Assembly: GCA_001029735.1 (NCBI GenBank)
Contig: CP011213.1
Location: 11,709 to 75,708 of the forward strand
Source: Berkelbacteria bacterium GW2011_GWE1_39_12
GTDB lineage: Bacteria; Patescibacteriota; UBA1384; UBA12157
Reading direction: 5' to 3'
DNA length: 64,000 nucleotides
Shown here: in pieces, positions 1-64,000 of the stretch
How positions within the stretch are numbered: position 1 is the stretch's first letter
How the letters are laid out: every line of letters starts with the position of its first letter
Program-made: the position numbers and the translations under genes
Notes under the pieces: generated by a model
Told to the model about the DNA's origin: nothing
Database searches by the model: none
What the model saw: the letters and a program-made list of their open reading frames with translations, nothing else

Positions 1-29
1 ACCAAATATATTATCAAAAAACGTCCAAT

Positions 30-58
30 TTGTCAAGGGCAAAGTATCTTGATACAAT
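30..58 (+). promoter_or_regulatory. sigma70-like promoter (TTGTCA-N17-TACAAT) upstream of the first CDS
   Basis: TTGTCA at 30-35 and TACAAT at 53-58; AAGGAG SD before ATG at 96. Confidence 0.5.
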
Positions 59-95
59 CAGGTTGAGAGAACTATCTAAACCTTAAGGAGTTAAA

Positions 96-1349
96 ATGTC
101 AGACGAAAAATCAGATAAAATAAAATGCCCTAAATGCGGTTGCGATATTCCTGTAACTGAAGTACTTCAGCACAGAATGGTTGAGCAAGTCACGGCCGAA
201 GTTGAAAAACGGGTTAAAAATGAGAAGGAAAAGATAGAAGAAGAACTGAAAGAAAGCTTAGGCAAGGAACAAGCCAATAATCTAAAAGTACTCAAAGAAA
301 AGCTTGATATTGAAGCCAAAAAGAGGGTGGAAGCGGAAAACAAAGAACTCGAATTTATTAAAAAACAGACAGAGATGGAAGAAAATATTCGAAGAAAAGA
401 TATCGAAATTGCAACCAAACTCCAGGAAGAACGTAAGCTGATTATTGAAAAAACTCAAAATGAAATTGAAGAAAAATTTAGCTTGCAAACTGCTGAAATG
501 CGAAAGCAATTAGAAGATACTAAAAAAGCGCTGACCGAAGCCCAAAGAAAAGCACAGCAAGGTTCCATGCAAACTCAGGGTGAAGTGATGGAGTTGGCCT
601 TGGAAGAGCTTCTAAAGCAAAGGTTTCCTCACGATGCGATTGAACCGGTACCAAAAGGCATTAATGGCGCAGATATTATTCAAAGAGTTTTTTCTGACTT
701 TGGCGCTGAATGCGGCTCGATTGTTTGGGAATCGAAACAAACTAAAGCTTGGACGGAAGATTGGGTGCAAAAATTAAAGGATGATGGCCGTAATATTAAG
801 GGCAGCTTGCTAATTTTAGTTTCGGAAGTTTTGCCGAAAGATATTAAAAACTTTGGTCTTTATAAAGGAATTTGGGTTTGTAATTTTCCATCCATAATCG
901 GGCTAACGACAGCTCTTAGATCACAATTAATATCGATCAGTAAAATTACCGCTTCACAAAGCGGCAAAGAAGAAAAAAAAGATATTTTGTATGACTATTT
1001 ATGCAGTCAAAACTTTGCCAATCGCATTTCTGCTATCGGCGAAAATTTTATCGCCATGAAAACTAATTTAGATAAAGAAAAAATCGCTATGAATAAAATC
1101 TGGTCATCACGCGAAACACAAATAAATCGCATGATGGAAAATACGGCTAAAATGTATGGGGAGATTCAGGGTATCGCCGGAAACCAGCTGCCGGAACTGG
1201 AAGTTTTGGAACTAGAATCAGCAGCAGGGGAAATTGAACCTGCCCGCAATGCTTCCAGCATAGCTGTTGCAGGCGGGACGCCTGCAACTCCAAAAGAACC
1301 AAAGAAAAAAGAAATTAAAATTGATGAGAGTCAAGCGGGGTTATTTTAA
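96..1349 (+). CDS. coiled-coil protein with N-terminal CPKCGC zinc-ribbon-like motif; DUF2130-like architecture
   Basis: 417 aa ORF; N-terminal CxxC; long Glu/Lys-rich heptad-like region; globular C-terminal domain; good SD. Confidence 0.55.
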   Translation: MSDEKSDKIKCPKCGCDIPVTEVLQHRMVEQVTAEVEKRVKNEKEKIEEELKESLGKEQANNLKVLKEKLDIEAKKRVEAENKELEFIKKQTEMEENIRRKDIEIATKLQEERKLIIEKTQNEIEEKFSLQTAEMRKQLEDTKKALTEAQRKAQQGSMQTQGEVMELALEELLKQRFPHDAIEPVPKGINGADIIQRVFSDFGAECGSIVWESKQTKAWTEDWVQKLKDDGRNIKGSLLILVSEVLPKDIKNFGLYKGIWVCNFPSIIGLTTALRSQLISISKITASQSGKEEKKDILYDYLCSQNFANRISAIGENFIAMKTNLDKEKIAMNKIWSSRETQINRMMENTAKMYGEIQGIAGNQLPELEVLELESAAGEIEPARNASSIAVAGGTPATPKEPKKKEIKIDESQAGLF

Positions 1350-1372
1350 AAAGGACAAGATTGTTTCTTGCC

Positions 1373-1807
1373 CTAAAGTTGTGTTAAAACTTCATTGTAG
1401 CGATCCGGGTATCGCTTCAGTAGAAAATCCTTAACTGCGACTTTACTACCAAATACTTTATGAAAAGAATCGCTCATCACACAGCCGCCTAAAAGCACTG
1501 AGTGATATTTTCTTTCGATATAAGAGCAGATATCGGATAAGTCATCGAGAATCCCCTCTGATTCCATCTCCTTTGGCGGATCAATATGCAACTCTTCCTG
1601 CCGTCCCGAACCGTCAAGTAGAAGAATAGTAATGTCACTATTCGTTAAATCAGGAAATTCTTTGATACAAATTGCATCTGGAAATCTTTCTGAAATAACG
1701 TCGTCCATTGTAAAGCCTCGGTCAGCGACACATCTGGAACGATACAAGACAACCACTTCAGACCCCAACCTTTTATACTCCAAGTCTCTTTCCATACTAT
1801 CCTCCAC
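1373..1807 (-). CDS. hypothetical protein (144 aa), moderately GC-rich
   Basis: Clean ORF convergent with the upstream gene; no family recognised. Confidence 0.45.
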   Translation of the reverse strand: MEDSMERDLEYKRLGSEVVVLYRSRCVADRGFTMDDVISERFPDAICIKEFPDLTNSDITILLLDGSGRQEELHIDPPKEMESEGILDDLSDICSYIERKYHSVLLGGCVMSDSFHKVFGSKVAVKDFLLKRYPDRYNEVLTQL

Positions 1808-1900
1808 AACCGTAAATTCGATACAGTTATACTAGCAGATCAAAAATCTGAAGTCAAAAAAATAAAGACTGATCATGATTAAAAATGGGAGCAGAAGACA

Positions 1901-4900
1901 ATGCTTTCTAAAAAATTTATAACTGAATATCAAAAACTGAATCCAAAGCAAAGAGAAGCCGTCGATACGATCGAAGGGCCGGTCATGATTATTGCCGGGC
2001 CGGGGACAGGTAAGACGCAAATCTTAGCGATGAGAATTGCGAATATTTTAGCGAACGCACAAGTTAATCCTTCAAATATTTTGGCGCTAACATTTACCAA
2101 CTCAGGCGCTTACGCTATGAGGAAAAGATTATTGGAAATTGTGGGGCCAAGTAGCTACGCCATTTCTATTCATACGTTTCACTCTTTTTGCAATGAAATT
2201 ATTAATACTTTTCCGGAAAAATTTTTAACAGCCAGACGCTTAAATCAACTGACCGATTTAGAACAAATTCTATATATTCAAAGCATTTTAGATAAAAACA
2301 ATTTCAAAACTATTAAACCTTTAAAAAGTCCTTATTTATATCAAAAGGCAATTTTGGATTCGATTAATAAATTAAAACAAGAAAATATCGATCCAAAAAA
2401 ATTTGAGGAAAAAATCGAGCAAGAACTAATTGATTTTAAAACTATCGATGATCTCTATCACGATAAAGGCGCATACAAAGGCGAAATGAAAGGCAAATAC
2501 AAAGACGAGCTCAGCTCATTAGAGCGCAATAAAGAACTAGCAAAAGTTTACAAAGATTACCAAAAGATTTTAAGCGATGAAGGTAAATACGATTATGCCG
2601 ACATGATTCTTTTTGTTTTAGGCGCCTTTAAAAAAGAAAAAGATATCTTAAGTTATTATCAAGAAAAGTATCAATATATTTTAGTCGATGAATTTCAAGA
2701 CACTAACACGGCCCAGAACGAAATTGTGCGATCTTTGGGCAGCTTTTATGAAAGCCCGAACATTTTTGCTGTTGGCGACGATGAGCAATCAGTCTTCCGT
2801 TTTCAAGGTGCCTCTTTAGAAAACATTTTATTCTTTTCTAAAACTTATCCAGAAGCTAAAGTGATCATTTTAGAAGATAATTACAGATCAACTCAAGACA
2901 TATTAGATTTATCGCGAGCGCTAATTTCTAATAACCAAAATCAAATTGCCGGGCATTTAAAAGTTAGTAAAAAGTTAAAAAGTAATTTAACTTCAAAAGG
3001 AAAAATATACTTAGCAGAATTTAAAAATGTCGCCACAGAAAACTTTTTTATTGCTTCAGAAATTAAGGATCTAATAGAAAAGGGGACCGATCCGAACGAG
3101 ATTGCGGTTTTATATAAACAACATAGCGACGTTGAAGATTTAACTGAAAACTTAGCGCGTTTGAAAGTGCCATATAAATTGGAAGTCGGTGGAAATATTC
3201 TCGACGATCCGGAAATTCAAAAGATTATTAATTATTTAAAAATTTTAGACATTAAAAAGCCTAACGATTTATTATTTTTTGAAGTATTAAGTTATGACTT
3301 CTTTAATATTCCACCAATCGAGATTTACAAACTATCGAGAAAAGCGAGTAAAGAAAGGGAAAGTATAGTCGATACAATACTGTCGGAAAACAAGCTTTCA
3401 GAACCAATCAAAAAGTTTTTTAGCACCTTACTTGACTTGCAACACTTTGCTCAAAATAACACTTTCGCTAGCACTTTCGAATATTTAATTAACAATACGG
3501 GTTATTTAGATTATCTATTGAAAAAAGAAGATACAGTTCACCATTTAAACCGGTTGCAAATTTTTTATGAAGAAATTAAAAAATTGAATGTCAGACAGAA
3601 AGATTTAAATATTGCTGGGTTTTTGAAATACTTAGACAGCCTTACAGAAAATGAATTAAAAATAAAAGATAGGGAAGTCGAAGCAGATTTTGCCGGCGTA
3701 AATTTAATGACGGCGCATAAATCTAAAGGTTTAGAATTTGAAAATGTTTTCATTTTTAAATTAATCGACAAACACTGGGGTAATAAAACAAAACGGGAAT
3801 TAATTAAATTGCCCGGCAATATTTTATCAATTCAGCAAAACAATGACTTGTCCAGCGAAGCCTTGGCGGAGTTGGAAGAGGAAAGACGATTATTCTATGT
3901 TGCACTAACCAGAGCCAAAAAGAATATTTATCTTTCTTTCGCTGATGATTACGGCGATCAAGAAAGTTCAAAGTTTGCAGTTCCATCACAATTTCTTACT
4001 GAATTACCAAATGAAAAGATATTGAAATTGGAAACAGCTAAGTATGAAAAAGAAAGTGTTAAGAGATTGGCATTGGCGTTTCAAAATGACAAATGGCACC
4101 CTGGCAAAGCACTGAAGGAGTTTATTAAGCAAATCGTTGAAGATTTTTCTCTATCGGCAACTTCGCTTAACTCATATATCAACTGTCCAAAACAATTTTT
4201 CCTAGATCATATTATTCGCGTCCCTAAGGCCAAAGATTTTAGCCAAAGCTATGGGACAGCTGTTCATAAAGCGATGGAAAATCTATTTCTCATTCAAATA
4301 CGCGATGGCAAGTTAGCAACGAAATCAGATTTTGTAAAATTTTATGTTAACGCATTAGACGAGGAAATACTGACACCGGCAGAAATACAAAGAGCCAAAA
4401 ACGATGGTACAGAAATATTAGAAAAGTATTACGATTTCTACAAAGAAGAAATGATTAAAAAAGGACCGCCGATTTCTTGTGAGTACAATTTTTCTTCCCA
4501 TAATGTTCATTTTGATAATATACCGATCACGGGTAAAATTGATAAGATTGAAATGATAAACAGCATTGGTAATACTGTCAGAATTATCGATTACAAAACC
4601 AGCCAACCAAAAACAGTTAATGATCTTTTGGGGCAAACGAAGACTAGTGATAAATCATATTTGTATCAAGCGTTTTTTTATAAACTCTTGGCTGAATACG
4701 ACACATCGTTTAAGTGGAAAATTGCCGAAATAGAATTTGATTTTATTCAACCAGAAAAGGGAAGATTTAAAAAGATTAAAATTCCAATTGAGGAAGAAGA
4801 ATATAAAAAATTTAAAGAGCTGGTTTCCAAATCTTATAGCGAAATCAAAAAATTGAATTTTGATACCAATAAAAAATCGTGTAAAGCCAAACGCGAATGT

Positions 4901-4924
4901 GATTATATAAATATTTGTAATTAA
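1901..4924 (+). CDS. UvrD/PcrA-type superfamily 1 helicase fused to a C-terminal PD-(D/E)XK nuclease with Cys cluster (AddA/AdnB-like helicase-nuclease)
   Basis: Walker A AGPGTGKTQ; motif II LVDEFQDTN; C-terminal IDYKTSQ nuclease motif; Cys at CPKQFF plus CKAKRECDYINIC (4 Cys, AddB/Cas4-like Fe-S arrangement). Confidence 0.85.
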   Translation: MLSKKFITEYQKLNPKQREAVDTIEGPVMIIAGPGTGKTQILAMRIANILANAQVNPSNILALTFTNSGAYAMRKRLLEIVGPSSYAISIHTFHSFCNEIINTFPEKFLTARRLNQLTDLEQILYIQSILDKNNFKTIKPLKSPYLYQKAILDSINKLKQENIDPKKFEEKIEQELIDFKTIDDLYHDKGAYKGEMKGKYKDELSSLERNKELAKVYKDYQKILSDEGKYDYADMILFVLGAFKKEKDILSYYQEKYQYILVDEFQDTNTAQNEIVRSLGSFYESPNIFAVGDDEQSVFRFQGASLENILFFSKTYPEAKVIILEDNYRSTQDILDLSRALISNNQNQIAGHLKVSKKLKSNLTSKGKIYLAEFKNVATENFFIASEIKDLIEKGTDPNEIAVLYKQHSDVEDLTENLARLKVPYKLEVGGNILDDPEIQKIINYLKILDIKKPNDLLFFEVLSYDFFNIPPIEIYKLSRKASKERESIVDTILSENKLSEPIKKFFSTLLDLQHFAQNNTFASTFEYLINNTGYLDYLLKKEDTVHHLNRLQIFYEEIKKLNVRQKDLNIAGFLKYLDSLTENELKIKDREVEADFAGVNLMTAHKSKGLEFENVFIFKLIDKHWGNKTKRELIKLPGNILSIQQNNDLSSEALAELEEERRLFYVALTRAKKNIYLSFADDYGDQESSKFAVPSQFLTELPNEKILKLETAKYEKESVKRLALAFQNDKWHPGKALKEFIKQIVEDFSLSATSLNSYINCPKQFFLDHIIRVPKAKDFSQSYGTAVHKAMENLFLIQIRDGKLATKSDFVKFYVNALDEEILTPAEIQRAKNDGTEILEKYYDFYKEEMIKKGPPISCEYNFSSHNVHFDNIPITGKIDKIEMINSIGNTVRIIDYKTSQPKTVNDLLGQTKTSDKSYLYQAFFYKLLAEYDTSFKWKIAEIEFDFIQPEKGRFKKIKIPIEEEEYKKFKELVSKSYSEIKKLNFDTNKKSCKAKRECDYINICN

Positions 4925-4957
4925 AAAAGGCTGAAGTTTTACCTCAGCCTCAAAACA

Positions 4958-6085
4958 TTAGTCCTTTAATGGACCGCATTTCGGGTCTTCCGACCCGTGG
5001 AAAACACCAGCCAGTTCTGATCTATTTGAGTAACCAGGCGTAGCGTCGCTCAGCAATGGCCACCCATTGCCGATTCTTGCCCATATCTCGTCCCAGCTGC
5101 GAACGGCGCTCAACGGATCAAGCGCTTCGACGCTACATGAGCTAGCACCATTGGCGAACTGAAGACAAAGTTCAGGTGAAAGCCCCTGTAACATTGCGGT
5201 CAGGAAACCGGCGATCGAGACATCGCCACTACCGTTGGCACTGCCAAAGGTTTCTTCTTTGAAGGGAATACTAATGATTTCTCGTTCCAGCCAGTCATCG
5301 GAGTCTCCGATTACCGAATCTTTAGCTGTTCGCAGGTAAAGACCTTTCGTACCGAGCTTCAACATGACGGCGCCACAACCCCATTCGAGGAACTTATTCG
5401 CCATCATGCCCCAACCATGGTGACCGGTATCATACCTGGCAAAGCACGGCATAATCGACACCATTTCACCAAAACTAGGTGTAAAGATATCGACAAAGGG
5501 CAGTACCTTCCTCAGAATCTTTTCCCAGTCTTGCTTTGCCGTTTCTGAGCGAGGATCGACTTGGACCATGTCCATTGAGATTGTTTTTCCCATACTCTTG
5601 AGTCGACTCAGCATAATGACCGCGTCTCTGCCGTCATCACTATATAAAGCCTTCATGATCGGCAGATAACCGAAATGCACATGATCAATACCAGTTAGCA
5701 AGGCGTAAGGCACATCATCAGCAGTAAAAGTGTCATTGCAGCCGGGACAGTGTAGGAAAGAACGATCACCCTTCGCCGGTACAAGAACAATACTAAACGA
5801 CGTAGGATCCATAGAGTCGATGATGCAACATTCGACATTTGGTTTGTAAGCGTAGAGACCGCGAAGTTGATCGCCAAAAAGGTCTTGACCGATCTTACAA
5901 ACCAGAGTCGTGCCGATACCGATCTTCGCCGCGGCAAGTCCCGTGTTCGAGACAACACCGCCAGCCGACCAAATCGGCGGCTCAACAATCGAGAGTTTGC
6001 CGTGTCGTGGGACCTGGCCAATAATCCTCGGCGTAATATCCAAGCACGCATGCCCTAGCACGGCTAATCGCTTTTTCAAACGCAT
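4958..6085 (-). CDS. PfkB-family carbohydrate/nucleoside kinase (ribokinase-like); GC content far above the local background
   Basis: Ribokinase-like fold signatures including GSGDVSIAGFL (DTxGAGD-type motif); about 55% GC versus about 33% in flanking DNA. Confidence 0.75.
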   Translation of the reverse strand: MRLKKRLAVLGHACLDITPRIIGQVPRHGKLSIVEPPIWSAGGVVSNTGLAAAKIGIGTTLVCKIGQDLFGDQLRGLYAYKPNVECCIIDSMDPTSFSIVLVPAKGDRSFLHCPGCNDTFTADDVPYALLTGIDHVHFGYLPIMKALYSDDGRDAVIMLSRLKSMGKTISMDMVQVDPRSETAKQDWEKILRKVLPFVDIFTPSFGEMVSIMPCFARYDTGHHGWGMMANKFLEWGCGAVMLKLGTKGLYLRTAKDSVIGDSDDWLEREIISIPFKEETFGSANGSGDVSIAGFLTAMLQGLSPELCLQFANGASSCSVEALDPLSAVRSWDEIWARIGNGWPLLSDATPGYSNRSELAGVFHGSEDPKCGPLKD

Positions 6086-6159
6086 TGATACTTCCTCCTC
6101 GTATTTTTCAGGTTCCTAAAACAATTGCATTATAGAGTAAAGCGAGAGCTAAATCAACA

Positions 6160-6885
6160 CTAGATTATTTGATTACTAGCCTTGATCGACACTTCGATAA
6201 TATCAACAGCTTCTCGACGAGTTAAAATAAACAAAATGAGTTCGGCAACATCTTCTGGCTTTAAGATTTTATGCGCTTGATGATAGGCAATCCTATCTTT
6301 TTCGGACATAGTTATGAGATTTGTATCAACAAGACCCGGTTCGATTAAACTTACCTTTATATCATTTATCGCTGGCGATTTTCTCAAAGCTCTGGAAAAA
6401 CCCTCGACTCCAGATTTTTGCGCTACATAGACATCACTACCACCATCGTAAGTGGCGGCCGACATCGAACCTATATTTATAATATGTGCCGACCTGTTTT
6501 GTACCATTCTCTCGTATGCCATTTTTGCACAGCGAAGGTATCCAATAAGATTGGTGGATGTAGTGTAATCAATATCTTCTTCTGAAGTGTTCGTAATCGA
6601 ATCGGCCGGAAGACCCGCATTATTGATCAATATATCGAGCCTACCGAAATTATCATCGATAAATTGAAAAACGCGTTGTAAGTCGTCAAAATTAGTTACG
6701 TCCGCTTTTACGACGTAAATGTTTTCTGAAATTTTATGTAAATCGGTAAGTGCTTTTTCCAATTTTGTTTCATCGCGAGCAAAAATTACAACCGTGGCTC
6801 TTTGCTCTAAAAGAAGCTTTGCAGTTGCAAAACCAATTCCACTCGAACCACCACTAATTAAAATAATCTTATTTTTTATTTCCAT
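6160..6885 (-). CDS. short-chain dehydrogenase/reductase (SDR) family oxidoreductase
   Basis: ISGGSSGIG (TGxxxGxG), NNAG, YVAQK (YxxxK) motifs. Confidence 0.85.
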   Translation of the reverse strand: MEIKNKIILISGGSSGIGFATAKLLLEQRATVVIFARDETKLEKALTDLHKISENIYVVKADVTNFDDLQRVFQFIDDNFGRLDILINNAGLPADSITNTSEEDIDYTTSTNLIGYLRCAKMAYERMVQNRSAHIINIGSMSAATYDGGSDVYVAQKSGVEGFSRALRKSPAINDIKVSLIEPGLVDTNLITMSEKDRIAYHQAHKILKPEDVAELILFILTRREAVDIIEVSIKASNQII

Positions 6886-6947
6886 GTGTTTATGCTAACA
6901 AATATATACTAAATAAGGTTTATAAGTTTTAACAACTCCTGCTCTGC

Positions 6948-6976
6948 TTGACAAATAATTCTATTAGTTTACTATC
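6948..6976 (+). promoter_or_regulatory. sigma70-like promoter (TTGACA-N16/17-TACTAT) driving a transcript with no ORF
   Basis: TTGACA at 6948-6953; -10-like TACTAT near 6970-6975. Confidence 0.4.
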
Positions 6977-6982
6977 GTAGAT

Positions 6983-7182
6983 ACGAGAGCCCTCTCCGGT
7001 ACACAGGCGAATTATATTAACTCGTTTGGTTGTAACCGGATTAGCTCTGAGAGGCCTGGGCGCAAGATTAGTTGTTGTAATATCCCAGAGGGAGTTACTT
7101 TGTCTGAGTCTTGCCATAAACCCAGCCTCTGATATTATTTGTCCATTTAAAAAAACAGCCATAAAACTACGGCTGTTTTTTG
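6983..7182 (+). ncRNA. candidate small RNA (about 200 nt) bounded by a promoter and an intrinsic terminator; family unknown
   Basis: No ATG anywhere in about 200 nt; GC-richer than surroundings with several complementary segments; ends in hairpin ACAGCC/GGCTGT plus U-run. Confidence 0.3.
7150..7182. terminator. rho-independent terminator hairpin flanked by A-run and T-run (bidirectional)
   Basis: aaaaaACAGCCataaaactacGGCTGTtttttt; serves the minus-strand gene 7199-7492 and the plus-strand sRNA candidate. Confidence 0.6.
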
Positions 7183-7198
7183 AAAAAATAATAGGGGT

Positions 7199-7492
7199 CT
7201 ACTTTCTACCGCCAATAGCGTAGAAGTTCAGGGCGCCTATCAACGCGCCGGTGAAAACTACACCACCGATCTGCGCCAAGCCGAGCCATTTCTCGGCGAA
7301 CGGATGCTGGATCAGATACCACTGTTCTACCAAGATGTAGCCTACAACAGAACAAAGGCCTCCAGCAATAGCACCGAAGAGGATACCCACCATATCATTG
7401 GTGGCCAGTCGACTAGCGATTCCAGAAAACAGAATCAAAAAAACTGCGAACCCGAGGCAGCCTGCGACTGACTGAAGCGCTGAAAGTTCCAC
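7199..7492 (-). CDS. small membrane protein, GlsB/YeaQ/YmgE-like (transglycosylase-associated family); GC-rich
   Basis: 97 aa, three hydrophobic segments with Gly-rich GxxxG patterns typical of the family; about 55% GC. Confidence 0.45.
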   Translation of the reverse strand: MELSALQSVAGCLGFAVFLILFSGIASRLATNDMVGILFGAIAGGLCSVVGYILVEQWYLIQHPFAEKWLGLAQIGGVVFTGALIGALNFYAIGGRK

Positions 7493-7596
7493 GATAAGTC
7501 TCCTTTGAGATGTATTTTTGGTCTACGATGGAACGATCAGTTATACCATAAAAAGTAACCTTTGTCAAGAGAAAGAAAAGCTGATAAGATGTAAAT

Positions 7597-8439
7597 ATGA
7601 AGAAAGACGAAATTTTAATTTACCTTCTTGTTGGTTTAATTGTGATTTTTTTGATTAGCTTGGGATATTTTACCTGGCAAAAAAGAAATGTAAAAACAGT
7701 AGCTGCAAATACTTCGGCTGTAGTTAAACCGATTGATATTTTGCCCGAAGTTGGCAAAACAACAAAATATGATGTCCCGGTTTTGATGTATCATTATGTT
7801 CGCATCGCCCCAGAAGGCGACACATTAGGTAAAAATTTGTCTGTTACCCCTCAAAATTTTGTCGATCAAATGGCTTGGCTAAAACAAAATAATTACGCCA
7901 CAATTAAAGTTTCTGACTTAGCCGATCCAAATAAAAAAGAAATTTCTAAAATAATAGCAGAAAACAAAAAACCGATTGCTGTTACTTTTGATGACGGATA
8001 CGAAGATGCTTATATTGCCGCGTACCCCGCTTTACAAAAAGAAGGATTCATTGGCACTTTCTACATTATTCGTGATTTTATCGGTAGGCCTGGATATATG
8101 AACCAAAATCAAATTAACGAATTAGATTTTATCGGTAACGAAATTGGCTCACATACTTTGAGTCATTTAGATTTATCAAAAAATTCAGAAGAAGTTCAAC
8201 AAAAACAAATAGAAGATTCTAAACAGTCGGCAATGTCTTTTTGCTATCCTTCTGGTAAATATAATGAAACGACCGTCAATCTAGTAAAAGAAGCCGGCTA
8301 TACCACTGCCGTGACGACAAAATCTGGAATTGTGAATCAGGATTCCAATCTGTTAGAACTAAAGCGGGTTAGGGTGAATGACGGAAACGCAGAATCATTA
8401 AGGCTAGCAATTGAAAAGGCTTACTCAAATGGAAATTAA
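7597..8439 (+). CDS. polysaccharide deacetylase (NodB-homology domain), N-terminal membrane anchor
   Basis: N-terminal TM helix; TFDDGY motif; His-containing NodB motifs. Confidence 0.8.
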   Translation: MKKDEILIYLLVGLIVIFLISLGYFTWQKRNVKTVAANTSAVVKPIDILPEVGKTTKYDVPVLMYHYVRIAPEGDTLGKNLSVTPQNFVDQMAWLKQNNYATIKVSDLADPNKKEISKIIAENKKPIAVTFDDGYEDAYIAAYPALQKEGFIGTFYIIRDFIGRPGYMNQNQINELDFIGNEIGSHTLSHLDLSKNSEEVQQKQIEDSKQSAMSFCYPSGKYNETTVNLVKEAGYTTAVTTKSGIVNQDSNLLELKRVRVNDGNAESLRLAIEKAYSNGN

Positions 8440-9160
8440 AATCATTTTCGAAAACGAAAATTTAATTGTGGTGGAAAAGCCAGCTGGAGTTTTAGTGCAT
8501 CCGACTCAAGCCAACGAAGAAAATGCATTAACCAAATGGTTAATCGATAAATATCCAAACACTAATACTCTAAATTGGCCGGATAAATCACGGCCAGGCA
8601 TCGTCCATCGTTTAGATAAAGATACTTCTGGCGTAATTGTTTTGGCAAAAAATTCGGGAACCTTAGAAAAGTTACAAACTCAATTCAAAGAGCGAGAAGT
8701 ACAGAAAACTTATACCGCTTTAGTCTTTGGCAATTTACAAAAAGAGGGGAGAGTGGAAGCGGATATCACTCGCGGCGCTGCCGGCTTACAAAAAGTAATG
8801 GACGCAACTTATTCATTTAGCCAAAAAACTAGATCCGCGATTACAGATTATAAACCACTCGAACACTACAAATATAAAAAAGATGACCTAACTCTAGTTG
8901 AAGTAAAACCAAAGACGGGGCGAATGCACCAAATTCGCGTTCATTTAAAATACATTGGCTTTCCGATAATTGGCGATCAGCTATACAACATAAAGCCGAG
9001 CAAACGGATTTCCAAAGAACTAGATATTTATAGGCAATTTCTGCACGCCTCAAAATTGCAAATAAATGATCCTCAAACCGATGAAAAAATGGTTTTCGAG
9101 TCCCAATTAACAGATGACCTACAAGAAATATTAAATAAGTTAAGGAAGACTGATGAATAA
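8411..9160 (+). CDS. RluA-family pseudouridine synthase
   Basis: HRLDKDTSGVIVLAKN catalytic-Asp motif. Confidence 0.85.
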   Translation: MKRLTQMEIKIIFENENLIVVEKPAGVLVHPTQANEENALTKWLIDKYPNTNTLNWPDKSRPGIVHRLDKDTSGVIVLAKNSGTLEKLQTQFKEREVQKTYTALVFGNLQKEGRVEADITRGAAGLQKVMDATYSFSQKTRSAITDYKPLEHYKYKKDDLTLVEVKPKTGRMHQIRVHLKYIGFPIIGDQLYNIKPSKRISKELDIYRQFLHASKLQINDPQTDEKMVFESQLTDDLQEILNKLRKTDE

Positions 9161-9740
9161 AGGAAAACTTTTTATACTGTCCGGACAATCGGGAGTAGGG
9201 AAAAATACCATTGCCAAACAAATGTTAGAAAACCTGGACCTTGTTAAGATTATCACCTGCACAACTAGAGATCCAAGGCCTGACGAAATTGATGGTAAAG
9301 ATTATTTTTTTCTGACCGAAGAAGATTTTGCTGATAAAATCGGAAATAATTATTTTTTGGAATACGCCAAAGTTCATAACTGGCACTATGGCACGCCAAA
9401 AGAGCAAGCGGAAAACCTTTTAAATGACGGAAAAAATATTTTAATGGTGATTGATGTTCAGGGCGGAGTTCAGATCAAGGAAAAAATGCCAGAGGCAAGA
9501 TTAATATTTGTTAAATATACAGACGGAAAACTTGAGGATCAAATTAGGAATAGAATGAAAAACGATAGCTCAAGAAAAGAACTAACAGAAGAAGAAATTT
9601 TAAAAAGAATTGAATCGGCAAAAAAAGAAGCCAGCTATATTCAAGACTATGATTATGCTGTTACAAATCCAGATGGACAACCAGAAAAGGCGATTGAAGA
9701 AATAGGGGGAATAATTAGCAAGGAAATAAATGAAAATTAA
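9153..9740 (+). CDS. gmk: guanylate kinase
   Basis: P-loop GQSGVGKNT; TTRDPRPDEIDGKDYFF guanylate kinase signature. Confidence 0.8.
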   Translation: MNKGKLFILSGQSGVGKNTIAKQMLENLDLVKIITCTTRDPRPDEIDGKDYFFLTEEDFADKIGNNYFLEYAKVHNWHYGTPKEQAENLLNDGKNILMVIDVQGGVQIKEKMPEARLIFVKYTDGKLEDQIRNRMKNDSSRKELTEEEILKRIESAKKEASYIQDYDYAVTNPDGQPEKAIEEIGGIISKEINEN

Positions 9741-10371
9741 ACTTTTTTATATTGTTAACGCATTAATAATATTAACCGGTTTTGGAATCGGCGCTTATTA
9801 CTTTCCAAAACTACCATCGATGATTGCAAACCATTGGGGGCCACAGGGCTTAGCCGACGGCTATTCTGATAAATCATGGGGCGTCTTTTTGATGCCGATT
9901 ATTTCTACGGTACTATTTTTACTTTTATCCTTCTTGCCACACATCGATCCGAATGCAAAAAATATCCAAAAGTTTCGCGAAAAATACAATATATTTGTAA
10001 CTGTAATGATGGTATTTTTCCTCTATCTCTTTGTTTTAACTATTTCATGGAACCTAGGCAATCAGTTTAACATGGTTCAATATTTAATGCCGGCCTTTGC
10101 CGTTTTATTTTATTTTGTTGGCGATCTCGTAAAAAACGCCGAGCCAAATTTTACAATCGGTATTCGCACGCCATGGACATTAAGTAATAGTAAAGTTTGG
10201 GAAAAGACTCACGAACTTGGCGCAAAGATATACCAATGGAGTGCTCTAATTATTTTAATCGGCATATTTGTACCTGATTTTGCTATCTTTTTTATGCTGA
10301 TTCCGGTCATTTTAAGCTCGTTATTATTAGTTCTATATTCATACCTAGAGTTTAGAAAGATTAAACAATGA
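9730..10371 (+). CDS. DUF1648/SdpI-like integral membrane protein
   Basis: NHWGPQGLADGYSDKS motif after first TM; 4-6 TM helices. Confidence 0.55.
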   Translation: MKIKLFYIVNALIILTGFGIGAYYFPKLPSMIANHWGPQGLADGYSDKSWGVFLMPIISTVLFLLLSFLPHIDPNAKNIQKFREKYNIFVTVMMVFFLYLFVLTISWNLGNQFNMVQYLMPAFAVLFYFVGDLVKNAEPNFTIGIRTPWTLSNSKVWEKTHELGAKIYQWSALIILIGIFVPDFAIFFMLIPVILSSLLLVLYSYLEFRKIKQ

Positions 10372-10628
10372 TTATTAAAAAGAAAACTTGGCCTGATTTA
10401 TTTCAAAAAGTATTTGACGGAGAAAAAACGTTTGATATGCGTCTGGCTGATTTTGATTGCAAAGAGGGCGATGTATTAGTACTGGAAGAATGGGACCCGG
10501 AGACTCGCGAATATACTGGACGAAAACTGGAAAAGAAAGTGACTTTTGTCTTAAAAACAAAGGGTATAACATTTTGGACAAAAGAAGAGGTAGGAAAATT
10601 TGGCTATCAAATCATCAGCTTTAAATAG
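10368..10628 (+). CDS. DUF3850/ASCH-like small protein
   Basis: 86 aa; KTFDMRLADFDCKEGDVLVLEEWD pattern of the ASCH-related DUF3850 fold. Confidence 0.45.
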   Translation: MIIKKKTWPDLFQKVFDGEKTFDMRLADFDCKEGDVLVLEEWDPETREYTGRKLEKKVTFVLKTKGITFWTKEEVGKFGYQIISFK

Positions 10629-11295
10629 CGAAAAAATAATCAAAGAACTCAAAACCTATAAAAATGAAAAGAACGTTATCGGCATGGCGCGCTTTGGCAT
10701 TGGTGGCAAAAATGTCTTAGGTGGACCTAATATTCCAACTCTTAGAAAAATGGCTAAGGATATTAAAAAGACAGTAGGAGAGAGCACTCACGAAATTGCT
10801 TTAGAACTTTGGGAATCAGGCATCCATGAAGCGAGAATTTTGGCCAGTATGATCGATGATCCTAAAAAGGTAACAGCCAAACAAATGGATAGTTGGATTA
10901 AAGATTTTGACAGCTGGGATGTCTGCGATCAAGTTTCCATGAATCTTTTCGATAGCACTACCATCGCTTTTAAAAAGGCAGCCGAGTGGTCAATGAGAAA
11001 ACCGGAATTCGAAAAACGGGCTGGATTTGCCCTGATGGCTGCTTTGGCCAATCACGACAATAAAAATAACCACAACGATGAGCTAAAAAAATTCTTACCA
11101 ATAATTCTACGAGAGGCGACGGATGAAAGAAATTTCATCCGCAAAGCGGTCAATTGGGCGCTCAGAGGAATCGGTAAAAGAAACCCAGAACTCAAAAAAG
11201 AGGCAATGAAAACTGCCGAAGAAATATTGAAGATCGATAATAAAACCGCGCAATGGATCGCCAAAGATGCGATCCGCGAACTCAAAAGCCGTTGA
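10600..11295 (+). CDS. DNA alkylation repair enzyme family (AlkC/AlkD-like HEAT-repeat glycosylase)
   Basis: LWESGIHEARILA and SWDVCDQ motifs typical of Pfam DNA_alkylation proteins. Confidence 0.7.
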   Translation: MAIKSSALNSEKIIKELKTYKNEKNVIGMARFGIGGKNVLGGPNIPTLRKMAKDIKKTVGESTHEIALELWESGIHEARILASMIDDPKKVTAKQMDSWIKDFDSWDVCDQVSMNLFDSTTIAFKKAAEWSMRKPEFEKRAGFALMAALANHDNKNNHNDELKKFLPIILREATDERNFIRKAVNWALRGIGKRNPELKKEAMKTAEEILKIDNKTAQWIAKDAIRELKSR

Positions 11296-11350
11296 TCTAA
11301 ACCAAGAAATATGGTACTATCTGCTTAAGTCCAAGACGACGGAGGTTTTG

Positions 11351-11719
11351 ATGGAAGGGTTTTTAGGACAAGATAACGATGATGTGATGATTCAAGACGT
11401 TTGCGATGGTTCCTATCATCGCGTTCACTTTACAGCAGCGCTCAAAGTGGTCGGTAAAGATAGACCGCTACACGAGCAATTTGAGGAGCCAATCGGACAT
11501 GCCATCGATCGCGTCATACACTCGATCGACAACTATACCAGGCTAATGGTCACGCCTTTCGGTATAAAAGTTTGCTCAATGTGCACATGGCCGAGTGACG
11601 GCCAGAAAATTCGAGCCACTATAATACTCACGAGAGCAAAGAAGATGAGCACAAAAATGTGGGTTCGCCGCGGGGCGATGTTTAGCGAGTACTTCCAAAA
11701 AGAATCACAACCGGTTTAA
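11351..11719 (+). CDS. hypothetical protein (about 122 aa), GC-richer than the background
   Basis: GGAGG SD 5 nt before ATG at 11351 (the track ORF starts earlier at 11267 without an SD); terminator hairpin AACCGGTTtaatcgCCGGTTtttt follows. Confidence 0.5.
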   Translation: MEGFLGQDNDDVMIQDVCDGSYHRVHFTAALKVVGKDRPLHEQFEEPIGHAIDRVIHSIDNYTRLMVTPFGIKVCSMCTWPSDGQKIRATIILTRAKKMSTKMWVRRGAMFSEYFQKESQPV

Positions 11720-11789
11720 TCGCCGGTTTTTTAATTGTGTATTTTTAAAGAAAAGCTTATGGTAAATTTAAGAATAATAGAGGAGAATA

Positions 11790-12299
11790 ATGCCTAAAAA
11801 GCCAATTGAATATGACGAAAAAAAATCACATTATATAGCAGCAACGGCGATTATTATGAAAAAGGGTAAATATTTAATTGCTAAGCGCGCCAGCTGGGAA
11901 AAGTCGTTTCCGAATCTTTGGACAGTTCCTGGCGGAAAACTCGAGACTAAGGATTATATTAATACTCCAAAAAGCACTAACTCTCCGCAATGGTACAATA
12001 TTATCGAGCGATTATTACAAAGGGAAGTCAGTGAGGAAGTCGGGTTGAAAATAAAAAACATTAGATATTTGTGCGATCTTGTCTTTTTGCGGCCCGACAG
12101 GATACCCGTTGTGACATTCAGTATGTATGCCGACTGGGCAGGCGGCAGAGTTGTGCTGGAGGATTCCCTGACAGATTATGCATGGGTTACCACAAAAGAA
12201 GCTAAAAAATACGAACTGATCGACGGAATTTGGGAAGAGTTGGAAATGCTTGATAAGATACTAAGCGGTAAAAAAGTTACCAAATGGCAGAAGAAATAA
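11790..12299 (+). CDS. NUDIX hydrolase
   Basis: Nudix box GGKLE...REVSEEVGL. Confidence 0.85.
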   Translation: MPKKPIEYDEKKSHYIAATAIIMKKGKYLIAKRASWEKSFPNLWTVPGGKLETKDYINTPKSTNSPQWYNIIERLLQREVSEEVGLKIKNIRYLCDLVFLRPDRIPVVTFSMYADWAGGRVVLEDSLTDYAWVTTKEAKKYELIDGIWEELEMLDKILSGKKVTKWQKK

Positions 12300-12330
12300 A
12301 AAAGCTGAAACATCTAGCTTCAGCTTAACT
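12300..12330. terminator. bidirectional intrinsic terminator between convergent genes
   Basis: aaaAGCTGAAacatctaGCTTCAGCTt hairpin flanked by A/T runs. Confidence 0.5.
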
Positions 12331-12931
12331 CGAAATAGGCAAGAACATCCTGCCATGATGGTGTTCTCGTAATAATACCCTCATACTCTTTGGGTATTTT
12401 TTGACGATTCCACGGATAATCACCGAACAGTAAGACTTGAACTCCGGCTTTAGCGCAGTCAATTGCGTATTCCAGGCTATCGTCAATAATGTGGCTTACA
12501 CCCAATCGAAGGCAAGCCTCCGATTTTGAGATGGCATCGTCACCGATGCAATGATTGCAGAAAACCGTCTGAAATTTCCGATCGGGCAGAAACTTATCCA
12601 GATAACGAATCGAAAGATCTTGTACGGCGTATTGTCTACCTGTTATCATAGCCTGGTTGGGAAAAAGAACGCGAAGCTTATCCAGTGCTTCAACGGCACC
12701 GATAATAGGAGGAAACTCAAGTCCCACGAGCCTAAGAAATTCGTGCATGCGCTTTATCTTTTCTTTTCGTGTCACGCCTAACACTTCTTCAAAATTGAAA
12801 TAGTCAGTGACTTGTGCCAATTGTATTTTTGTACCGAAAACGCAATTCTGATAAGCGATAAACGCCGAGACAAAGGGGAATATAACATCATCGATATCTG
12901 TTGCCAACACGGATCCGGATTTGAGTATCAA
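12320..12931 (-). CDS. HAD-superfamily hydrolase, 5'(3')-deoxyribonucleotidase-like; TTG start
   Basis: DIDDV motif I near the N-terminus; HAD motifs; GGAGGTGA SD. Confidence 0.6.
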   Translation of the reverse strand: MILKSGSVLATDIDDVIFPFVSAFIAYQNCVFGTKIQLAQVTDYFNFEEVLGVTRKEKIKRMHEFLRLVGLEFPPIIGAVEALDKLRVLFPNQAMITGRQYAVQDLSIRYLDKFLPDRKFQTVFCNHCIGDDAISKSEACLRLGVSHIIDDSLEYAIDCAKAGVQVLLFGDYPWNRQKIPKEYEGIITRTPSWQDVLAYFELS

Positions 12932-13004
12932 AGTGCTTCACCTCCTGTGAGATTGATTTAATTTATCACATTTTTCTCTTCATAACAAATGAAGTTAACT
13001 CTTG

Positions 13005-13033
13005 TTGACCTATATCTTGTTTTACCCTACAAT
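13005..13033 (+). promoter_or_regulatory. sigma70-like promoter TTGACC-N17-TACAAT for the manC-secD-secF operon
   Basis: Hexamers at 13005-13010 and 13028-13033. Confidence 0.5.
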
Positions 13034-13071
13034 CTAGATATAGAATAGACTTGAAACAAAAGAGGTAAATA

Positions 13072-14145
13072 ATGCGAAACAATTTTTATATCGTAATTGT
13101 TGCAGGCGGTTCTGGCACAAGACTTTGGCCGGTTTCGCGCGAAAACAGTCCGAAACAATTTCACAAACTAACTTCTGATAAGTCTTTATTGGAAGAAACC
13201 TATGATCGAATTAAAGATCTCACCGAATCCGAAAATATTTATATTTCTTTAGGGGCTAATGCCGCTCTTCAAACTAAAGCTCAATTGAAAGAAATCCCGG
13301 AAGCAAATTATATAATCGAGCCAGAAGGCAAGAATACTGCTCCAGCCATTGCATTAATCAGCGCCAAGATATTTAAAAAAGACCCCCAAGCAATTATCGC
13401 AACAATTGCGGCTGATCATACAGTTAAAAATAATTCTAACTATACGGAGACTTTGAAAAGTGCCGCCCATTTTGTCGATAAAAATCCTGAATATTTAGTA
13501 ACAATTGGAATTCAGCCTGACAGCGCTCACACCGGTTATGGATATGTCAAAATTGGCAGAAAGCTTGACAATGAAAAAGCACATGAGGTAGAGGAGTTTG
13601 TTGAAAAACCAAATCTAGAAACAGCACAAAAATATTTTGACTCAGGAAAATATCTTTGGAATGCCGGTTATTTTATTTTTAGAGCCGACAAAATGATTGA
13701 AATGTTTGAAAATTATGCACCAGAAATATATTCTGGCTTAAGAGCAATATTAAAAGCGATTGGCACAGAAGATGAAAAAGAGATAATTGAAAAAGCCTTT
13801 AAGGAATTTCCAAAAGTCCCGATTGACACAGCAATTGCCGAAAAAGTTGAGAAAATCGCTGTTATTCCCGCCGATTTAGGCTGGTCAGATATCGGCAGCT
13901 GGTCAAGTGTTTTTGATCTTTTGGACAAAGAAGATGGTAATGTTCACAGAGGACACCACGTCGGTATAGACGATAAGAATTGTCTTTTTTTCGCCCAAGA
14001 TAAATTACTGGCAACTGTCGGGTTAGAGGATATAGTAGTAGTTGATACGCCGGACGTGACTTTGATCTGCAAAAAAGATAAAGCACAAGAAGTTAAAAAA
14101 TTAATAGAGAAATTGAAAGAACAAGGTAAACATAAATATTTGTAA
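13072..14145 (+). CDS. mannose-1-phosphate guanylyltransferase (nucleotidyltransferase only, no cupin/isomerase domain)
   Basis: IVAGGSGTRLWPVS nucleotidyltransferase motif; overall ManC-like. Confidence 0.85.
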   Translation: MRNNFYIVIVAGGSGTRLWPVSRENSPKQFHKLTSDKSLLEETYDRIKDLTESENIYISLGANAALQTKAQLKEIPEANYIIEPEGKNTAPAIALISAKIFKKDPQAIIATIAADHTVKNNSNYTETLKSAAHFVDKNPEYLVTIGIQPDSAHTGYGYVKIGRKLDNEKAHEVEEFVEKPNLETAQKYFDSGKYLWNAGYFIFRADKMIEMFENYAPEIYSGLRAILKAIGTEDEKEIIEKAFKEFPKVPIDTAIAEKVEKIAVIPADLGWSDIGSWSSVFDLLDKEDGNVHRGHHVGIDDKNCLFFAQDKLLATVGLEDIVVVDTPDVTLICKKDKAQEVKKLIEKLKEQGKHKYL

Positions 14146-14160
14146 AAAATAGGAGTTATT

Positions 14161-15414
14161 TTGCGACGTAACCTTTGGATTTTTTTCTTTTGTATTATTG
14201 TGGTAACTGCATTAGCAGGCTTAATTGATTGGCCAAAAGGGCCAAATTTCTTCGGTAAAGAAATAAAAGTTCATGAAGGCTTGGACTTACAGGGCGGTAC
14301 ACATTTAGTTTATGAATTGGATACTTCAAAATACGGCGGCAAAGACACTGGTTCAGCTGAACAGGCAGTAATTAACGTTATCGATAAACGTGTTAACAGT
14401 CTTGGCGTTTCAGAACCAGTCATTCAATCGTCAAGTATGGGCGGGAGACCAACTGTTATTGTTGAATTGCCGGGCATTTCAGATGTTAACGAAGCGATCA
14501 ATTTAATTGGTAAAACCGCTCAACTAAAATTTCAAGAAACCGATCCAGATGATCCAACAAAATTAAAAGATACTGATTTGACCGGCGCCAACTTAAAAAG
14601 AGCTCAGGTTGAATTCGATCAAACATCCGGCGAACCTCAAGTTTCATTGCAATTTGACAGTGAAGGATCAAAAAAATTTGCTGAAATTACAAAGAGGAAT
14701 TTAAATAAACCTGTCGCCATTTCACTTGATGATCAAATTATCTCTGCGCCGACGGTCGAATCTGTGATTGAAAGCGGTCAGGCAGTGATCAATGGCGAGT
14801 TCACCGTCAATGAAGCAAAAGATTTAACAGTTCAGTTAAACGCCGGGGCTTTACCAGTTCCGATCAAATTAGTAGAGCAAAGAAACATTGGTGCCACTTT
14901 AGGCAATGAATCGGTGAAAAAAAGTTTAGTTGCCGGCTTAGTTGGCTTGATTTTAGTCGGCATTTTCATGATCATTTATTACAGACTACCTGGAGTTTTA
15001 GCTGTTTTCGCCTTAGCAATTTATACATTAATTTCCTTGGCATTATTTAAAACTATTCCTGTCACATTAACGCTGGCTGGTATAACAGGTTTTATTTTAT
15101 CTGTGGGTATGGCAGTTGATGCTAACATTTTAATTTTTGAAAGAACAAAAGAAGAGTTAAACCAGGGTAAATCCGTTGGCGCTGCTTTAGAAGAAGGTTT
15201 TAAACGTGCCTGGTCTTCCATCCGAGATTCTAATTTTTCATCACTTATAACAGCCGCTATCCTTTATTACGGCACTTCGGGAATAATCCGCGGGTTTGCC
15301 GTTACATTGGCCATCGGTATCTTAGTTTCAATGTTCACAGCTATCACGGTCAGCCGAACATTCTTACGACTTTTCGTGGGTACAAAATATGAAAAACTTC
15401 TCACGATCAAATAA
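14161..15414 (+). CDS. secD: protein translocase subunit SecD (TTG start)
   Basis: Periplasmic domain plus C-terminal 6-TM RND-like region with conserved SecD motifs. Confidence 0.9.
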   Translation: MRRNLWIFFFCIIVVTALAGLIDWPKGPNFFGKEIKVHEGLDLQGGTHLVYELDTSKYGGKDTGSAEQAVINVIDKRVNSLGVSEPVIQSSSMGGRPTVIVELPGISDVNEAINLIGKTAQLKFQETDPDDPTKLKDTDLTGANLKRAQVEFDQTSGEPQVSLQFDSEGSKKFAEITKRNLNKPVAISLDDQIISAPTVESVIESGQAVINGEFTVNEAKDLTVQLNAGALPVPIKLVEQRNIGATLGNESVKKSLVAGLVGLILVGIFMIIYYRLPGVLAVFALAIYTLISLALFKTIPVTLTLAGITGFILSVGMAVDANILIFERTKEELNQGKSVGAALEEGFKRAWSSIRDSNFSSLITAAILYYGTSGIIRGFAVTLAIGILVSMFTAITVSRTFLRLFVGTKYEKLLTIK

Positions 15415-15469
15415 TGTAGAAGTCTTGTATTTTTAAAATATCTAACATAAAAAATAATCAGGAGTTAAA

Positions 15470-16375
15470 GTGAATATTATTGGAAGAAGAAAAATTTGGT
15501 ATATTGTTTCAACAGTCTTAATTGCGCCTGGGATCATAGCCTTAATTTTATGGGGCCTTAAATTCGGCATTGATTTTAAAGGCGGCGCATTAATCCAAGT
15601 GCAATATAGCCAATCTAAACCAGTTGACGAGGTTAAAAATTCACTCAAAGATCTTGGTTTAAATAATCTTATTGTCACCACAACTTCGGATAACGGCTTT
15701 ATTATCAGAACCGAGACCCTTACTCAAGAGCAATACAACAAAATATCCGATCAACTCAAGAAAGTAGGGGAGTACAAAGAAACCAGTTACGAATCTGTTG
15801 GTCCGACAGTAAGCTCAGATATAGAGAAAAAGGCAATTATCTCGGTTATCTTAGCTTCATTGGCGATCATCCTTTTTGTTGCTTACACATTTCGTCGCGT
15901 TCCAAAACCAGCCAGTTCATGGCGTTTTGGCATTTGTGCAGTTTTAGCGCTTATCCATGATTTAGCCTTTGTTATTGGTTTATTTGCCATCTTAGGACAT
16001 TTCCTTGGTTACGAGATCGATTCCCTGTTCATTACTGCCCTACTCACCATTATGGGTTTCTCGGTTCACGATACTATTGTTGTTTTCGACCGAATTAGAG
16101 AGAACTTAAGGAAGCATCCATCAGAGAATTTTGAAAAAAATGTCAACAACAGTATCATTCAAACCCTTAATCGATCATTAAATACTTCATTAACCGTCTT
16201 AATCGTCCTAGCGGCGTTATTTTTCTTAGGCGGGGTAACTTTACACCACTTTGTGTTAGCGCTGCTTGCGGGTATTGCAATCGGCACGTATTCATCTATT
16301 TTTAATGCATCCGCTATGTTGGTTAGTTGGCAAGGATGGTCTATGCGTCGGCTTGCTAAAGAAAAAGTGACCTAG
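15470..16375 (+). CDS. secF: protein translocase subunit SecF (GTG start)
   Basis: SecF signature; 6 TM helices. Confidence 0.9.
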   Translation: MNIIGRRKIWYIVSTVLIAPGIIALILWGLKFGIDFKGGALIQVQYSQSKPVDEVKNSLKDLGLNNLIVTTTSDNGFIIRTETLTQEQYNKISDQLKKVGEYKETSYESVGPTVSSDIEKKAIISVILASLAIILFVAYTFRRVPKPASSWRFGICAVLALIHDLAFVIGLFAILGHFLGYEIDSLFITALLTIMGFSVHDTIVVFDRIRENLRKHPSENFEKNVNNSIIQTLNRSLNTSLTVLIVLAALFFLGGVTLHHFVLALLAGIAIGTYSSIFNASAMLVSWQGWSMRRLAKEKVT

Positions 16376-16991
16376 GCCCTTGTAGAGGCTTAAGTAACAG
16401 GTTCAAATATAGTAGCCGAGCGCGTGCTCGTCGCGGAAATTTCTGACAAAATTATAGCACTAAACTGGCTTTTTAATAGTTAACGGCCGTTATTTTAGTT
16501 AAAATAGAAAACGATAAGTATACTACTGATAAAGAATAGGGAAGACTCGGTTTAAAAAAAGAGTACAAGCCAATCAGCGGTTATTTATATGGTATAAGAG
16601 ATATGTAGGTAGTTAGCTACAAGATAGAGATCTAAGCGCAACAGGTTAGAATACTAAAATATTGCGTCGCAGAATGTTTCTTTTACGACGCAATAGACCG
16701 TAAGGTTAAGTATATGGTTAAATTCGTTAAATAAGAGTTCTTGAAACAATAGGTATATTAGATGCCAATTTTTTCAAAATTGCACTTCCCTTTTTTCGAA
16801 GCCAGGTTTTATAAAAATATTAAATCCCCTCAAAATCTTTGAAAAAGTGCGAATTGCATTAATTTCTCGCCCTCTCCCCCGCGGGAGTAGAAAATTAACA
16901 GGTATGCGAACCTGTTAATTTAGTAGATACATTTGTCTTTATTGAGTAAAAAGGCGTTTTAAACCTGTTACGTACCTGTAAAAATTAAGAT
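16376..16991. other. 616-bp AT-rich non-coding spacer between convergent genes, carrying repeated AACAGGT/ACCTGTT motifs and inverted repeats
   Basis: No ORF of 60 aa or more; AACAGGT at about 16397, 16641, 16899; ACCTGTT at about 16911, 16961; inverted repeats ATTGCGTCG...CGACGCAAT and CTCCCCCGCGGGAG. Confidence 0.4.
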
Positions 16992-19900
16992 TTAATTATC
17001 TTCTATCTTAATGACCTGACCATCTTCCAATTGATTGGCTTTGCCGCCGCTGACATGACGCCATAGCATTTCTTTATCACTCTCCAAATCATCTGTCTTC
17101 TCTGGCTCTAATGTTGCTACTGGTGCCACAAACATCACTGGCTTTTCTATAATGATTTTGTCTTCTTTTTTTTCTATAGACTCTAGATTATTTTTTTCAA
17201 TTTGGTTTATTTTTTGTACGATCGCTCCCCCATCTTGAGCCTTTGGCGGCAACGGAACGCTGTCTAACTTCTTTTCCGGCTCTAACGCGGCTAACCTTTG
17301 TTTTTGCCAGTCAGCCAGTTCTTCTTTTTCAACTGCTCTTTTTTCCATAAACTCAGCTGCTTTTTCTTCAGTTTTTTGAATTTTTTCTTGCACAGTTTCT
17401 TCGGTTAAAGGCTGATCTGTTGTTCCGCCACCCATATACCACCGTACGTCGCCAGGTGTTTGGATCTCACGGTAATATGTCTCCCCTATTTTTGGTGGAA
17501 TTTTTGGCACTAATTTTTTCTCTGCCTTAGTTAAAATTTCTTCCACTTTTGGCATAGCAGAAATTTCACCTATTTGAGCCTCAACATACTCACGGCTTCT
17601 TGAATAAAGCTTGCGAGACGATTCTAAGATTTTATCCTTGTTTTCGAACTTCCTTGCTGCGCGTGGTAATGTTACCGCCGAAAAGGCAGGACAGGTCACA
17701 CCGTCAATGCTCATTTTGACGTAAACGTGATAGTTATCAAGGTTAACTAAATCATTTGCCTCAAAGACCGGTTCAAATTCTTTGGTTAAAACTTCAGCGT
17801 CAGGCGAGCCGACTCTGAAACTCACAATCGTACCAACGTTACCTATAACCGCATCTCTAACAGGCTCAAGCATTTGAGCGATATACTGGTGAGTCATAAT
17901 AAGGTTTAAGTGATACTTTCTGGCTTCAGAAAGAATAACGGCAAAAGATTCCGTCGCAAAATTTTGAAACTCATCAACGTATAAATAAAAATCCCGTCGG
18001 TCTTCTTCTTTTACGGTTGCACGTTGCATAGCTGCAAGTTGTATTTTAGTAATCATCAGTGACCCTAAAAGTTGTGAAGCATCTTCCCCTATCTCACCAA
18101 TTGAAAGATTAACTAGAAAGATCTTTCCTGAATCCATGATCTCTTTGATATCAATAGTAGATTTTGGCTGTCCAATAATATTCCTTATAGTTGAAGACGA
18201 TAAAAATTGCCCTACCTTGTTTTGAATAGGTGCAATAGCTTCAGTCCTAAACTTTGGTTCGTATTGTTCATATTCGTTCACAAAGAAATCTTTAATAACA
18301 GGATCAGTAATAGAAGAAACAACCTTATCCCGAAAAGGTTTATCAACTAACATTCTGGTCACGCCCAACATGGTTGCATTCGGATAATCTAATAGAGCCA
18401 AAATAGTGTTTCTTAAAATGTACTCTAATCGAGGTCCCCAACTTTCGCCAAAAATCTTTTTGAAAATCCCAACCACACCAGAAGCAACAATGTTTTTTAA
18501 GTCAGGATCAACATTTTCCAAAGGGTTAAATGCCACTGGAAACATCTTGTCGGCTGGAGAAAAAATAACCACATCTTTGATTCGTTCCTCTGGAATATAT
18601 TCCATGACATGATTAATAAGATCCCCATGAGGGTCAACCACGGCGATTCCGCGGCCTTCTCGAATATCATCAATGGCCATATTTTCCAGTAAGGTGGATT
18701 TACCAGTACCAGTCTTTCCAATAACATAAGTATGATAACGACGATCAGGTAATTTAATACCAAACTTATGTTGGACATGTCTGAAATCAGTCTTGGCAAA
18801 AATTGTTAGCTCTTCTTCTGGAACATTATCTTCAATTGGAAGATTCGCCGGTGGTTCGCCTTTTTTACTACCAGCCCATACTATATTAGGAGTCTCCACT
18901 GAAACTGACGGCAAATGATAAATTGAGGCAAGCTCTTCGATATTTAAAATATATCCGTTATCAATGAATGTTCTTTGATGGTATAGATGCCAATAGTTAA
19001 TTGACGTATCAACCAAGCTTGCTTGAAAACCGTTTAAGTTCAAAACATTAAATTGTTTGAAAGCGCCAACAACTGAATCAACCTTGCTCCTAGCAATGTT
19101 TTCATGAGGCGCAAGAGCCAATAATCGGATTTTAGTTTCAAACCCAAGCTTTGTTGATTTAGTTTCCACGCCTTTTAGCGCTGCCTCGGCATTACCAGAT
19201 AATACCACTTCTTTCTTGCCACCGTCTTCGGTGACTCTGCCAGATGCAGGTGTAGCACCAGTAACTATGGTCGTAATTAGTGAAGTAAGCCCTCGCCAAA
19301 TCATTCCAAATATTTCACCAAAAACATCGGTACCTTTACCGCTTTTGATTTTTTTAATATGTGCTTCACTTTTTGTTTGCCATGAATCAGACACTGGCTT
19401 ACTAATAATTTGTAACCAAACTTGTTCATCTTTTTCTACTTTACTCATCACACCAGTGATACTAGAAAGTGGATCAACTTCAAAGTTAAGAAAAGTTTTT
19501 ATTGGATAGACTTCATTGTTCACAAGGTTAATATCGGCACCACAAATCTTAACATCACCATTTTTAATTCTTTCAAACTCGTCCATGGTATAGTCATCTA
19601 CTTCTGCCAGTTCTGCCGTAGGATATTGAGCATAAATTTGTCCCTGAACAAAATCTGATAGATGCGTTGGTGTAATGACATAAAATTGGAGATATTTATC
19701 ACGTGAAGCAATTTCAAAACTGATGTATTCTTGATACGGATGTTCGGCTTTAAAAATTCCGTGAAGAGCGGCAAACATTTGTTCTGCAGCAAGCGGAGAT
19801 TTTTCGTTGTTTTTAGGGACTAAAATTCTTAGCGTTATAAAACGCATTCTGGAAAACCACTCCACTTTTTTGGCCTCGAGATTTCTTTTGTATATATTAG

Positions 19901-20018
19901 CAATAATAACAACAGGTATACCTAAAAATATAACCAAAAAGAAACCTTTAATTAAAAATGAAACTAAACTGTCAAACATTAATGATCTTTCTCGATTATG
20001 TTTTCGATCGCTGCCCAA
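16992..20018 (-). CDS. membrane-anchored VirB4/TrbE-like ATPase of the FtsK-HerA superfamily, paralogue 1 (1008 aa) with long charged C-terminal tail
   Basis: N-terminal TM; Walker A GKTGTGKST at about residue 435; VVDPHGD; Walker B LYVDEFQNF; ARKYHLNLIMTHQ; N-domain homologous to the paralogue. Confidence 0.6.
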   Translation of the reverse strand: MGSDRKHNRERSLMFDSLVSFLIKGFFLVIFLGIPVVIIANIYKRNLEAKKVEWFSRMRFITLRILVPKNNEKSPLAAEQMFAALHGIFKAEHPYQEYISFEIASRDKYLQFYVITPTHLSDFVQGQIYAQYPTAELAEVDDYTMDEFERIKNGDVKICGADINLVNNEVYPIKTFLNFEVDPLSSITGVMSKVEKDEQVWLQIISKPVSDSWQTKSEAHIKKIKSGKGTDVFGEIFGMIWRGLTSLITTIVTGATPASGRVTEDGGKKEVVLSGNAEAALKGVETKSTKLGFETKIRLLALAPHENIARSKVDSVVGAFKQFNVLNLNGFQASLVDTSINYWHLYHQRTFIDNGYILNIEELASIYHLPSVSVETPNIVWAGSKKGEPPANLPIEDNVPEEELTIFAKTDFRHVQHKFGIKLPDRRYHTYVIGKTGTGKSTLLENMAIDDIREGRGIAVVDPHGDLINHVMEYIPEERIKDVVIFSPADKMFPVAFNPLENVDPDLKNIVASGVVGIFKKIFGESWGPRLEYILRNTILALLDYPNATMLGVTRMLVDKPFRDKVVSSITDPVIKDFFVNEYEQYEPKFRTEAIAPIQNKVGQFLSSSTIRNIIGQPKSTIDIKEIMDSGKIFLVNLSIGEIGEDASQLLGSLMITKIQLAAMQRATVKEEDRRDFYLYVDEFQNFATESFAVILSEARKYHLNLIMTHQYIAQMLEPVRDAVIGNVGTIVSFRVGSPDAEVLTKEFEPVFEANDLVNLDNYHVYVKMSIDGVTCPAFSAVTLPRAARKFENKDKILESSRKLYSRSREYVEAQIGEISAMPKVEEILTKAEKKLVPKIPPKIGETYYREIQTPGDVRWYMGGGTTDQPLTEETVQEKIQKTEEKAAEFMEKRAVEKEELADWQKQRLAALEPEKKLDSVPLPPKAQDGGAIVQKINQIEKNNLESIEKKEDKIIIEKPVMFVAPVATLEPEKTDDLESDKEMLWRHVSGGKANQLEDGQVIKIEDN

Positions 20019-20494
20019 TTACTTTCACCTGTTTTGGGCAAAATGACCGTAATCTTGTCATCCGGCTTAGCCTTGAAATAAGAAACTGAAGCCTGCAAAA
20101 CGTTATATTTTTTACCGTCACAAGTCGCGATCCAATTCTCATCGTTCTGAGTTAATTTACCAATAATTCTTTTTCTTTCAACAGGACCTATTTGTTTAAA
20201 AATAAATGTTCCGTCAGGAGCAATGGTAAGTTTCAAGTTGTCACCGCAAACTAATTTTGACTTAGATGAATAATTGACTGGTACTGGATATTTCTTGCCA
20301 TATTTATCGATCATTTCCTCACCATCAAAAACACCTTCGATGATAGTAGCTTTACCAGTATCGTTTAAATTTAAACTTTCGGCTTGCTCTTGGTAAACTT
20401 GTTCAAACAAAATTCTTTTAGCGGCGTTAATCTTTTCTTCCGCTCCATCAAGTAACTTTCTGATTTCAGTTAACTTTTTGTCATCCTTGTCCAT
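19979..20494 (-). CDS. hypothetical soluble protein (171 aa) encoded between the two ATPase genes
   Basis: Overlaps the downstream ATPase start by 40 nt (translational coupling); no recognised domain. Confidence 0.55.
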   Translation of the reverse strand: MDKDDKKLTEIRKLLDGAEEKINAAKRILFEQVYQEQAESLNLNDTGKATIIEGVFDGEEMIDKYGKKYPVPVNYSSKSKLVCGDNLKLTIAPDGTFIFKQIGPVERKRIIGKLTQNDENWIATCDGKKYNVLQASVSYFKAKPDDKITVILPKTGESNWAAIENIIEKDH

Positions 20495-20633
20495 ATTTTC
20501 CTTTCGTGGGAAAATTCCGCGACAAATGTAATTTGTCCATTGTCTCCTTTAAGAATCTTTTATTTTTGTGTTTATCCTTACACCTACAGTGCGGGATTTA
20601 ATTAGTATTTTGACACTTTATCTTACATCTATC

Positions 20634-23129
20634 TTATAAATTATTCAATGGTTCATTACCGCCAGCTGGCATTTGGCTAGTTGGAGCGGCCGGCGGAGCT
20701 AATTGGGCACCGATTTCGGCATTAATTTCTGCCAATGGCCTTGAATAAGCTTGCCTTGAAGTATTTCTGACTTGTTCTCTTATGTTTGCATCTGAAACGG
20801 TTGCGCTTTTGATGCCTTTCATACTGAATGGTTTACTTGGTGTGCCATCGATCAACAATTTACAGTATGTATTACGCGCTTCGATATTAGTCATATCTGA
20901 CATGCCGACTCCAGGAAATTCTTTAGCTAAAAATTCTGCGTCGGCAGCGCCTATTCGGTACGAGATTAAAGTACCAGCATTACCAATCACGGCGTCACGA
21001 ATATTTTCTTTAAGCTGTGCGATATACTGGTTGGTAATATTTAAATCAAGATGATACTTTCTTGCTTCCGATAAGATGGTCGCAAAGGAATCAGTGGTAA
21101 AGTTTTGGAACTCATCAACATATAAATAAAAATCTTTTCTTGAATCTTCTACCATATCAGCTCTGGAAAATGCCGCAATTTGAATTTTACTCACTATGAC
21201 CATGCCTAATAAAGCCGAGTTTACTTCTCCGATCTTACCTTTACTTAAATTGATAAGAAGGATTTTACCTTCGTCCATTACCTGACGAATATTAAAGGCC
21301 GATTTCTTCTGACCGATAATGTTACGCATTAAATCGTTAGTCATAAAACGACCGAACTTTGAGATAAAATAATTGTACATTTCAGATTTATGGAAATCAG
21401 CGGTCTTGGCCAATTGCTGCTCCCAAAATGATTTCACGATCGGATCAGTTACGTTTGAAACTAAACTTGCCCTAAAAGCATCATCGGTAAATATTCGCGG
21501 GATGTCTATTAATGTGCCGCCCTCTGGCTGAGCCATAATTGTCAGGGCTGCATTTCTAAACCAGTGTTCCCATTGAGGTCCAACAATACCAGTTTGGCCC
21601 GGGTCGAATAATTTTTGAAATATTTGAATGGTTTCCTGAATAATAAAGTCACGTTGCTCAGGAGTATGGAATTCCATCAAGTTTAGTCCCATTGGAAATT
21701 CAATATCTGATGGGTCAAAAACAATGACGTCCTTCATTCTTTCCGGCGGAATTTTTCCCATAATATCTTCGATGGCATCACCCAGCGGATCAATATAGCA
21801 AACACCTTTCCCCTCTTTTATATCCTGTTCGATTGCAGTTAAGAACAAAGTTGTTTTACCAGTTCCAGTCTTGCCTATCATAAAGATATGGCGACGTCGA
21901 TCATCTTCTTTTATTTTGATTTCTGCCTCAATGCCACGGTAAACGCTTTTTCCTAAAACCGTTCCCTCAGCTGGCAAATTTGCAGGCGGCGGCATTTCCT
22001 TACTCATTAACCATTGGATGTTCGGCGTATCAATAAAGTGATTTGGAAAATGATACAAAGTCGCCAATTCTTCTGTGTTGACAATAGATGATTTTTCGGC
22101 AAAGCGTCGCAAAATATAGTCTTTAACTACTTCATTATTACCTGAAGAAACTTTAAAATTGTTTAGTTCAGGCGTGCCAAATTGCATAAAGCTAGCTGTA
22201 ATTGCTTGTAGATTTGCCTGGGCAATTGGTTGATTTTGAGAAACAGTGATAACGCGGAGAGACATTTCAAAACCAATTTTTGAGGCCTTTTCGCTAATAG
22301 CTCTAAGTAAGGAATCTTGCATTGGAGTCATCTGCTGATATGGTTTGTTTTCTTTTCCTGGTTGTTCTTGAGGCTTTGCCGCGCCATGGACCGCGCCGGA
22401 GAACCCTTCAACTAGAAAATTAGCTAGCTTAAAATACCATTTTTCAGTAGCAACAGACGTCTTACCCTCTTGAATCTTTTTACTGGTCATGCCAGAAGCA
22501 CGTCGCCATTCATCACCCGTCGGCTTGATAATCATCTGCAGAGCAGCGGTCGAGCTTGGATCAAGCTTGCTCATCGCATTTGTTATGCCTGCCAAAGGAT
22601 CACTTTCTTGCTTGGTATATGTTTTTAAAGGCAGAACGAAACGTTTTTCTAATTTTAATGTCGCTGATGCAAACTCACCTTGACCGTTGGTTAACAAGAA
22701 AATGTTTGGTGCTTTTACCTTTTCAACATGAGCCGTCGGATAGTAGGCCTGAATTTGTTTTTGTACCATTTCTTCAAACATTTTAGGACAAGCCACGTAA
22801 AAAGCGATGATACCGTTTTGAGCCACAATTTCAAAAGAAATTTGCTGTTGATCTTTTAATATCTTGTTTGCCATGTCATGACTGTAAAGGCTTGAGAAAG
22901 CGCCAAACATTTGTTCTGCTACGGACATGTGTTGTCGAAAGTCTTTCGGCGGTTCGTTAGTTCCTTCTACTCGAACGGCTTCCTCTTTAGGTAATGTCAC
23001 CAAAAAAACACGAGTGTTTAAAATCCGTGCCGTGTCGCTTTTTTTGTTTCTATGTTCAACTATCAAAAAAATAACGACTAGTAGCGCTATCAATAAAATA
23101 GCAATTAAAATTACTAAATATAAATTCAT
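20634..23129 (-). CDS. membrane-anchored VirB4/TrbE-like ATPase of the FtsK-HerA superfamily, paralogue 2 (831 aa)
   Basis: N-terminal TM; Walker A IGKTGTGKTT; YIDPLGD; Walker B LYVDEFQNF; ARKYHLDLNITNQ; N-domain shares AEQMF...ISFEI...FYV...QI.A.YPTA with paralogue 1. Confidence 0.6.
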   Translation of the reverse strand: MNLYLVILIAILLIALLVVIFLIVEHRNKKSDTARILNTRVFLVTLPKEEAVRVEGTNEPPKDFRQHMSVAEQMFGAFSSLYSHDMANKILKDQQQISFEIVAQNGIIAFYVACPKMFEEMVQKQIQAYYPTAHVEKVKAPNIFLLTNGQGEFASATLKLEKRFVLPLKTYTKQESDPLAGITNAMSKLDPSSTAALQMIIKPTGDEWRRASGMTSKKIQEGKTSVATEKWYFKLANFLVEGFSGAVHGAAKPQEQPGKENKPYQQMTPMQDSLLRAISEKASKIGFEMSLRVITVSQNQPIAQANLQAITASFMQFGTPELNNFKVSSGNNEVVKDYILRRFAEKSSIVNTEELATLYHFPNHFIDTPNIQWLMSKEMPPPANLPAEGTVLGKSVYRGIEAEIKIKEDDRRRHIFMIGKTGTGKTTLFLTAIEQDIKEGKGVCYIDPLGDAIEDIMGKIPPERMKDVIVFDPSDIEFPMGLNLMEFHTPEQRDFIIQETIQIFQKLFDPGQTGIVGPQWEHWFRNAALTIMAQPEGGTLIDIPRIFTDDAFRASLVSNVTDPIVKSFWEQQLAKTADFHKSEMYNYFISKFGRFMTNDLMRNIIGQKKSAFNIRQVMDEGKILLINLSKGKIGEVNSALLGMVIVSKIQIAAFSRADMVEDSRKDFYLYVDEFQNFTTDSFATILSEARKYHLDLNITNQYIAQLKENIRDAVIGNAGTLISYRIGAADAEFLAKEFPGVGMSDMTNIEARNTYCKLLIDGTPSKPFSMKGIKSATVSDANIREQVRNTSRQAYSRPLAEINAEIGAQLAPPAAPTSQMPAGGNEPLNNL

Positions 23130-23141
23130 ACTCCCCTACCT

Positions 23142-23468
23142 TTAATCTTTTTGTAGTTCTGCAATTTGTTCAAGGAGATTACTGGCGGCACTTACACCGC
23201 TAACGTTCTGTTCGACAAGGTGAGAAACAGAAGATTCTTTTTGATTTTCACTCAATAAGACAGGCTGCGCTGGTTGAACAGGTTCAGACGGAACAGTGGG
23301 TGTTATAGGTGCAATTGGTAACGTTGTGGGTTGGATATTTTTCACTTCGACAGCAATACCAGGATTTACTTCTGGTTGGCTAGGAGTGTTAGTTGGCTCT
23401 GGTGTTAATACTTCTGTTTCAACAGGAACAGTGCCTGGCAATTCAGGCTTGAACTGATTAGGATTCAT
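23142..23468 (-). CDS. proline/threonine-rich small protein (108 aa), first gene of the ATPase operon
   Basis: GAAGGAGAGG SD; low-complexity P/T/V-rich; no TM. Confidence 0.5.
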   Translation of the reverse strand: MNPNQFKPELPGTVPVETEVLTPEPTNTPSQPEVNPGIAVEVKNIQPTTLPIAPITPTVPSEPVQPAQPVLLSENQKESSVSHLVEQNVSGVSAASNLLEQIAELQKD

Positions 23469-23488
23469 ACCTCTCCTTCTCTATTATT

Positions 23489-23517
23489 ATTGTAGTCGAT
23501 TTGCTTAAAATGTACAA
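23489..23517 (-). promoter_or_regulatory. sigma70-like promoter (TTGTAC-N17-TACAAT on the minus strand) for the ATPase operon
   Basis: rc hexamers at 23512-23517 and 23489-23494, directly after the terminator of the upstream gene. Confidence 0.45.
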
Positions 23518-23521
23518 CTAA

Positions 23522-23546
23522 AAAGCCCCATAAGCAATGGGGCTAA
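23522..23546 (-). terminator. intrinsic terminator of the gene 23543-23947
   Basis: Minus-strand GCCCCATTGCTTATGGGGC followed by TTTTT. Confidence 0.6.
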
Positions 23547-23947
23547 GACGGATCGCCGTTTGTCTCAATGCCGAGACAAATAGTGTCTTCGGTTAGGAAC
23601 CGAATAGTAAAAGTTACGTTCTGAGGCAGCCTCGTACTAGTACCTCGGCTCAATCTTCTAGTAGTCGGGCTACTCTCCTCGTATGTAAACTTGATCTCTA
23701 CTTGACCTCTGATTATCCGTAAACGAGACTGATGCTTAAGATGTCTGGCATCAGTCTCTCCAAAAAGACGTTCCGACCGGTAAAGATAAATTTTGAATTT
23801 ACCGTTCGAAGCTTTGTAGCAAATAGCATTGCCCGACTTCTGCTCATTGAAATCCAGAGCCGAAGAATTAGCTTTGGATGTACTTAAAATCGACGACTCG
23901 ACATCTACGCGAATGTCTTTGCGTTCTAATATCTCGTCCAGTTTCAT
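23543..23947 (-). CDS. hypothetical protein (about 134 aa), GC-richer, likely co-transcribed with tgt
   Basis: GGAGGT SD 5 nt before the ATG of MKLDEILERK (the track ORF starts earlier at 23980); followed by terminator. Confidence 0.5.
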   Translation of the reverse strand: MKLDEILERKDIRVDVESSILSTSKANSSALDFNEQKSGNAICYKASNGKFKIYLYRSERLFGETDARHLKHQSRLRIIRGQVEIKFTYEESSPTTRRLSRGTSTRLPQNVTFTIRFLTEDTICLGIETNGDPS

Positions 23948-23995
23948 TAGTACTACCTCCGCAAATATAGATTTTAGCAAAAACAGCTGCAGAGG

Positions 23996-25126
23996 TCAAT
24001 ATCTGTCACTACTAATATCCTCTCTGATTTTTTCGACCAGATGGTTTAAAAGCCAGAGGTTATGAATAGAAGTCAGTCTCATACCGAACATTTCCTTTTC
24101 ACGAATTAAGTGAGAAATGTAGGCACGAGTAAAACCAGCTTTGCATGTAGAGCATCCGCAACCTGGCATAAGGATTTTTTTATCGTTTCTAAATAAAGAT
24201 TTTCTAAGATCAATTTTTTTGAAAGTCTTCCAGTTAGTTGTAGTCCAAATAGTACCATGACGAGCCAAGCGAGTTGGCAAGACGCAATCAAACATATCGA
24301 TACCATTTTTTACGCCTTCAAGAATATCTTCCGGCTCGCCGATCCCCATTAAATAATGCGGTTTTTCTTTGGGTAATATTGGCCCAATCCACTTCATAAC
24401 GTTATACATATTTTCTTTGCCTTCACCGACAGATACACCACCGACAGCGATGCCGTCAAAAGAAAGTGAAGAAATATATTCAGCCGACTTTTCTCTGAGA
24501 TCTTTAAAAGTTGAGCCTTGAACAATACCAAAAATGGATTGTTTTTTGTTTCCGTTCTTTTTCCAATAATCCGAGGCGCGCTTGGCCCATTCATGAGTTA
24601 ATTCCATAGATTTTTTTGCTCGATCATAGGTTGCCGGGTGTTCCGTGCATTCGTCTAAAACCATCAAAATATCAGAGCCTAAATCCTTTTGGATATCGAT
24701 GACTTTTTCTGGGGTAAAAAGATGTTTTGATCCATCTAAGTGAGATTTAAACCACACTCCTCTATTAGTCACTTTTACCAATGAGTCCTTTATTTCTTTA
24801 GTTTCATAATCGATATAGTTTTTGCCTAATGAAAAAACCTGAAAACCACCAGAGTCCGTTAGCATAGCACCGGGCCAATTAATAAATTTCTGCAAACCGC
24901 CCATCTTTTTTATTAGTTTTTCGCCTGGCCTTAAGTATAGGTGATATGTGTTTCCCAAAATTATCTTAAAGCCAATTGCTTTAAGTTCTTCTGGAGAAAT
25001 TCCTTTGACGGCGCCAACTGTAGCGCACGGCATAAAAACCGGCGTTTGAATCTTGCCATGGGCTGTTTCAAATTCCGCTAAGCGTGCCAAGGATTTTTTT
25101 GATTGTTTCAAAATTTTGAATTTCAC
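23996..25126 (-). CDS. tgt: queuine tRNA-ribosyltransferase (tRNA-guanine transglycosylase)
   Basis: LMVLDECT catalytic region; zinc site CGCSTC...H. Confidence 0.9.
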   Translation of the reverse strand: MKFKILKQSKKSLARLAEFETAHGKIQTPVFMPCATVGAVKGISPEELKAIGFKIILGNTYHLYLRPGEKLIKKMGGLQKFINWPGAMLTDSGGFQVFSLGKNYIDYETKEIKDSLVKVTNRGVWFKSHLDGSKHLFTPEKVIDIQKDLGSDILMVLDECTEHPATYDRAKKSMELTHEWAKRASDYWKKNGNKKQSIFGIVQGSTFKDLREKSAEYISSLSFDGIAVGGVSVGEGKENMYNVMKWIGPILPKEKPHYLMGIGEPEDILEGVKNGIDMFDCVLPTRLARHGTIWTTTNWKTFKKIDLRKSLFRNDKKILMPGCGCSTCKAGFTRAYISHLIREKEMFGMRLTSIHNLWLLNHLVEKIREDISSDRY

Positions 25127-25187
25127 CCTGATATTGTACCATTATTTATGCTATTAAGAAAGGATTTAGCTTTTTTGGGTATTATTT

Positions 25188-25215
25188 AGGCCCGGACATT
25201 ATTTGTCCGGGCCTA
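25188..25215 (-). terminator. 10-bp perfect stem hairpin downstream of gene 25223-25549
   Basis: GGCCCGGACAttatttGTCCGGGCC. Confidence 0.45.
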
Positions 25216-25222
25216 ATTCATG

Positions 25223-25549
25223 CTAAGCGGTCACATAGCTCTCTGTATCGCGTAATTCCCGATACCTCTTAATTAGAGCAGCGTGATAAGGCGCTAGCCC
25301 CTTTGCCTGCTCAGCTAACTTTTCGATTTCCTCTTGCAGATCATCGATTTCTCGATACATTGTCTCCTTGAAAGGGATCAGACTTAGTCTGCCGTGTCGG
25401 AGACTTGCTATCTTATCGCCTATGCTGGCGATTTTATCAAGCTCATATTCAATCTGTGATACGCTTGCTATTTCGATCTGCGTCGCAGTTAGCTCCTTAA
25501 AAGGTTCGGATTGAGAGCTATGCTGTGAAATAACAACAGCCATACTCAA
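25223..25549 (-). CDS. hypothetical protein (108 aa) with its own strong promoter
   Basis: GGAGGTGA SD; upstream rc TTGACA-N17-TAAAAT (25616-25644). Confidence 0.5.
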   Translation of the reverse strand: MSMAVVISQHSSQSEPFKELTATQIEIASVSQIEYELDKIASIGDKIASLRHGRLSLIPFKETMYREIDDLQEEIEKLAEQAKGLAPYHAALIKRYRELRDTESYVTA

Positions 25550-25718
25550 TCACCTCCTTCAATGGACGCGGCACCGAAACAACCCCCCATACACATAAGC
25601 TTGATTTGTGTTACGATTTTAGCAGAGAAACCCCATATTGTCAAGAGCTTTAACTTCTTATACTCAAAAAGCCCCTTTCGGGGCTTTCTTGAGAATCTAT
25701 TTGATTTGTCGATTTAAA

Positions 25719-26339
25719 TTACTTAAGCTCGACTTTGGCACCAGCTGCTTCAAGCTTTTTCTTAGCTTCTTCGGCTTCAGCTTTTGGCATATCTTTCTTA
25801 ATTTCTTTTGGTGCGGCATCTGCTAAGTCTTTCGCTTCTTTCAAACCTAATTCTTGGTTGATTTCGCGAAGAGCTTTAATGACGGCGATTTTCTGTGAAC
25901 CAGAGTCGGCTAAGACTAAGGTATAAGAAGATTTCTCTTCTTCAGCTGGGGCGGCGGCACCACCAGCGACTGCGCCAGCAGCGGCCATCATAGGAGCGGC
26001 GGCGGAAACACCAAAGCGTTCTTCAAGAGCTTTGACTAATTCTGCCAATTCCAAGGTGGTTAAACCTTCGATATCTTTGATTAAGTCAGCAAATTTACCG
26101 GTTGGTTCCGCTTTGGCCTCATTGGCTTCTTTGGCGGTTTCGTTGTCAGTGTTGATTGCTTCAACTTCGGCTGGAGTTTCTTCTTCTGCACCAGCGGCTT
26201 CTTCAACAGCTGCCCCAACTTGTGCTTTTTCGTCTACATTTGAACCAGCTTCTTCTTTGGAAGCTTCGTCGTTCAATTTTGTTTCAGCTTCAGCTTCTGC
26301 TTCAGCTTGTTTTTCTTCTTTTTTAATGTCGTCTGCCAT
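25719..26339 (-). CDS. rplL: 50S ribosomal protein L7/L12 with an about 78-aa acidic Glu/Ala-rich N-terminal extension
   Basis: Canonical [38 protein letters not shown] and CTD ...[18 protein letters not shown]...; SD before ATG at 26339; no internal Met before the canonical NTD. Confidence 0.9.
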
Positions 26340-26373
26340 AGTAATTCCTTTCTTAAGAATTAATTTATGATTA

Positions 26374-26892
26374 TTATCTACTATTTTTGTAGGTATCTAA
26401 AATGTATACCAGTGATCGAAGGTTACCTTGAAGCGCATTGACTAATCTAGACATTGGAGCGTTCAAAGTACCAACTAATTTTGCATATAGCTCATCTCGA
26501 CCAGGAAGAGCAGCTAATTGATTGACTGTATTTAAATCAACATACTGACCGTTTAAAATTCCACCTAATATTTCCAATTTTTCCGCTTCTTTACCGAAAG
26601 CAACCGTTAATTTAGCAGGATTTACTTCATCAACATCGCCCCAGATAACTGCAACTGGTTGATCCAATAAACTATTATCTAATTCGATGCCGGCTTTTTT
26701 TAAAGCAATTTTGAATAATGAATTTTTGACCACTTGAAAACTAATCTTTTCTGCGGCAAGTCTTTCTTTCAAGGTTTCAATTTCTTTATGCTTTAATCCT
26801 TGATAATTTACTAAAACGACAGCCTTGGATTTCTCCATTTGACCTGACATTTCAGCGACTAATTTTTCTTTTTTACTGCGGGTAAGTAGCAT
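26374..26892 (-). CDS. rplJ: 50S ribosomal protein L10
   Basis: L10 family sequence; immediately upstream of rplL. Confidence 0.9.
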
Positions 26893-27131
26893 TTATACCT
26901 CTTAAATTTAATTATGATACAAAAAATCTCGCCGATTAGCGAGACCAGAACTAGTTGAAAGTCGTAAAGTCTAAAGCCCCAAAGTAAAAACACTTTAAGA
27001 CTTTATGGACTTTATAAACTTTTAACTAATTTGTTTCGCCTCGATGGGATTTACTTTTTTACCCATTTTCTTCGGCAAATTCATATTATCATAAATTATG
27101 CGTAAATGTCAATAATGATGAGATCAACCTC

Positions 27132-27160
27132 TTGACTTTTGCCTCTTTTTGAGCTATTAT
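27132..27160 (+). promoter_or_regulatory. sigma70-like promoter TTGACT-N17-TATTAT for the CsrA-like gene
   Basis: Hexamers at 27132-27137 and 27155-27160; AAGGAGG SD at 27173-27179. Confidence 0.5.
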
Positions 27161-27187
27161 CTCAGTACTCGAAAGGAGGTGCGTTAA

Positions 27188-27502
27188 ATGCTGGTTTTGA
27201 CCAGAAAGATTGGAGAAAGCATACATATCGGCGATTACATTATGGAATTGCTGGAAGTTCAGAGGGATTCGGTCAAAATCAGCTTGACTGGTAAATTCTC
27301 TCAACAGATTATAAGTCTCAGTTTACGGCAAGAAGTTATTATTGACAAAGATAAAACCATCTCGTTTTTTGTCAATCGAATATGTTATTCCTGTAATCTA
27401 CGATTAGGGTATGCACAGTTTTGCATCAAAGCGCCACGCAGTATCCGGATAATGAGGAGCGAGTTATTGATCGCTCCAAGACAAAACATCAAGGAACCTT
27501 AA
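27188..27502 (+). CDS. CsrA-family (carbon storage regulator) like RNA-binding protein with divergent C-terminal extension
   Basis: N-terminus MLVLTRKIGESIHIGDYI...VKISL closely matches CsrA (MLVLSRKINEAIQIGADIEVKV...VKLGI); retains an Arg in the LRQEV region; own promoter, SD and terminator. Confidence 0.4.
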   Translation: MLVLTRKIGESIHIGDYIMELLEVQRDSVKISLTGKFSQQIISLSLRQEVIIDKDKTISFFVNRICYSCNLRLGYAQFCIKAPRSIRIMRSELLIAPRQNIKEP

Positions 27503-27515
27503 ATGGTTCCTTTTT
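27490..27515 (+). terminator. intrinsic terminator of the CsrA-like gene
   Basis: AAGGAACCttaaatGGTTCCTTtttt; stop codon in the loop. Confidence 0.6.
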
Positions 27516-27526
27516 TCATATAACAA

Positions 27527-27558
27527 TTCAAAAAATCGCCCAGATCGAGCGATTTTTT
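27527..27558. terminator. bidirectional terminator (also terminates rplA on the minus strand)
   Basis: aaaaAATCGCccagatcgaGCGATTtttt. Confidence 0.55.
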
Positions 27559-27576
27559 GAAATATGAGATGCTTCT

Positions 27577-28464
27577 CTATTTTTTTACTTTGACCGAAGG
27601 ACCCATAGTCGCGCAAATGTGAATACTGTTAATCTTATCGTTTGGAAGAGCTGCTATAAGTTCTTTGAAGTTTGCAGTCAATTCTTCGATTTTACCGCTG
27701 ACTTTTCCGATTACCTGATGAATATTTCCTGTAGAATCTGTTTTATACTCAACTTGTCCGCCTTCAAGATCAGCTTTGGTTTTTTCAGGGTCTAGAGTAA
27801 TAGTACCGGCTTTTGGATTAGGCATCTTTCCTTTTGGACCCAAAATTTTAGCTAATTTAGCGGCTTTTGGCATCAAGGCCGGAGTAACCAAATAAATATC
27901 GGCTTCAATCTTTTTGCTTGCAACAATTTCATCAATTAATTTTTCGTCCAAGATAACGACATTGATTTTTTTACCGGTACCGAAAGGATACTGTAACAAG
28001 CCTCTTGCTGCTTCAGGCTTTCCAGTTTTGCTTAATAATCTAACATGAGTTTCGACATTGCCGTCGAACTTAGTCATGGTTGTCTTTTTAACTAATTCTA
28101 ATGCTTCATCAATACTATATTTTTCTTTGACTTCAATAAGGGCTTTTACTTCTTGATATTTTTTAGAGCGAACTTTTGCCTTACCACGCTTTACTTTTTT
28201 GGCCTTTGTTTTTTTACCAGATTCTTTTTCTGCTTGGGTTTCAGCTTTTTCTTCTCCACCTTCTTTTTCTTCTGTTCCCGCAGCAGCACCAGCTTCTTTT
28301 TGAAACTTTGCTTGGCGAATTTTTTCGGCAATTTTTTCTTTGTTCGCTTTTGGCGTTACTTTTGCCTTACCATGATGGTCGGCATCGATATCGCTGAGAT
28401 CCTCGCCTTTGTCAATCGCTTCTTCTGACTGTGAAATCAAATCGTCTAGAGAATTTTTTCCCAT
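27577..28464 (-). CDS. rplA: 50S ribosomal protein L1 with an about 95-aa Lys/Glu/Ala-rich N-terminal extension
   Basis: L1 core from EKYSIDEALELVKK onward; GGAAGGA SD before ATG at 28464. Confidence 0.9.
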   Translation of the reverse strand: MGKNSLDDLISQSEEAIDKGEDLSDIDADHHGKAKVTPKANKEKIAEKIRQAKFQKEAGAAAGTEEKEGGEEKAETQAEKESGKKTKAKKVKRGKAKVRSKKYQEVKALIEVKEKYSIDEALELVKKTTMTKFDGNVETHVRLLSKTGKPEAARGLLQYPFGTGKKINVVILDEKLIDEIVASKKIEADIYLVTPALMPKAAKLAKILGPKGKMPNPKAGTITLDPEKTKADLEGGQVEYKTDSTGNIHQVIGKVSGKIEELTANFKELIAALPNDKINSIHICATMGPSVKVKK

Positions 28465-28517
28465 TTTTTTCCTTCCGTGGTAATAGCGCCCTGAATTTAT
28501 CGAAGGGCTCCCACAAA

Positions 28518-29063
28518 TTAAATGTTGATTGTTTCTTCTTTTATACCTTTGCTCAAAGATTCTAACACAAAGTCAGCTATCATGTCAACCATATTTTCCA
28601 GCTTTTCCGTGTCTTCAAAGCTCATTAAAACCCAGCTTTCGGTCGGTATTTTATCTGATTTTCCGACACCGATGCGAATGCGCCAGAATTCCGGACCAAT
28701 TGCGTCGATAATTGATTGGACACCTTTATGGCCGGCTGATGAGCCACCTAAGTTGATCCTGACCTTACCAGGCTCTAAATCAACATCGTCATGAATTACC
28801 CAGATATCTTCTGAGTCTACTTTGAAAAAGTTTTTGGTTTTGCCAACAGCTTTTCCTGATTCATTCATAAAGGTTTGCGGTTCGACTAATTTAATTCTAT
28901 GCTCAAAATCCCCCATTTCGGCATAGCGACTATCATACATACTCTCCAGTCGGAAAGTGATTCCCCTCTTTTCGGCAATTTTTCCCACCACTAAAAAACC
29001 GATATTGTGTCGGGTTTTTTCGTATTTTTCTCCGGGGTTACCTAATCCAATAATTAAACGCAT
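28518..29063 (-). CDS. pth: peptidyl-tRNA hydrolase
   Basis: MRLIIGLGNPG...HNIGF N-terminal signature. Confidence 0.9.
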   Translation of the reverse strand: MRLIIGLGNPGEKYEKTRHNIGFLVVGKIAEKRGITFRLESMYDSRYAEMGDFEHRIKLVEPQTFMNESGKAVGKTKNFFKVDSEDIWVIHDDVDLEPGKVRINLGGSSAGHKGVQSIIDAIGPEFWRIRIGVGKSDKIPTESWVLMSFEDTEKLENMVDMIADFVLESLSKGIKEETINI

Positions 29064-29792
29064 TTAAACTCCTACTTTTGATAGAATAAAAATTAACAAA
29101 AAGCCGAGGACGGTCGCCATTGACGAGTCAATTCCGCTTTCTTTAAACGCTTCTGGCATCATAGTTGATGCCAACATGGCCAAAATCGCTCCTGCAGCTA
29201 AGCTTTCGAGGGTTGCTACCACATTCGGTGAAAAACTTGAAAAGATTGTATAGCCTAAAATAACAAAGGCTAAACCAACTAAGGCAACGACAATCCAAGT
29301 GATTAATATTTCTTTGATGGATTTGCGCTGTTTTTTGAGATCGTAGGCGGAAGAGATCCCTTCAGGTAAGTTTGAGGAGAAAATACCAACCAACATTAAA
29401 AGACCGACAGCAGGATTTAAAAACAAACCAATTCCCAAGGCAATTGATTCAGGAATTCCATCAAGAATCGCCCCCAAAACAATCCCTCGTCCAGTTGAGC
29501 CTTCAGCATTGTAATAGCGTTTGTGGCCACGGCCCCCAGCTTTGATAATAAAGTAATCACCAATGACAAAAATTAAGCCTCCTACAACAAAACCTAGAAT
29601 AGAATTGTCAAATCCGCCTAATTTAAACGATTCTTCCATGAGACCAAAAGTTAATGCTGCAATCATTGCGCCAGCACCAAAGGCTGAAATAACGCCAATA
29701 ATTTTTTCTTTCACATGAAAAACTGAGCCTAAAATTGCTCCGACAATTAAAGGTAATACCGATAACATTCCATATAAAAAAACATTTGTCAT
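29064..29792 (-). CDS. ZIP-family divalent metal transporter (ZupT-like)
   Basis: 8 predicted TMs; NLPEG and GIPESIALG motifs resembling the ZIP HNxPEG signature. Confidence 0.5.
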   Translation of the reverse strand: MTNVFLYGMLSVLPLIVGAILGSVFHVKEKIIGVISAFGAGAMIAALTFGLMEESFKLGGFDNSILGFVVGGLIFVIGDYFIIKAGGRGHKRYYNAEGSTGRGIVLGAILDGIPESIALGIGLFLNPAVGLLMLVGIFSSNLPEGISSAYDLKKQRKSIKEILITWIVVALVGLAFVILGYTIFSSFSPNVVATLESLAAGAILAMLASTMMPEAFKESGIDSSMATVLGFLLIFILSKVGV

Positions 29793-29807
29793 ATTTTGTT
29801 TTACTTA

Positions 29808-30107
29808 TTACATACCAGGGATATTCAGGTCTCCGGCAATGGCTTTCATTTTTTCAGCCGCGAGCGCTTGGACACGAGAAACTGCCTCAGCGATACATTG
29901 CTGTAACGCTTTTTCTAAATCACGTTTGTTTTCTGGTTTTAACAACGATTCGTCGATTACAACTTCTTGAATGTGCTGTTCACCGTTAAAAACAACTGAA
30001 ACTAAACCGTTGGCTGCTTTAGCCTCGACTTCAGTTTCCTTTAATTCTTTTTGGATCGCTCTCGCCTTTTTTTGTAAATCATACAACTGCTTTGCTTTGT
30101 CTAACAT
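29808..30107 (-). CDS. YbaB/EbfC-family nucleoid-associated protein
   Basis: 99 aa; conserved YbaB pattern. Confidence 0.85.
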   Translation of the reverse strand: MLDKAKQLYDLQKKARAIQKELKETEVEAKAANGLVSVVFNGEQHIQEVVIDESLLKPENKRDLEKALQQCIAEAVSRVQALAAEKMKAIAGDLNIPGM

Positions 30108-30116
30108 GAAAACTCC

Positions 30117-31085
30117 TCAATTATTATTTTTCTTTAACATTCCTTCAATAAATAAGTCTATATTGCCATTCAAGACATCATCTGGATTTGTCGATGTCAC
30201 TTCGGTTCGGTGATCTTTGACTTGCTGGTACGGCTGTAAGACGTAGGAACGGATTTGACTGCCGAACGCGGCTGACATATGTTCCCCGCGAAGTTTGGCT
30301 TCTTCTTCTTTTTGCTTCCTTAATTTTAAGGCTAATAATTTACTTTGTAAAATATGCATAGCTAAAGCTTTATTTTGCCCTTGGCTGCGCTCGTTTTGAA
30401 CTGCGACTACAATACCTGATGGTAAATGAGTGACGCGGACCGCAGAGTCGGTCGTATTAACTGATTGACCGCCGTGACCGCCTGAACGATAAACATCTAT
30501 TTTGAGTTCTTTGTCTTCTATTGGCAGGGTTTCAGCTTCAGGAATATCTGGGATTACTTCAACTAAGGCAAAAGAAGTGTGGCGAGCCTTATCGGCATCG
30601 AACGGCGACATGCGAACTAAGCGGTGAACGCCGGCTTCCGTTTTTAAGTAGCCAAAAGCATAAGGACCGGTGATTTTCAAAGTTGCCGACTTAACCCCCG
30701 CCTCTTCTCCGCTTGAGATTTCCAAGAGTTCGTATTTAAAATCTTTGCGTTCAGCATAGCGCTCGTACATGCGAAGCAGCATTTCAGCCCAATCTTGCGC
30801 CTCGGTGCCGCCAGCGCCACTGTGTAGAGTTAAAATAGCGCCATTTTCGTCGTATTTATCTGATAAAGTCGCCTTTATCTCGAGTTCTTTAAGTTGATCT
30901 ACTGATTCGGCGGTTTCCCATTCAGTCACTAATTTTTGCAAATTAGACATTTCCTGGGTTTTTTGGCCGGCTTCCGCTGGGTTACCCCAAAAAGACGGTT
31001 CATTCATTTCTTTTTGAATTTCCGCTATTTTCTTCTGTTTTTCTTCGATTTTCAGCAAATTGTATAATTCTTCTTTGGTTGTCAC
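30117..31085 (-). CDS. prfB: peptide chain release factor 2 (GTG start; no programmed frameshift evident)
   Basis: SPF motif (RMSPFD) and GGQ motif (GGHGGQSVN). Confidence 0.9.
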   Translation of the reverse strand: MTTKEELYNLLKIEEKQKKIAEIQKEMNEPSFWGNPAEAGQKTQEMSNLQKLVTEWETAESVDQLKELEIKATLSDKYDENGAILTLHSGAGGTEAQDWAEMLLRMYERYAERKDFKYELLEISSGEEAGVKSATLKITGPYAFGYLKTEAGVHRLVRMSPFDADKARHTSFALVEVIPDIPEAETLPIEDKELKIDVYRSGGHGGQSVNTTDSAVRVTHLPSGIVVAVQNERSQGQNKALAMHILQSKLLALKLRKQKEEEAKLRGEHMSAAFGSQIRSYVLQPYQQVKDHRTEVTSTNPDDVLNGNIDLFIEGMLKKNNN

Positions 31086-31125
31086 TGTGACTCAATTTTA
31101 CCTGAAAATCGATCTTTATACAAGA

Positions 31126-31159
31126 AAAGACCCTTTGTCTTACGACTCAGGGTCTTTTC
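31126..31159. terminator. bidirectional intrinsic terminator
   Basis: aaaAGACCCTttgtcttacgactcAGGGTCTttt. Confidence 0.55.
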
Positions 31160-31174
31160 CTTATTGCTAACTTG

Positions 31175-31879
31175 TTAGAATTTAATCAAATTGGCAATTG
31201 AACGAGCACTTTGGAACTTACGCAAAGCATAAACTCCGGTACCCGCAAGCGCTATAACGCTTGGCAATACCATGTCTGGACCTGTGCTTGGCAATTTCTT
31301 AGCCGAAGGGGTCTCAGAAATGATATTTTCCGGTAAACTAACGACATTGTTGTTTGCATTCGCGTTAGCGTTTGCATTCGAACCGCCGTTGCTATCAGAA
31401 CTTTCGTCGCTGGATCCACCGTTTTCGGTAGAGTTTCCAGCATTTGATTCAGCATTAGCATTAGCTTCAGCTGAACCAGAAGCGCTTCCGCTTCCAATGT
31501 TGATCACATTGTTGTTGGCGTTGGCATCGGCGTTGGAGTTAGCGTTGTTATTCACAACGGTTGATCCAATTGAGCCTTCGTCGTAACCACAACCATCACC
31601 ACATAAAATAGTGTGATCATTTTCTTGAATCATGAGGTCAGGTGATCCCGAATTTGATATGGAATCAGAATTGGCCTCGGATGAACCTTCTGCGCTACCA
31701 CTACCAATGTTTATGACATTGTTGTTGGCATTAGCATTAGAGTTGCTGTTGGAATTATTGTTAACAATAAGATCGTTAACAAATCCAGTAATCCAATCGG
31801 ATTCATGGGCACTAGCAACATTTGCTGAGCCAAGGATAAGCGCTGAAGAAAATAAGACTGTTAAAATGATGTTTCGCAT
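31175..31879 (-). CDS. LPXTG-type cell-wall-anchored surface protein with Asn/Ala/Ser-rich internal repeats
   Basis: Signal peptide; two copies of ...NANANNNVINIGSGSA(E/S)GS.EAN...; C-terminal LPSTG + hydrophobic stretch + RKFQSAR tail (sortase sorting signal). Confidence 0.7.
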   Translation of the reverse strand: MRNIILTVLFSSALILGSANVASAHESDWITGFVNDLIVNNNSNSNSNANANNNVINIGSGSAEGSSEANSDSISNSGSPDLMIQENDHTILCGDGCGYDEGSIGSTVVNNNANSNADANANNNVINIGSGSASGSAEANANAESNAGNSTENGGSSDESSDSNGGSNANANANANNNVVSLPENIISETPSAKKLPSTGPDMVLPSVIALAGTGVYALRKFQSARSIANLIKF

Positions 31880-32035
31880 TTTAATCCTTTCTCTTTTAGC
31901 CTAATGCATTAGAAGGCTAAAAGACCTAAATTATTAAAGATTTCGACCAAATCTTCCGCTTTCAAATTACTTTGAAAGCAGGAGTTTGGGGGCCGACACG
32001 TAGTCGGCCCGACCAAGATCCCGAAGGATCTAATG

Positions 32036-32830
32036 TTAATTGCCGCTTCCTGCGGCACCGTTACCGTTGGCGACGGCCGCGCCTGTTGCGGATCCGTCCC
32101 CGATGTTAATGACGTTGTTATTCGCGTTGTCATTAACATTCGTATTACTGTTGTTGTTAACAACGTTGGCGTCTCCGCCTTTAACGTTGTTACAAATACT
32201 GATACTGGTATTCGATACCGGCACTGCCGATACCGAGAGCAGTTGCTGACTGTTGGTCTGCCACGGCGATTGACCGCCGATCTGACCACACATTACAGGC
32301 GCAGAAGAAAAGTAGTTGTTGGTCACATTTGTCACCGGCTGTACCGGCACCTCGTGAACAACTTTGGTTTCATGAACTACTTCAGTCTTTTCGTGAATGA
32401 CTTGTGTTTCATGTTCGCGGATCACTTCGGTCGGCTTGATCTTCACGATGACCTTCCGCTTGATACGGATGACCTTGTTGTTACAGGCCTTATGATTCTT
32501 GGCCGGCTTATGGATCCTCATTACTCCGTACTTGTCAGTGAAGAGAAATGTGCTTGCCATACCGGCTTTGATGTAGTCATACTGCTCACCTGTCTGACTA
32601 AGTTGTTCTGAAATTACTTCCAGCTCAGTCTGATCAAGAACTGCAAGAGTATACTGCCCTGGTGTTGTCATTTCCCAGGTTGTCATCTCTTGTGCCTTGA
32701 CGGTGGTTGCAGGAGCTACGCTAACTTCTTGCTGCGGAACTACGCCGACGACGACTACATCCTCGGCTGAAGCCATGGATGCGATCGCCAACATGACCAA
32801 TATCCCTGTCAGAGTTACTAATCGTTTCAT
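32036..32830 (-). CDS. secreted repeat protein sharing the NNNVINIG(D/S)GSA motif with the LPXTG protein; GC-rich
   Basis: Signal peptide MKRLVTLTGILVMLAIASMASA; His/Val/Lys-rich HE(T/K)xVxHE repeats; C-terminal NNNVINIGDGSATG. Confidence 0.55.
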   Translation of the reverse strand: MKRLVTLTGILVMLAIASMASAEDVVVVGVVPQQEVSVAPATTVKAQEMTTWEMTTPGQYTLAVLDQTELEVISEQLSQTGEQYDYIKAGMASTFLFTDKYGVMRIHKPAKNHKACNNKVIRIKRKVIVKIKPTEVIREHETQVIHEKTEVVHETKVVHEVPVQPVTNVTNNYFSSAPVMCGQIGGQSPWQTNSQQLLSVSAVPVSNTSISICNNVKGGDANVVNNNSNTNVNDNANNNVINIGDGSATGAAVANGNGAAGSGN

Positions 32831-32831
32831 G

Positions 32832-33998
32832 CTACTTTACCTCCATCTCGAAGTTGATATCGTCACCGGGGCAAAGCCCCTTGGAACCGATCGATTCGAC
32901 TTCTGCGTAGATTTTTCCTTGGCTCGCGCTTGTAATCATAGCCGTGGCGGCCTCATAGCCCTTGCGGGTAAAAGTCACCTTCGCACCCTGCTTTATCCGA
33001 CCGTTTACCCTAATGGTGAAGGACGAATGGTCCAGCCCTGTAAGGATAAGGCGGTACTCACCACAGAGAACGTAAATCCTCTTTGATGATGGGGGACGAG
33101 CAACGATTGTCAGCTTGTTATCTGCAACAGCGTAACCATCAGACTTCATGTCGATCCTTGGCTTAGGTGTTTCCACTTTGGGCTGAGGCTGGACAATGGG
33201 TTTCGGTTCTGCAACGGGTGCAGGTTGAGGCTGTGCTACGGGTGTTTGCGACTGAACAATGGGTGCAGGAGCGGTCATCTGGTTCAAGGTTTGCCGCTGG
33301 GCATTCCTCATAGCCAAATAACCAGGATCCGGTAGCGCAGTCGTCGGCTGGAAAGCCGGCGAAAGCATTGAGCACCACTGCTCATCGGTGAAGTTCCAGC
33401 ATTCTTCAGGTGCACTCTGCACCAGAACCTGCTGGACCATACCGTTGGTCCGATTGGAAGTCCAGTTGAAAGGAAGGAAGACAACCGTTAGACGGTTTTT
33501 CTTATCCCGACTTGTAACTTTCCATTCAAACGCATAGCTACCAGGATCAAGATATGGAATCTCAACCTGATAACCTTTTAGTGCCTCTAGCTCGGCGAGC
33601 CAGCAAGTTGCACCATGATCGGGCGTCAGTTCGACCTTCACAACGTGTTCAACGTTGCTAAAATCGCTGTATGCTCGATACACAGGTGATTTTGCGGCTA
33701 CAGCATCTCGAAACATCGACTTGTTCATCACAAGCCGCGGGAACATGTTCGTGGATGAAAACCATGAAGTAATGGGTTGGTAGGTACGTTTGTACTCACT
33801 TCTTCCATCAGCTCCTAAGCATCTCTCGACGCTCTTTCGGCATGCATCCATTCTCGATCCCATCGAGACACCTGCGGCTGATTCCGTGAGTGTCACACCT
33901 CCGCCGACCGAAATGGCCGCATTGGCATAAACACTCTGAGTTACCGCCATGGTGGCGATAACTACTAGCAACATTGCGATAGTTAACGTGCGTCGCAT
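32832..33998 (-). CDS. secreted protein with Pro/Gln-rich linker (388 aa), GC-rich
   Basis: Signal peptide; PxQP repeats in the middle; no recognised family. Confidence 0.55.
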   Translation of the reverse strand: MRRTLTIAMLLVVIATMAVTQSVYANAAISVGGGVTLTESAAGVSMGSRMDACRKSVERCLGADGRSEYKRTYQPITSWFSSTNMFPRLVMNKSMFRDAVAAKSPVYRAYSDFSNVEHVVKVELTPDHGATCWLAELEALKGYQVEIPYLDPGSYAFEWKVTSRDKKNRLTVVFLPFNWTSNRTNGMVQQVLVQSAPEECWNFTDEQWCSMLSPAFQPTTALPDPGYLAMRNAQRQTLNQMTAPAPIVQSQTPVAQPQPAPVAEPKPIVQPQPKVETPKPRIDMKSDGYAVADNKLTIVARPPSSKRIYVLCGEYRLILTGLDHSSFTIRVNGRIKQGAKVTFTRKGYEAATAMITSASQGKIYAEVESIGSKGLCPGDDINFEMEVK

Positions 33999-34176
33999 TA
34001 TTAGGTCCCCTTTCCTCTACTGAATTCTAATTAGCGATAGTTTCTCACCACATTTTTGGGGCGAGAATCAGCCGAAATCTGGGAAGGAGGGGCAGACCAA
34101 TAAAAATAAATTTAATAGGTCACTCTCCACAGATCTCAGCTGGTTCCCACCCACGACTTTTAAAGTCGTAGTAATT

Positions 34177-34203
34177 AAAAAGGAGCTTATAACTCCTTTT
34201 GAA
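34177..34203. terminator. bidirectional terminator downstream of cysS
   Basis: aaaAGGAGcttataaCTCCTttt. Confidence 0.5.
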
Positions 34204-34311
34204 ATACACACCAATATACCACAAACAGACGAGATTGTCAACCCCCTTTCGAGCCAAATTTCTCCATATATTCTTTTTCAACCATATAATTATATGGTTC
34301 AGAGTTCTATA

Positions 34312-35652
34312 TCATTTTTTACTAATGACAAAACCGGACGAGTTATCTTCTAAATTAAAACCAGCGGCTTCGATTTCTTTTCTGAGTTCATCAGCCTTAG
34401 CGTAGTCACCTGCTTTTCGAGCTTCATCTCGTTCTTTCGCTTTTTGTTCGATTTCAACCGGGATTTTCGCCTGTTTTTCAAGATCTAAGGCAAAAACAGG
34501 TTCAAACTCTTGCCAAAGGAAAAAATCCTGCGCTTGGTGCAGAATTGCGAGCGCTTTCGGCGTATCTAAGTCATCGTTTAGTGCATCTTTAATTTTTTGA
34601 ATATATTCTGTTTTTTGTTCGGTAGTTAATTTTGTCTCTATGTCTTTTAACTTGCGGATACTTTTAAGCGTATTTTGGGCGCCTTCGATACCAGCCCAGG
34701 TAAAATTGAGCTTACTGCGATAATGAGCGGTAAGGGCTAAATATCGGTATGCAAGGGGTTCAAACCCCTTCTCTACCAAGGTAGAAAGCCTCAAAAAACT
34801 GCCCTTTGATTTGGCCATTTTTCCGCCCTCTTCAAGGAGAAACTCGCCATGTAACCAGTAATTTGCCGGTATTTTACCATTTGCGGCTTCAGATTGGGCA
34901 ATCTCGTTAGGATGGTGAACTGTCAGGTGATCTACCCCTCCTGTATGGATGTCGAACTGTTCACCAAGGTATTTAGTGCTCATAGCCGAACACTCGATAT
35001 GCCAGCCTGGAAAACCCTTCCCCCATGGACTTTCCCACTCCATCTGTCTTTGATGGTCTGTGGGTGAAAACTTCCAGAGCGCAAAATCAGCCGGATTCTT
35101 CTTTTCTTTATTCTCTTCAATGCGTGTACCAGTGAGCTGTCCCTCAACATTTAGATTGGCTAATTTACCGTAATCTTTCAATTTGGAAGTATCGAAATAA
35201 ATGCCGTCAGAAGTCTTATAGACGAAGCCATTTTCTTCGATTTTTTTAATAAATTCAATTTGGTCTTCAATATGATCTGTGGCTTTAGAGAAAATTTCAG
35301 GTGTTTCAATGTTAAGTTCTTTAAGGTCTTCCTTAAAAGCCTTGGTATACTTTTCCGCTATTTCCCAGACAGATTGGTTTTCTCTGGCGGCGCCTTTTTC
35401 GATCTTATCTTCACCAGTATCTTCATCTGAGGTTAAATGACCGACATCGGTAATATTCATGACTTCAGTGATTTTATAGCCGCTTAGCTCTAAAACCCTT
35501 CTTAAGATATCTTCAAAAATATAGGTCCTTAAATTACCCAAGTGGGCATAGTCATAGACCGTTGGCCCACAAACATACATTTTGACCTGATTGTCAGCTA
35601 TGGGTTTAAATTCCTGCTTTTCTTTACCTAAACTGTTATAAAATTTAACCAT
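34312..35652 (-). CDS. cysS: cysteine--tRNA ligase
   Basis: HLGN (HIGH) and KMAKS (KMSKS) motifs; CysRS-type zinc ligands. Confidence 0.9.
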
Positions 35653-35718
35653 TTAAATTTTTCCGCGCTCCGAGGGAGCTATATAACTTGATCATTCAGT
35701 CTTTCTAAAGTTAGTAAA

Positions 35719-35952
35719 TTACTCCAAGTCGTCTGAATCGCCTGAAGAATCTTCTTCCAGGGCTTCCAGCGGATATACATCTGGTTCTTTGCCGCTAAAA
35801 TCTTCGTCTTCTTCTTCCCCATTAACAACCGGGTCAACTAAACCTTCGTCGATTTTACTCATTAAATCGCCGCAAACAATACAATGATCACCGGCTAAAC
35901 CGACATTTCCACAGGTGTTGCAAATTCCATCGCTGAAATCTGTCTTTTTCAC
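35719..35952 (-). CDS. small zinc-ribbon protein with acidic C-terminal tail (FmdB-like)
   Basis: CNTCGN...CIVCGD two CxxC pairs; Asp/Glu-rich tail. Confidence 0.45.
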   Translation of the reverse strand: MKKTDFSDGICNTCGNVGLAGDHCIVCGDLMSKIDEGLVDPVVNGEEEDEDFSGKEPDVYPLEALEEDSSGDSDDLE

Positions 35953-35965
35953 GACTCTCCTTTAA

Positions 35966-36571
35966 TTAATAAGCATTACGGCCTTCAAGCGCTCTGGTTA
36001 GGGTTATTTCGTCAGCATATTCCAAGTCTCCGCCAACCGGTAAACCTCGCGCTATTCTGGTCACTTTTATTTTTATTTTGTCCTTTTCTACCAATTTTGC
36101 AATATACATAGCCGTTGCTTCTCCTTCAAGAGAAGGATCAGTGGCTAAAATCATCTCGTCGAATTTCTCTTCTTTAAGTTTAGCAATAAGTTCAGCCACT
36201 CGCAATTGCTCCGGACCAACACCATCTATAGGAGAGATAACCCCTCCTAGAACGTGGTACAACCCGTTGTAAGAGGTTTTACTGAGAGCAACTACATCAA
36301 GTGGCTCCTCGACAACCATAACCGTATTTTTCTCTCTTTTTGGATCGGCACAGATATTACAGGGTGATTGTTCGGCTATATTAAAACACTCCTGACAATA
36401 AACCAGATTCTTCTTCAGGTTAGTAACAGATTCGCCTAAACTCTCGATATCTGTATTGCTCTTGGTTAACAGATAAAAAACTAACCTGGAGGCGGTTTTA
36501 GGGCCAATTCCTGGTAATTTACCGAATTCATCGATTAATTTTTGGACGGAATCAGGGAGTATTTTTGACAT
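35966..36571 (-). CDS. recR: recombination protein RecR
   Basis: C4 zinc finger CQEC...CNIC plus Toprim domain. Confidence 0.9.
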   Translation of the reverse strand: MSKILPDSVQKLIDEFGKLPGIGPKTASRLVFYLLTKSNTDIESLGESVTNLKKNLVYCQECFNIAEQSPCNICADPKREKNTVMVVEEPLDVVALSKTSYNGLYHVLGGVISPIDGVGPEQLRVAELIAKLKEEKFDEMILATDPSLEGEATAMYIAKLVEKDKIKIKVTRIARGLPVGGDLEYADEITLTRALEGRNAY

Positions 36572-36589
36572 ATTATTTAAGTTAAGCTT

Positions 36590-38743
36590 TTATTTGGAAT
36601 AATCACACTCACTACACTTGATCTTATCCTTACCTGCTTTCAATAGCAACTTTCCACATTCAGGACACTTTTCACTGGTTGGCTCATTCCAAAATGCCGT
36701 TTTACACTTTGGATAGCCCGAGCAACCCCAAAAAGTTCTGCCTTTTTTAGTTCTTCGTTGAATCAATTTTTCACCACAATTAGGACATGGCACATCTGTT
36801 TCTACGGTGATTGTTTTAGTAGTTTTGCATTCCGGATATCCTTCACAGGCTAAAAACTTACCATAACGACTTTCTTTTAGAACCATATTTTTACCACATT
36901 TTGGACATTTTTCGTCGGTTGGCTCCCCTTCCGGTTTATTTTCTTCACCGGGTTTAGTGATTGGGCGCGTAAATTTGCACTCAGGGTAACCCTTACAAGC
37001 CATGAATTTACCAAAACGTCCCATTTTTATCATTAGATTTTGACCGCATTTCGGACATTTTTCGTCGGTTTCTTCTTGAAGATCGGCTTTTTTAACGCTT
37101 TCCATTTTTTCAGTTAAATTCTTGGCAAATGGGTCGTAAAACTCTTTAAGAACTGGTTGCCATTTGAGTTTTCCTTCCGCAATTTCATCTAAATTTTCTT
37201 CCATTTTAGCCGTAAAATCATAGTCGACGATTTGAGGAAAATTTTCCACTAAAATATCGCTGACGGCAATACCGATATCTTTAGGTATAAACCTACCTTC
37301 GATTTTTTCCACGTATCCCCTGTCTTGGATAGTAGATAAGGTTGGAGCGTAGGTTGAAGGTCGGCCAATCCCCCGCTTTTCGAGTTCTTTAATCAAACTT
37401 CCTTCAGAGTAACGCGGTAATGGTTCGGTAAAGTGCTGAATTTTATCTAATTTTTCCAAGCTTAATTTATCGCCTATATTAAGCTCGGGAAGAAAATTTT
37501 CCATCGCCTCATTAGTCTTGTAGAGTTTCATGAAACCGTCAAATTTAACCTTTAAGCCCTTGGCAGTAAAGATAAATTCGCCGTTCTTGATTTTTGCGGT
37601 GGTTTCCGCCACAATCGCCTCTTGCATCTGGGAAGCCATCATCTTTTTCCAGATTAATTCATAAATCTTTTGATGCTGAGCGGTTAACGGAATTTTATCT
37701 GAAGTAACGTTCATATCTGTCGGACGGATAGCTTCATGTGCTTCTTGAGCGCCTTTGGATTTGGTTTTAAAAACTCGCGGCGTTTCTAATGCGTATTTTT
37801 CGCCATATTTAGAGGTAATAACTTCTTGTGCTTGTTTTAACGCCTGGGCTGAGATATTAACAGAGTCAGTTCTCATATAGGTGATGAAACCGTCTTCATA
37901 AAGGTTTTGGGCTAACCGCATGGTCTGTTTGGCACTGTATTTGAACTTACTGCCGGCTTCCATTTGCAGAGTACTAGTGGTAAATGGCGGCGAAGGATGC
38001 TTTTTTTTATCTTCACTCTTTAAATCTGCAACTTCATAATCCCCTGTTTTCAACTGATCATCAATTTCTTTGGCCTCTTTTTCGCTTTTGATGGCCAATT
38101 TATCCAGTTTTTTGCCACTTCTCTCGGTTAAATCAGCTGTAAATTGTACCTTATTCTTACTAAGTAAAGCTTCAATAGACCAATATTCAACCGGTATAAA
38201 TTTTTGTATTTCTTTTTCGCGCTCGACAACCAGCCGCACCGCAACGGATTGAACTCTACCGGCGGACAGGCCTCTGGCCACTTTTTGCCATAAAAACGGT
38301 GAAAGTTTATAACCTACCAAACGGTCTAGGACACGACGGGCTTGCTGCGCATCAACCAGATCCATGTCGATTTCTCGAGGATGTTCAACGGCAGAAGTGA
38401 TGGCGGATTTAGTGATTTCAGTAAAAGTAATACGTTGATATGGTATTTTAGGCTTTAAGGCTTCGACTAAATGAAAAGCGATGGCCTCCCCTTCTCTATC
38501 ATAGTCAGTTGCAAGATAGACTTTGTCGGCTTTAGCCATAGCCGATTTAAGAGCTTTAATGGTTTTTTCGGCTTTTTCAGGGATTTCATAGGTTGGTTCA
38601 AAGTTTTTCTTGGTATCTACCCCAATTTTACTTGAAGGTAAATCGCGGACATGACCAAAAGAGGCCAAGACTTTATAATCTTTGCCCAAATATTTTTCGA
38701 TGGTTTTCCCCTTTGCGGGAGACTCAACTATAACTAAATTCAT
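36590..38743 (-). CDS. topA: DNA topoisomerase I with C-terminal zinc ribbons
   Basis: MNLVIVESPAKGKTIEKYLG Toprim start; catalytic Tyr region; three C4 ribbons. Confidence 0.9.
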   Translation of the reverse strand: MNLVIVESPAKGKTIEKYLGKDYKVLASFGHVRDLPSSKIGVDTKKNFEPTYEIPEKAEKTIKALKSAMAKADKVYLATDYDREGEAIAFHLVEALKPKIPYQRITFTEITKSAITSAVEHPREIDMDLVDAQQARRVLDRLVGYKLSPFLWQKVARGLSAGRVQSVAVRLVVEREKEIQKFIPVEYWSIEALLSKNKVQFTADLTERSGKKLDKLAIKSEKEAKEIDDQLKTGDYEVADLKSEDKKKHPSPPFTTSTLQMEAGSKFKYSAKQTMRLAQNLYEDGFITYMRTDSVNISAQALKQAQEVITSKYGEKYALETPRVFKTKSKGAQEAHEAIRPTDMNVTSDKIPLTAQHQKIYELIWKKMMASQMQEAIVAETTAKIKNGEFIFTAKGLKVKFDGFMKLYKTNEAMENFLPELNIGDKLSLEKLDKIQHFTEPLPRYSEGSLIKELEKRGIGRPSTYAPTLSTIQDRGYVEKIEGRFIPKDIGIAVSDILVENFPQIVDYDFTAKMEENLDEIAEGKLKWQPVLKEFYDPFAKNLTEKMESVKKADLQEETDEKCPKCGQNLMIKMGRFGKFMACKGYPECKFTRPITKPGEENKPEGEPTDEKCPKCGKNMVLKESRYGKFLACEGYPECKTTKTITVETDVPCPNCGEKLIQRRTKKGRTFWGCSGYPKCKTAFWNEPTSEKCPECGKLLLKAGKDKIKCSECDYSK

Positions 38744-39849
38744 TTTTTCTTTAATTTTCCTTTAATGACATAACAGGTTCCACCAAGATTGGAAATCATG
38801 CCTTTCATTTCTAACATAATTAGGGTGCTGTTGACAAGGGGTGCGGGTAGTTTGGACGTTCGGATTATCTCATCAACTAGATTTGGTTTCTTTAGTAAGT
38901 TTAACAGAATTTCTTCTTCGGGGGTATCGGCTAGAATCTCTTGGGCCTCTTTTTGACCCGATTTTTCGGCGATCTGTAGATCTGTTAAAATGTCGTCTGC
39001 CTCTGTAACAAGCTTGGCCCCCATTTTGAGTAATTTATTCGGGCCTTCAGAGGTTTCCGAGTAAATATGGCCTGGCACGGCGTAAACTTCCCTGTTATAT
39101 TCTAACGCCGCTTTGGCGGTAATCAGCGAACCAGAATCAACCGCTGCTTCGATTACTAGAGTCCCAAGGCTCATTCCGGCAATAATGCGGTTTCGCATGG
39201 GGAAATTTGATCTGTAAGCCGGCATCCCGATTGGAAACTCGGAAATGATCGCTCCCCCACTCTGAAGAATTTTATCGGCTAAACGAGTGTTGGAAACAGG
39301 GTAAATTTGATCTAACCCACAGCCTAAAACCCCGATAGTTCGGCCTTTTGCCTCGAGAGCGGCTTGGTGAGCTAAGGCATCGATACCTAAAGCTAGACCT
39401 GAAACGATAGTTAATTTATTTTTGGCTAATTTGTAAACCAGATCTTCGGTTAATCTTTGGCCATAGGTAGTGTATTTACGAGAACCAACAACGGCCAGAG
39501 AAACTTCGTCTTCAGGCAAAAGTTTGCCTTTTATATATAGTACGGCCGGAAGATCGGGTATTTCTTTAAGTAGCGCCGGATATTCCTTGTCGGCTAGGGT
39601 AACAACGCTAATTCCCCTCTTTTCGGCTTCTTGGAGTGCCCGATCTGGGTCGACTTTCGAAATTACCTCTTTAACGGCATTAATTTGACCTAAGTCCAAA
39701 CCGGCAGCGGCCAAATCAACCTCTTTTGCGCTCCAAACAGCAGAGATTTTCTTAAACCTCTTATATAGTTTGCCAATGGTTCTGGCACCGATTTTTTGGT
39801 GAGTTGTGAGCGCCACGTAGTACTTTTTCTCGTCCAAATTTCCCTCCAC
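38740..39849 (-). CDS. dprA: DNA processing protein DprA (Smf)
   Basis: Rossmann-like DprA core with GCGLDQIYP motif. Confidence 0.85.
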   Translation of the reverse strand: MEGNLDEKKYYVALTTHQKIGARTIGKLYKRFKKISAVWSAKEVDLAAAGLDLGQINAVKEVISKVDPDRALQEAEKRGISVVTLADKEYPALLKEIPDLPAVLYIKGKLLPEDEVSLAVVGSRKYTTYGQRLTEDLVYKLAKNKLTIVSGLALGIDALAHQAALEAKGRTIGVLGCGLDQIYPVSNTRLADKILQSGGAIISEFPIGMPAYRSNFPMRNRIIAGMSLGTLVIEAAVDSGSLITAKAALEYNREVYAVPGHIYSETSEGPNKLLKMGAKLVTEADDILTDLQIAEKSGQKEAQEILADTPEEEILLNLLKKPNLVDEIIRTSKLPAPLVNSTLIMLEMKGMISNLGGTCYVIKGKLKKK

Positions 39850-39876
39850 TTATCTATTCTAACACAACCTTTATAC

Positions 39877-39905
39877 CTTGACATTTGACCTCTTTTATGG
39901 TATAT
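39877..39905 (+). promoter_or_regulatory. consensus sigma70 promoter TTGACA-N17-TATATT
   Basis: Hexamers at 39877-39882 and 39900-39905; about 95-nt leader before ATG 40003. Confidence 0.55.
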
Positions 39906-40002
39906 TATTTAAGTTCAGTCGTATGACTGGGCTCGTTCCACAGGGTGGAATAAGGGTGTAACTCCTCACCTTACAGGGAGTATCAGTTAAGGAGGTAAGT
40001 GT

Positions 40003-40311
40003 ATGCTTACCGAGAAAAAAAGATACGATATTTTCGCCGGTCAAGGAAGGTCAGATTTGATAACCTCATTCTTCGAGAAGGGTTGTCATTATCCTTTTCA
40101 ACTGCAGATTAAGACCGCAGACACGCAAAATACTAGCGCAAATCTTGAAGTGCGGCTGGAGTCGGTAATGTGGGAAGATAATTCCCGAGCCATCTGCATA
40201 CTCCAAGGCTATCTACAAGGTAGTCATCTCTATCCATTCAATGCGAATAGCAGGCATATCAAGGCCTGCTACAACACAGTTACGCGCAGAGGCTGGATAG
40301 AAACTATCTAA
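40003..40311 (+). CDS. hypothetical protein (102 aa) in a higher-GC cassette
   Basis: AAGGAGG SD; followed by terminator AAACCCC...GGGGTTT (40328-40355). Confidence 0.5.
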   Translation: MLTEKKRYDIFAGQGRSDLITSFFEKGCHYPFQLQIKTADTQNTSANLEVRLESVMWEDNSRAICILQGYLQGSHLYPFNANSRHIKACYNTVTRRGWIETI

Positions 40312-40366
40312 CATTGATCGCAATATCAAACCCCGAGCATTCGTGCCCGGGGTTTGTCATATCTAG

Positions 40367-40395
40367 TTGACTTTTTAATAAGTTTAGCGTACTAT
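40367..40395 (+). promoter_or_regulatory. sigma70-like promoter TTGACT-N17-TACTAT(AAT)
   Basis: Hexamers at 40367-40372 and 40390-40395. Confidence 0.5.
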
Positions 40396-40426
40396 AATTG
40401 GTCGAGTAGACAGAAAGAGGGAGACA

Positions 40427-40915
40427 ATGGAACCAGTGAAATTCCCAGATTGCATTCCAAAGGTTGGCGAGATTGTTCAAGTTGGCAACAGCCGGCGGAG
40501 CCTTGAAGCAAAAGTAAAGGCAAGATGGCCATCTGCTGATGGACGAACCTACTTCGTCCAATTGGACATCGACACACAGGTGATCCTGAGCATAACGCCC
40601 GATGCCGAAGAACGCGGTATGCTCGACAAGGCGAACAATCTTGTGCCATACTGGCGTGCCCATGAGGTATTCAGCGACACAAGGGTCGAACTGAGTCGAC
40701 CGGAGCACGAAGAAATATACAAGACTCCGAGAACGGTTCTGAGCACAAGAACTTCAAACTGTTTGATGAGGATGGCTGGTCTTTCGAATCTAGAGGAGAT
40801 CGCGAATTGCAGTGAGTCATATCTCCTACAGCTTCGAAATTTCGGTCCGAAGATGCTCGAAGAGGTCAAGGAAGTCTTAGCCAGCGCAGGTCTTTCATTG
40901 CGCAGCAACGACTAA
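40427..40915 (+). CDS. standalone protein with C-terminal RNA polymerase alpha-subunit C-terminal domain (alpha-CTD)-like helix-hairpin-helix; unknown N-terminal domain
   Basis: C-terminus LSTRTSNCLMRMAGLSNLEEIANCSESYLLQLRNFGPKMLEEVKEVLASAGLSL aligns with E. coli alpha-CTD [53 protein letters not shown], including the R265/N268/C269/G296/K298 equivalents. Confidence 0.6.
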   Translation: MEPVKFPDCIPKVGEIVQVGNSRRSLEAKVKARWPSADGRTYFVQLDIDTQVILSITPDAEERGMLDKANNLVPYWRAHEVFSDTRVELSRPEHEEIYKTPRTVLSTRTSNCLMRMAGLSNLEEIANCSESYLLQLRNFGPKMLEEVKEVLASAGLSLRSND

Positions 40916-40921
40916 CCAATA

Positions 40922-40951
40922 ACCCCGATACACATAGTTCGGGGTTTTTTA
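40922..40951 (+). terminator. strong intrinsic terminator
   Basis: AACCCCGAtacacatagTCGGGGTTtttt (8-bp perfect stem plus T6). Confidence 0.7.
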
Positions 40952-40961
40952 GTACTCACCC

Positions 40962-40989
40962 CTTGACAAATCTGAAAATTATGGTATAC
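40962..40989 (+). promoter_or_regulatory. consensus sigma70 promoter TTGACA-N16-TATACT driving an ORF-less transcript
   Basis: Hexamers at 40962-40967 and 40984-40989. Confidence 0.5.
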
Positions 40990-40995
40990 TTGGGA

Positions 40996-41212
40996 GGCCT
41001 TAAAAATTGAATATCTCTCCAGGTTGTAACTGGTTGGAAGTTGATTGAAACCGAACTCTTAAATTTTGGTCAACTTCTTTCCTATTACACTTAGCCCCGG
41101 CTTTGCACTTTAAAATTAAATTGAAGCCGGTCAAAACCTTCGGGTTGGCTCAAGCTCGTAAAGGAGAGGAAAAAAAAGTTGGACCTGCTCGCAAGAGTGG
41201 GTCCTTCTTTTT
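40996..41212 (+). ncRNA. candidate structured small RNA (about 215 nt), family unknown
   Basis: No ATG in the whole unit; hairpins including C(UUCG)G at AACCttcgGGTT, CCGGCTT...AAGCCGG, GAAGTTGA...TCAACTTC; ends in GNRA-capped hairpin GGACCTGCTCgcaaGAGTGGGTCC plus U-run. Confidence 0.35.
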
Positions 41213-41934
41213 TATCGCTTAAAATCTTGATAGAGCTCGCTAAAAATATCGTCGGCTAAAGAAACATAGAATTCATCGAGATCTTTTTTACTAGGCTTAT
41301 TTTTATTGAACGTTACGAAATCGGCATCTTCAATGATAGCCAATGGAGTCTGTTCCGATCCTTCACCCATCGCTAAGACAGCTGTAACGGCTAAGCCGTC
41401 AACTATATTTACTCTTTCAAACTGTAACTTCCGACCAAAAATATCTTCTTTCCCAATATAACTTTTGAGCGGTGAAAACCCGTAAAAGCCGATAGCGACA
41501 CCGAGAACACCACATCTGAGCGGCAATGATCTGCTATCGGTAATAATGACTCCGAAATCTGTTTTATTGTATTTTTTTGATAAGTACTCATAAATTTTCT
41601 TCGCTGTGTTTTGCGGATTTTTCGGCAATAAGATATAATCACCGTTCCCATTGGATTCGTCAATTCCAGCCCCGGAAATAAATGCGTTATGTTTTATGGT
41701 AAGGAGACGATTGTTACAATTTCTTTTGGCGGAGATATGGTCCGCTTCATCTTTTATTAAGAATTCTTTGTCGAGTTCTTTTGAAGCGATACGGTTTTCC
41801 ATTAAGGAAATTATTTTTGAGGTGATAACGATGATGGAATTATCTTTAATTGTTTTTATATATTCATTAAGAAATTGATCAGTTGATAGTTGATTTGCAA
41901 GAATCTTTTTAGTTTTTATAACTTTAATTTTCAT
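41212..41934 (-). CDS. CofE-family (F420-0:gamma-glutamyl ligase-like) protein
   Basis: SGAGIDESN and VIITDS...RCGVLGVAIG...GKEDIFGRKL...LAMGEGSEQTPLAIIED match CofE signatures. Confidence 0.6.
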   Translation of the reverse strand: MKIKVIKTKKILANQLSTDQFLNEYIKTIKDNSIIVITSKIISLMENRIASKELDKEFLIKDEADHISAKRNCNNRLLTIKHNAFISGAGIDESNGNGDYILLPKNPQNTAKKIYEYLSKKYNKTDFGVIITDSRSLPLRCGVLGVAIGFYGFSPLKSYIGKEDIFGRKLQFERVNIVDGLAVTAVLAMGEGSEQTPLAIIEDADFVTFNKNKPSKKDLDEFYVSLADDIFSELYQDFKR

Positions 41935-41946
41935 GCTTTGGATCTC

Positions 41947-42492
41947 TTATCTTAAAATTTTGTTTTCTTTTACATCATAAATGGTTGATGGAGAATGCAA
42001 AGAAATTATATCAGACTTAACTACAAGATCAACCTGTTCAAGAAGTTTTGGATTAATGTCGGAGTATCTTGCCGGCGTACTCTCCCCTGCTAGGTTGGCA
42101 GACGTTGCGACAATTGGACCGGAGATTTCTAATAGACTTTGCAGCCATTTATCATCTGGCACACGAACGCCGATTTTTTCGTCCTTCAAGACGATTTCCG
42201 GAAAAGCGATGTCGTATTTATTAGCATCCGCAATAATTGTCACTTGGCCCTCTGGATATTTTTCGTACTCGGGTTTTAATAGTTCTGGAATATCTTTTTT
42301 ACTCATTAAGACCGCTGTCGGCTGAGAAAACGGACGGTTTTTGATTTCATAAAGTCGCTCAATCGCCTTTTGATTTAATCCACAGCCAATTCCATAAACA
42401 GTATCTGTCGGGAATACAAAAATGCCGCCCGATTTTAGAACTTCGGCGGCATCTTTGAGTGAACTTATATTTTCTTGTTCAACTATCTTCAT
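41947..42492 (-). CDS. tsaC: L-threonylcarbamoyladenylate synthase, YrdC/TsaC domain
   Basis: FVFPTDTVYGIGC motif; 181 aa single domain. Confidence 0.8.
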   Translation of the reverse strand: MKIVEQENISSLKDAAEVLKSGGIFVFPTDTVYGIGCGLNQKAIERLYEIKNRPFSQPTAVLMSKKDIPELLKPEYEKYPEGQVTIIADANKYDIAFPEIVLKDEKIGVRVPDDKWLQSLLEISGPIVATSANLAGESTPARYSDINPKLLEQVDLVVKSDIISLHSPSTIYDVKENKILR

Positions 42493-42501
42493 ATTAAAAG
42501 A

Positions 42502-42927
42502 CTATTTAGCTAATTCTATTCCCATGCTGCGAGCAGTACCTAAAATAATTTTTTTGGCAGCTTCCATATCGCGAGCATTCAAATCGTCCATCTTGATTTT
42601 GGCGATTTCTTCGACTTGAGCATCGGTAACTTTGCCGACTTTTTCACGATTTGGGACGCCTGAACCTTTTTCGATTCCAGCGGCTTTGCGTAATAAAACG
42701 GCGGCAGGTGGAGATTTCAAAATGAAATCAAAGGTGCGATCTTCGTAAACAGTAATTTCTACTGGAACGACAGTATCACCCATTTGAGCGGTCGCGGCGT
42801 TGAACTTTGTAACAAAATCCATGATGTTCAAACCGTGCTGACCCAAGGCTGGACCGATCGGAGGCGCCGGATTAGCCTTGCCAGCTGGTGCTTGTAACTT
42901 GATAATTGTTTTAATTTTTTTTGCCAT
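42502..42927 (-). CDS. rplK: 50S ribosomal protein L11
   Basis: [32 protein letters not shown] signature. Confidence 0.9.
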
Positions 42928-43011
42928 AATAATCCTAACTAATTACTAATCATACGAATGTACGAATCTTTATTGGTACATTTGTACCAAATTCGTAATT
43001 CGTTAGATAAT

Positions 43012-43734
43012 TTATACTTTTTTTACCTGCAGGAAGTCCAAGCTGACCGGAGTTTCGCGGCCAAACATGGAAACCAGGATTTTAACTTTACCTTTATCTT
43101 CGTCAATATCAGTGACTTTGGCTTCAAAGCCTTTTAACGGACCGTCAACGATTCTAACTAAGTCACCAGGACGGAATTCAATCTTATACTTTGGTTCTTC
43201 TACACCCATACGTTTCTTGATGCGATCAATTTCTTCCGGCATCATTGGGGTAGGTCTGACACCTAAACCGATAAAACCAGTAACGTTTGGTGTATTACGA
43301 ACGACATACCAAGAATCATCAGTAACAATCATCTCAACCATGACATAGCCAGGGAAGATTCTTTTTTCGACAGTGCGTCGTTTGCCGTTCTTAATTTCAA
43401 TTTGCTTTTCTTTTGGCACTAAAACTTGGAAAATCTTGTCTTCCATACCCAAGCTTTCGATTCTTTGTTTTAATTGATCGGAAACTTGTTCCTCATAACC
43501 GGAATAAGTATGAATTACGTACCAGCCGCGCTCGCCAGTCTGCTTTTGAGTTTTGATTTCTTCTTCGTCAGCTTCGGCTTGCTTTTCGGCTTTATCTTTT
43601 GCTTCTGGTTTATTCTCTTTTACTTCATCGACATTTTCCAATTCGCCGCCAGTTGCCTCTTCTAATTCAGCCACTTCGTCAGGGGTTTCTTTTTCAGTTT
43701 CTTTTGTTTGATCTACTTGCTCGTCTTTAGACAT
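43012..43734 (-). CDS. nusG: transcription termination/antitermination factor NusG with about 68-aa acidic N-terminal extension
   Basis: NGN domain GWYVIHTYSGYE...; KOW domain FRPGDLVRIVDGPLKGFEAKV; SD before ATG 43734. Confidence 0.9.
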   Translation of the reverse strand: MSKDEQVDQTKETEKETPDEVAELEEATGGELENVDEVKENKPEAKDKAEKQAEADEEEIKTQKQTGERGWYVIHTYSGYEEQVSDQLKQRIESLGMEDKIFQVLVPKEKQIEIKNGKRRTVEKRIFPGYVMVEMIVTDDSWYVVRNTPNVTGFIGLGVRPTPMMPEEIDRIKKRMGVEEPKYKIEFRPGDLVRIVDGPLKGFEAKVTDIDEDKGKVKILVSMFGRETPVSLDFLQVKKV

Positions 43735-43741
43735 TTTTTTC

Positions 43742-43933
43742 TCACTTTCCTTGTATTAACATTTGGACTAAGGTAAACAACCCAAAATCAACGGCTGCGA
43801 TGATTGCCATAGCAATCGCGGTTGATATCACAACAATGATTGTATGCGATGTTACTTCTTTGCGACTTGGCCAAACAACTTTTTTAAACTCTCCGTATGA
43901 TCCGATGAAGAATTTTTTAATTGCGTTGATCAT
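43742..43933 (-). CDS. secE: preprotein translocase subunit SecE
   Basis: 63 aa, single C-terminal TM; gene order secE-nusG-rplK. Confidence 0.8.
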   Translation of the reverse strand: MINAIKKFFIGSYGEFKKVVWPSRKEVTSHTIIVVISTAIAMAIIAAVDFGLFTLVQMLIQGK

Positions 43934-43970
43934 GGACTTTCCAATCTTTTGTTAATTAGGCGATAAGTTT

Positions 43971-44249
43971 TTAATTGATTCCTGTAATTTTAATTTCGGT
44001 ATAATTTTGGCGATGACCGTTAGTGCGGCTGTATCGCTTCTTTGGGTGTTGTTTAAAAACAACGATTTTATCTCGTTTTCCCTCGCTGATAATTTCAGCG
44101 GCAACCTTTTTACCGTTCAGCAAATCATCAAGCTCTAAGTTCTTTCCGTCAGCTGACGGATCGCTTTCGATTTTTTCTACTTTAATTTTGTCACCTACGA
44201 CAACTTTGTACTGTTTGCCGCCGGTTTTAATAACTGCGATGTCGCTCAT
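43971..44249 (-). CDS. rplU: 50S ribosomal protein L21 (start at MSDIAVIKTGGKQYKV; the track ORF extends 13 codons further upstream without an SD)
   Basis: AVIKTGGKQYKV and GHRQNYTEIKITGI signatures; AAAGGA SD before ATG 44249. Confidence 0.8.
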   Translation of the reverse strand: MSDIAVIKTGGKQYKVVVGDKIKVEKIESDPSADGKNLELDDLLNGKKVAAEIISEGKRDKIVVFKQHPKKRYSRTNGHRQNYTEIKITGIN

Positions 44250-44439
44250 AGGGTAGTCCTTTATATCTATACTTATCTTACCCTCCATCGCTTTTACTGT
44301 AAAACCGACTACGTCGTGTACTTACAGTGCAAGCTCTTGGCGGGTGAAATTGTTTTTTCAACAATTTCAAAAAATCCCCGAGGGGACTGTTGCATACTCA
44401 TTATATGATTAACAAGTCCCATTGTCAAGCCCTTTATTG

Positions 44440-45531
44440 TTAAAAAGTTATCTTTCGATGACGGAGGTAAATACTCTGCAATATGCCGATGGCGGCCATG
44501 TTTGTAATCATCGACGAACCTCCCGACGAAACAAAAGGCAGCGGAATACCCGTCACTGGCATAATACCAAGATTCATACCGATATTTACTAGAATTTGAA
44601 AAAGAAAAATTCCGGCAATTCCCCCGGACAAATACATGCCAAAATTATCTTTCGCTATAACTGCTACGTTAATTGTCCTCATAACCAAAAGGATAAGCAA
44701 GATAATTAAAAAAGTCGAACCAATAAAACCAGTTGCTTCTGCCGTGCCAGCGAAAATAAAATCAGTATGCGAAACAGGTAAAAAGTTTAATTGGCTTTGA
44801 GATCCTTTACCTAGGCCAGTACCCCAAAGACCACCAGAGCCAACAGCAATTTTTGCTTGAGAAACATTATAACCTGTTCCATGTGGATCGGCCGAAGGAT
44901 TTATAAAACTTGTGATTCTAAGCTGTTGGTACGGTTTTAAATAATGCCAACCAAGCGGTGAAATTACCACTGCGATAGCTAAGGCAACAATCAAATATAT
45001 TTTTTTTATTGGAGAAAGAAAAAGAACAGTAAGCAGTCCAATAAATATTACGGAGGCTGTTCCTAAATCTGGCTGGCGTAAAATTAATAAGGTAGGCACT
45101 CCAACCAAAGCCAGAATAAAAATTATTTTCCTCAAATCTAGTTCTTGCCAATCAGAAAAAAACTTAGCGAGAACAATTAAGATAATAATCTTAAAAAGTT
45201 CGGAGGGTTGAAGTTGAAAAAATTTCAAATCTATCCAACGCGTGGCACCAAAACTTTTTGAACCGATCAATAAAACTGCGATCAGTAAAATTACACCAAT
45301 TATATAAAGAACCAGCGAAAGACCTTTAAGTGTGCGGTAATCTAAATACGTTAAAAAGACCGTGGCTGCGATCCCGATTAAAAAAAACTCAATTTGATTA
45401 AGAGCAAGTGTAGAGTTAGTGCCATAACTAATTGAAAAAATGACAGCCGTGCCCAAACCGGTCAATAATAATGGTAATAAAAACAAAGACCAATCTAAAC
45501 CCAGTGTAAATTTGAGACGCGATAGTTTCAC
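44440..45531 (-). CDS. ftsW: SEDS-family peptidoglycan polymerase (FtsW/RodA)
   Basis: 10 TM helices; conserved SEDS loop ...PVSHTDFIFA... Confidence 0.85.
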   Translation of the reverse strand: MKLSRLKFTLGLDWSLFLLPLLLTGLGTAVIFSISYGTNSTLALNQIEFFLIGIAATVFLTYLDYRTLKGLSLVLYIIGVILLIAVLLIGSKSFGATRWIDLKFFQLQPSELFKIIILIVLAKFFSDWQELDLRKIIFILALVGVPTLLILRQPDLGTASVIFIGLLTVLFLSPIKKIYLIVALAIAVVISPLGWHYLKPYQQLRITSFINPSADPHGTGYNVSQAKIAVGSGGLWGTGLGKGSQSQLNFLPVSHTDFIFAGTAEATGFIGSTFLIILLILLVMRTINVAVIAKDNFGMYLSGGIAGIFLFQILVNIGMNLGIMPVTGIPLPFVSSGGSSMITNMAAIGILQSIYLRHRKITF

Positions 45532-48500
45532 TTTTTAACCCCGATCCAAAGATCATCATTATTCAACTTAATATCAATGCTTTGGTCGACTTCTCGACGT
45601 TCAAATTTAATATCAGTTAATTTGGTTTCGTTTTTAATTTCATCCTTAAATTTTTTAATTAAATCAATAATTCCCAAATTACCATCAGCAAATAATTCGA
45701 CTAAATCATCAGGACTATAGCCAGATTTTTTTCTTAAATCTTGAATTGCACGAACAATATCATTTTTCATACCTTCGTCCTGCAATTCTGGTGTGATTTC
45801 TTGATCGATTTCTATTTCTTTGTATCCTGTAAATACTACTTCTTTTACATTTACTTCATCCTCAATTATTTTTTCAAATTCTTCGTCTAATTTTTTACCG
45901 CCGTATTTTAGATATCCAAGCGGCTGTCTAACTTTATATTTCGGTCCAAGCGCCGCACGAGCAGCTAAACCTTGTTCGATAATTACGCGAGTCTCTGACA
46001 TTTTTTCATTTATGCCTTTATTAATTATATCTTCATTAGCCACTGGAAAATTTTCTAAATGAACCGATTCCCTACTGGTCAAATTCTTAAAAATTTCTTC
46101 GGTAGTAAACGGCATAAAGGGTGCCAGTGTTTTTGACAGTTCAACTAAAACAGTATGCAAAGTTTGATATGCGTTGTTTTTATCCTCAGCATTCCCCTGT
46201 TTTTGAAAACGCTTACGTGATCGGCGGATATACCAATTTGAAAGGTTATCAACGAACGGAACAAATAAGCGCGCGGCTTTTGTTAATTCATATTTTTCCA
46301 TATTGGCATTGACATCTTTAATTAACTGGTTTAGTTCCGACAAAATCCACTTATCCAATATGTTTTCAGATTTTGCGGACAATTCAGAATTTTCTTTTGC
46401 TTTAAAATTATCGATATTGGCATAAAGAGTGAAAAACGAATAAGAATTCCAAAGCATTCTAAAGAAGCCTTTGCTAAATTGATCCAAATCTTTTTCTGAA
46501 AAATTTAAATTCTCCGCTTGTAAGATTTGCGATGAAAGTAAATACATGCGCAAAACATCAGCGCCGTATCTATCGAGTACTTCAACAGGATCCGGATAGT
46601 TTTTCAAACGCTTACTCATTTTTTTGCCGTCTTCAGCCAAAACGATTCCGCTTACAATAACGTTTTTATACGCAACACTTTTTTTAATAGACGTAGCGAT
46701 CAAATGTAAATAATAAAACCAAGCGCGTGTTTGGTCTTGGGCTTCGGCGATAAAATTTGCTGGAAAATAATTGGCAAATTTTTCTTTATTTTCAAACGGG
46801 TAATGGATTTGCGCGTAAGGCATTGAACCGCTATCAAACCAAGTGTCTAAAACATCTGGCACACGATGTGCTTCTTTACCGCATTTATCGCAATTAATTG
46901 TGAAATTATCAATTTTATCTTTATGTAAATCAACTATTTGAGCATTCTCATCAACATAGAATGTCTGAACTCCGTTATGATCAAAATCTTCACGATCGAA
47001 GTATTCATCCAGCTTACAATCGTTTAAAATTTTATTCATGGAAGCATTTGTACCGCCATGGCCAACAATTAGAATATTTTTACCGGCGTATTTTTTAGCA
47101 ATTTCTTTCAGAAAATTTTCAATTCGATCAACTACTTCTTGACGATTTTCTCCAGTAGTTCCAAATTTACAGTTAAATCTTTCTTCCAAGGTCTTTAAAG
47201 CTTTATAACTTTTATAGCTTTCGTCTTCTTTGAGTAATTCTTCTTTTGATGTATCATTCCATGAGCCAAATTGGTTTTCAGTAATGCGGTCGTCGAAAAT
47301 TAATTCAGTCTGTAATTTTTTATTGATAATCTCTGCCGTTTGTTTGGTTCTTAAAACTGGCGAACTAATAATCAGATCAATGTCTTTTAATTTATCAGCG
47401 CCATTTTCTGCTTGGACCTTCCCCTTTTCCGTTAATGGAAATTTATCTAACGAATGTGAACTAATTTTTAAAACATTTTTTTCACTTTCGCCGTGACGAA
47501 CAAAACTTATTTTGGTGATTTTTTGATTTGTCTCTTTTCTTAAATCATCCATTGAGCCAAAAACTTTAATTTCACCACATCCGCCATGCTCGGCGGAACA
47601 TCGCCACAAAGGAATAACCGAAGCCCAATAACGCTGGCGTGAAATTGACCAATCTCTAGCACCTTCCAACCATTTTCCAAATCTGCCTTCTTTAATGTGT
47701 TTTGGCGACCAATTAATTTCTTTGGCTAAATTCAATAAATCAGGCTTTACTTTGATAACGTTAACAAACCAGGATGACGTCGCGTAATTTAACAAAGGAG
47801 TTTCACAACGCCAACAATGCGGATAAGAATGTTCGTATTTTTCTTTAGAAAAGAGCAAATTTCTTGAAGCTAAATTCTTAATAATTTCTACATCTGTTTT
47901 CTGAACATCTTCTGGATGTTTAACATGCATACCAGCAAATTGTTTAACCTCAGGCTTAATAATACCGTCCATACCGATGTGCTGTACAAACGGCAAATTT
48001 TTCTTTTTTCCTAAATTTAAATCGTCTTCTCCAAATGCTGGTGCAATGTGAACAATACCAGTCCCCTCTTCGGTTGTAACAAAAGGAGCATCTACAATCT
48101 TCCAACCGTTGTTACTGTTTTCGATTTCCAAGTCTTTATAATCACGATACAACGGATCATATTTTTGACCGATTAGTTCTTCGCCAGGAAAATCTTCCAA
48201 TTTTTCAAATTCTCTATCTTTAAAAACATCGGCTAATCTGTTTTTAGCTAAAATATATTTTTCCGATTCACCAGTATCTTCGTTTTGTGATTGAACTTTA
48301 ACATACTCAATGTCTTTTCCGACCGCTAATGCTACATTGGCGATTAATGTCCATGGAGTAGTTGTCCAAGCAAGGACGAAGGTCCCCTGTTCATCGATTA
48401 GCTCAAATTTGGCGGTAGCAGATAAATCTTTGATTGTCTTATAACCTTCAGTTACTTCTGATTGAGATAGAGTTGTTTCGCAGCGCGGGCAGATATGCAT

Positions 48501-49037
48501 TGATCTATAGCCTTCATAAACCAAATCTTTATCGTACAGCTCTTTAAAAACCCACCAGACTGATTCCATGTATGAAAAATCCATAGTACGATAAGCGTTT
48601 TTCATATCAACCCAGCGGCCTAGTTTTGGAATAATTTTTTCCCATTCATCTACATAGCCCAAAACTTTATCACGGCAAATATTATTGAATTTATCAATGC
48701 CTAAATCTTCGATTTCTTTTTTATGAGTGATTCCAAGTTCTTGCTCAGCAATATTTTCAATCGGAAGGCCGTGACAATCCCATCCCCAAATACGATCGAC
48801 TTGAAAACCCTTCATTGTGAAAAATCTTGGCACCGCATCTTTGGCAACACTTTGAACTAGATGCCCATAATGAGGAGTTCCGGTCGCAAACGGCGGGCCA
48901 TCGTAAAAACTAAATATTGGTGAGCCTTTGCGATTTTCAATAGATTTTTTAAAAGTATCGTTTTCTTGCCAAAAGTTTAAAATCTCGTTTTCGATCTCTG
49001 GCAATTTAACTTGGGAGTCAATTTTTTTATAACTCAT
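45528..49037 (-). CDS. ileS: isoleucine--tRNA ligase, eukaryote/archaeal-like type 2, carrying an inserted histidine-phosphatase (PGAM-like) domain of about 190 aa
   Basis: PFATGTPHYGH (HIGH), KMSKR; CP1 editing motif WTTTPWTL; insertion residues about 508-698 with RHGES, SSPVLRTKQTA, ENQFGSW, LIVGHGGT between the WRCSAEHGGCGEI and DLHKDKIDNFTINCDKCG...VPDVLDTWFDSG segments. Confidence 0.9.
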   Translation of the reverse strand: MSYKKIDSQVKLPEIENEILNFWQENDTFKKSIENRKGSPIFSFYDGPPFATGTPHYGHLVQSVAKDAVPRFFTMKGFQVDRIWGWDCHGLPIENIAEQELGITHKKEIEDLGIDKFNNICRDKVLGYVDEWEKIIPKLGRWVDMKNAYRTMDFSYMESVWWVFKELYDKDLVYEGYRSMHICPRCETTLSQSEVTEGYKTIKDLSATAKFELIDEQGTFVLAWTTTPWTLIANVALAVGKDIEYVKVQSQNEDTGESEKYILAKNRLADVFKDREFEKLEDFPGEELIGQKYDPLYRDYKDLEIENSNNGWKIVDAPFVTTEEGTGIVHIAPAFGEDDLNLGKKKNLPFVQHIGMDGIIKPEVKQFAGMHVKHPEDVQKTDVEIIKNLASRNLLFSKEKYEHSYPHCWRCETPLLNYATSSWFVNVIKVKPDLLNLAKEINWSPKHIKEGRFGKWLEGARDWSISRQRYWASVIPLWRCSAEHGGCGEIKVFGSMDDLRKETNQKITKISFVRHGESEKNVLKISSHSLDKFPLTEKGKVQAENGADKLKDIDLIISSPVLRTKQTAEIINKKLQTELIFDDRITENQFGSWNDTSKEELLKEDESYKSYKALKTLEERFNCKFGTTGENRQEVVDRIENFLKEIAKKYAGKNILIVGHGGTNASMNKILNDCKLDEYFDREDFDHNGVQTFYVDENAQIVDLHKDKIDNFTINCDKCGKEAHRVPDVLDTWFDSGSMPYAQIHYPFENKEKFANYFPANFIAEAQDQTRAWFYYLHLIATSIKKSVAYKNVIVSGIVLAEDGKKMSKRLKNYPDPVEVLDRYGADVLRMYLLSSQILQAENLNFSEKDLDQFSKGFFRMLWNSYSFFTLYANIDNFKAKENSELSAKSENILDKWILSELNQLIKDVNANMEKYELTKAARLFVPFVDNLSNWYIRRSRKRFQKQGNAEDKNNAYQTLHTVLVELSKTLAPFMPFTTEEIFKNLTSRESVHLENFPVANEDIINKGINEKMSETRVIIEQGLAARAALGPKYKVRQPLGYLKYGGKKLDEEFEKIIEDEVNVKEVVFTGYKEIEIDQEITPELQDEGMKNDIVRAIQDLRKKSGYSPDDLVELFADGNLGIIDLIKKFKDEIKNETKLTDIKFERREVDQSIDIKLNNDDLWIGVKK

Positions 49038-49447
49038 GCATTCCCTTTCATCATGGCTTCATCGATCGCTTCATTAACCAATTTGTCGGCAACTTTATTT
49101 TGTTCGCGTGGCACATGTTGGAAAAATACTTTACCACCCAATCTCAAGATTAAATCTCTAATTTCCCAAAATAAAGGCTTCAAGCCTTCATTTTTTAGTT
49201 TGTAATTACCGTTCAGCTGTTCAACAACTAGTTGGGAGTCGAGATAAAATTGAATTTCTAATTCTTCAGCAAAGTTATTGACAATATATTTTAAGGCTTC
49301 CAATACGGCAGTATATTCAGCTTGGTTATTTGTGGCAACACCAATATATTTTCCGATTTTAGTTTCTGGCAAAATCAAAAAACCGATTCCTGCGTGACCA
49401 GGATTGCCACGTGATCCGCCGTCGGTAAAAACTGTAAGCTGTTGCAT
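49034..49447 (-). CDS. rnhA: ribonuclease HI
   Basis: TDGGSRGNPGHAGIG N-terminal motif; DEDD catalytic pattern. Confidence 0.85.
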   Translation of the reverse strand: MQQLTVFTDGGSRGNPGHAGIGFLILPETKIGKYIGVATNNQAEYTAVLEALKYIVNNFAEELEIQFYLDSQLVVEQLNGNYKLKNEGLKPLFWEIRDLILRLGGKVFFQHVPREQNKVADKLVNEAIDEAMMKGNA

Positions 49448-49544
49448 TTTTATTACTCCTCAAAAATATTTTATTCGTATCTATATTTTAACAAAAAAAA
49501 GAAGACACTACCAGGGGGCAGGTCTTCTTTTTTATAGTCTTCTA

Positions 49545-52500
49545 TTACTTTAAATTTTCTAAAATAGAGTAATAATCCACTGATTTCTGTATGCCTCGTT
49601 CATTCCAATTCACATTGACGTCGACTCTAACTGAAGAAGGGTTTCCAGCCGGGGCAACGATAATCGGTATAGTAGTAACATGGGGTGTAGCTGTCCCCTG
49701 TTCAATAATAAGTCTTGCAGTATACATATTGGCTGAGACATAAACAGTTGCCGGATTAGCAGGTGTAGAGATAGAGGTGACTGTGAAAGATTGGGCATTT
49801 GCCTTATATCCAGCATCGTTAACATCTAAATCGGTAAGCGGACCGCAGAAGTGACTAACATTACTAACACTGTTTTTTGCTCCACTAGTTATTGCAGAAT
49901 CCGGGCAATTCCACCAGAAAGAATAACTAATAGATCCAGTGGCTGTACTAGCAGAATCACGATTGGCAGTTAAAATAGTGGATAACGGCATAAAACCGGT
50001 TGAAGGAATTGCCGATAATGTAGCCGAAAGTGTTGTTGCCGATGCGGTATAATTAACACTCGTTGATGCCGTGCTGCTTTTTGTTCCTCTCTCAATATAT
50101 ACTCTAGGATTATAAGTTCCAGCATTATAAGTCGCAGTGTGCGATGCTGAAGAGTTTGAAGTGTTAATATTAGCCGCAAATGGCAATTGCCCACCACATT
50201 TCATCACCCCTGAAACATACCCCGGCGCCACACTGCAATCCATCCAAAAATAATAATTATATGTCTCACTGGTGAAGCCGGTTGAGGTTGGCGTTGCGGT
50301 TATATTCACATTCATTGGCGCAGGACCGGTTGAAGGCGCCGCTGTAATACCGACGGTCAAGGTTTGTGGTGGAGTAACGTACAAGATGACCTGTGCGCTT
50401 GTAAATTTTTCCCAGTTGTAATTGCAGAAAAGGGTAAAAGTATGAGCCTGTGTAATATTAGAAATTGTCGATGAACCGCTACTTGCCGGCGATGAGGTAT
50501 TCCAATTCCAATTACTTTCAGTAGGACTACCTGCGGTGTAACAAGTAGTGGCATTGCTTTGCGACCAATTTAATATCACCGACCCACCATAAGGAATTGT
50601 AATGGCAGGAGCATTTCCTGCGTCATCGGTGTTGGTTTTTTGGTTACTTGGATTACTGCTATCTATTTCCATCAAACTAACCGACGGAGTCACAGAAGCA
50701 CCAACATTAACATTCACGTTAGCATTGGCATTTCCCCCTGGACCCGTACAAGACATACTGTAAGAACGACTCGAAGTAAGATTCCCAGTTGACTCGCCGG
50801 TAGTATTGGAAGTTGCACGGCTGCCCGTCCATGAACCAGAAACAGTACAAGCGGTAGCATTGGATGTGGTCCATGTAAGATTCGCAGCCGTGTTGTACGA
50901 AATTGTTGTTGAACCAGAATGATTATTTGCTCTCAAATCAATTGTCGGGCCAGGTGCTGAACTGACAGTAACCGCAGGAGCCTGAACCGTTGCTCCTGTA
51001 TTTGAGTTATAAATGAATACAAAAGGATGCTTTGTCCCAGCTGTACTATATGTATAAGGAGCAAGATTATTAGTCGTCATATTCCAATAATTAATACCAT
51101 CACCGTTGTAAATGTGATATTCTGGCTGTTTATTACAAAAATTTGCACTACTGTACCAATCCTTTAATGTGCTCGCAGTATAATTGGCAAGTGACAGGTT
51201 TGTAGTCGTTGGTCCATTAGAACAATCTTCCCAATAATAATAGTTAAACCAATCGCCGTAAGAAGATGTAACGCTATCCAGATTGCCGGCAGAGGCAGTC
51301 AAATAAACATTTTGGCCGACTGAATAGCTTGATAAATCGCTGTGCAGATTGGCCGACATAGTAAATGGTGGTGGCGGTGAACCCACGTTCACATTTACAG
51401 TAGCAGTAGGACTGCTGCCACTAGAATTAGTACAATAAAGGCTATAAGATTTAGAGCTGGTCAAAGCACCTGTCGATTGAGAGCCAGAAACACTTTTAGC
51501 GCCCGACCAGCTGCCTGAAGCCGTGCAAGAGGTAGGATTATTTGTTGATGACCAAGCAAGGGTTGCAGCGGTATTGTATGGAATAGTAATTGTTCCAGTA
51601 TTACCATTTGCGGTTAAATTGACCGTTGGTGTCAAGATAGCGTCTACAGTTACTGTTGCGGAGGCATAATCAGCCAAGCCTCCCCTTTCCACTACGTAAA
51701 CTGGCGTATATGTTCCTGCACTTGTGTAAATATGATCCACAGCCCAACCCGTACTGGTTTGATTATCTTTTTTAAAACCTGTCACGGTAGTACTGTCGTT
51801 TGTCAAAGTACCACAGACTTTACTAACCGAAGTATAATCTTTAGCGGTAGCAGTAGCATAATTCGGACAATTCCACCAAAAACTAAAGTTGTAATTGCCT
51901 GTTTGATTTTGGCTAACACTTGATCCGGTAAGTTTTGTTGAAGTAGCAGTATTAACTGCAGAAGGTACAGCGGTTAATGCTGCGCTAAGTGATGGCACCG
52001 GCGTCGCTACTGCGGTGTTTAAAAAACCACTCGCTCCTGAAAAGTTGGCGCTGTAAGTAAAATCCTGTACTTTACCGCCCGTACATCGGTCGACGCTTCC
52101 GATCAATGTATTATGATAAAGCATTTCAGAATAAAGGGCGGCCGGCGTACTTGCAAAGGAAATGTTTGCGGAGATAGTACCCGTATTTGTTACCGTGTAG
52201 ACATGGGGACTTACATATGTAAGATTAACAAGTGAACTTTCACTGAAGTTCGTTGGAGAATTGACCGCAAAGTTTGTATACAAGGTACGCTCTAAACCAA
52301 TTGTATCAAAGCTCCCGGTTTCTGCCGTTGGGACCGAGCAACCTTGATCATTGCTTCCCCAATATCCGGATCGGCTATACTGACCCAGCACGCCAATAGT
52401 ATTAATGAGTGAACTATTATAATTGTAAGCTGCAGCATACCCGAAATGGTTTGAATCCGGATATAACGCAAACCCAGGATTAGAGCCTTGTAATGATTTA

Positions 52501-52823
52501 AAAACAATAGTGTCGCCTTTATAAATAGTGTTTCCACTTGCATCTTTTCCCGTATTGCCTGTAATCGAGATATCAGTACCATTAACACGATGATAGGCGC
52601 CAAAACCAAAAGTAAAACTCCCCTTAAAATCAAAAACGTTTGTCATATTTGTGCTGTCATAATAAGCCGTATCAGGCGATGTCCAGGTGGTCGATTTGTA
52701 ATATGGGTCAGCGTGAGCTTTGCCGAAACTTAAGAAAAATAATAAAGAAAAAGAAATCAAAATAAAAGTGCTTTTTCCAAAGAACATAAGTAATTTCATA
52801 GCTTTTGATTGGGATTGTATCAT
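49545..52823 (-). CDS. giant Ser/Thr/Asn-rich secreted surface protein (1092 aa) with Ig-like and FWWNC-type repeat domains and a conserved C-terminal module
   Basis: Signal peptide; repeated TIPYNTAA.LAWSS.N...C and YSFWWNCP domains; C-terminus VAPAGNPSSVRVDVNVNWNERGIQKSVDYYSILENLK shared with 53586-55784. Confidence 0.7.
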   Translation of the reverse strand: MIQSQSKAMKLLMFFGKSTFILISFSLLFFLSFGKAHADPYYKSTTWTSPDTAYYDSTNMTNVFDFKGSFTFGFGAYHRVNGTDISITGNTGKDASGNTIYKGDTIVFKSLQGSNPGFALYPDSNHFGYAAAYNYNSSLINTIGVLGQYSRSGYWGSNDQGCSVPTAETGSFDTIGLERTLYTNFAVNSPTNFSESSLVNLTYVSPHVYTVTNTGTISANISFASTPAALYSEMLYHNTLIGSVDRCTGGKVQDFTYSANFSGASGFLNTAVATPVPSLSAALTAVPSAVNTATSTKLTGSSVSQNQTGNYNFSFWWNCPNYATATAKDYTSVSKVCGTLTNDSTTVTGFKKDNQTSTGWAVDHIYTSAGTYTPVYVVERGGLADYASATVTVDAILTPTVNLTANGNTGTITIPYNTAATLAWSSTNNPTSCTASGSWSGAKSVSGSQSTGALTSSKSYSLYCTNSSGSSPTATVNVNVGSPPPPFTMSANLHSDLSSYSVGQNVYLTASAGNLDSVTSSYGDWFNYYYWEDCSNGPTTTNLSLANYTASTLKDWYSSANFCNKQPEYHIYNGDGINYWNMTTNNLAPYTYSTAGTKHPFVFIYNSNTGATVQAPAVTVSSAPGPTIDLRANNHSGSTTISYNTAANLTWTTSNATACTVSGSWTGSRATSNTTGESTGNLTSSRSYSMSCTGPGGNANANVNVNVGASVTPSVSLMEIDSSNPSNQKTNTDDAGNAPAITIPYGGSVILNWSQSNATTCYTAGSPTESNWNWNTSSPASSGSSTISNITQAHTFTLFCNYNWEKFTSAQVILYVTPPQTLTVGITAAPSTGPAPMNVNITATPTSTGFTSETYNYYFWMDCSVAPGYVSGVMKCGGQLPFAANINTSNSSASHTATYNAGTYNPRVYIERGTKSSTASTSVNYTASATTLSATLSAIPSTGFMPLSTILTANRDSASTATGSISYSFWWNCPDSAITSGAKNSVSNVSHFCGPLTDLDVNDAGYKANAQSFTVTSISTPANPATVYVSANMYTARLIIEQGTATPHVTTIPIIVAPAGNPSSVRVDVNVNWNERGIQKSVDYYSILENLK

Positions 52824-52838
52824 TAATTACTCCGTTAT

Positions 52839-53477
52839 TTAATTTTGGGTAAATATTTTTTGAAGAAAATTAGCCGGGCTAGAAAGCTGAATACTGTTAA
52901 AAATGTTATTTGTATTTAAATTAGTATCAGTATCCTTTTGATTAAAATCAGAATAGAATTCCAAAACATATTTTCCTTGCTTGATAAATTTACCCTCACT
53001 TACAAAAGTTTCATCTTCATCTGTAAAGATTTTTGTCATCAAAATAAAATCCAACCCGTTCTCTTTCAAGGTGATAATTCCCGACTCTCCTTGTGTGTAC
53101 TTTATATAACTTTCTAAACTGTTTTTATCGAATGACCCTTTTTTTTGCGAAGCAGCGAATTTGTTGACATCAACAATTTTAACTTTAAAGGTGCTCGAAC
53201 CGGTAAAATTAAGTTGTTCTAAAACAGTGCCATTGAAACTTTTTACATCGGCTTTTTCTATTTTCCAATTTGTCGGATAACGGAAACTAAAGCCGTAATT
53301 ATTATTGCTATAGGTTTGCCAATCGGCAGGACCGGAAAAGCTAGTCGTTTTTACGTGAGAATCTTCTTTCACTTTCAGTTCATAACGCCAAATTAACAGG
53401 CTAGCCGTAATTAGAGCAATAATTATAAGTATAATTCCTATAATTTTTTTATTTTTTAGTATATTGGTCTCTGCCAT
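52839..53477 (-). CDS. membrane-anchored hypothetical protein (212 aa)
   Basis: N-terminal TM helix, extracytoplasmic beta-rich domain. Confidence 0.5.
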   Translation of the reverse strand: MAETNILKNKKIIGIILIIIALITASLLIWRYELKVKEDSHVKTTSFSGPADWQTYSNNNYGFSFRYPTNWKIEKADVKSFNGTVLEQLNFTGSSTFKVKIVDVNKFAASQKKGSFDKNSLESYIKYTQGESGIITLKENGLDFILMTKIFTDEDETFVSEGKFIKQGKYVLEFYSDFNQKDTDTNLNTNNIFNSIQLSSPANFLQKIFTQN

Positions 53478-53585
53478 CCCACTCCTTTTTTAGAACTTTT
53501 AAATACAAACAAAAAAAACTGTCTTTATAAATACATTATAGAATAGACACAACCCTAATTCAAATAATGCTAATCAATAGATCGT

Positions 53586-55784
53586 CTAATTATTTAGATT
53601 TTCTAAAACCGAATAATAATCAACCGATTTAGGCTCACCCCGTTCATCCCAACCAACGTTAACATCAACTCTAATTGACGAAGGGTTTCCAGCCGGCGCA
53701 ACTGTAACATCGGCAGTAGCCACTTTAGCCAAAGACCCACGTTCAATAACAACAACTGTATGGTAAATGCCGGCGCCGGTATAGGCATGTAAAATTGGCA
53801 ATAAAGTTGTCGTAACGCCATCGTGCGTTTTATCACCTATATTAGGATTACCTAAAGGATTACCGCAAGCTGCGACAGTGGATGCATAATCAGAACCAGG
53901 AGTAGAACAATCCCACCAGAAGGTATAGTTAATACTACCAGTCATAGAGCCCCCAGTTGTTGCGGTCAATGTCGTGTTAAGAGGACTAAGTCCTGAAGAT
54001 GGCATAGCTATTAGTTCAGCCGTCAGCGTAGGAGTAGTATTTGCCGTGACAGCGACACGGCTTTCGGCAGATAAAGTACCGCGTTCTATAACCACTTTAA
54101 CCGTAAATATACCAACCGAACTGTATGAGGCCATTGTTTTTTTTGGAATATCCGTAACGCCATCAAATTTGGCTTGAGGACTGCCACAAGCAGCAAGCGT
54201 TGTCATGTAAGTCGTTGCGATACTATTACAATTCCACCAAAATGAATAGCTTATTGTTCCAGTAGCTGTGCCCCCTGGAATCGCTGTGAGTTCCGGACTA
54301 AACGTAATTGGCCCGCTTACAGGGTTGGCGACCAAACTGGCGGTTAAAGTTTGTGGTGCGCTCGTTACAGTGACAGTTGCTCGACTTTCCGCCGAGAGAG
54401 CACCGCGCTCGATGATAACTTTACCATAATACGCTCCAGCCGGTGTATAAGTATTTGTCGCCACTAGCAAAATATTACTTATTCCATCTTTTTTAAATCC
54501 GATTGTTGCCGTATGAGGATCACCGCAGGCTGTGACGGCAGCAGCATAGGTCATAGCCGTGCTATTACAATTCCACCAAAAAGAATAGTTTAAAGTTCCA
54601 GTAGCCGTTCCGCCCGCATTGGCAGTTAATGAAGTACCCAATGGCGCCGGGCCATTAGCCGGATTTGCCGACAAACTAGCAGTTAATGCAGGAGGTGTAA
54701 CAACTACATTGACATTCGCATTTGCATTAGAGTTTCCGTTAACGCAAGTTATGCTATACGATTTACTAGCTATTAAATTTCCTGTTGTCTGCGTTCCTGA
54801 AGTAGCAGTGCTCGTTGTCCATGCGGCATTGCAAGAAGTTGCATTACTTGAACTCCACGCTAAATTCGCTGAAGCATTATAAGCAATAGTAGTCGAACCT
54901 GACGAACCGTTGGCGGTTAAGGTTACAGTCGGTGCGGGCGGACTATTGACCGTGATTGTTGCTCTTTTTTCAGCAGTAAGGGATCCGCGTTCGATAATAA
55001 CTTTGCCGTAATAAGTACCGGCCGGTGAATATGAGTGAGATACTGTTTGTGGGTTAGCGCTAGTTCCATCAAACTTTGCTCCAATGGTTGAAGTATGAGG
55101 ATCACCGCAAGCCATGACAGTAGCAGCATAAGTCGAAGACGTACTATTGCAATTCCACCAAAATGAATAATTAATCGTACCAGTAACATTACCGCCTGGC
55201 GTTGCAGTTAAGGTTGTATTTAACGGCGACACCCCTGAATTTGGGTTGGCAGCAAGATTAGCTGTTAAAGACGGAGAATCCCATACCCAATCAGAAATAC
55301 CTTGCTTATGGTAATAATAAGTTGGGCCCGACATGTATGGCTGAGTGTAAGTTTTAAAATAAGCAGTCACCCGACCGTTAGAATCTGCTAACATAAACAT
55401 GCTTCCGTTAGCAAAAGCCTCGGCACCAGAACAAGTAGTATTGTATCCCATCGGGTCATATTCATCCGCCAAAAGCACGTTTGTTGGGCTAGTGACTTTT
55501 CCTTCAACCCTGTAAGAACGACAAGTTCCCGAAATACTAGTATGAATGATATAACTAAAAGTATTACCGTTCTTTAAGGTCATGCTGCCCCAAGTATCGG
55601 TAGGTACTAATTTTGATGAAGAATTGCTAACTGAGGTTTGATATTCGGAAAGAGAGCTCCCAACGATCGAGCCCCAAATTCCGCTGGCCGCCATAATTTT
55701 AGCAGGACGAGAAAAAACTGCTATTGTAAAAGAGACCAGCAAAATAGCGAAAAATATAGCAATTATAAAACGGTTTTTTTTCAT
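53586..55784 (-). CDS. large secreted surface protein (732 aa) with four tandem FWW(N/D)C repeat domains and the same C-terminal module as 49545-52823
   Basis: Signal peptide; four repeats of about 110 aa (G.TG.INY.FWWNCNS...ACG.P...Y..AG.Y...VIERG.L.AE.R..VT); C-terminus VAPAGNPSSIRVDVNVGWDERGEPKSVDYYSVLENL. Confidence 0.7.
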   Translation of the reverse strand: MKKNRFIIAIFFAILLVSFTIAVFSRPAKIMAASGIWGSIVGSSLSEYQTSVSNSSSKLVPTDTWGSMTLKNGNTFSYIIHTSISGTCRSYRVEGKVTSPTNVLLADEYDPMGYNTTCSGAEAFANGSMFMLADSNGRVTAYFKTYTQPYMSGPTYYYHKQGISDWVWDSPSLTANLAANPNSGVSPLNTTLTATPGGNVTGTINYSFWWNCNSTSSTYAATVMACGDPHTSTIGAKFDGTSANPQTVSHSYSPAGTYYGKVIIERGSLTAEKRATITVNSPPAPTVTLTANGSSGSTTIAYNASANLAWSSSNATSCNAAWTTSTATSGTQTTGNLIASKSYSITCVNGNSNANANVNVVVTPPALTASLSANPANGPAPLGTSLTANAGGTATGTLNYSFWWNCNSTAMTYAAAVTACGDPHTATIGFKKDGISNILLVATNTYTPAGAYYGKVIIERGALSAESRATVTVTSAPQTLTASLVANPVSGPITFSPELTAIPGGTATGTISYSFWWNCNSIATTYMTTLAACGSPQAKFDGVTDIPKKTMASYSSVGIFTVKVVIERGTLSAESRVAVTANTTPTLTAELIAMPSSGLSPLNTTLTATTGGSMTGSINYTFWWDCSTPGSDYASTVAACGNPLGNPNIGDKTHDGVTTTLLPILHAYTGAGIYHTVVVIERGSLAKVATADVTVAPAGNPSSIRVDVNVGWDERGEPKSVDYYSVLENLNN

Positions 55785-55801
55785 AATTTAAGATTAACAA
55801 A

Positions 55802-57106
55802 TTAAGGTGTTGGGCGGATTGCGATTCCGATCGGTTTAGGAATACCTGGAAACGACCAAGTATCTAGCAGGTTTATCGAACTTCCATTGACGGCATATCG
55901 AATAATTTGTTGTTCACTATCATTTACGAGATAAAGATTACCATCGGCGCCAATGACGGTTTGCTCAACGCCATTTGCATTTGTAAGAAAAGATCCTTGG
56001 CGGTCTAGATTTTTATTGAAAGTAATAATTTTGACTTTAGGATTTGAACTTACAGACACATAAACCACATCTCCTGCAATCACAACGGATTCCGGAGGAC
56101 CATCGGCTGAAGAAATAGCTTTCGTAAGCGGATTAGTCAAATCTGCATCAAATCTGCTGATATGACCATTAGAAGCTACTAGATCGCTATCAGTAACATA
56201 AACTTTCCCTTCCGGACTAACGGCGACTTGATTAATGTAATTAGTCACAGGAATTGAAAGTGTTACAGAAGCATCACATTTACCCGTATCTAAACGGCAT
56301 CGCTGAACTCTTGGGACCTGATCAGTAATATACATATAATCGCCAAAGATGGTTATGCCTTCCGGATGATTAAATTCATCCAACGCATTTCCTGAATCAG
56401 TCGCTGCAGAATTAGATGTTGTATTCCAAGCGCCGTTAGCACCTTTCCCTATCCAGCCTTTAAAATCTAGATTCCGACCAGTATTATCATAAAGATATTT
56501 TGCGATTCTGTGATTACCGCCGTCTGCTACATAAAGGTTGCTTTTATTATCGATTTTAATGTCTACAGCAATACAGTCAGGATTTTTTAACTTGGTTGCA
56601 GCGTAATTAAAAGATTTAATCTCTCTACCGCGCTCGTCTAATACGTAAATTGCTTTTTCACTATTAGTTGAATTGACTTGATTATTACTCACGAAGATAT
56701 CTTGTCTTATGCCAACTGGCGAAAATTTGATTTTAACATTATAAGTAGTGTTACCTAAGGACATAGGAAATGATGATTGGTCAGCTATCTGCGAAACCGC
56801 CCAAACTCCGGCTGTATTATTTAATCTATATGATTTCGTGTAATCAGAAATTAGATCTAAAAAGTCACTATAGCCAGTTGAGCTGCCTAAAAGCTTGGCA
56901 TCACGCGCCGATTTCACTTTATTGATCTGTCCTTCAGCTATATTAGTAGCAGTTTGTTGATGTTTAGTGTAAGCAGCTAATCGAATATTCAGCACCTCAA
57001 CGCCAACAGCACCGCCAAGGACTAGAAGTAAAATTCCAATAGCAACCAATAATTCGACAAGTGTAAAACCCTTTGATTTTATTTGGGAAAACCCGTATTT
57101 TTCCAT
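55802..57106 (-). CDS. type IV pilin-like protein with C-terminal NHL-repeat beta-propeller (putative pilus-associated adhesin/minor pilin)
   Basis: Prepilin N-terminus KG|FTLVELLVAIGILLLV; NHL-like repeats YVADGGNHRIAKY, VYVTDSD, GIAIRPT. Confidence 0.6.
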   Translation of the reverse strand: MEKYGFSQIKSKGFTLVELLVAIGILLLVLGGAVGVEVLNIRLAAYTKHQQTATNIAEGQINKVKSARDAKLLGSSTGYSDFLDLISDYTKSYRLNNTAGVWAVSQIADQSSFPMSLGNTTYNVKIKFSPVGIRQDIFVSNNQVNSTNSEKAIYVLDERGREIKSFNYAATKLKNPDCIAVDIKIDNKSNLYVADGGNHRIAKYLYDNTGRNLDFKGWIGKGANGAWNTTSNSAATDSGNALDEFNHPEGITIFGDYMYITDQVPRVQRCRLDTGKCDASVTLSIPVTNYINQVAVSPEGKVYVTDSDLVASNGHISRFDADLTNPLTKAISSADGPPESVVIAGDVVYVSVSSNPKVKIITFNKNLDRQGSFLTNANGVEQTVIGADGNLYLVNDSEQQIIRYAVNGSSINLLDTWSFPGIPKPIGIAIRPTP

Positions 57107-57118
57107 AATTAATTTCTC

Positions 57119-57481
57119 CTATGAACCTATCTGAGTTACTTTACCGGTCGAAACATCATATCTAAATCCCATGTAGCTATTTTTAAATTTAGCTTTTGAC
57201 TCAACAGAACCACTGCAAACTTTGACGTCTGCTTCGCCTTCTGCCGGATTTGATTGATTTATATAAAATTTCATCGAAGTAGTACAAGAGGTGAAATGGC
57301 CTACAATTTGTTCAACTATCCCCCACTCTAATCCGCTCTGAGCCACTTGTCTTACTTGAGTTGTTTCGTCAGCCTTTCTTGCGATGGAAATACTGGCGAA
57401 GGAAGATGCACCAATGGCTATAATCGTGGTACTGATCAAAGCGACTAATAGGACGACATAAATTAATGCAAAACCTTTCAA
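57119..57481 (-). CDS. pilin/pseudopilin-like small protein lacking Glu5
   Basis: N-terminal hydrophobic helix MKGFALIYVVLLVALI; location within pilin cluster. Confidence 0.35.
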   Translation of the reverse strand: MKGFALIYVVLLVALISTTIIAIGASSFASISIARKADETTQVRQVAQSGLEWGIVEQIVGHFTSCTTSMKFYINQSNPAEGEADVKVCSGSVESKAKFKNSYMGFRYDVSTGKVTQIGS

Positions 57482-57494
57482 ACTTACTCCTTAA

Positions 57495-58121
57495 CTAAAA
57501 CTTACTTACAGTGCCATAATTCAAAGTATAAGTATTTTCCATGGTACTTGTAGTCGTATTTTTTTTATCTTGTGCAACTACGCTAATGTATAAATAGGGA
57601 GAATTTTTGAGTCCTGTCTCATAATCTTTCGTTTCAGATGTGTTTCCAAACCCATTATCAAAAGTCATAATATCTATACTAGATGGAGAAAGCTGTTGAC
57701 CAGTAGAGGCTATACCTGTAGCCGATTCTGGATAAGTTGCACTACAGGTCGAAACCGACTTTGTATACAAAGCGGTACCGGACTTGGCTAGATAATTGCA
57801 ACCAGTTCCATCATTGCTACCAAAAACAACCAAGTTTGCATTTATCACGCGAAAACCATAAATCGTATTCCCGCCGACTGCAACTTTACCAGCACTGTTC
57901 ATTTGGCCATTAACATAGCTAAAGACCGAATTCAGGTTTTTGTTTAAATTATAAGTGTTCGCCGACTGAGTTCTGCCGGTAATAAATCCTACAAGTAAAG
58001 ATGATGAGCCAATTAGGATGATCATACTAAAAATGAATATAACTACCATTAATTCTGTTAAGCTAAAAGCTTTACTAAATTTAGTTTTTCTTAACATCGA
58101 CGCTCCCATTTTGAAAAACAT
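57495..58121 (-). CDS. prepilin-type N-terminal cleavage/methylation domain protein (minor pilin; Ala at position -1)
   Basis: SKA|FSLTELMVVIFIFSMIILIG. Confidence 0.6.
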   Translation of the reverse strand: MFFKMGASMLRKTKFSKAFSLTELMVVIFIFSMIILIGSSSLLVGFITGRTQSANTYNLNKNLNSVFSYVNGQMNSAGKVAVGGNTIYGFRVINANLVVFGSNDGTGCNYLAKSGTALYTKSVSTCSATYPESATGIASTGQQLSPSSIDIMTFDNGFGNTSETKDYETGLKNSPYLYISVVAQDKKNTTTSTMENTYTLNYGTVSKF

Positions 58122-58524
58122 TTACTTTATAACTTTCACCAGTTGGACCAGTTAAAACAAGTGATTTTTTAGCCGTTTGTCCGCTGGCATTGAAAGAAAT
58201 TGGACCGCCACTAATAGTAATGCTCGATGGCAAAGTTGATTCAAAAATCCGTGCACCCAAAGCGGAATTTTCAGTTACAGTTAACTTTTTCGTTGGTGAC
58301 GTAATTACATTTACCCATACCGAGCTAACCCCCATGTTCTTAGGTGAAATAGCGTAGCTTCTAGCCCTCAAGATAGTGTCACTTGTTTTCTGTGCAGCAA
58401 CTTGAACGTCTCTGACTTTTCGGACTGTGTAATATGAGGAAAATGATAACGCGCCCAATATACCTACAATACCAATTACAACCATCATTTCAGCTAGCGT
58501 AAAGCCTTTTGAAGTTTTCATCAT
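58081..58524 (-). CDS. prepilin-type minor pilin
   Basis: SKG|FTLAEMMVVIGIVGILGAL. Confidence 0.65.
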   Translation of the reverse strand: MMKTSKGFTLAEMMVVIGIVGILGALSFSSYYTVRKVRDVQVAAQKTSDTILRARSYAISPKNMGVSSVWVNVITSPTKKLTVTENSALGARIFESTLPSSITISGGPISFNASGQTAKKSLVLTGPTGESYKVNVFQNGSVDVKKN

Positions 58525-59327
58525 GAACCCATCCCCAAGCTATTTAAATACCATTTGATAATTTGATCACCCCAAAAGATTGCCACGTAACCACCTATTA
58601 TTAAGAACGGCGCAAAAGGCACCATGTCTTTCATTGTTTTTTTTCTAGAAAAAATGAGGGCTAAGCTAATTACACTGCCTAGAGCAAAAGCGGCAAAGGT
58701 GGCAAGTAATACATTTGGCCAAAAACTAATAGCTCCTAGCAAAAAACCAAGTTTTATATCCCCTATCCCCATCCATTTTTCCCAAGAAACTAAAACAATC
58801 AAGCCTAAAAATCCGCCTAAAGCTAATCCGCCATAAAGAGAACTTAAAATAATCGGCAATGATTGCTGAATAAAAAAATAATCAACCACCAAATAAATTA
58901 CCCATAAACCAATTGATAACCAAATTAAAAAATCAGCAATTAAGAAATGTAAAATATCATAAGTTAAAACAACCATCAAAATCGATGAAATAATGAGCAA
59001 GACAGCAAATTCTAAACTAAAACCAAATTTCCAAAAAAGCAAAGCGAAAATCAGTGCCGTCGCTAATTCAACCAATGGATACTGAACAGAAATTGGCTTT
59101 TTACAAAATCTGCATTTGCCTGCCAATAATACAAAAGAAAAAAATGGGAATAAATCATACCAATGTAGTTGTTTTTTGCATTCTGGACAATGGGATCTAG
59201 TTTTTATGACTGATCGTAAATCATCAAACCGCAAAATTATTACATTCAAAAAAGAACCGATTATAAGACCAAAGATTGCTACAATAATGTAATCAAAATA
59301 AACATTAACAAGCATAGTTTCTTTCAA
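58521..59327 (-). CDS. pilD: prepilin peptidase (A24 family, PilD-like)
   Basis: Zinc-binding CPECKK...CRFCKK in the N-terminal domain; polytopic membrane protein. Confidence 0.85.
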   Translation of the reverse strand: MKETMLVNVYFDYIIVAIFGLIIGSFLNVIILRFDDLRSVIKTRSHCPECKKQLHWYDLFPFFSFVLLAGKCRFCKKPISVQYPLVELATALIFALLFWKFGFSLEFAVLLIISSILMVVLTYDILHFLIADFLIWLSIGLWVIYLVVDYFFIQQSLPIILSSLYGGLALGGFLGLIVLVSWEKWMGIGDIKLGFLLGAISFWPNVLLATFAAFALGSVISLALIFSRKKTMKDMVPFAPFLIIGGYVAIFWGDQIIKWYLNSLGMGS

Positions 59328-59460
59328 AGCTTACATTACTGTTTCTTATGGAAGTTGTTTCCTGACGAGCTTTTAGAAAATAAAGAAAACCAAACAAGAT
59401 AATTGTTATAACAATTAAAGCAATGATTAACTCAATTAATGTAAAAGCTTTTTTCATATT
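59305..59460 (-). CDS. candidate 51-aa mini-pilin ORF overlapping the pilD start (below the ORF-track length cutoff)
   Basis: Translation MKKAFTLIELIIALIVITIILFGFLYFLKARQETTSIRNSNVSFERNYAC; class III signal-peptide-like KKA|FTLIEL. Confidence 0.3.
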   Translation of the reverse strand, partial: NMKKAFTLIELIIALIVITIILFGFLYFLKARQETTSIRNSNVSFERNYAC

Positions 59461-59461
59461 T

Positions 59462-60052
59462 CTAATCACTGCTACACAACCTGTGAGCGCTACTATTTAA
59501 AGTATTAGTTGGACCATCATTGCTCGTGTAAATTCCAGCGTTACCAAAAGAATCAACACAGAACCAGTTACTGTAATCGAACGGCGATAATTTTGCCCAG
59601 GCAGCATACTGATTATTGTTAGCCCAGATTGTTAAACCGGAAGCAGTAGCTGTACATCCCTTATTCAAATTGCAAATATCAGAGGCTATCTTATTAATAG
59701 CTGATGTAGCATCCGCGTCACCTGTCACAGTCTTTGATGTGCATGGAATAAAATCAGTACCAGCGGCAGTAAAGCAAGTGTCAACATGAGCCCCACCTGC
59801 TCCAACACCGGGTCCAAGAGAATATTTTCCTACACGATCGTAGTGGTTTTGCATAACAATTGACATCTGCCGAACATTACTTATGATTCTTGTGTCCTTC
59901 GTTTTAGTTCTAGTCCTGCTTAATGCCGTTAAAATCATCGTGGACAAGATTCCAATAATTGCGATAACGACCAAAAGCTCGATCAAAGTAAAGCCATTCG
60001 ACAAAAACCTAGGTTTTGATAATTTGTTCATAAAAACTCCTTTTTTTCTCAA
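59462..60052 (-). CDS. type IV pilin (candidate major pilin)
   Basis: SNG|FTLIELLVVIAIIGIL; Cys pairs in the C-terminal D-region. Confidence 0.75.
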   Translation of the reverse strand: MRKKGVFMNKLSKPRFLSNGFTLIELLVVIAIIGILSTMILTALSRTRTKTKDTRIISNVRQMSIVMQNHYDRVGKYSLGPGVGAGGAHVDTCFTAAGTDFIPCTSKTVTGDADATSAINKIASDICNLNKGCTATASGLTIWANNNQYAAWAKLSPFDYSNWFCVDSFGNAGIYTSNDGPTNTLNSSAHRLCSSD

Positions 60053-60100
60053 GGAATCACCTTATTGGAGATATCTCATTCAATAAGGTGATCTTCTTGA

Positions 60101-60514
60101 TTAAAGCGGGGTTCCACCAGAAAGTATACCAGCTGCGCAAGTAGCGCCTTTCATCGTCTGGCCGGCATCAGATACAGATACAGTTGTGCCATCGTTCAAT
60201 GTAGCAATTGCACAATAATTTACAGAAGGGGCAGCGCTTTTAGTCAAAGCATAAGCGCTTGAAGCATTCTGCGCAAGAATATCGGCAGTGTAGTTTGTGT
60301 ATCCTGTTTGGGTCGCTATGTTATTATAGTTCCCATCAGTACTATATGCTGTTTCTGCAAGAACTCTAATTTGCGCAATGTCTGCTTTAATTCTCGAATC
60401 TTTTGCTTTAGCTCTAGCCGTGTTTAAAGCAACCAAAATCATAGCGGCTAAAATACCAATAATAGCGATGACGACCAACAATTCAATTAAAGTAAAACCT
60501 TTTTTTAATTTCAT
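60101..60514 (-). CDS. type IV pilin (probable start at MKLKKGFTLIELL; the track ORF extends to 60568)
   Basis: KKG|FTLIELLVVIAIIGILAAM; AGGGAA SD before ATG 60514; C-terminal Cys pair. Confidence 0.75.
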   Translation of the reverse strand: MKLKKGFTLIELLVVIAIIGILAAMILVALNTARAKAKDSRIKADIAQIRVLAETAYSTDGNYNNIATQTGYTNYTADILAQNASSAYALTKSAAPSVNYCAIATLNDGTTVSVSDAGQTMKGATCAAGILSGGTPL

Positions 60515-60571
60515 TTTTTCCCTTATATTTAATTCACCAGTCATTCGACCAGATGACTTGTTTTTCAACTA

Positions 60572-61669
60572 TTACTCAAGATTAGCTTGCGCCAAAGAAT
60601 AAATTGGCCAGATGATAGAAAAGACAAGAAAACCGACTCCAATTCCGACAATCACAATAATTACAGGTTCAACCAAACTTGATAGACTCTTAATCCTCGT
60701 GTCAGTTTCTCTTTCATAATATTCTGCCAGCTTTGTCAAAACCGGGCCAATTTTTCCAGTTTGTTCACCCACCATAATCATTTCCGACACTACTGGAGGA
60801 AAGTTTTTATCTTTTTGCAGCGGCACCGACATTGGGATACCTCTTTCAACCTGCGCAGCAACATCTTTTAAGCTCTTTGTATATATATGGTTTTGGATCA
60901 CATCGGCTGAAATGGCGATTGTTTCCATAATCGGAATGCCGGCTTGAATCAACATGGACATGGTACGGCAAAAACGAGCCATATAGATCATGGTATAAAG
61001 TTCTCTTGCAATCGGCAAATGAATCTTAAATTTATCCCAGGTGCTACCACCTTCTTTGGTTCTAATAAAATAGGAAAAACCTGCAACTATGGCTATCAAC
61101 ACTATCACATCTAGCCACCAAAACTTAACTGTAAAATTGGAAACAGCAATAATCATTCTGGTAGCCAAAGGTAATTCAACGTTCATATCAGCAAAAACGC
61201 TTTTAAGCTGAGGCACAATAAAAATCATCATTAAGAAGATAATGACAACCATTGTAATAACGATAAAAGCCGGGTAGTACATAGCGGCTTTAATTTTCGA
61301 GTTGAATTCTTCGGTGAGTTCGAGTCGATCTGCCAACTGATTTAAAACTAAATCTAATTTACCGCTATTTTCACCCGATCGAACTATAGCAATAAAGACA
61401 GGATCAAAAATTTTGTTGTATTTAGAAAGGGAAAAAGAAAGACTGTTCCCCTGCTCAAGATCTGTCACAATACCCAAATAGGCTTTTTTCAATGTTTGTT
61501 TCTGGGCCTGAGAAGAAAGTATTCTAAAAGATTGATCTATAGCCAAACCAGCGCCAAGCATTGTCGCGAGCTGACGAGCTAAAACCGCTTTATCCTTACC
61601 GCCAACGCGGGAAAATAAATCCGTCTGAAGCGCCTGTAGATTTAGTTTCAAAAATCCCTCCTCTAACAT
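60572..61669 (-). CDS. pilC: type IV pilus assembly platform protein PilC (GspF family)
   Basis: Two GspF repeats, polytopic membrane protein. Confidence 0.85.
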   Translation of the reverse strand: MLEEGFLKLNLQALQTDLFSRVGGKDKAVLARQLATMLGAGLAIDQSFRILSSQAQKQTLKKAYLGIVTDLEQGNSLSFSLSKYNKIFDPVFIAIVRSGENSGKLDLVLNQLADRLELTEEFNSKIKAAMYYPAFIVITMVVIIFLMMIFIVPQLKSVFADMNVELPLATRMIIAVSNFTVKFWWLDVIVLIAIVAGFSYFIRTKEGGSTWDKFKIHLPIARELYTMIYMARFCRTMSMLIQAGIPIMETIAISADVIQNHIYTKSLKDVAAQVERGIPMSVPLQKDKNFPPVVSEMIMVGEQTGKIGPVLTKLAEYYERETDTRIKSLSSLVEPVIIVIVGIGVGFLVFSIIWPIYSLAQANLE

Positions 61670-61738
61670 AATAAGAACATAACCAATACTACATAACTAA
61701 GTATATCAACACAAAAAAATTAATTCAATAAATGAAAA

Positions 61739-62824
61739 TTAATATACCATCATTTTAAATGCTTTCGGATCGATTGCCCAGGCCAAAGCATTGTCAATTG
61801 TGATTTCACCTTTGGAGACTAATTCCGCCAGCACTTTATCCATGGCAATCATACCTTCGGCAGCGGAAGTTTGAATGACGTTTGGCAATTGGTGAGTTTT
61901 GCCTTCACGAATAATGGCTCTAACGGCTGAATTGGCAATCATAATTTCACAGGCAACAACACGACCGCCTTGCGTCCTAGGTAATAATCTTTGAGAAACA
62001 ACACCAAGCAAAACATTGGCAAGCTGCATCCTAACCTGTTGTTGTTGGTGAGGTGGAAAAACATCAATAATACGATCGGCGGTCTGAGAAGCTGAGTTGG
62101 TGTGTAAAGTGGCAAAAACTAGGTGACCGGTTTCTGCAATCGTGAGTGCAGCTTCAATAGTTTCTAAATCGCGCATTTCACCGACCAACACAACATTTGG
62201 ATCTTCACGTAATGAAGAACGCAATGCCCGAGCAAAAGAATTGGTATCAGAACCAACTTCTCTTTGTGAAATAATAGATTTATCATGCTCAAAAACATAT
62301 TCGATCGGATCTTCAATTGTGACAATATGCTCACTACGAGTATGGTTAATTTGGTTGATCATTGCGGCCAATGTAGTCGACTTACCATGCCCAGTCGGAC
62401 CGGTAATAATAACGAAACCCTGGGATGGTGTCGTAAATTTTTCCAAAATCGGCGGGACACCAAGATCGGTTAAACTTTTGATTAGTTTTGGAATTAAGCG
62501 CAACGAAGCGGCCATGTTACCTTTTTGGAAATAAACATTCGAACGAAAGCGCATGTCATTATAGCCAAAGGAAAAATCCACTTCCTTGCGAACCTTCAAT
62601 CTCTCAATTTGTTCAGCACTCATAAAACTTTGGATCAGACTCGAAGCCTGCTCCGATGTTAAATTAGCTTGGTCTGGCACTGCCATTAATGCACCATCAA
62701 TTCTAATCATCGGCGGTACACCGGTAGTTAAATGCAAATCTGATGCTTTTTTTTGAATAGAAAGGTCTAATAAACTTTTCATTTCTGGGATTAGTCCAAC
62801 CTGCATAGATCCTCCTTTTAACAA
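61739..62824 (-). CDS. pilT: type IV pilus retraction ATPase PilT
   Basis: Walker A GPTGHGKSTT; Walker B/Asp box; PilT-size (361 aa) without the PilB N-domain or zinc motif. Confidence 0.85.
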   Translation of the reverse strand: MLKGGSMQVGLIPEMKSLLDLSIQKKASDLHLTTGVPPMIRIDGALMAVPDQANLTSEQASSLIQSFMSAEQIERLKVRKEVDFSFGYNDMRFRSNVYFQKGNMAASLRLIPKLIKSLTDLGVPPILEKFTTPSQGFVIITGPTGHGKSTTLAAMINQINHTRSEHIVTIEDPIEYVFEHDKSIISQREVGSDTNSFARALRSSLREDPNVVLVGEMRDLETIEAALTIAETGHLVFATLHTNSASQTADRIIDVFPPHQQQQVRMQLANVLLGVVSQRLLPRTQGGRVVACEIMIANSAVRAIIREGKTHQLPNVIQTSAAEGMIAMDKVLAELVSKGEITIDNALAWAIDPKAFKMMVY

Positions 62825-62826
62825 AA

Positions 62827-63987
62827 TTAACTGCTTGTCGTTACTCTTAAAACTTCGCCAACGGTCGTCTCCCCTTTGATAGCCTTAATTAAACCGTCCT
62901 GCTTTAATGTTATCATTCCCTCGGCAACGGCTTGGTGTGCAATTTCTGATGCCGGACGTTTCTTAATGGCTAATTCTTCGATTTTATCGGACATACTTAA
63001 GACTTCATAAATACCCATTCGTCCTGAATACCCATGGTCACATTCGGAACAACCTTGACCTTCGTAAAATTTATATGGTTTTTGCAAATTAAATTTAGCT
63101 AATTCTTTTTCAATATCTATTCTGAAGACTTCTGGTAATGCCACTTCTTTTTTACATTTTTGACAGAGTTTTCGAACCAAACGCTGCGCCACTATTACAT
63201 TAACTGAAGAAGTAATTAAGAAAGGCTCAATCCCCATATTAATTAATCGCGGCAAGGCGCCGGCGGAATCATTGGTGTGAAGAGTCGATAACACCAAATG
63301 ACCGGTTAAAGCCGCATGTGTTGCCATTCCAGCCGTTTCGGAGTCACGAATTTCTCCAACCATAATAATATTAGGATCTTGTCTTAGGACACTTCTTAAC
63401 CCTTCAGCAAAGGAAAAACCGATTTTTGGCTTAACTTGGCATTGATTGATACCCGGGATTTCGTATTCGACTGGATCTTCGAGAGTAATAACGTTTACTG
63501 ACGGACTGCTTATTTTTTTCAAAATTGAATACAAAGTCGTCGATTTGCCCGAACCGGTCGGGCCTGTAGCTAAAATAACACCATAAGGCTTAATAATATT
63601 TTCTTCTAAAACCTTTAAGTTGTGGCCTTTGATACCAAGCTGCTCAAAAGAATAGATATTTTGGGTTTTGTCTAATAAACGCAAAGCTGCTTTTTCACCA
63701 CGAACAGTTGGTAAAGTTGAAACACGAATATCAATTTCATGCCCGTGAGTTTTCACATCGAACCTTCCGTCCTGAGGAATTCGTTGTTCATCGATCTTCA
63801 GTCTTGAGAGAATTTTTATTCTTGAGATGAGCGCTGGCTGTAACTCGATCGGCATCTTAATGACATCGCGTAAAACACCGTCAACGCGAAAACGTATTCT
63901 TAGCTCGTCTTCTTCTGGCTCAACGTGAATATCGGAAGCCTTTTTTAGCACAGCCAAAGCTACAGTTGCCGCTAAGATTTTGGGCAC
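62827..63987 (-). CDS. pilB: type IV pilus assembly ATPase PilB/GspE (N-terminus probably continues beyond the window edge)
   Basis: Walker A GPTGSGKSTT; tetracysteine CQKCKK...CSECDHGY; ORF runs to the window boundary. Confidence 0.8.
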   Translation of the reverse strand: MPKILAATVALAVLKKASDIHVEPEEDELRIRFRVDGVLRDVIKMPIELQPALISRIKILSRLKIDEQRIPQDGRFDVKTHGHEIDIRVSTLPTVRGEKAALRLLDKTQNIYSFEQLGIKGHNLKVLEENIIKPYGVILATGPTGSGKSTTLYSILKKISSPSVNVITLEDPVEYEIPGINQCQVKPKIGFSFAEGLRSVLRQDPNIIMVGEIRDSETAGMATHAALTGHLVLSTLHTNDSAGALPRLINMGIEPFLITSSVNVIVAQRLVRKLCQKCKKEVALPEVFRIDIEKELAKFNLQKPYKFYEGQGCSECDHGYSGRMGIYEVLSMSDKIEELAIKKRPASEIAHQAVAEGMITLKQDGLIKAIKGETTVGEVLRVTTSS

Positions 63988-64000
63988 ATTCCCAGTTTGA

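Follow-up and report, generated by a model that had tools for sequence, protein, structure and literature searches.

Within the window, as we call the whole 64-kb stretch of DNA that was analysed, a 313-nt gap separates an SDR gene (6160-6885, minus strand) from a gene for a 97-aa membrane protein (7199-7492, minus strand), and it was between these two genes that an earlier note, made from the sequence alone, had placed a candidate small RNA. The source of the window is the closed genome of Berkelbacteria bacterium GW2011_GWE1_39_12 (915,059 bp), and the same sequence was found also in the MAG GCA_003509005.1. In the public record (GenBank), the interval is assigned to a minus-strand hypothetical protein of 62 aa (AKM81839.1). 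The 97-aa gene is convergent to the RNA and encodes a predicted three-helix membrane protein; it has a strong Shine-Dalgarno sequence (AAGGAG) and a GC content of 0.50, compared with 0.39 for the genome, and among 5.8 billion proteins no homolog of its product was detected but itself (an ORFan). Regarding the SDR gene, no close relatives were found among 185,579 GTDB species genomes, which contained distant SDRs only (27-42% identity). The next gene downstream of the RNA encodes a polysaccharide deacetylase (7597-8439) with many Berkelbacteria orthologs at 50-65% identity, and belongs to a deacetylase-RluA-Gmk operon. The features of the interval are as follows, L097 being the contig that carries a homolog of the RNA:

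6939-6956, plus strand: conserved promoter-proximal block including the -35 hexamer, an 18-nt run identical in L097
6948-6953, plus strand: -35 hexamer TTGACA, from the promoter scan
6970-6975, plus strand: -10 hexamer TACTAT, from the promoter scan, with an inferred start at ~6981-6983
6986-7048, plus strand: hairpin 1, from the MFE folds of window and L097 taken separately
6986-6990 with 7044-7048, plus strand: helix P1 (AGAGC with GCTCT), which closes P2, from the MFE fold
6995-7010 with 7022-7040, plus strand: helix P2, with an internal loop CNCT/TTA, a bulged A and a 2-nt bulge, from the MFE fold
7011-7021, plus strand: tip of hairpin 1, variable between window and L097
7050-7130, plus strand: hairpin 2 (P3), from the MFE folds of window and L097
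7050-7055 and 7057-7060 with 7121-7124 and 7125-7130, plus strand: conserved base of P3 (AGAGGC and TGGG with CCCA and GCCTCT)
7062-7114, plus strand: distal arm of P3, variable in the alignment with L097
7131-7149, plus strand: A/U-rich tail between P3 and the terminator, with GAnATTATTT conserved in the alignment
7150-7160 with 7171-7181, plus strand: intrinsic terminator, AAAAAACAGCC and GGCTGTTTTTT around a 10-nt loop, with an 11-bp stem
6929-7162, minus strand: ORF of 77 aa, from the ORF list and also predicted by gene callers
7026-7223, plus strand: ORF of 65 aa, from the ORF list

The promoter consists of TTGACA, a 16-nt spacer and TACTAT, with 10 of 12 matches, and it lies at 6948-6975 as had been proposed, the spacer previously given as 16 or 17 nt being the shorter of the two. 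The transcription start at ~6981-6983 was deduced from spacing alone. Sites of the form TTGACA-N16-18-TAnnnT number 11 on both strands of the window (128 kb), and at least six of these, the RNA promoter included, are located in intergenic gaps of at least 120 nt, which represent ~6% of the sequence. As such matches are rare and concentrated in intergenic gaps, they are likely to be true promoters in this organism. Downstream of the -10 hexamer, between 6976 and 7182, the plus strand contains neither ATG nor GTG, TTG being the sole such codon present, so the absence of ATG over ~200 nt that had been pointed out earlier extends to GTG. The GC content of the RNA core (0.47-0.48) is higher than those of the window (0.39) and of the adjacent spacer (~0.29), although it does not exceed that of the neighboring 97-aa gene (~0.50), and consequently the claim that the element is richer in GC than its flanks holds only in part.

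Folding of positions 6982-7186 of the plus strand gave -72 kcal/mol (z = -6.5), with 0 of 200 shuffled sequences folding as well, and the z-score was still -4.8 once the terminator was left out. Similarly low z-scores were obtained at several other intergenic regions of the window, and the minus strand folds nearly as well as the plus strand, so that the strand is not fixed by thermodynamics alone. The complementary stretches that had been noticed earlier turned out to be the strands of helices P1, P3 and the tip of P3. In the window, a 4-bp hairpin is predicted within the A/U-rich tail, but it is not conserved, and the tail is unpaired in the L097 fold. A pseudoknot between the apical loop of P3 (AGAGGG) and CCCTCT at 6991-6996, possible in the window, is impossible in L097 and was discarded. 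The terminator hairpin (7150-7181) was overlooked by a simple terminator scan because its 10-nt loop exceeds the limit of 8 nt used in that scan. It is the canonical terminator that the earlier note had described, except that its T run comprises six residues and not seven. This hairpin is accompanied by an A run, which makes it bidirectional, and it follows the stop codon of the convergent 97-aa gene at a distance of 17 nt.

A search for homologs of the RNA was carried out on the contigs of eleven Berkelbacteria deacetylase orthologs, all but one of them at the DNA level. The sole homolog found was that of contig L097, the closest relative (deacetylase 63% identical in protein), where it sits between the stop codon of a UvrD/PDDEXK helicase-nuclease gene and the start of the deacetylase gene. 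The C-termini of the UvrD/PDDEXK orthologs of window and L097 are 71% identical, and the third codon positions of the deacetylase genes are 48% identical. Against this value, window and L097 share identical runs of 18 nt (6939-6956), 15 nt (6992-7006), 24 nt (7031-7054) and 13 nt (7120-7132), by which measure the RNA is conserved far above neutral expectation. In L097, the promoter reads TTGACA-16-TAGATT at the aligned position, with a TG ahead of the second hexamer. Its terminator has the homologous stem ACGGCC/GGTCGT followed by seven T residues, and displays a compensatory change from A-U to G-C.

An independent fold of the L097 RNA (-61.5 kcal/mol, z = -5.7) reproduced the topology of the window RNA down to its bulges. 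The 31 core pairs, 21 in hairpin 1 and 10 in the conserved base of P3, are without exception present in the two species. Two core pairs have changed, one on both sides in P2 (G.U to U-A) and the other on a single side in P3 (C-G to U.G). With two sequences in which 29 of 31 core pairs are invariant, the covariation test provided one compensatory core pair, a value that was reached by 248 of 500 shuffles. The tip of P2 differs between window and L097, and in place of the distal 53 nt of P3 the L097 RNA has an unrelated, perfect 8-bp helix (GTTGGAAG/CTTCCAAC), with a net deletion of 25 nt. Such behavior of the tips, together with the compensation in the terminator, is as expected for an RNA. The case for the structure is nevertheless a thin one, made up of the folding energy in two species, the exchange of helices at the tips and the contrast between conserved helix bases and variable tips. 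As to whether conservation occurs at the level of nucleotides or of protein, a check that the earlier note had proposed, promoter, helix bases and terminator are all retained in L097, and the conservation is thus one of nucleotides and structure.

Neither of the two overlapping ORFs appears to be a gene, in agreement with the earlier view that they are spurious. The 77-aa ORF of the minus strand is broken in L097 into pieces of 23-27 aa, and on the plus strand the conserved block CCCAGCCTCTGA is read in different frames in the two species, whose ORFs share residues solely where the nucleotides are identical. Moreover, the 25-nt indel between window and L097 is not divisible by three. A HMMER search with the 77-aa ORF among 1.84 billion representative proteins returned only itself and a translated tandem repeat, so that the test for a small protein gene found neither a reading frame conserved in L097 nor protein homologs. 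A six-frame search for spurious translated ORFs on homologous RNA genes produced 8000 word candidates, none of them at an E value of 10 or better.

Covariance models of the element, hereafter type A, built from the single sequence and from both, were searched over 609 kb of the loci compared here and matched only the window and L097. The signature patterns of type A are CCGGATTAGCTCTGAGAGG, CTCTCCGGTACACAG and CCCAGCCTCTGA; the first of these had no matches in viral contigs, and blastn against phage and plasmid collections gave no match either. Regarding known families, the 4227 models of Rfam 15 gave no hits at gathering threshold over the whole 64-kb window, which contains no tRNA gene either. 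A permissive Rfam search of the interval returned only noise (best score 19 bits against a threshold of 70, E >= 1.3), and the L097 homolog had no hits at E values up to 5, which settles the Rfam comparison that had been suggested. ARAGORN detected neither tRNA nor tmRNA in the window or L097. A full-text literature search on small RNAs in Berkelbacteria or in this genome yielded nothing relevant.

The earlier inability to match SRP, RNase P, tmRNA or 6S motifs by eye agrees with the results of Rfam, ARAGORN and folding. Both homologs are made of two adjacent hairpins in the MFE and centroid structures, without the closing stem or central bubble of a 6S RNA, and the RNA starts 3-5 nt ahead of P1, so that its 3' tail has no 5' partner strand, unlike that of 6S. 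An SRP (4.5S) RNA was rejected, as the hairpin tips are variable where domain IV would be conserved and there was no Rfam match to SRP. The same applies to an RNase P RNA, for which there was no Rfam match at E values up to 10 and whose long-range helix is absent from the 165-nt two-hairpin core, and to a tmRNA or tRNA-like RNA, in view of the ARAGORN results. Likenesses to C/D-box, H/ACA, hammerhead and tRNA D-arm motifs, seen by eye, were incomplete and lacked Rfam support. A link to a defense system was also discarded, the only matches being generic ones of the UvrD helicase to GajB models.

Two observations favor the plus strand. The promoter is conserved, and the helices contain G.U pairs, in P2 of both species and in P3 of L097, that a transcript of the opposite strand would carry as A.C mismatches. 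The relation of the RNA to the deacetylase operon was examined through the sequences that precede the deacetylase gene. In four lineages, this gene is preceded by a promoter-like -10 hexamer with a TG before it (TGnTAnnnT or TGnTAnnAT), ending 6-7 nt before the ATG and with no Shine-Dalgarno sequence, which suggests that the deacetylase mRNA could be leaderless. These promoter-like -10 sites are located as follows:

window, 7562-7599
L097, 396-421
L101, 1190-1210
L102, 4252-4272

Given that the deacetylase has a promoter-like -10 element of its own and, in the window, lies beyond a convergent gene, the RNA constitutes a transcription unit by itself. Inspection by eye of the window and L097 revealed no conserved alternative (antiterminator) pairing, and these three observations speak against a terminator-type riboswitch or attenuator. 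Relative to L097, the 97-aa gene looks like an insertion that separates the RNA from the deacetylase gene. Likewise, a PfkB-family kinase gene (GC up to 0.59) and the SDR gene (4958-6885, minus strand) lie between the UvrD/PDDEXK gene and the RNA promoter and, in comparison with L097, L012, L015 and L102, appear to have been inserted there. From this comparison of gene orders, the RNA and its promoter would have come through both insertions intact.

The gap between the UvrD/PDDEXK and deacetylase genes is a slot in which other Berkelbacteria also carry ORF-less units, in the same orientation. Two further types of structured RNA were recognized there:

L012 5588-5975: type B, ~350 nt
L015 5152-5530: type B
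L016, gap 3959-4428: type B
L099 1-215: type B, 3' part
L101 ~903-1180: type C, ~250 nt, multi-branched
L102 ~3971-4240: type C

Type B is equipped with a promoter of its own and with a conserved hairpin resembling a terminator (CCCGCCAG...CTGGCGGG), and in a consensus fold of two sequences 12 pairs display compensatory change; a CCUCCUU-like pyrimidine stretch was also observed ahead of its terminator. Type C is closed by a helix GGGGAYGG/CCGUCCCC, followed by ACC or GCC, and has a TTGACA promoter and a terminator. A P0055 contig with a 339-nt gap in the slot was listed with type C, being known from the gap alone. The TTGACA -35 hexamer is present in all type B and C loci except L015. No Rfam or ARAGORN matches were found for types B and C. 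These two types resemble type A in slot, orientation, a terminal hairpin of terminator type and the lack of an Rfam match, but they are of ~250-370 nt and multi-branched whereas type A has a ~165-nt core with two hairpins, and there is no sequence similarity. In fact, types A, B and C are mutually dissimilar (z ~0), and the covariance model of type A misses the B and C loci.

In five Berkelbacteria loci (L013, L017, L018, L098 and L100) there is no RNA upstream of the deacetylase gene, two of them (L098 and L100) keeping the helicase-nuclease gene immediately upstream, and the type A element is therefore not universal in the phylum. A metagenome scan with the deacetylase alignment gave, among the matches listed, mostly distant phyla, and two Berkelbacteria loci of different synteny. 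The three types may be functional equivalents, the outcome of a turnover of unrelated small RNA genes, or lineage-specific leaders. That the slot is a dedicated RNA-gene site, with types A, B and C as structurally unrelated and functionally equivalent members of a fast-evolving, abundant RNA class specific to the CPR and missing from Rfam (for example, an RNA subunit or regulator of a conserved protein), is an unlikely and speculative idea. The slot RNAs suggest a small set of lineage-specific RNAs deserving a survey with covariance models.

Several other regions of the window attracted our attention. At 40963-41215 (plus strand) there is another ORF-less promoter/terminator unit, in which TTGACA-16-TATACT is followed by ~225 nt and a GGACC...GGGTCC-T terminator. 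The gap in which it lies (40916-41211) shows strand-specific structure, with z = -4.2 for the plus strand compared with -1.6 for the minus strand. This unit is dissimilar to types A, B and C, and no plus-strand gene follows it. On the minus strand, a TTGACA-17-TATATT promoter (34241 to 34213) precedes a structure of -97 kcal/mol over the 313 nt of 33999-34311, upstream of the gene at 32832-33998; it gave no Rfam hit at gathering threshold and, from its predicted fold, could possibly be a structured leader or an RNA gene. Low folding z-scores were also found at 44289-44439 (minus strand, z = -7.0), which has a TTGACA-17-TATAAT promoter, and at 31880-32035 (z = -10.5 on the minus strand), which contains a row of four near-perfect hairpins. 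Finally, the gene at 45528-49037 (minus strand) encodes a class I aminoacyl-tRNA synthetase of 1169 aa (tRNA-synt_1 and Anticodon_1) in which a His_Phos_1 domain (residues 511-701) is inserted in the catalytic domain.

The locus in the SDR/97-aa gap is very probably a real structured small RNA gene, previously undescribed and mis-annotated as a hypothetical protein, because it has been kept nearly unchanged in a second, distant species. The stand-alone small RNA gene proposed at the outset is supported by a promoter and a terminator of its own, by the lack of a conserved ORF and by the sequence and structure kept in L097, these being the generic attributes of such genes. With a probability of about 0.6, we favor the reading that this gene produces an independently transcribed, non-coding RNA of ~200 nt from the plus strand, which would be a folded particle acting in trans, most probably by offering a platform to which a protein binds. 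A sigma-70-type promoter (6948-6975) would start transcription near 6982 and the intrinsic terminator would end it at 7181, and the transcript would fold into two adjacent long hairpins followed by the A/U-rich tail and the terminator hairpin. What stays invariant between species would be the lower half of each hairpin together with their junction, with the tips free to vary. The conserved matter amounts to ~95 nt and includes both strands of the lower hairpins and the junction (CNCU/UUA internal loop, bulged A and single G linker). Since this is mostly base-paired sequence and not a single-stranded seed, it argues for a folded trans-acting particle rather than for a simple antisense seed, and such an RNA would bind a protein in trans. 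Transcription, the strand (from the promoter and the G.U pairs), the action in trans and the protein partner are what we infer in this scheme. Against the favored reading, the terminator could belong to the convergent 97-aa gene, the comparison comprises two sequences with 29 of 31 core pairs unvarying, and the minus strand folds nearly as well; in addition, the CU-rich stretches (CTCTCC and GCCTCTGA) and the A/U-rich tail also fit a base-pairing small RNA.

Such a base-pairing RNA would be of the antisense type, acting in trans through the pairing of the pyrimidine-rich CTCTCC (6993-6998), GCCTCTGA (7125-7132) or the A/U tail with purine-rich ribosome-binding regions, while the hairpins would serve for stability only. 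The promoter, the terminator, the A/U-rich stretch by the terminator and the 200-nt size are typical of this kind of RNA, and in a duplex scan of the start regions of 54 window genes, with the median as its only control, the best duplexes of both CU-rich segments reached ~-20 kcal/mol against a median of -9 to -11 and involved the same few genes (starts 58524 and 61669). However, these top duplexes look like generic pairing to purine-rich start regions, and for the deacetylase 5' region the pairing does not surpass that obtained with shuffled sequence. Furthermore, both stretches are paired within P1, P2 and P3 in the two species, and both strands of the long helices are conserved, which would be needless for a seed. 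We consider this mode of action unlikely, though deserving of some weight. Decidedly improbable, in our opinion, is a cis-regulatory leader of the deacetylase-RluA-Gmk operon, i.e. an attenuator sensing a protein or a ligand in which the terminator is regulated and read-through transcribes the operon. The arrangement in L097, where the element immediately precedes the deacetylase gene, is co-oriented with it and has its T tract ~26 nt from the ATG, is the one that such a leader would have, and at this position L012, L015, L101 and L102 also have structured RNAs with a terminator hairpin. Nevertheless, in the window, L097, L101 and L102 the deacetylase ATG has a -10-like hexamer with TG 6-7 nt ahead of it, no conserved antiterminator pairing was seen on inspecting both sequences, and no Rfam riboswitch or leader family matches. 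The window also has the convergent 97-aa gene and 415 nt between terminator and operon with the RNA still fully conserved, and the occurrence of three unrelated RNA types at one operon is unlike a ligand-binding aptamer.

It may also be asked if the RNA is a strongly diverged ortholog of a housekeeping RNA, 6S-like or similar, and the same gene as the longer slot RNAs of other Berkelbacteria. RNAs such as 6S keep their shape and not their sequence, and the same syntenic slot and orientation with consensus promoters in three lineages would agree with it. Still, we regard it as very improbable: there is no pairwise similarity among the three types (z ~0), the type A model finds nothing in the B and C loci, and the two side-by-side hairpins of type A differ from multi-branched folds closed by a GGGG/CCCC helix. 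Nor is there a 6S-type closing stem or central bubble, a weak Rfam match to 6S, SRP, RNase P or tmRNA, or a tmRNA according to ARAGORN. Scarcely credible, finally, is the absence of any RNA gene, which would leave either a small protein gene (the 62/77-aa ORF of the minus strand or the 65-aa ORF of the plus strand) or a spacer that contains a promoter match arisen by chance and the terminator belonging to the 97-aa gene. The GenBank entry AKM81839.1 and the gene-caller prediction of the 77-aa ORF point in this direction, as do the promoter-like matches that abound in AT-rich DNA (in 2.5 kb there were 11, with 6.4 expected). However, the ORFs are broken or frame-shifted in L097 by the 25-nt indel and lack homologs, and a mere spacer would not hold 24 identical nt at 48% third-position identity nor keep a conserved promoter block.

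Bacteria of the candidate phyla radiation have tiny genomes and are thought to retain only essentials, and to our knowledge almost nothing has been reported on their non-coding RNAs. If the favored reading is true, the annotation of a closed reference genome would be corrected from a hypothetical protein to a structured RNA, and a concrete candidate would be at hand for metatranscriptomic and biochemical work. A single orphan small RNA is a modest finding, the weight of which would rise if the slot RNAs form one functional class.

In terms of known systems, the RNA very probably belongs to a familiar kind, the bacterial stand-alone small RNA, and is kept in at least two distant Berkelbacteria species. 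With 6S RNA (RF00013) it shares a similar size, a strong consensus promoter that suggests high expression and, in the mechanism favored here, the action of a folded RNA via a protein partner. Unlike type A, with its two side-by-side hairpins and no cmscan hit to 6S at E values up to 10, 6S RNA has a closing stem formed by its ends and a central bubble. The trans-acting, Hfq-dependent small RNAs of Enterobacteria are likewise stand-alone, intergenic units of ~200 nt with a consensus promoter, stem-loops, an A/U-rich stretch by a U-tailed terminator and no ORF, but type A conserves ~95 nt of mostly paired sequence at the bases of two hairpins instead of a short single-stranded seed, and matches no Rfam small RNA. 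From terminator-type riboswitches and ribosomal-protein leaders it differs in that the gene downstream has its own promoter, no antiterminator was found, the window copy is uncoupled by a convergent gene and no cis-regulatory Rfam family matches. The L097 element resembles them in lying upstream of an operon, in the same orientation and with a terminator near the start codon. Ribosomal-protein leaders differ in structure between phyla, and the unrelated structures that they place at the same operon in different lineages find a parallel in the Berkelbacteria slot.

What the first reader, a model, noticed from the sequence alone, without database searches (positions are those of the whole stretch)
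27132..27515. CsrA-like RNA-binding protein gene embedded antisense in the rplA-rplJ spacer (L10 leader region)
The plus-strand ORF at 27188 begins MLVLTRKIGESIHIGDYI...VKISL. This is very close to CsrA N-termini (MLVLSRKINEAIQIGADIEVKV...VKLGI) and retains an Arg at the position of the RNA-binding R44. The protein then diverges into a roughly 50-aa extension. The gene has its own TTGACT-N17-TATTAT promoter, a strong SD and a terminator. It lies antisense to the leader through which the minus-strand rplJ-rplL operon must be transcribed. A CsrA-like post-transcriptional regulator placed opposite a ribosomal-protein leader suggests antisense or competitive regulation.
Basis: partly seen in the sequence, partly recalled or inferred. 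Interest (0 to 1): 0.55.

Follow-up and report, generated by a model that had tools for sequence, protein, structure and literature searches.

The report
Single-chain, one-sited CsrA-like RNA-binding gene
A small gene inserted between two ribosomal-protein genes of a Candidatus Berkelbacteria genome encodes an unusual CsrA-type RNA-binding regulator built from one and a half CsrA repeats in a single chain; this probably leaves one RNA-binding surface instead of two, and the gene does not overlap the ribosomal L10 leader as first proposed.

Summary
The ORF 27188-27502 (+), 104 aa, is real and belongs to the CsrA family (Pfam PF02599, 46.3 bits against a cutoff of 27). Its promoter, Shine-Dalgarno sequence and terminator are confirmed.

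- **The C-terminal half is not a divergent extension.** The protein is CsrA strands b1-b4, a short linker, then a second degenerate CsrA repeat b1'-b5'. The true R44 equivalent is R90, in the motif APRSIRIMRSEL.
- **The gene is not antisense to the L10 leader.** The leader (27093-26961) and its conserved promoter (27112-27083) lie outside the gene and are transcribed divergently from it. rplA has its own terminator.

The closest relative with the same gene order lacks the roughly 460-nt cassette, so the gene is a lineage-specific insertion.

About 40 related protein clusters share the architecture, and several lie on phages or prophages. All keep b1 residues L2/L4/R6/R7 in repeat 1 and b5 residues A36/P37/R44/E46 in repeat 2. 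All have lost the complementary pair.

In the CsrA dimer, one RNA site is formed by b1 of one subunit and b5 of the other. The pattern therefore predicts a single-chain pseudo-dimer with one GGA-binding surface. AlphaFold2 gives nine strands (pLDDT 85.5).

Function is inferred, not shown. This is a new variant of a known kind.

The parts
27132..27160 (+). Sigma-70-type promoter of the csrA-like gene (TTGACT-17-TATTAT)
   Evidence: Consensus scan, 10 of 12 positions. The element is absent from the relative L011, so it is part of the inserted cassette.
27173..27180 (+). Shine-Dalgarno sequence AAGGAGGT, 7 nt before the ATG. It contains a GGA at 27175.
   Evidence: Read directly from the sequence.
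27188..27502 (+). CsrA-family ORF of 104 aa (identical to P0001, annotated at NCBI as 'carbon storage regulator', Candidatus Berkelbacteria)
   Evidence: Pfam PF02599, 46.3 bits against a cutoff of 27. The identical protein occurs on 4-5 groundwater-metagenome contigs.
27188..27289 (+). Repeat 1: CsrA strands b1-b4 (residues 1-34). It keeps the b1 RNA-contact residues L2, L4, R6, K7 and has no b5 or helix.
   Evidence: Home-built canonical CsrA HMM, positions 1-34, 37.8 bits. Key-residue table. AF2 strands at residues 2-7, 11-14, 17-24 and 28-34.
27290..27304 (+). Short linker (residues 35-39, GKFSQ) joining b4 of repeat 1 to b1' of repeat 2
   Evidence: AF2 leaves a 4-residue gap between strands 28-34 and 39-46. 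Relatives have linkers of similar length.
27305..27478 (+). Repeat 2: degenerate CsrA b1'-b4' followed by a conserved b5' and a short helix (residues 40-97). The b1' basic residues are lost: L44 and S45 stand where R6 and R7 would be.
   Evidence: hhalign of the middle segment against canonical CsrA b1-b4 gives probability 91.9%, E 7e-7, aligning residues 40-75 with CsrA 2-34. The closest relative P0003 matches HMM positions 2-55 in its repeat 2. Alignment with full tandem CsrA-CsrA proteins.
27431..27469 (+). b5' RNA-binding motif A82-P-R-S-I-R-I-M-R90-S-E92-L-L94, equivalent to CsrA A36-Y48 with R90 = R44
   Evidence: HMM positions 32-54, 18.9 bits. A82, P83, R90 and E92 are invariant in 15 long-form proteins.
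27491..27520 (+). Intrinsic terminator of the csrA-like gene (8-bp stem, 6-nt loop, T-run). It overlaps the stop codon.
   Evidence: Terminator scan.
27527..27561 (-). Intrinsic terminator of rplA (16-bp stem), convergent with the csrA-like terminator
   Evidence: Terminator scan. Inverted repeat I1.
27083..27112 (-). rplJ-rplL promoter (TTGACA-16-GATAAT, or spacer 18 with TAATAT), divergent from the csrA-like promoter
   Evidence: Consensus scan, 11 of 12 positions. TTGACA-N17-xATAAT is conserved at the same place in L011, L013 and L014.
26961..27093 (-). L10 leader RNA. It is not overlapped by the ORF.
   Evidence: Rfam RF00557, 42.1 bits (gathering score 44), E 1.1e-4. The core GCCGAAGAAAATGGGTA...ATCCCATCGAGG is conserved in four lineages, with compensatory changes in the hairpin.
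26925..26946 (-). Terminator-like hairpin with a T-run between the L10 leader and the rplJ Shine-Dalgarno sequence (probable attenuator)
   Evidence: Terminator scan. The stem GTCTCGC...GCGAGA plus T-run is conserved in the relatives.
27113..27576 (.). Segment of about 460 nt present here but absent from the closest syntenic relative. It holds the rplA terminator and the whole csrA-like cassette.
   Evidence: Pairwise alignment with L011, where the rplA stop is followed within about 10 nt by the rplJ promoter. No target-site duplication or terminal inverted repeat was found.

Best explanation
The gene is real and independently transcribed. It encodes a CsrA-family protein with a 'one-and-a-half repeat' architecture:
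- **Repeat 1:** a truncated CsrA repeat, strands b1-b4, residues 1-34.
- **Linker:** a turn of about 5 residues.
- **Repeat 2:** a second, diverged but complete repeat, b1'-b5' plus a short helix, residues about 40-97.

In canonical CsrA, two 5-stranded subunits intertwine through b1 and b5. Each of the two RNA-binding surfaces is formed by b1 of one subunit and b5 of the other.

Here one polypeptide is predicted to rebuild that intertwined sandwich as a pseudo-dimer with nine strands. Only one surface survives, made of b1 of repeat 1 (L2, L4, R6, K7) and b5' of repeat 2 (I86, I88, R90, E92, L93). The complementary surface has been deleted (b5 of repeat 1) or has degenerated (b1' of repeat 2).

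The most likely activity is monovalent binding of GGA-containing RNA motifs, typically at Shine-Dalgarno regions. This would repress translation without the two-site bridging used by dimeric CsrA.

The gene is a lineage-specific insertion of about 460 nt. It probably came from phages or prophages, where several related clusters lie. It sits between the rplA stop and the rplJ promoter, diverges from that promoter, and does not overlap the L10 leader.

**Shown:** the ORF, family membership, the two-repeat homology, the complementary conservation pattern, the insertion, and the positions of the promoter and leader.

**Inferred:** the pseudo-dimer strand pairing, monovalency, RNA specificity, the regulatory role and the horizontal origin.
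For: **Family membership**
- Pfam CsrA 46.3 bits against a cutoff of 27.

**Two repeats**
- A canonical CsrA HMM built from 107 ordinary CsrA proteins hits every long-form protein twice.
- For the window protein these hits cover residues 1-33 (HMM 1-34) and 78-100 (HMM 32-54).
- Its nearest relative P0003 matches HMM 1-34 and HMM 2-55.
- The unmatched middle was tested with b5 excluded and with the tandem and 133-aa forms excluded. It aligns to CsrA b1-b4 with hhalign probability 91.9%, E 7e-7.
- Full tandem CsrA-CsrA proteins (P0005, P0006) align repeat-for-repeat with the long forms.

**Complementary loss**
- All 40 truncated two-repeat clusters keep L2/L4/R6/(R/K)7 in repeat 1 and lack R44/E46 there.
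- In those 40, the b1 motif of repeat 2 is lost or degenerate. R6 is recognisably retained only in P0147; P0003 and P0132 keep just a basic residue at position 7.
- All 40 keep A36/P37/x40/x42/R44/E46/x47 in repeat 2.
- The six full tandems keep both sets.
- Invariant columns across 15 long forms are M1, L2, R6, A82, P83, R90 and E92.

**Dimer geometry from the literature**
- RNA surfaces are made of b1 and b5 of opposing monomers, and L4 and R44 are critical (PMC7652899).
- The dimer forms by intertwining of b1 and b5 into two five-stranded sheets (PMC7366521).

**Structure prediction**
- AF2 with the 15-sequence alignment gives pLDDT 85.5, pTM 0.74 and nine strands.
- Seven predicted viral protein structures match at E <= 1e-3, five of them (88-106 aa) over the whole length with TM 0.62-0.86.

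**Genomic setting**
- Promoters, terminators and the leader were mapped.
- The rplJ promoter and leader are conserved in four lineages.
- The cassette is absent from the syntenic relative L011.
- Relatives sit in a Vibrio phage, a Pseudomonas phage, a phage-like contig and a lambdoid prophage.
Against: - No coordinates could be inspected, so the b1-b4' and b5'-b2 pairings of the pseudo-dimer are inferred, not seen.
- Foldseek against PDB chains found nothing significant. This is expected for an intertwined dimer searched chain by chain, but it gives no support.
- The AF2 alignment is shallow (15 sequences) and contained tandem CsrA proteins, which could bias the model. The single-sequence model was poor, with pLDDT 44.
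- In the window protein itself, repeat 2 strands b1'-b4' are too diverged to be matched directly. Their homology is transitive, through relatives.
- The protein scores below NCBIfam's CsrA equivalog cutoffs (48 against 70.1).
- No expression data exist.
- Only one species-level sequence is known. All contigs are 99.95-100% identical, so purifying selection could not be measured.
- The protein could still self-associate and become bivalent.
Confidence: 0.68

Rival explanations
1. It is an ordinary homodimeric CsrA carrying an insertion of about 45 residues between b4 and b5. The insert forms an extra beta appendage, two chains still intertwine, and the protein keeps two symmetric RNA-binding sites.
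For: The only strongly conserved elements are b1 and b5, which a homodimer with an insert would also conserve. In the window protein the insert is not directly recognisable as CsrA. Known CsrA variants tolerate internal rearrangement and still dimerise, for example RsmN, 4kji.
Against: - The insert is homologous to CsrA b1-b4: hhalign probability 91.9%, and direct HMM matches in most relatives.
- A graded series exists, from full tandems through 133-aa forms with a decayed b5 to forms of 92-115 aa.
- AF2 folds the single chain confidently as a compact nine-strand unit, pTM 0.74.
- The 4-5-residue linker fits a b4-b1' hairpin that would place b1' where the partner subunit's b1 sits.
Confidence: 0.15
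2. It is a non-functional relic: a horizontally acquired phage gene that is silent or decaying, with no role in this bacterium.
For: It is a singleton. No orthologue above about 38% identity exists among 5.8 billion proteins. It is absent from the closest syntenic relative. Repeat 2 is highly diverged. No partner such as FliW or a GGA-rich sRNA was seen in the window.
Against: - The reading frame is intact.
- All family-invariant RNA-contact residues are retained.
- The promoter is near-consensus, the Shine-Dalgarno sequence is strong and a terminator is present.
- The G+C content is 38.7%, like the window at 39.2%.
- The same sequence occurs in several independent assemblies.
Confidence: 0.1
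3. One reading: the gene or its transcript acts in cis, as an antisense or competitive regulator of the L10 (rplJ) leader on the opposite strand.
For: The gene is close to the leader. Its promoter lies 19 nt from the -35 hexamer of the rplJ promoter, so the two divergent promoters could interfere or be co-regulated. If rplA transcription read through two terminators it would be antisense to the gene.
Against: - The ORF and its predicted transcript (about 27167-27515) do not overlap the leader (27093-26961) or the rplJ promoter.
- rplJ has its own conserved promoter, so its transcription need not cross the gene.
- The rplJ leader has no GGA.
- Relatives carry the same leader without this gene.
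Confidence: 0.04

Closest known systems
Canonical CsrA/RsmA/RsmE (Pfam PF02599; PDB 1Y00, 1VPZ, 2BTI, 2JPP)
   Same: - The N-terminal b1-b4 sequence MLVLTRKIGESIHIGD...VKISL.
- The b5 motif APxxIxIxRxEL, with the R44 equivalent at R90.
- The Pfam score is above the gathering threshold.
- Presumably the same GGA recognition through b1 and b5.
   Different: - One chain of 104 aa with nine strands, rather than two chains of about 61-75 aa with five strands each.
- The second RNA surface is missing, so it is predicted to be monovalent.
- It scores below the NCBIfam equivalog cutoffs.
- No FliW or sponge sRNA lies nearby.
Engineered heterodimeric CsrA with one R44A subunit (Mercante et al. 2009, as summarised in PMC7652899)
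   Same: A CsrA scaffold with only one functional RNA-binding surface. This is the nearest functional analogue of what is predicted here.
   Different: It is an artificial two-chain construct. It showed that full repression of glgC needs both surfaces. The protein here would be a natural, single-chain version whose targets, if any, must be controlled through single sites.
Natural tandem CsrA-CsrA fusions (unnamed; e.g. P0005, P0006, P0125, P0131, P0134, P0148; 122-160 aa)
   Same: Two CsrA repeats in one polypeptide. They align repeat-for-repeat with the window protein.
   Different: Both repeats are complete and keep both RNA-contact sets, so they would be bivalent single-chain dimers. The window protein has lost b5 and the helix of repeat 1, and the basic b1 residues of repeat 2.
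RsmN/RsmF of Pseudomonas aeruginosa (PDB 4KJI)
   Different: From my own knowledge of the RsmN/RsmF papers: RsmN is a homodimer with a helix inserted between b2 and b3 and two RNA sites. It has no internal duplication.
CsrA homologues on mobile elements (RsmQ on plasmid pQBR103, PMC9928087; phage-borne RsmM-type alleles, PMC7366521)
   Same: Several related clusters of the long form lie in phages or prophages, and the window gene is a lineage-specific insertion. This fits the known traffic of csrA alleles on mobile elements.
   Different: The described mobile-element CsrA proteins are single-repeat proteins that form dimers. The one-and-a-half-repeat architecture was not mentioned in the papers I could search.

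Membership tests
CsrA/RsmA family (Pfam PF02599) | Profile-HMM match above the curated threshold | tested here: met
   PF02599, E 4.2e-12, 46.3 bits against a cutoff of 27. The match comes in two pieces, residues 1-34 and about 78-100.
CsrA/RsmA family (Pfam PF02599) | b1 RNA-contact residues (L2, L4, R6, R/K7) | tested here: met
   L2, L4, R6 and K7 are present. M1, L2 and R6 are invariant in 15 long-form proteins.
CsrA/RsmA family (Pfam PF02599) | b5 motif with the critical Arg (R44) and neighbours (A36, P37, V40, V42, E46, I47) | tested here: met
   A82, P83, I86, I88, R90, E92 and L93 are present. A82, P83, R90 and E92 are invariant.
CsrA/RsmA family (Pfam PF02599) | Homodimer of two five-stranded subunits giving two identical RNA-binding surfaces | tested here: not met
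   At the sequence level, one chain carries 1.6 repeats. The second surface (b5 of repeat 1 plus basic b1 of repeat 2) is absent. AF2 gives nine strands in one chain. The oligomeric state itself could not be tested.
CsrA/RsmA family (Pfam PF02599) | Sequence-specific binding of GGA motifs in RNA and translational control | not testable with these tools
   This needs EMSA or ITC with purified protein. Only the contact residues could be checked.
CsrA orthologue in the strict sense (NCBIfam TIGR00202 / NF002469 equivalogs) | Score above the equivalog cutoff | tested here: not met
   TIGR00202: 48 bits against 70.1. NF002469: 39.9 against 73.
Csr/Rsm or CsrA-FliW regulatory system | An antagonist: FliW encoded next to csrA, or a GGA-rich sponge sRNA | tested here: inconclusive
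   The neighbours are rplA and rplJ. Ten small ORFs in the window gave no FliW hit. The densest GGA clusters in the window lie in coding sequence. The rest of the roughly 0.9-Mb genome could not be searched.
   The leader lies at 27093-26961 and its promoter at 27112-27083. The gene's transcript is predicted at about 27167-27515.
L10 leader (Rfam RF00557), as the neighbouring element | Covariance-model match upstream of rplJ, with a conserved structure | tested here: inconclusive
   42.1 bits, just under the gathering score of 44, E 1.1e-4. No match at gathering score was found in the relatives. The core sequence is conserved in four lineages with compensatory hairpin changes.
Truncated two-repeat ('one-and-a-half') CsrA group (unnamed, defined here) | Two hits to a canonical CsrA HMM in one chain of about 92-151 aa. 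Repeat 1 keeps b1 but lacks R44. Repeat 2 has a lost or degenerate b1 motif and keeps b5. | tested here: met
   The window protein and 39 other clusters show this pattern; three of them keep a remnant of b1 in repeat 2 (P0147 keeps R6, P0003 and P0132 a basic residue at position 7). Six full tandems do not show it.

The most novel reading that the evidence does not exclude
The truncated two-repeat CsrA proteins form a natural class of monomeric, single-site RNA-binding regulators. They are carried partly by phages and prophages, and they occlude single GGA or Shine-Dalgarno sites without the two-site bridging, sponge sRNAs or FliW that govern dimeric CsrA. In this Berkelbacteria genome, one copy has been domesticated back to back with the rplJ promoter, so its expression is coupled, positively or by promoter competition, to ribosomal-protein synthesis.
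Probability: 0.25. Interest if true: 0.7.

Novelty: new variant of a known kind. Interest (0 to 1): 0.5.

Why it matters
CsrA is one of the best-studied bacterial post-transcriptional regulators. Its mechanism is usually explained by a symmetric homodimer that bridges two GGA sites and is titrated by multi-site sRNAs or by FliW.

A natural single-chain form that has lost exactly one of the two RNA surfaces would be an evolutionary counterpart of the engineered one-site heterodimer used to show the importance of bridging. It would let the field ask what a monovalent CsrA can regulate.

Several relatives lie in phages and prophages. This suggests a minimal tool for taking over host translation.

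For this window the practical result is simpler. The gene is an inserted, independently transcribed CsrA-like gene, not an antisense element of the L10 leader.

Tried and rejected
- **AF2 on the single sequence.** pLDDT was 44, so the model was unusable.
- **Foldseek against PDB chains.** No hit at E <= 1e-3; the best were generic beta-meander proteins.
- **afdb50 fold library.** Not available.
- **Genome-contig scans.** Scans with the CsrA-like protein and with rplJ both returned nothing.
- **tblastn of the window protein against phage genomes.** It found only canonical Pseudomonas-phage CsrA through the N-terminal 35 residues. The long phage forms appeared only when P0012 was used as query.
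- **PHROGs.** Only generic 'CsrA-like regulator' families matched, as single repeats.
- **Search for a CsrB-like sRNA by GGA density.** The top windows are coding sequence, for example a small ORF at 10370-10627.
- **Search for FliW among ten small ORFs.** None found.
- **Search for mobile-element ends around the insertion.** No convincing direct or inverted repeats.
- **dN/dS.** Impossible, because all contigs carrying the gene are 99.95-100% identical.
- **P0002 (445 aa).** This hit from the representative search is an unrelated Lys-rich repeat protein and was discarded.
- **Literature.** Searches for tandem, single-chain or CPR CsrA found no description of this architecture.
Full report
**1. 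What is in the sequence**

The window carries an ATG-initiated ORF at 27188-27502 on the plus strand. It encodes 104 aa: MLVLTRKIGESIHIGDYIMELLEVQRDSVKISLTGKFSQQIISLSLRQEVIIDKDKTISFFVNRICYSCNLRLGYAQFCIKAPRSIRIMRSELLIAPRQNIKEP.

Its expression signals are as follows:
- An AAGGAGGT Shine-Dalgarno sequence at 27173-27180.
- A TTGACT-17-TATTAT promoter at 27132-27160.
- A hairpin plus T-run terminator at 27491-27512.

The flanking genes are on the minus strand:
- rplL at 25719-26339.
- rplJ at 26374-26892.
- rplA at 27577-28464.
- pth at 28518-29063.

The identical protein is in public databases as 'carbon storage regulator [Candidatus Berkelbacteria bacterium]'. It occurs on several groundwater-metagenome contigs that are 99.95-100% identical to the window over 2.2 kb.

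**2. Family assignment**

Pfam CsrA (PF02599) matches at E 4.2e-12 and 46.3 bits, against a gathering score of 27. The NCBIfam CsrA equivalogs match but fall below their cutoffs (TIGR00202: 48 against 70.1). So the protein belongs to the CsrA superfamily but is not an ordinary orthologue.

The match is split in two:
- Residues 1-34 align to CsrA positions 1-35.
- Residues about 78-100 align to CsrA positions 32-54.

The second piece contains APRSIRIMRSEL, the counterpart of E. coli A36-I47, with R90 equivalent to R44.

In the collinear alignment, R44 falls on S43. The 'divergent 50-aa extension' in fact ends in the most diagnostic CsrA motif.

**3. The middle is a second CsrA repeat**

An exhaustive HMMER search of 1.84 billion representative proteins found only eight hits. 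Among them:
- Four proteins of 100-114 aa align over the full length.
- Two proteins of 159-160 aa are complete CsrA-CsrA tandems.

Two profile searches raised the set to 46 two-repeat clusters among the 233 proteins retrieved. I built a canonical CsrA HMM from 107 ordinary CsrA sequences of at most 90 aa. It hits each of these proteins twice.

The nearest relative, P0003 (35-38% identity), has repeat 1 matching HMM 1-34 and repeat 2 matching HMM 2-55.

For the window protein, strands b1'-b4' of repeat 2 are too diverged for a direct match. I therefore took the segments equivalent to residues 35-80 from eleven proteins of about 100 aa and compared them with canonical b1-b4 only. The b5 motif, the tandems and the 133-aa forms were all excluded. 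hhalign gives probability 91.9% and E 7e-7, aligning residues 40-75 with CsrA 2-34. MAFFT aligns the full tandems repeat-for-repeat with the long forms.

**4. Complementary loss of one RNA surface**

Literature held in the library describes the dimer as follows:
- It forms by intertwining of b1 and b5 into two five-stranded sheets (PMC7366521).
- Each of the two RNA-binding surfaces consists of the parallel b1 and b5 strands of opposing monomers.
- L4 and R44 are critical.
- Both surfaces are needed for full repression of glgC through two-site bridging (PMC7652899).

I aligned each repeat of the 46 proteins to the canonical HMM and read the key positions:

| Group | Repeat 1, b1 (L2/L4/R6/R-K7) | Repeat 1, b5 (R44/E46) | Repeat 2, b1 | Repeat 2, b5 (A36/P37/x40/x42/R44/E46/x47) |
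|---|---|---|---|---|
| 40 truncated forms, including the window protein | kept | lost | lost or degenerate (R6 kept only in P0147) | kept |
| 6 full tandems | kept | kept | kept | kept |

Across 15 long forms the invariant columns are M1, L2, R6, A82, P83, R90 and E92.

The retained elements, b1 of repeat 1 and b5 of repeat 2, are exactly those that would form one surface in a pseudo-dimer. The lost elements are exactly those of the other surface. This is the main argument for a single-chain, one-site CsrA.

**5. Structure prediction**

- With the single sequence, AF2 failed (pLDDT 44).
- With the 15-sequence alignment it gave pLDDT 85.5 and pTM 0.74.
- The model has nine strands, at residues 2-7, 11-14, 17-24, 28-34, 39-46, 49-53, 58-68, 73-81 and 88-90. 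That is four strands plus five, as predicted.
- The 4-residue connection between strands 28-34 and 39-46 fits a b4-b1' hairpin. This is where the partner subunit's b1 lies in the dimer.

Fold comparisons:
- Foldseek against PDB chains gave nothing significant. This is unsurprising, because a CsrA chain alone is half of an intertwined fold.
- Against predicted viral structures, seven proteins match at E <= 1e-3. Five of them (88-106 aa) match over the whole length with TM 0.62-0.86; the two 160-aa proteins match over only part of their length.

**6. Where relatives live**

Forms of 92-95 aa occur in:
- Vibrio phage vB_VpM-pA2SJ1, annotated 'hypothetical protein' (WRQ13114.1).
- Vibrio phage vB_VpP_1.
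- Pseudomonas phage vsMR.
- A contig with portal, Mu-F and M15 lysin genes.

The 109-aa form of Spartinivicinus ruber lies in a lambdoid prophage, between the cI/O/P region and the integrase. P0003 and P0012 sit on contigs where most ORFs have no Pfam match. The 133-aa forms are chromosomal, for example in Lysobacter.

None of these relatives is next to ribosomal-protein genes, so the rplA-rplJ location is specific to this genome.

**7. Relation to the L10 leader**

- Rfam places the L10 leader at 27093-26961 on the minus strand (42.1 bits, gathering score 44, E 1.1e-4).
- A TTGACA-16-GATAAT promoter matching 11 of 12 positions sits immediately upstream at 27112-27085.
- A metagenome scan with rplJ recovered four related loci at 65-80% identity. 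All four lineages (the window, L011, L013, L014) have TTGACA-N17-xATAAT followed by the same leader core.
- The first hairpin shows compensatory changes: GGGTA...ATCCC against AAGCA...GACTT.

The rplJ-rplL unit therefore starts at about 27078. The csrA-like promoter fires in the opposite direction, with the two -35 hexamers 19 nt apart.

rplA ends in its own 16-bp-stem terminator (27561-27527), convergent with the csrA-like terminator.

In L011 the gene order is the same: prfB, ybaB, pth, rplA, rplJ, rplL, tgt. There the rplA stop is followed within about 10 nt by the rplJ promoter, and no such ORF exists. So window 27113-27576, about 460 nt, is an insertion of the whole cassette. No target-site duplication or terminal repeats were found.

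The rplJ leader contains no GGA triplet. The csrA-like mRNA has GGA in its own Shine-Dalgarno sequence (27175) and again at 27212. Autoregulation is conceivable but untested.

The antisense model is therefore not supported.

**8. Partners**

- No FliW gene is adjacent, and none was found among ten small ORFs tested.
- No second CsrA-like ORF occurs in the window in a six-frame search.
- No GGA-dense non-coding region was found.
- The rest of the genome could not be examined.

**9. Verdict**

The CsrA assignment is right. The architectural description and the antisense interpretation are wrong.

The best explanation is an acquired, independently transcribed gene for a one-and-a-half-repeat, single-chain CsrA that retains one RNA-binding surface.

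- **Shown:** the ORF and its signals, family membership, two-repeat homology, complementary conservation, the insertion, and the positions of leader and promoter.
- **Inferred:** the strand pairing of the pseudo-dimer, monomeric state, GGA binding, the regulatory role and the phage origin.

I found no description of this architecture in the searchable literature. Databases label these proteins simply 'carbon storage regulator' or 'hypothetical'. I rate it a new variant of a known kind, of moderate interest.

Noticed in passing
P0005, P0006, P0125, P0131, P0134, P0148 (metagenomic proteins, 122-160 aa): These are complete CsrA-CsrA tandem fusions. Both repeats keep all RNA-contact residues, so they would be natural single-chain bivalent CsrA dimers. 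They look like the starting point of the truncation series.
   Followed up: partly
P0018, P0105, P0126-P0149 (about 20 clusters of about 133 aa, e.g. Lysobacter sp. GCA_019634715.1; L015 5001-5402): This is an intermediate two-repeat CsrA form. Repeat 1 keeps an 'AP/VP' remnant of b5 but has lost R44, and a basic linker of about 25 residues precedes repeat 2. In L015 it overlaps the preceding 131-aa ORF by 13 nt, within a run of ORFs with no Pfam match.
   Followed up: partly
window 27577-28464 (-) and 25719-26339 (-): Ribosomal protein L1 is 295 aa, with a Lys/Glu-rich N-terminal extension of about 90 residues. L7/L12 is 206 aa, with an acidic, Ala-rich N-terminal extension of about 80 residues. 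Both extensions recur in the relative L011 (303 and 202 aa), so they are probably real features of this lineage.
   Followed up: partly
window 41212-43734 (-) versus 25719-28464 (-): The usual nusG-rplK-rplA-rplJ-rplL cluster is split. nusG (43012-43734) and rplK (42502-42927) are followed by a Sua5/YciO/YrdC-family gene and an F420-ligase-like gene. rplA-rplJ-rplL lie 14 kb away, downstream of pth.
   Followed up: partly
window 45528-49037 (-): This isoleucyl-type class I tRNA synthetase of 1169 aa carries a histidine-phosphatase domain (His_Phos_1) inserted at residues 511-701, inside the catalytic domain.
   Followed up: no
window 49545-52823 (-) and 49034-49447 (-): A 1092-aa ORF has no Pfam match at E <= 1e-5. 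It is followed by an RNase H-like ORF of 137 aa whose end overlaps the start of the tRNA synthetase gene by 4 nt.
   Followed up: no
L011 about 2900-2990, and L013 upstream of rplJ (alignment columns 307-398): Relatives carry an extra GC-rich segment of about 50-90 nt (AATCTAATTC...GAAGAGATTAACCCCGA...) between the L10-leader terminator hairpin and the rplJ Shine-Dalgarno sequence. The window lacks it. It may be a small repeated or structured element.
   Followed up: no
window 29064-29792 (-): A ZIP-family metal transporter gene lies between ybaB and pth here. It is absent from the syntenic relative L011. This is a second lineage-specific indel within 2 kb of the csrA-like insertion.
   Followed up: no
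window 27190-27202 and 27271-27283 (+): A 13-nt inverted repeat, 92% complementary (GCTGGTTTTGACC / GGTCAAAATCAGC), starts right at the start codon of the csrA-like ORF. It could fold the translation-initiation region of its mRNA.
   Followed up: no
window 58081-58524 (-) and 60101-60568 (-): Two small proteins carry the prokaryotic N-terminal methylation motif (type IV pilin-like). No flagellar genes were seen among the ORFs tested.
   Followed up: no

Follow-up and report, generated by a model that had tools for sequence, protein, structure and literature searches.

Bacteria of the CPR/Patescibacteria have tiny genomes, and we know of almost no regulators in them that have been established experimentally. 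Besides, their RNAs are often divergent. The described systems closest to the locus reported here are phage morons, which are autonomous promoter-ORF-terminator units inserted between conserved genes, trans-acting bacterial small RNAs (sRNAs), and proteins carrying the C-terminal domain of the RNA polymerase alpha subunit (alpha-CTD), either RpoA itself or non-RpoA proteins with alpha-CTD repeats. In the literature, we found nothing on Berkelbacteria alpha-CTD paralogues or on small RNAs of CPR bacteria.

We analyzed a window of 64,000 nucleotides (the whole stretch of DNA under study) from a groundwater Candidatus Berkelbacteria genome and characterized its dprA-cofE intergenic gap, which covers positions 39850 to 41211. 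It is likely that this interval is a variable slot, in which one structured small RNA is ancestral and two small GC-rich protein genes were added later. Promoter, ORF, fold, and terminator analysis bore out the original prediction of three back-to-back transcription units, with an anatomy that is predicted throughout, and Pfam confirmed that dprA and a CofE-like gene flank the interval. The features are given below, with related genomes denoted by handles such as L008.

38740 to 39849, minus strand: dprA, left conserved flank (Pfam DNA_processg_A, 9.7e-80, and DprA_WH)
39878 to 39906, plus strand: predicted promoter P1 (TTGACA, 17-nt spacer, TATATT; 11/12, TG-extended), conserved in L010 and L008
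39913 to 40002, plus strand: structured 5' leader of ORF102, with a 5'-terminal hairpin and a strong AAGGAGGU ribosome-binding site
40003 to 40311, plus strand: ORF102, an orphan small cytoplasmic protein whose family includes ORF100 in L010 and ORF107 in L008
40327 to 40356, plus strand: terminator-like hairpin T1 (-18.8 kcal/mol), conserved in L010 and L008, with a weak U-tract
40367 to 40395, plus strand: predicted promoter P2 (TTGACT, 17-nt spacer, TACTAT; 9/12)
40427 to 40915, plus strand: ORF162, with a beta-rich N-domain (approximately aa 4 to 82), a linker, and an alpha-CTD-like helix-hairpin-helix (aa 104 to 160)
40918 to 40955, plus strand: predicted intrinsic terminator T2 (hairpin 40918 to 40949, -13 kcal/mol), a AACCCCGA...TCGGGGTT stem followed by U6
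40963 to 40990, plus strand: predicted promoter P3 of the small RNA (TTGACA, 16-nt spacer, TATACT; 11/12, TG-extended)
40997 to 41211, plus strand: structured small RNA of about 215 nt, with its own promoter and terminator (minimum free energy z = -4.7) and nine distinct homologues
41181 to 41213, either strand: predicted bidirectional intrinsic terminator T3 (hairpin 41181 to 41204, -24.4 kcal/mol), with an A-tract on the 5' side and a U-tract on the 3' side
41212 to 41934, minus strand: cofE-like gamma-glutamyl ligase gene, right conserved flank (Pfam F420_ligase, 8.4e-35)

The true start of dprA is likely the TTG at 39837, which gives a protein of 365 aa, as called on other assemblies. The cofE-like gene is the final member of an L21-secE-nusG-L11-tsaC-cofE string. 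Related Berkelbacteria keep this gene order as well as the order dprA-topA-recR-cysS, and the content of the dprA-cofE gap differs among them. A DprA search of genome contigs gave at least one locus, at 47% identity, and was uninformative.

As predicted from sequence, the units fit the layout of a sigma-70 promoter (hexamers 16 to 18 nt apart) combined with an intrinsic terminator (a GC-rich hairpin and then a U-tract). The near-perfect promoters with 16- to 17-bp spacing that had been claimed were recovered for P1 and P3 (both 11/12), but P2 matches at only 9/12. Read by eye, P1 of the window and the RNA promoter of L025 match at 26 of 30 positions. In the window, 8 promoter sites of at least 11/12 were observed against 2.0 ± 1.4 expected, and a 12/12 promoter lies at 44428, ahead of the L21 operon. 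Near-consensus promoters are a genome-wide habit and not peculiar to the interval, and because they are the norm in this genome, strong promoters are a weak argument for an accessory module. P1 takes the position beside dprA that the RNA promoter takes in genomes with an empty slot (L016 and L025), P3 is nearly identical in L008, and the -35 region of P2 (TTGACTTTT) is similar to that of the L010 RNA promoter. Conceivably, each of the insertions entered on the downstream side of the ancestral RNA promoter and brought in a new one, although resemblance among these promoters carries limited weight, since all of them are near consensus.

As for the terminators, the common stem reported for two of them was found in T1 and T2, where AACCCCGA forms the 5' arm and CGGGGTT(T) the 3' arm. 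The description of matched strong terminators fits T2 and T3, which are canonical, but not T1, whose strong stem is followed by a poor U-tract (UUUGUCAUAUCU). Because this U-tract is weak, ORF102 and ORF162 may be partly co-transcribed. The U-tract of T3 shares sequence with the stop codon of the cofE-like gene, which is convergent, and a generic terminator scan reported T3 only.

We further compared the dprA neighborhoods of related genomes. The protein genes proved to be lineage restricted, as expected for an insertion, whereas the RNA was found at the locus in all nine relatives. The gap contains ORF107, ORF164, and the RNA in L008; ORF100 and the RNA, without ORF162, in L010; unrelated ORFs and the RNA in L014; and a 186-aa lipoprotein-like ORF and the RNA in L022. 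In L016 and L025, dprA is followed by the RNA promoter and the RNA with nothing between, and in these empty-slot genomes the RNA gene is head-to-head with dprA. Tests for kinship showed that ORF102, ORF162, and the genes in the slots of other lineages are unrelated to each other. In the distant CofE neighborhoods (L017, L018, L030, and L031), synteny is lost and no RNA was found.

The identity of dprA to that of the window is 85% in L008, 79% in L010, and 57 to 66% in the rest, which gives the tree (((window, L008), L010), rest). The ORF102 family is limited to the three closest genomes (the window, L008, and L010) and ORF162 to the two closest (the window strain and L008). The direction of gain and loss was assigned by parsimony over this six-taxon dprA identity tree; as an alternative to gain, ORF162 could conceivably have been lost in L010, and the ORF102 family in deeper lineages.

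In addition to the protein genes, we investigated the third unit, which had been described as an ORF-less RNA. Indeed, it contains no conserved ORF and folds far better than its shuffles (-73 kcal/mol, z = -4.7). The RNA is composed of a 5' single-stranded segment, a long hairpin (helix P2), and a conserved 3' domain (41071 to 41211), which is a three-way junction (helices P3', P3, and P4) closed by a putative CU-rich/AG-rich helix P1. A AAAGGAGAGGAAAA purine tract lies 3' of helix P1 and is followed by the terminator. The CU-rich strand of helix P1 could instead pair at the base of helix P2, so that the two pairings compete, and the only changes in helix P1 are from U-G to C-G. In an alignment that was fitted to the model and in which helix P1 varies on one side only, the fold has 36 pairs, with 93.5% of the cells paired and 10 pairs with compensatory change on both sides. 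Slid controls were 44 to 64% paired, and none of 500 shuffles reached the observed value.

The RNA gene, which is approximately 180 to 260 nt long across relatives, was present in nine of the nine distinct relatives recovered, including those lacking both proteins; only nine sequences were obtained, by an exact-pattern metagenome scan that is biased toward conserved motifs. A first pattern (TTAAA...AAAGGRGAGGAAAA) matched only ordinary ribosome-binding sites in viral contigs and was tightened afterwards. Wherever the contig of a homologue covers the promoter region, there is a promoter of the form TTGACA/T, 16- to 17-nt spacer, TGnTAyAaT, and wherever it covers the 3' end, there is a terminator. 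The covariance model of the RNA (R1) gave 118 to 145 bits, with one copy per locus and none elsewhere in the window, and its reverse-strand matches fall on terminators. Between the window and L010, the RNA is 87% identical, compared with 74% for dprA and 69% for cofE. Since no relative with a preserved locus lacks the RNA, and since its conservation exceeds that of the core genes on either side, we read it as the ancestral resident of the locus and as core for the clade.

No match to Rfam 15 (4227 families, among them 6S, SRP, RNase P, tmRNA, and riboswitches) was found at the gathering threshold in the window or in L010, L014, L016, or L025, and at E ≤ 10 there were only spurious miRNA- or terminator-type matches. 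ARAGORN detected no tRNA or tmRNA. The small RNA is a candidate new family, absent from the catalogues. We infer that it acts as a trans-acting regulatory or protein-binding RNA, whose Shine-Dalgarno-like purine tract would switch between an exposed state and pairing with the conserved CU-rich strand.

The 102-aa protein of unknown identity that had been predicted was confirmed at 40003 to 40311, and among 5.8 billion proteins it matched nothing but itself. ORF102 had no match in Pfam, PHROG, PADLOC, or the PDB, a profile of the ORF102 family found nothing in the PDB at E ≤ 10, and the AlphaFold model (pLDDT 41) was too poor for a fold search. Its positional homologues share 22 to 30% identity with it and a conserved C-terminal T-x-T-R-x-G-W-I motif. 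The dN values of the family are 0.62 to 0.81, and it evolves about six times faster than dprA. Besides, the leader hairpin shows compensatory changes across the three genomes.

The alpha-CTD-like character of ORF162 was verified by a match to Pfam RNA_pol_A_CTD (PF03118) at aa 105 to 152 (E = 2.4e-10; 40.4 bits versus a cutoff of 23.8) and by matches of this domain to 42 alpha chains in the PDB (E = 1.5e-9). In an alignment to the alpha-CTD of B. subtilis, five of the six presumed contact residues are identical (R108, N111, C112, G140, and K142), and the S299 position is occupied by M143. The numbering follows the E. coli "265 determinant," which we take to consist of R265, N268, C269, G296, K298, and S299 as the DNA minor-groove contacts. 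ORF162 has no alpha N-terminal domain (RNA_pol_L or RNA_pol_A_bac), and at E ≤ 1 no family was matched by its first 100 aa. Because the alpha N-terminal domain is absent, ORF162 should be unable to assemble into RNA polymerase. The AF2 pLDDT values were 72 to 85 for the CTD helices and below 55 for the N-domain, which was too poor for a fold search. One full-length homologue (P0002; reported identity, 73 to 77%) was found, and a homologue of the N-domain (P0238) indicates that the N-domain also exists alone.

Between the window and L008, ORF162 shows a dN of 0.139 and a dS of 1.49, compared with 0.113 and 1.38 for dprA. With a dN/dS ratio of about 0.09, ORF162 is under purifying selection. Since its synonymous divergence equals that of dprA, the comparison indicates that ORF162 has been inherited vertically since the common ancestor of the window strain and L008. 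Probably, ORF162 either binds A/T-tract (UP-element-like) DNA as a free protein or acts as a decoy that draws in the partners of alpha-CTD, its specificity coming from the N-domain.

With regard to base composition, the background had been put at roughly 33% GC, which is wrong; the window has 39.2% GC. The interval (44.7%) does lie above this value, but only the ORF162 unit stands out, and the RNA unit, at 39.8%, is at background. The ORF162 gene has 49.9% GC and a GC3 of 0.54 (z = +2.5). Across lineages, the GC3 of slot genes is 0.44 to 0.77 versus 0.26 to 0.44 in flanking genes, and every slot gene is GC-richer than its flanks. Having persisted despite a dS of about 1.5, the high GC3 of ORF162 could reflect selection and not foreign origin. 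Two GC-rich ORFs elsewhere in the window (4958 to 6085 and 32832 to 33998) were tested as paralogues and rejected.

We confirmed the earlier observation that integrase and repeat flanks are lacking: no integrase or transposase ORF occurs in 37000 to 44000, and the repeats are promoter and terminator pieces only. No significant PHROG match was obtained, neither the RNA pattern nor ORF162 was found in scans of viral contigs, and GenBank phages gave only three generic alpha-CTD matches, in unannotated contigs. At E ≤ 0.1, PADLOC models matched neither ORF102 and its homologues nor ORF162. The view of the interval as an accessory or mobile-derived module holds for the two protein genes as lineage-restricted additions, but not for the RNA, which is core, and signs of a mobile element were absent.

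We propose that the ancestral slot would have held a strongly promoted, terminator-ended structured RNA gene. Self-contained GC-rich single-gene units, each consisting of a promoter, a leader, an ORF, and a terminator, would have been added between dprA and the RNA, lineage by lineage. An ORF102-family gene would have arrived in the ancestor of the window strain, L008, and L010, and ORF162 would have followed in the ancestor that the window strain shares with L008. Both would have been vertically inherited after their arrival, with ORF102 evolving very fast. The acquisition route might be recombination between the conserved flanks, e.g., after natural transformation, and not a dedicated mobile element.

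Three compact self-contained units, a raised GC content (44.7% versus 39.2%), and two orphan or near-orphan proteins would also be expected if the whole 1.36 kb had entered between dprA and cofE as a single module, accessory or derived from a mobile element. We regard this as very unlikely, since the RNA is at the locus in all nine relatives (including the RNA-only L016 and L025) and has background GC content (39.8%), the phylogenetic distributions of the units are nested and different, the dS of ORF162 is the same as that of dprA, and neither integrase, flanking repeats, nor any phage or PHROG match was found. It is somewhat less improbable, yet still unlikely, that the three units form one functional system, i.e., an sRNA regulator with an alpha-CTD-like DNA or RNA binder and a fast-evolving partner protein, or a toxin-antitoxin- or defense-like trio. 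The tight packing, the joint retention in two genomes at a dS of about 1.4 to 1.5, the location of all inserted genes directly upstream of the RNA in the same orientation, and the very fast evolution of ORF102, which recalls conflict genes, are consistent with such a system. However, at least five lineages have the RNA but neither protein, ORF102-family genes are also found in the absence of ORF162, other lineages carry unrelated genes in the slot, PADLOC matches are absent, and each unit has a separate promoter and terminator. Pairing of the small RNA (41086 to 41098) with the ORF102 ribosome-binding site was also rejected, as the 8 bp of complementarity are no more than chance would give and L010 does not conserve them.

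Two further alternatives concern the RNA itself. A very divergent known RNA missed by Rfam in CPR bacteria (6S RNA, SRP RNA, or a riboswitch-like leader) is quite improbable: in eight homologues, no Rfam family was matched at E ≤ 1, trivial terminator-type matches aside; instead of a rod with a central bubble, the RNA folds into a hairpin and a three-way junction; the loop of P4 is variable (UUCG, GCAA, CUCG, UUUU, UUAC, and GAAA), in contrast to the conserved GNRA loop of SRP RNA; and, against a leader, the downstream gene is convergent at most loci. The strong promoter, the high conservation, the 6S-class size, and the divergence common among CPR RNAs speak in favor of this alternative. That the third unit is the mRNA of a tiny protein, or a shared terminator region of the cofE operon, is hardly credible. 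In the window, a 39-codon ORF with a TTG start is indeed present at 41103 to 41222, and the purine tract resembles a ribosome-binding site, its motif having matched real ones in viral contigs, but in L014 and L016 this ORF is broken or has no start, the stem substitutions are compensatory, no conserved start codon follows the purine tract, and each homologue with its promoter region on the contig keeps a dedicated consensus promoter.

A variable slot with an ancestral RNA and later protein genes has several implications. An uncatalogued, covariation-supported, strongly promoted RNA is a concrete candidate for riboregulation in CPR bacteria, and the locus illustrates how genes may be gained in streamlined genomes, namely as self-sufficient one-gene units between conserved operons with no recognizable mobile machinery. 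Furthermore, ORF162, as an alpha-CTD on its own with most of the presumed DNA-contact residues retained, could plausibly represent a new kind of small transcription modulator. A more far-reaching reading, which we offer as improbable speculation, is that the RNA represents a new class of abundant CPR-lineage riboregulator or RNP scaffold, with an invariant Shine-Dalgarno-mimicking tract (AAAGGAGAGGAAAA) toggled by the CU-rich strand; that its promoter-proximal flank is a preferred integrase-free landing site for promoter-ORF-terminator cassettes; and that the free alpha-CTD of one cassette re-targets RNA polymerase, or competes with it, at A/T-rich promoter-upstream DNA. If the riboregulator reading were true, the RNA could, for example, titrate ribosomal anti-Shine-Dalgarno ends or a GGA/purine-binding protein. 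These findings are a useful but modest addition and do not overturn current views.

Compared with phage morons, the slot units are similar in that one ORF is served by a sigma-70 promoter and terminator of its own, in their atypical composition, and in their conserved neighbors, but they lie in a chromosomal core-gene region with no phage genes nearby, and neither PHROG nor viral contigs gave a match. The best non-self matches of the ORF162 CTD were non-RpoA alpha-CTD-repeat proteins (P0124, with 11 repeats, P0127, P0131, P0179, and P0245; E of 1e-31 to 1e-9 in a library of 1.84 billion proteins), which differ from ORF162 in having repeat arrays or other N-terminal parts; the combination of its N-domain and CTD was absent among the 150 matches listed. 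RpoA itself (PF03118; PDB 1z3e_B and 1lb2_B) shares with ORF162 the CTD fold match and the five aligned residues presumed to contact DNA, whereas ORF162 has only 162 aa, lacks the dimerization/assembly domain, carries Met at the S299 equivalent, and is fused to an unrelated beta-rich N-domain. With this length, this fusion, and no alpha N-terminal domain, ORF162 is therefore not an RNA polymerase subunit. The RNA resembles trans-acting bacterial sRNAs in its own promoter, its structured body, its purine-rich single-stranded tract before a terminator with a U-tail, and its conservation within a clade, but it is larger and more elaborately folded than most bacterial sRNAs, with a three-way junction bearing invariant loops.

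In the window, the minus-strand gene order is topA, dprA, the interval (39850-41211), the cofE-like gene, tsaC/Sua5, L11, nusG, secE, and L21, and residue-identical copies of the window proteins are also present on Rifle-type groundwater metagenome contigs. As originally predicted, the interval holds three transcription units, encoding ORF102, an alpha-CTD-like protein (ORF162), and an RNA without a conserved ORF:

36590-38743, minus: topA
38740-39849, minus: dprA, adjoining the interval
39878-39906: P1, promoter of unit 1, TTGACA-17-TATATT with TG extension, 11/12
Between P1 and ORF102: unit 1 leader, ~90 nt
40003-40311: ORF102, unit 1
40327-40356: T1, hairpin of unit 1, -18.8 kcal/mol
40367-40395: P2, promoter of unit 2, TTGACT-17-TACTAT, 9/12 only
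40427-40915: ORF162, unit 2
40918-40949: T2, unit 2, followed by U6
40963-40990: P3, promoter of unit 3, TTGACA-16-TATACT with TG extension, 11/12
40997-41211, plus: unit 3 transcript, ~215 nt, with T3 at its end
41181-41204: T3, unit 3, -24.4 kcal/mol
41212-41934, minus: cofE-like gene, adjoining the interval on the other side from dprA

The predicted 16- to 17-bp spacing holds for all three promoters. T1 and T2 are matched in having common arms (AACCCCGA/CGGGGTT), but T1 lacks a good U-tract, so that partial read-through into unit 2 is possible. The U-tract of T3 overlaps the cofE stop codon, which implies that T3 is a shared bidirectional terminator. Neither an integrase nor repeats, beyond the promoter and terminator pieces in common, were found at the interval, in agreement with the prediction. 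Besides, topA is one 717-aa ORF in the window, but an ENA assembly from this strain (L001, 4115-6317) has it as two (563 and 161 aa), probably reflecting a frameshift or assembly difference.

The GC content of the interval (44.7%) is indeed raised above that of the window, which is 39.2% and not the roughly 33% assumed, but the sole compositional outlier is ORF162 (49.9% GC; GC3, 0.54; z=+2.5), and the RNA unit (39.8%) is at background. Eight promoter-like sites of at least 11/12 occur in the window, versus 2.0 ± 1.4 expected; a 12/12 promoter precedes the L21 operon, and further near-consensus sites precede other genes. Such promoters are thus common here, and their strength, previously taken as an accessory trait, is no mark of foreign origin. 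Elsewhere in the window (32036-33998, minus), two neighboring orphan ORFs of 264 and 388 aa without a Pfam match (49 to 51% GC; GC3 z-scores, >2.2) lie downstream of a TG-extended TTGACA-17-TATATT promoter (34241-34213), and this looks like a further GC-rich accessory islet in the style of the dprA-cofE interval. A PfkB-family sugar kinase gene (4958-6085, minus; 50% GC; z=+2.3) also deviates in composition from the rest of the window and is unrelated by paralogy to the 388-aa ORF.

We compared the dprA-cofE gap by retrieving contigs around CofE homologues, and further loci came from the single ORF162 homologue and one metagenome scan with the RNA pattern. In related Berkelbacteria, which belong to the CPR/Patescibacteria, both flanks (ileS-ftsW-L21-secE-nusG-L11-tsaC-cofE and dprA-topA-recR-x-cysS) are kept, and the content of the gap varies. 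Contigs are given by L-numbers, with DprA identity to the window:

Window: ORF102, ORF162, RNA
L008 (85%): ORF107, ORF164, RNA (the contig end falls within the RNA)
L010/L011 (79%): promoter, leader, ORF100, T1, promoter, RNA; without ORF162
L022: 186-aa lipoprotein-like ORF, then RNA adjoining cofE
L014/L015 (58%): small Ion_trans_2 gene, 198-aa ORF (GC3, 0.77), RNA, then two further genes
L016 (65%): no gene between dprA and the RNA, whose promoter lies ~40 nt from the dprA start; NlpC/P60 past the RNA
L025 (64%): no gene between dprA and the RNA, whose promoter lies ~30 nt from the dprA start; NlpC/P60 past the RNA

The DprA identities give the tree ((window, L008), L010), followed by the remaining loci. 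It places the RNA as the ancestral element, with the ORF102 family limited to the three closest genomes (window, L008, and L010) and ORF162 to two (window and L008). The slot genes are unrelated to one another, and every one is GC-richer than the flanking core genes. In more distant CofE neighborhoods, synteny is gone and the RNA was not found. Thus, the term accessory module suits the two lineage-restricted protein genes but not the RNA, which alone is universal and syntenic across these relatives.

Several smaller features were seen at these loci. The Ion_trans_2 gene call of L014 (10891-11688, 265 aa) seems over-extended, with a likely start near 11371 giving ~105 aa; the 198-aa ORF (10612-11205) overlaps it on the opposite strand and has its own consensus promoter. 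In L016, a ~35-nt unit (GGAATTTCAGTACTCCGAAATATACGAAGAAAC) is repeated three times in tandem directly 3' of the RNA terminator (7290-7390). In L008, the stretch separating the ORF107 terminator from the ORF164 promoter (1505-1590) contains a 28-nt palindrome (ATTCATATATTCTTACGAATATATGAAT) plus an additional terminator-like hairpin, neither of which is present in the window. L010-type genomes have an additional unannotated gene of 189 to 196 aa between tsaC and cofE (L010, 2744-3313; L011, 1146-1736), indicating a second variable junction in the conserved string.

Nine distinct homologues of the RNA were recovered, one copy per locus, and no second copy was found elsewhere in the window. Every homologue with its 5' end on the contig has a promoter (TTGACA/T -35, 16- to 17-nt spacer, TG-extended -10), and all of those that include the 3' end carry an intrinsic terminator bordered by A- and U-tracts. 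Between the window and L010, the RNA is 87% identical, versus 74% for dprA and 69% for cofE. Single-sequence folds, RNAalifold, and a covariance model (R1) built on the 3' domain predict a long hairpin of variable length (helix P2), a three-way junction with a 7-bp P3', an 8-bp P3 with a conserved A/U-rich apex (UUGyACwUUAAA...UUGArG), a 4- to 5-bp P4 whose tetraloop differs in nearly each sequence, an invariant AAAGGrGAGGAAAA tract, and the terminator. In the model-fitted alignment on which base pairs were counted, 93.5% of cells are paired, versus 44 to 64% with partners slid; both sides change in 10 pairs across P3', P3, P4, and the terminator, and 0 of 500 shuffles reached the observed score. 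Predicted helix P1 joins a conserved CU-rich strand to the purine tract and changes only from U-G to C-G. In several minimum-energy folds the CU strand instead helps to form the base of helix P2, opposite a purine-rich strand; here two RNA subgroups differ by GG/CC to AG/CU; these alternatives may constitute a switch.

No Rfam 15 family matched the window or any of eight loci with a homologue, even at E<=1-10, and ARAGORN found no tRNA or tmRNA. A 39-codon ORF in the window version of unit 3 is broken in L014 and L016, and the homologues have no conserved start codon downstream of the purine tract. Nor is the RNA a leader, since the next gene downstream is usually convergent. We therefore classify it as a stand-alone structured small RNA and propose it as a candidate new family. 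Our working view is that it would be a trans-acting or protein-binding regulator with a Shine-Dalgarno-like tract alternately exposed and sequestered. This uncatalogued RNA with covariation support is the most valuable outcome of the analysis, followed by the free-standing alpha-CTD protein.

ORF162 matches Pfam RNA_pol_A_CTD (E=2.4e-10), and residues 104 to 162 align to alpha-CTD chains in the PDB (E=1.5e-9). In this alignment, R108, N111, C112, G140, and K142 fall at the DNA-contact positions of alpha-CTD, and M143 falls at that of S299. No alpha N-terminal domain was found in ORF162, which therefore cannot be a polymerase subunit. AlphaFold gave confident CTD helices (pLDDT, 72 to 85) and a low-confidence, beta-rich N-domain. 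A word search of 5.8 billion proteins returned only ORF162 itself and one homologue (P0002, 73% identity), and an exhaustive HMMER search returned 937 matches, nearly all on the C-terminal 55 to 60 residues, many being non-RpoA proteins with 2 to 11 tandem alpha-CTD-like repeats. The best non-self matches to this domain (P0124, P0125, and P0128; ~800 to 1000 aa, 7 to 11 repeats) appear to be an uncharacterized repeat family. A match confined to the N-terminal domain (aa 4 to 78; E=1e-8) was P0238, a free-standing 100-aa gene on another low-GC contig; its own promoter (TTGACT-17-TGTGATATAAT), own terminator, and 51% GC mark the same kind of self-contained unit. For ORF162, dN and dS between the window and L008 are 0.139 and 1.49, against 0.113 and 1.38 for dprA; these values show that ORF162 is under purifying selection and has diverged along with the chromosome instead of being transferred recently.

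ORF102 had no detectable homologue by database search and no match in Pfam, PHROG, PADLOC, or PDB profile searches. Its positional counterparts in L010 and L008 resemble it in length and in their strong RBS, and at 22 to 30% identity they retain a scattered motif that ends with T-x-T-R-x-G-W-I; dN in the family is 0.62 to 0.81, ~six times the dprA value for these splits. Conservation at the DNA level extends to the promoter, the RBS, T1, and the 5'-terminal leader hairpin, which shows compensatory changes. The leaders of the window (39950-39985) and L010 (4815-4850, minus) also have AAGGGUGUAACUCCkCACCUUA..GGrGU in common, predicted to form an H-type pseudoknot immediately upstream of the RBS; this motif is absent in L008 and matched no Rfam family.

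The original observation was largely right and its interpretation half right. The best-supported reading is that the interval is a slot of variable gene content beside the conserved gene for the small RNA, into which autonomous one-gene units were inserted step by step. Such units would have entered one after another next to the ancestral RNA gene, each insertion capturing the upstream promoter and bringing a new one for the RNA. Compared by eye, 26 of 30 positions are identical between window P1 and the promoter of the RNA in L025, and window P2 is similar to the L010 RNA promoter. These similarities hint at promoter takeover at each insertion, which we can only infer because all the promoters concerned are near consensus. 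Although the slot units, unlike phage morons and contrary to the predicted mobile-element origin, showed no link to phages or other mobile elements, they are similar to morons in anatomy.

Follow-up and report, generated by a model that had tools for sequence, protein, structure and literature searches.

The window analysed here, a 64,000-nucleotide (64-kb) stretch of Berkelbacteria DNA, carries on one strand the genes ileS-ftsW-rplU-secE-nusG-rplK-sua5-cofE, then a variable stretch, and then dprA-topA-recR-cysS, an order that is kept in relatives. The feature described in this report lies in the variable stretch, on the strand opposite to cofE and dprA, and is oriented away from dprA, toward the 3′ end of the nusG-rplK operon. 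The convergent ORF that it faces (minus strand, 41212-41934) matches PF01996, the F420-0:gamma-glutamyl ligase (CofE) family, with E = 8e-35, as an earlier note made from the sequence alone had supposed, and its stop codon (41212-41214) falls within the T-run at the 3′ end of our feature.

On the plus strand, a putative sigma-70-type promoter with an extended -10 element spans 40963-40990: a TTGACA -35 (40963-40968), a 16-nt spacer and a TATACT -10 (40985-40990), with TG one base ahead of the latter (TGgTATACT), giving a score of 11/12 consensus matches. From these signals, transcription is expected to start near 40997, ~7 nt past the -10, and to end near 41212 at an intrinsic terminator, yielding a predicted transcript of ~215 nt in the window and of about 146-254 nt in relatives. 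The 3′ end (41170-41213) consists of an A-rich linker (41170-41180), a 10-bp terminator hairpin capped by GCAA (41181-41204; GGACCUGCUC-GCAA-GAGUGGGUCC) and, next to it, a T-run (the U-run of the RNA). Because an A-run upstream of the hairpin (41170-41178) mirrors the T-run, the terminator is probably bidirectional and would end transcription of the convergent operon too. The plus strand contains no ATG over the 222 nt from 40991 to 41212, a property found in just 1.3% of composition-matched shuffles, and its longest ORF is a frame of 39 codons that starts at TTG (41103-41222). The predicted fold of the plus strand has an energy of -74.7 kcal/mol (z = -4.9, compared with z = -2.6 for the minus strand). 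The promoter, the ATG-free stretch, the GNRA-capped terminator abutting the convergent gene and the long TTG frame had all been proposed in the earlier note and were all located, as were the hairpins that it had listed: AACC-UUCG-GGUU at 41135-41146, CCGGCUU/AAGCCGG at 41097-41130 and GAAGUUGA/UCAACUUC at 41037-41077.

Homologues were collected by three routes: synteny with CofE, a pattern scan of JGI metagenomes, and synteny with DprA, the last of these being independent of the pattern. The resulting set comprises 22 distinct homologues on Berkelbacteria metagenome contigs, 21 recognized by a covariance model and one diverged form (L044) by eye. Relatives with just 69% identity in the CofE-like protein show 86% identity over 244 nt of the RNA region, and weaker RNA homologues accompany CofE identities of 59-63%. 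Contigs that share a CofE protein also share the RNA region, letter for letter, and since both are identical we treat such contigs as the same strain. Non-syntenic loci with CofE 43-58% identical (L001, L002, L018-L020) have no copy of the RNA; at one further locus (L021) synteny is kept and the contig stops 57 nt past cofE, leaving the RNA position uncovered. There is one copy per locus, and there are no paralogues in the 64-kb window. The CofE-like and DprA proteins of the window are identical to proteins that NCBI assigns to Candidatus Berkelbacteria, encoded on a 915-kb contig. At two loci the ribosomal protein L11 is the same, residue for residue, as in Berkelbacteria GW2011_GWB1_38_5 and GWA1_36_9; identity to the L11 of the window ranges over 75-95% in the family, and DprA identities are 56-69% among the compared model-matched members and 54% in L044. 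As far as sampled, the RNA gene appears to be specific to Candidatus Berkelbacteria.

The scan pattern, CCCC-N6-GYACWUUAA...AAAGGRGAGG, was built from the first homologues and returned 22 loci, 21 of which are real. L025 was discarded as a family member, as it has a true ribosome-binding site before a gene and was rejected by the covariance model. Possible phage-borne copies were also set aside: all 11 pattern matches in IMG/VR proved to be chance matches when judged by the covariance model. Eighteen of the sequences derive from the pattern, which fixes CCCC, GYACWUUAA and AAAGGRGAGG, so that their conservation in part reflects ascertainment; the pattern-fixed positions are nonetheless confirmed, with small variations, by the nine members anchored by synteny. 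Four DprA homologues (54-62% identical) were sampled without the pattern. At three of these four loci the covariance model finds the RNA, with scores of 53-68 bits, and the most distant one, L044, carries the diverged RNA, which has the loop ACAAUAAAAAUUA and lacks P4, one of the core helices described below.

The transcription signals are retained throughout the family. A promoter-like site scoring at least 9.5/12 was found in all 20 of the 20 model-matched members with upstream sequence (with TG in 19 of them), most often in the form TTGACA-17-TATAAT, and a TATAAT lies upstream of the diverged form in L044. Every member with downstream sequence has a terminator (hairpin plus T-run), mostly GCAA-capped. 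The distance from promoter to core ranges from 7 to 129 nt; in L023 and L039 the -10 ends just 7-9 nt ahead of P1, the first helix of the core, and the transcript would therefore begin at the core. Homologues with enough flanking sequence are mostly found between a divergent dprA and the 3′ end of a convergent nusG-rplK operon, and the gene beyond the terminator is usually convergent. Same-strand ORFs are present in L014 and L026, but they lie behind the terminator, and we therefore rejected the idea that the RNA is a 5′ leader. The small ORFs that intervene between dprA and the RNA gene show no homology among loci, except for that of L039 with that of L043; as these ORFs differ by locus, a linked protein partner was rejected as well.

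The conserved core spans ~95 nt (41077-41169); in it, the closing helix P1 and its short extension are predicted to lead into P2 and on to a three-way junction that carries P3 and P4. The 5′ strand of P1, CUUUCCU (41077-41083), is followed by a bulged A (41084) and by UUAC (41085-41088), and together these form the segment that we call S2 (41077-41088). Its partner in the core, S3 (41158-41169), comprises GUAA (41158-41161) and AGGAGAGG (41162-41169) and provides the 3′ strand of the extension and of P1: CUUUCCU pairs with AGG-A-GAGG, and past the bulged nucleotide UUAC pairs with GUAA to make the 4-bp extension. Between S2 and S3 lie P2 (5′ strand CUUAGCC, 41090-41096; 3′ strand GGCU(C)AAG with one bulged C, 41147-41154), the P3 hairpin (CCGGCUUU / GAAGCCGG, 41097-41130) with its 18-nt loop L3 (41105-41122), and the junction strand J3/4 (UCAA) followed by P4, AACC-UUCG-GGUU (together 41131-41146). 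Across the family, P2 has 7 bp, P3 has 8 bp with an L3 of 18-19 nt, and P4, where present, has 3-11 bp and a UUCG, GCAA or GAAA cap. Two of the stems singled out in the earlier note thus have different standing: CCGGCTT/AAGCCGG belongs to the core, whereas GAAGUUGA/UCAACUUC is part of a variable 5′ domain, which is missing altogether from two members.

Covariation among the homologous intergenic regions, which had been suggested as a check, provides good support for this fold. RNAalifold, run on three and later on 18 sequences, returned the same plan both times. In an alignment hand-curated to the structure (with N as gap filler, so that MAFFT left the columns intact), 96.7% of 574 pair cells hold standard pairs and 14 compensatory pairs are present, and covariance-model realignment of 21 sequences, which was automatic, gave 96.5% paired cells and 17 compensatory pairs; both alignments lean toward the structure. 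None of 500 shuffles matched the real alignment in paired fraction, number of compensatory pairs or covariation score, and a control in which the partners were slid by 1-3 columns brought pairing down to 38-58%. Six divergent members also fold individually into the same architecture. The compensatory changes are carried by P2 (4-6 pairs), P3 and P4 (7 pairs). In L045, junction CC/GG pairs at pattern-fixed positions are replaced by AU/UA, and the three pattern-independent members add compensatory changes there. P1 varies almost only on one side, from U.G to C-G, and its UUAC/GUAA extension shows no covariation within the P1 pairing; P1 cells are 100% paired in the curated alignment, and those of P1 plus extension are 99.1% paired in the model-built one. 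The junction strand J3/4 varies by subgroup (UAAAA-like vs YWAGAU) and, because it varies and P4 is dispensable, a ligand pocket in the junction is disfavoured.

The same alignment also identifies the RNA strand. It contains 74 G.U cells, and the opposite strand would pair in only 84.8% of cells rather than 96.7%; because these G.U cells disfavour the opposite strand, we take the plus strand to be the RNA, and an opposite-strand RNA was rejected on this asymmetry together with the weaker fold of the minus strand. These data bear on whether there is an RNA function here at all, as the stretch might instead be an opposite-strand 3′ UTR or terminator, a small protein gene, or a set of chance signals. 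The terminator is indeed common to the convergent operon and a 39-codon TTG frame does exist, but promoters are found on the plus strand in all members, compensatory changes occur in P2, P3 and P4, and the reading frame is not conserved. The TTG ORF has no match in Pfam, the closest relative, L009, has an ORF of at most 9 codons, and the longest ORFs of the members differ in frame and in length (9-71 aa), with none conserved among them. A conserved small ORF with a ribosome-profiling signal had been named in the earlier note among the observations that would speak against an RNA gene; with none found, no ATG and no Pfam match, we rejected a small protein gene. Judging from these comparisons of sequence, we regard the reading without RNA function as already refuted by covariation and strand asymmetry, and we are nearly certain that the stretch is a real, conserved gene for a structured noncoding RNA.

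A search of the whole window with the 4227 models of Rfam 15 gave no family match at the gathering score, and at permissive E-values the region and six homologous loci yielded just chance (miRNA, snoRNA) and terminator-type matches. ARAGORN found no tRNA or tmRNA in the window. SRP RNA, tmRNA, RNase P RNA and 5S rRNA were rejected as candidates, with no covariance-model match to any and a negative ARAGORN result. A full-text literature search revealed no earlier account of an RNA like this one in Berkelbacteria; among the papers listed, the only one to name both Berkelbacteria and noncoding RNA (PMC8172020) deals with diverged RNase P RNAs in CPR (Candidate Phyla Radiation) genomes. The proposal of a structured noncoding RNA from an uncatalogued family has therefore held up, with 21 further homologues, compensatory changes in the helices, no conserved ORF and a negative Rfam 15 search behind it.

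The accompanying suggestion of a 6S-like RNA has not fared as well. A functional analogue of 6S RNA (ssrS), binding the RNA polymerase holoenzyme, would agree with the length of ~215 nt, the strong promoter of its own and the stand-alone, conserved, single-copy gene, and 6S RNAs are difficult to recognize from their sequence. We nevertheless consider such an analogue highly improbable: the molecule is predicted to be branched rather than rod-shaped, with no stem closing its 5′ and 3′ ends and no central bubble, its conserved part being a 95-nt three-way junction and its 3′ end a terminator hairpin. The members also range from about 146 to 254 nt, their 5′ domain is dispensable, and 6S-type Rfam models matched neither the region (E < 10) nor any of six homologous loci (E < 5).

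In the window, the variable 5′ domain (40997-41076) is composed of a leader, CUUAAAAAUUGAAUAU, a hairpin, CCAG-GUUGUAA-CUGG (41019-41033), and the helix P0 (41036-41050 with 41064-41078), which has AACUCUU in its loop. This form is kept only in the window-type subgroup; the 5′ domains of other members are unrelated to it, and L023 and L039 have none. The closing stem of the window's minimum-energy fold, CUCUCC (41015-41020) with GGAGAG, is not conserved (L009 has CUUUAC) and was rejected. Within the 5′ domain, a purine-rich segment that we call S1, or anti-P1 (41026-41037; GUAA..GG..GG), can pair with S2, the two strands flanking P0. In minimum-energy folds of the full-length RNAs, P1 is formed in about half of the members; in the others S2 is paired with S1, with the consensus fold lying 0.5-13 kcal/mol above the minimum-energy fold. 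When only the part from the inferred start through S2 was folded, as an approximation of the nascent RNA, S1:S2 formed in 17 of the 18 members with a 5′ domain, and the 18th, L046, also has GUAAUAGUAAGAAA; 9.0 of the 12 nucleotides of S2 were paired, compared with 4.0 when the upstream part was shuffled. At least eight unrelated sequence types of 5′ domain all include a GUAAnAGGAAAG-like segment, and the S1:S2 pairing covaries: the nucleotide that is bulged in P1 pairs here as A-U, C-G, G-C or G.U, and at the first position of the P1 extension, U-A is replaced by A-U in L014 and L045.

At the level of predicted pairing, these comparisons show two similar purine strands, S1 and S3, that compete for S2, with S1 being transcribed first. 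As S2 has two possible partners, the RNA can presumably exist with S3 either sequestered or exposed, and as L023 and L039 lack S1, only P1 is possible there. Either P1 or S1:S2 may be the working conformer.

An aptamer-like junction closed by P1 and a three-segment alternative pairing are also what one might look for in a cis-acting, riboswitch- or attenuator-like sensor, and just one hairpin stands between the strong promoter and the 3′ end of the essential operon at which it is directed. Binding of a ligand or factor at the junction would then shift the balance between S1:S2 and S2:S3 and so control read-through of the terminator, which would produce antisense RNA across cofE-sua5-rplK-nusG. 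We find this quite unlikely. The terminator is self-contained and GC-rich and has no strand in common with S1, S2 or S3, and an anti-terminator was rejected for lack of such overlap; moreover, L023, L040 and L047 have an extra hairpin or 26-33 nt between S3 and the terminator, which makes direct competition unlikely. The subgroup differences in the junction and the missing P4 of L044 do not resemble a ligand pocket, and usually no same-strand gene follows. The competition between S1:S2 and S2:S3 touches neither the terminator nor any ORF, and although the fold covaries as that of a riboswitch does, the RNA does not occupy a same-strand 5′ UTR position.

The 5′ ten nucleotides of L3, which are predicted to be single-stranded, read GUACAUUAAA in all model-matched members outside the clade of the window, GCACUUUAAA in the window clade and ACAAUAAAAA in L044. 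The search pattern had fixed GUACAUUAA within this block; the block is present in its entirety in the three pattern-independent members. An invariant loop of this kind could be a surface for recognition or, equally, a base-pairing seed. An L3 kissing dimer was rejected as unsupported, UGUACA being palindromic but the UGCACU of the window clade not. In every case the 3′ strand of P1 is a Shine-Dalgarno-type purine tract (AAAGGAGAGG, AAAGGGGAGG, AAAGGAGGA or UGGAGGA, with UAGAGGGG in L044). We liken S3 to the organism's own ribosome-binding sites because AAAGG, AAGGA and AGGAG rank with the most frequent pentamers just ahead of start codons in this window; in the members compared, neither a start codon nor a conserved ORF follows S3. 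Mimicry of rRNA by CUUGUACA (16S ~1390), UAGAUACCC (790 loop) or GAGAGGA (sarcin-ricin loop) was considered and rejected, as there was no excess of similarity: about 4-13 8-mers are shared with the E. coli 16S, 23S and 5S rRNAs, compared with a shuffle mean of 5.9.

One way to account for L3 is a classical base-pairing sRNA, with the 10-nt block, or S3 when free, as the seed for mRNAs encoded elsewhere in the genome. The near invariance of ten single-stranded nucleotides in a loop that otherwise varies would suit a seed, as would the joint change of two loop positions in the window clade (GUACAUUAAA to GCACUUUAAA), which is expected if one target co-evolved, and the promoter-to-terminator unit with its U-tail and A-rich linker is of the right kind. 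However, sites complementary to L3 with up to three mismatches number only 6 in the 64-kb window, where 10.8 are expected, and the sole exact match is the gene itself; nor does any complementary site recur in 114 kb of the relatives' loci, although the absence of a target is weak evidence because the search covered ~7% of the genome. The covarying multi-helix scaffold, which persists over DprA identities of 56-80% (reduced in L044, where DprA is 54% identical), also exceeds what usually serves to present a seed. On balance, a base-pairing sRNA seems to us possible but doubtful, and we are just as doubtful of its corollary that the junction only presents the seed and that the terminator and U-tail provide stability or chaperone binding.

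S3 invites a different explanation, in which the RNA would perfectly mimic a ribosome-binding site (AAAGGAG...), displayed or hidden opposite an anti-Shine-Dalgarno-like strand, and would be part of a housekeeping-type RNP or a translation-associated RNA of the CPR. In that case 30S subunits, or a factor for translation or RNA processing, would be engaged by the tract, with L3 as a second contact. We consider this explanation unlikely.

We favour a trans-acting, partner-binding, switchable RNA, to which we assign roughly even odds (a probability of about 0.5). According to this model, the folded RNA would act in trans and would be recognized by a partner, most likely a protein or the translation apparatus, through surfaces formed by L3 and by the P1/S3 region. 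Competition among S1, S2 and S3 would set the availability of S3. No downstream gene would be regulated and no protein would be encoded.

CPR bacteria have genomes of ~1 Mb and are uncultivated, and to our knowledge their regulatory and structural RNAs are almost unexplored. The RNA described here likely does something basic, because it is kept across a phylum-level lineage in a largely conserved neighbourhood and behind a near-consensus promoter. The family is now defined by 22 distinct sequences and a covariance model, together with a map of its helices and a candidate switch. Two of its traits are unusual, the upstream strand that competes for the closing helix and the mimic of a ribosome-binding site without an ORF, and a three-segment competition around a Shine-Dalgarno-like strand that serves no ORF could reveal a new use of such a mimic. 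We see its relevance in CPR biology.

Among known systems, riboswitches and attenuation leaders offer parallels in architecture: P1 closes a three-way junction, the variable hairpin at the periphery ends in a stable tetraloop, the 3′ strand of P1 is Shine-Dalgarno-like, and S1:S2 competes with S2:S3. Unlike them, the Berkelbacteria RNA has no ORF or start codon following it and its next gene is usually convergent, its competitor strand lies upstream of the junction, its terminator is separate and apparently constitutive, and its junction nucleotides vary between subgroups. With sRNAs of the Hfq or ProQ type it shares a promoter-to-terminator unit, a conserved single-stranded block, an A-rich stretch and a 3′ U-tail; it differs from these in its elaborate, conserved, tertiary-type scaffold and in having no target in the regions searched. 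The purine tract, with its two overlapping A(N)GGA motifs, recalls the CsrB/RsmY sponges, and there are sub-threshold Rfam matches to CsrC (E = 0.07) and RsmY (E = 2.6), the former confined to the terminator end and the latter overlapping the core but not significant. We rejected a CsrB-type sponge, since these scores are far below the gathering score, there is a single tract rather than many GGA loops, and L044 has no GGA.

There is also a likeness to the orphan structured noncoding RNAs of bacteria (e.g. the raiA motif and other motifs from comparative genomics that Rfam lists), which are similarly lineage-restricted and single-copy, with a complex covarying fold, invariant loop and junction nucleotides, transcription signals of their own and no obvious target in cis. 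The Berkelbacteria RNA is much smaller than OLE, GOLLD and ROOL, and it differs from the orphan RNAs in matching none of the 4227 Rfam 15 models, in coming from a CPR lineage, and in having an upstream strand that competes for its closing helix. Judged by its alignment and predicted fold, it represents a new family of RNAs whose kind is familiar, that of structured small RNAs specific to one lineage.

In the variable 5′ domain of the RNA, the loop of hairpin P0 carries the motif RNACUCU(U) (41052-41058 in the window, with equivalents in other members), which is common to two otherwise different types of 5′ domain, that of the window and that of the L017 and L028 loci. It could pair with GGAGAG in the 3′ purine tract (S3, the Shine-Dalgarno-like 3′ strand of P1), to which it is complementary, and this makes it a possible third partner for S3. 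In L044, the most distant lineage sampled, with a DprA 54% identical, the RNA exists in a reduced version (3751-4010, minus strand) that the covariance model misses. This version lacks P4, the tetraloop-capped hairpin of the core three-way junction; the loop here reads ACAAUAAAAAUUA and the 3′ tract GUAUAGAGGGG. The loop of its long 5′ hairpin, CCCCUCCUUA, has the sequence of a 16S rRNA 3′ end (the anti-Shine-Dalgarno) and is complementary to that 3′ tract.

Across the terminators of all members, including that of the window (41181-41204), the hairpin takes the form GGNCCUG...GCAA...YGGGNCC, with the U.G pair conserved and a GCAA loop in most members. The hairpin is under unusual constraint for a terminator: either the constraint comes from serving both converging units, the RNA gene and the operon that ends in cofE, or the hairpin belongs to the functional RNA.

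Across the whole 64 kb (1-64000), ARAGORN found no tRNA genes, and no Rfam family reached its gathering score. For L004 (ANAN16-1 scaffold_2528), one assembly of the window's own strain, gene calls at 5665-7196 give a 161-aa ORF and, after it, a topA product shortened to 563 aa; on other contigs TopA has 717 aa, and an assembly or frameshift difference may account for this.

The RNA gene is surrounded by a hotspot of changing content, with cofE/rplK on one side and dprA on the other (window 39850-40960; L009 3720-4500; L014 3720-6690; L017 3730-4720). In the window it holds a 102-aa ORF and, adjoining the RNA gene on its upstream side, a 162-aa plus-strand ORF (40427-40915) with its own terminator (40920-40950). 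All that can be recognised in this ORF is an RNA polymerase alpha-subunit CTD (PF03118, E = 2e-10) at its C-terminal end. GC content around this ORF is 0.47-0.50, compared with about 0.38-0.41 for the flanking genes, and the relatives at 69% identity, L009-L011, do not have the gene; it has the look of acquired cargo. A second plus-strand promoter (39878-39906), a near-consensus extended -10 type (TTGACA, 17-nt spacer, TATATT, with the TG present), precedes the 102-aa ORF by about 95 nt and lies back to back with the region where dprA starts. Other loci instead hold a 100-aa ORF, an NlpC/P60 protein, or an ion-channel protein and others, and the small ORFs show no homology from locus to locus. 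The arrangement recalls the islands that adjoin tRNA or tmRNA genes, although no integrase was seen.
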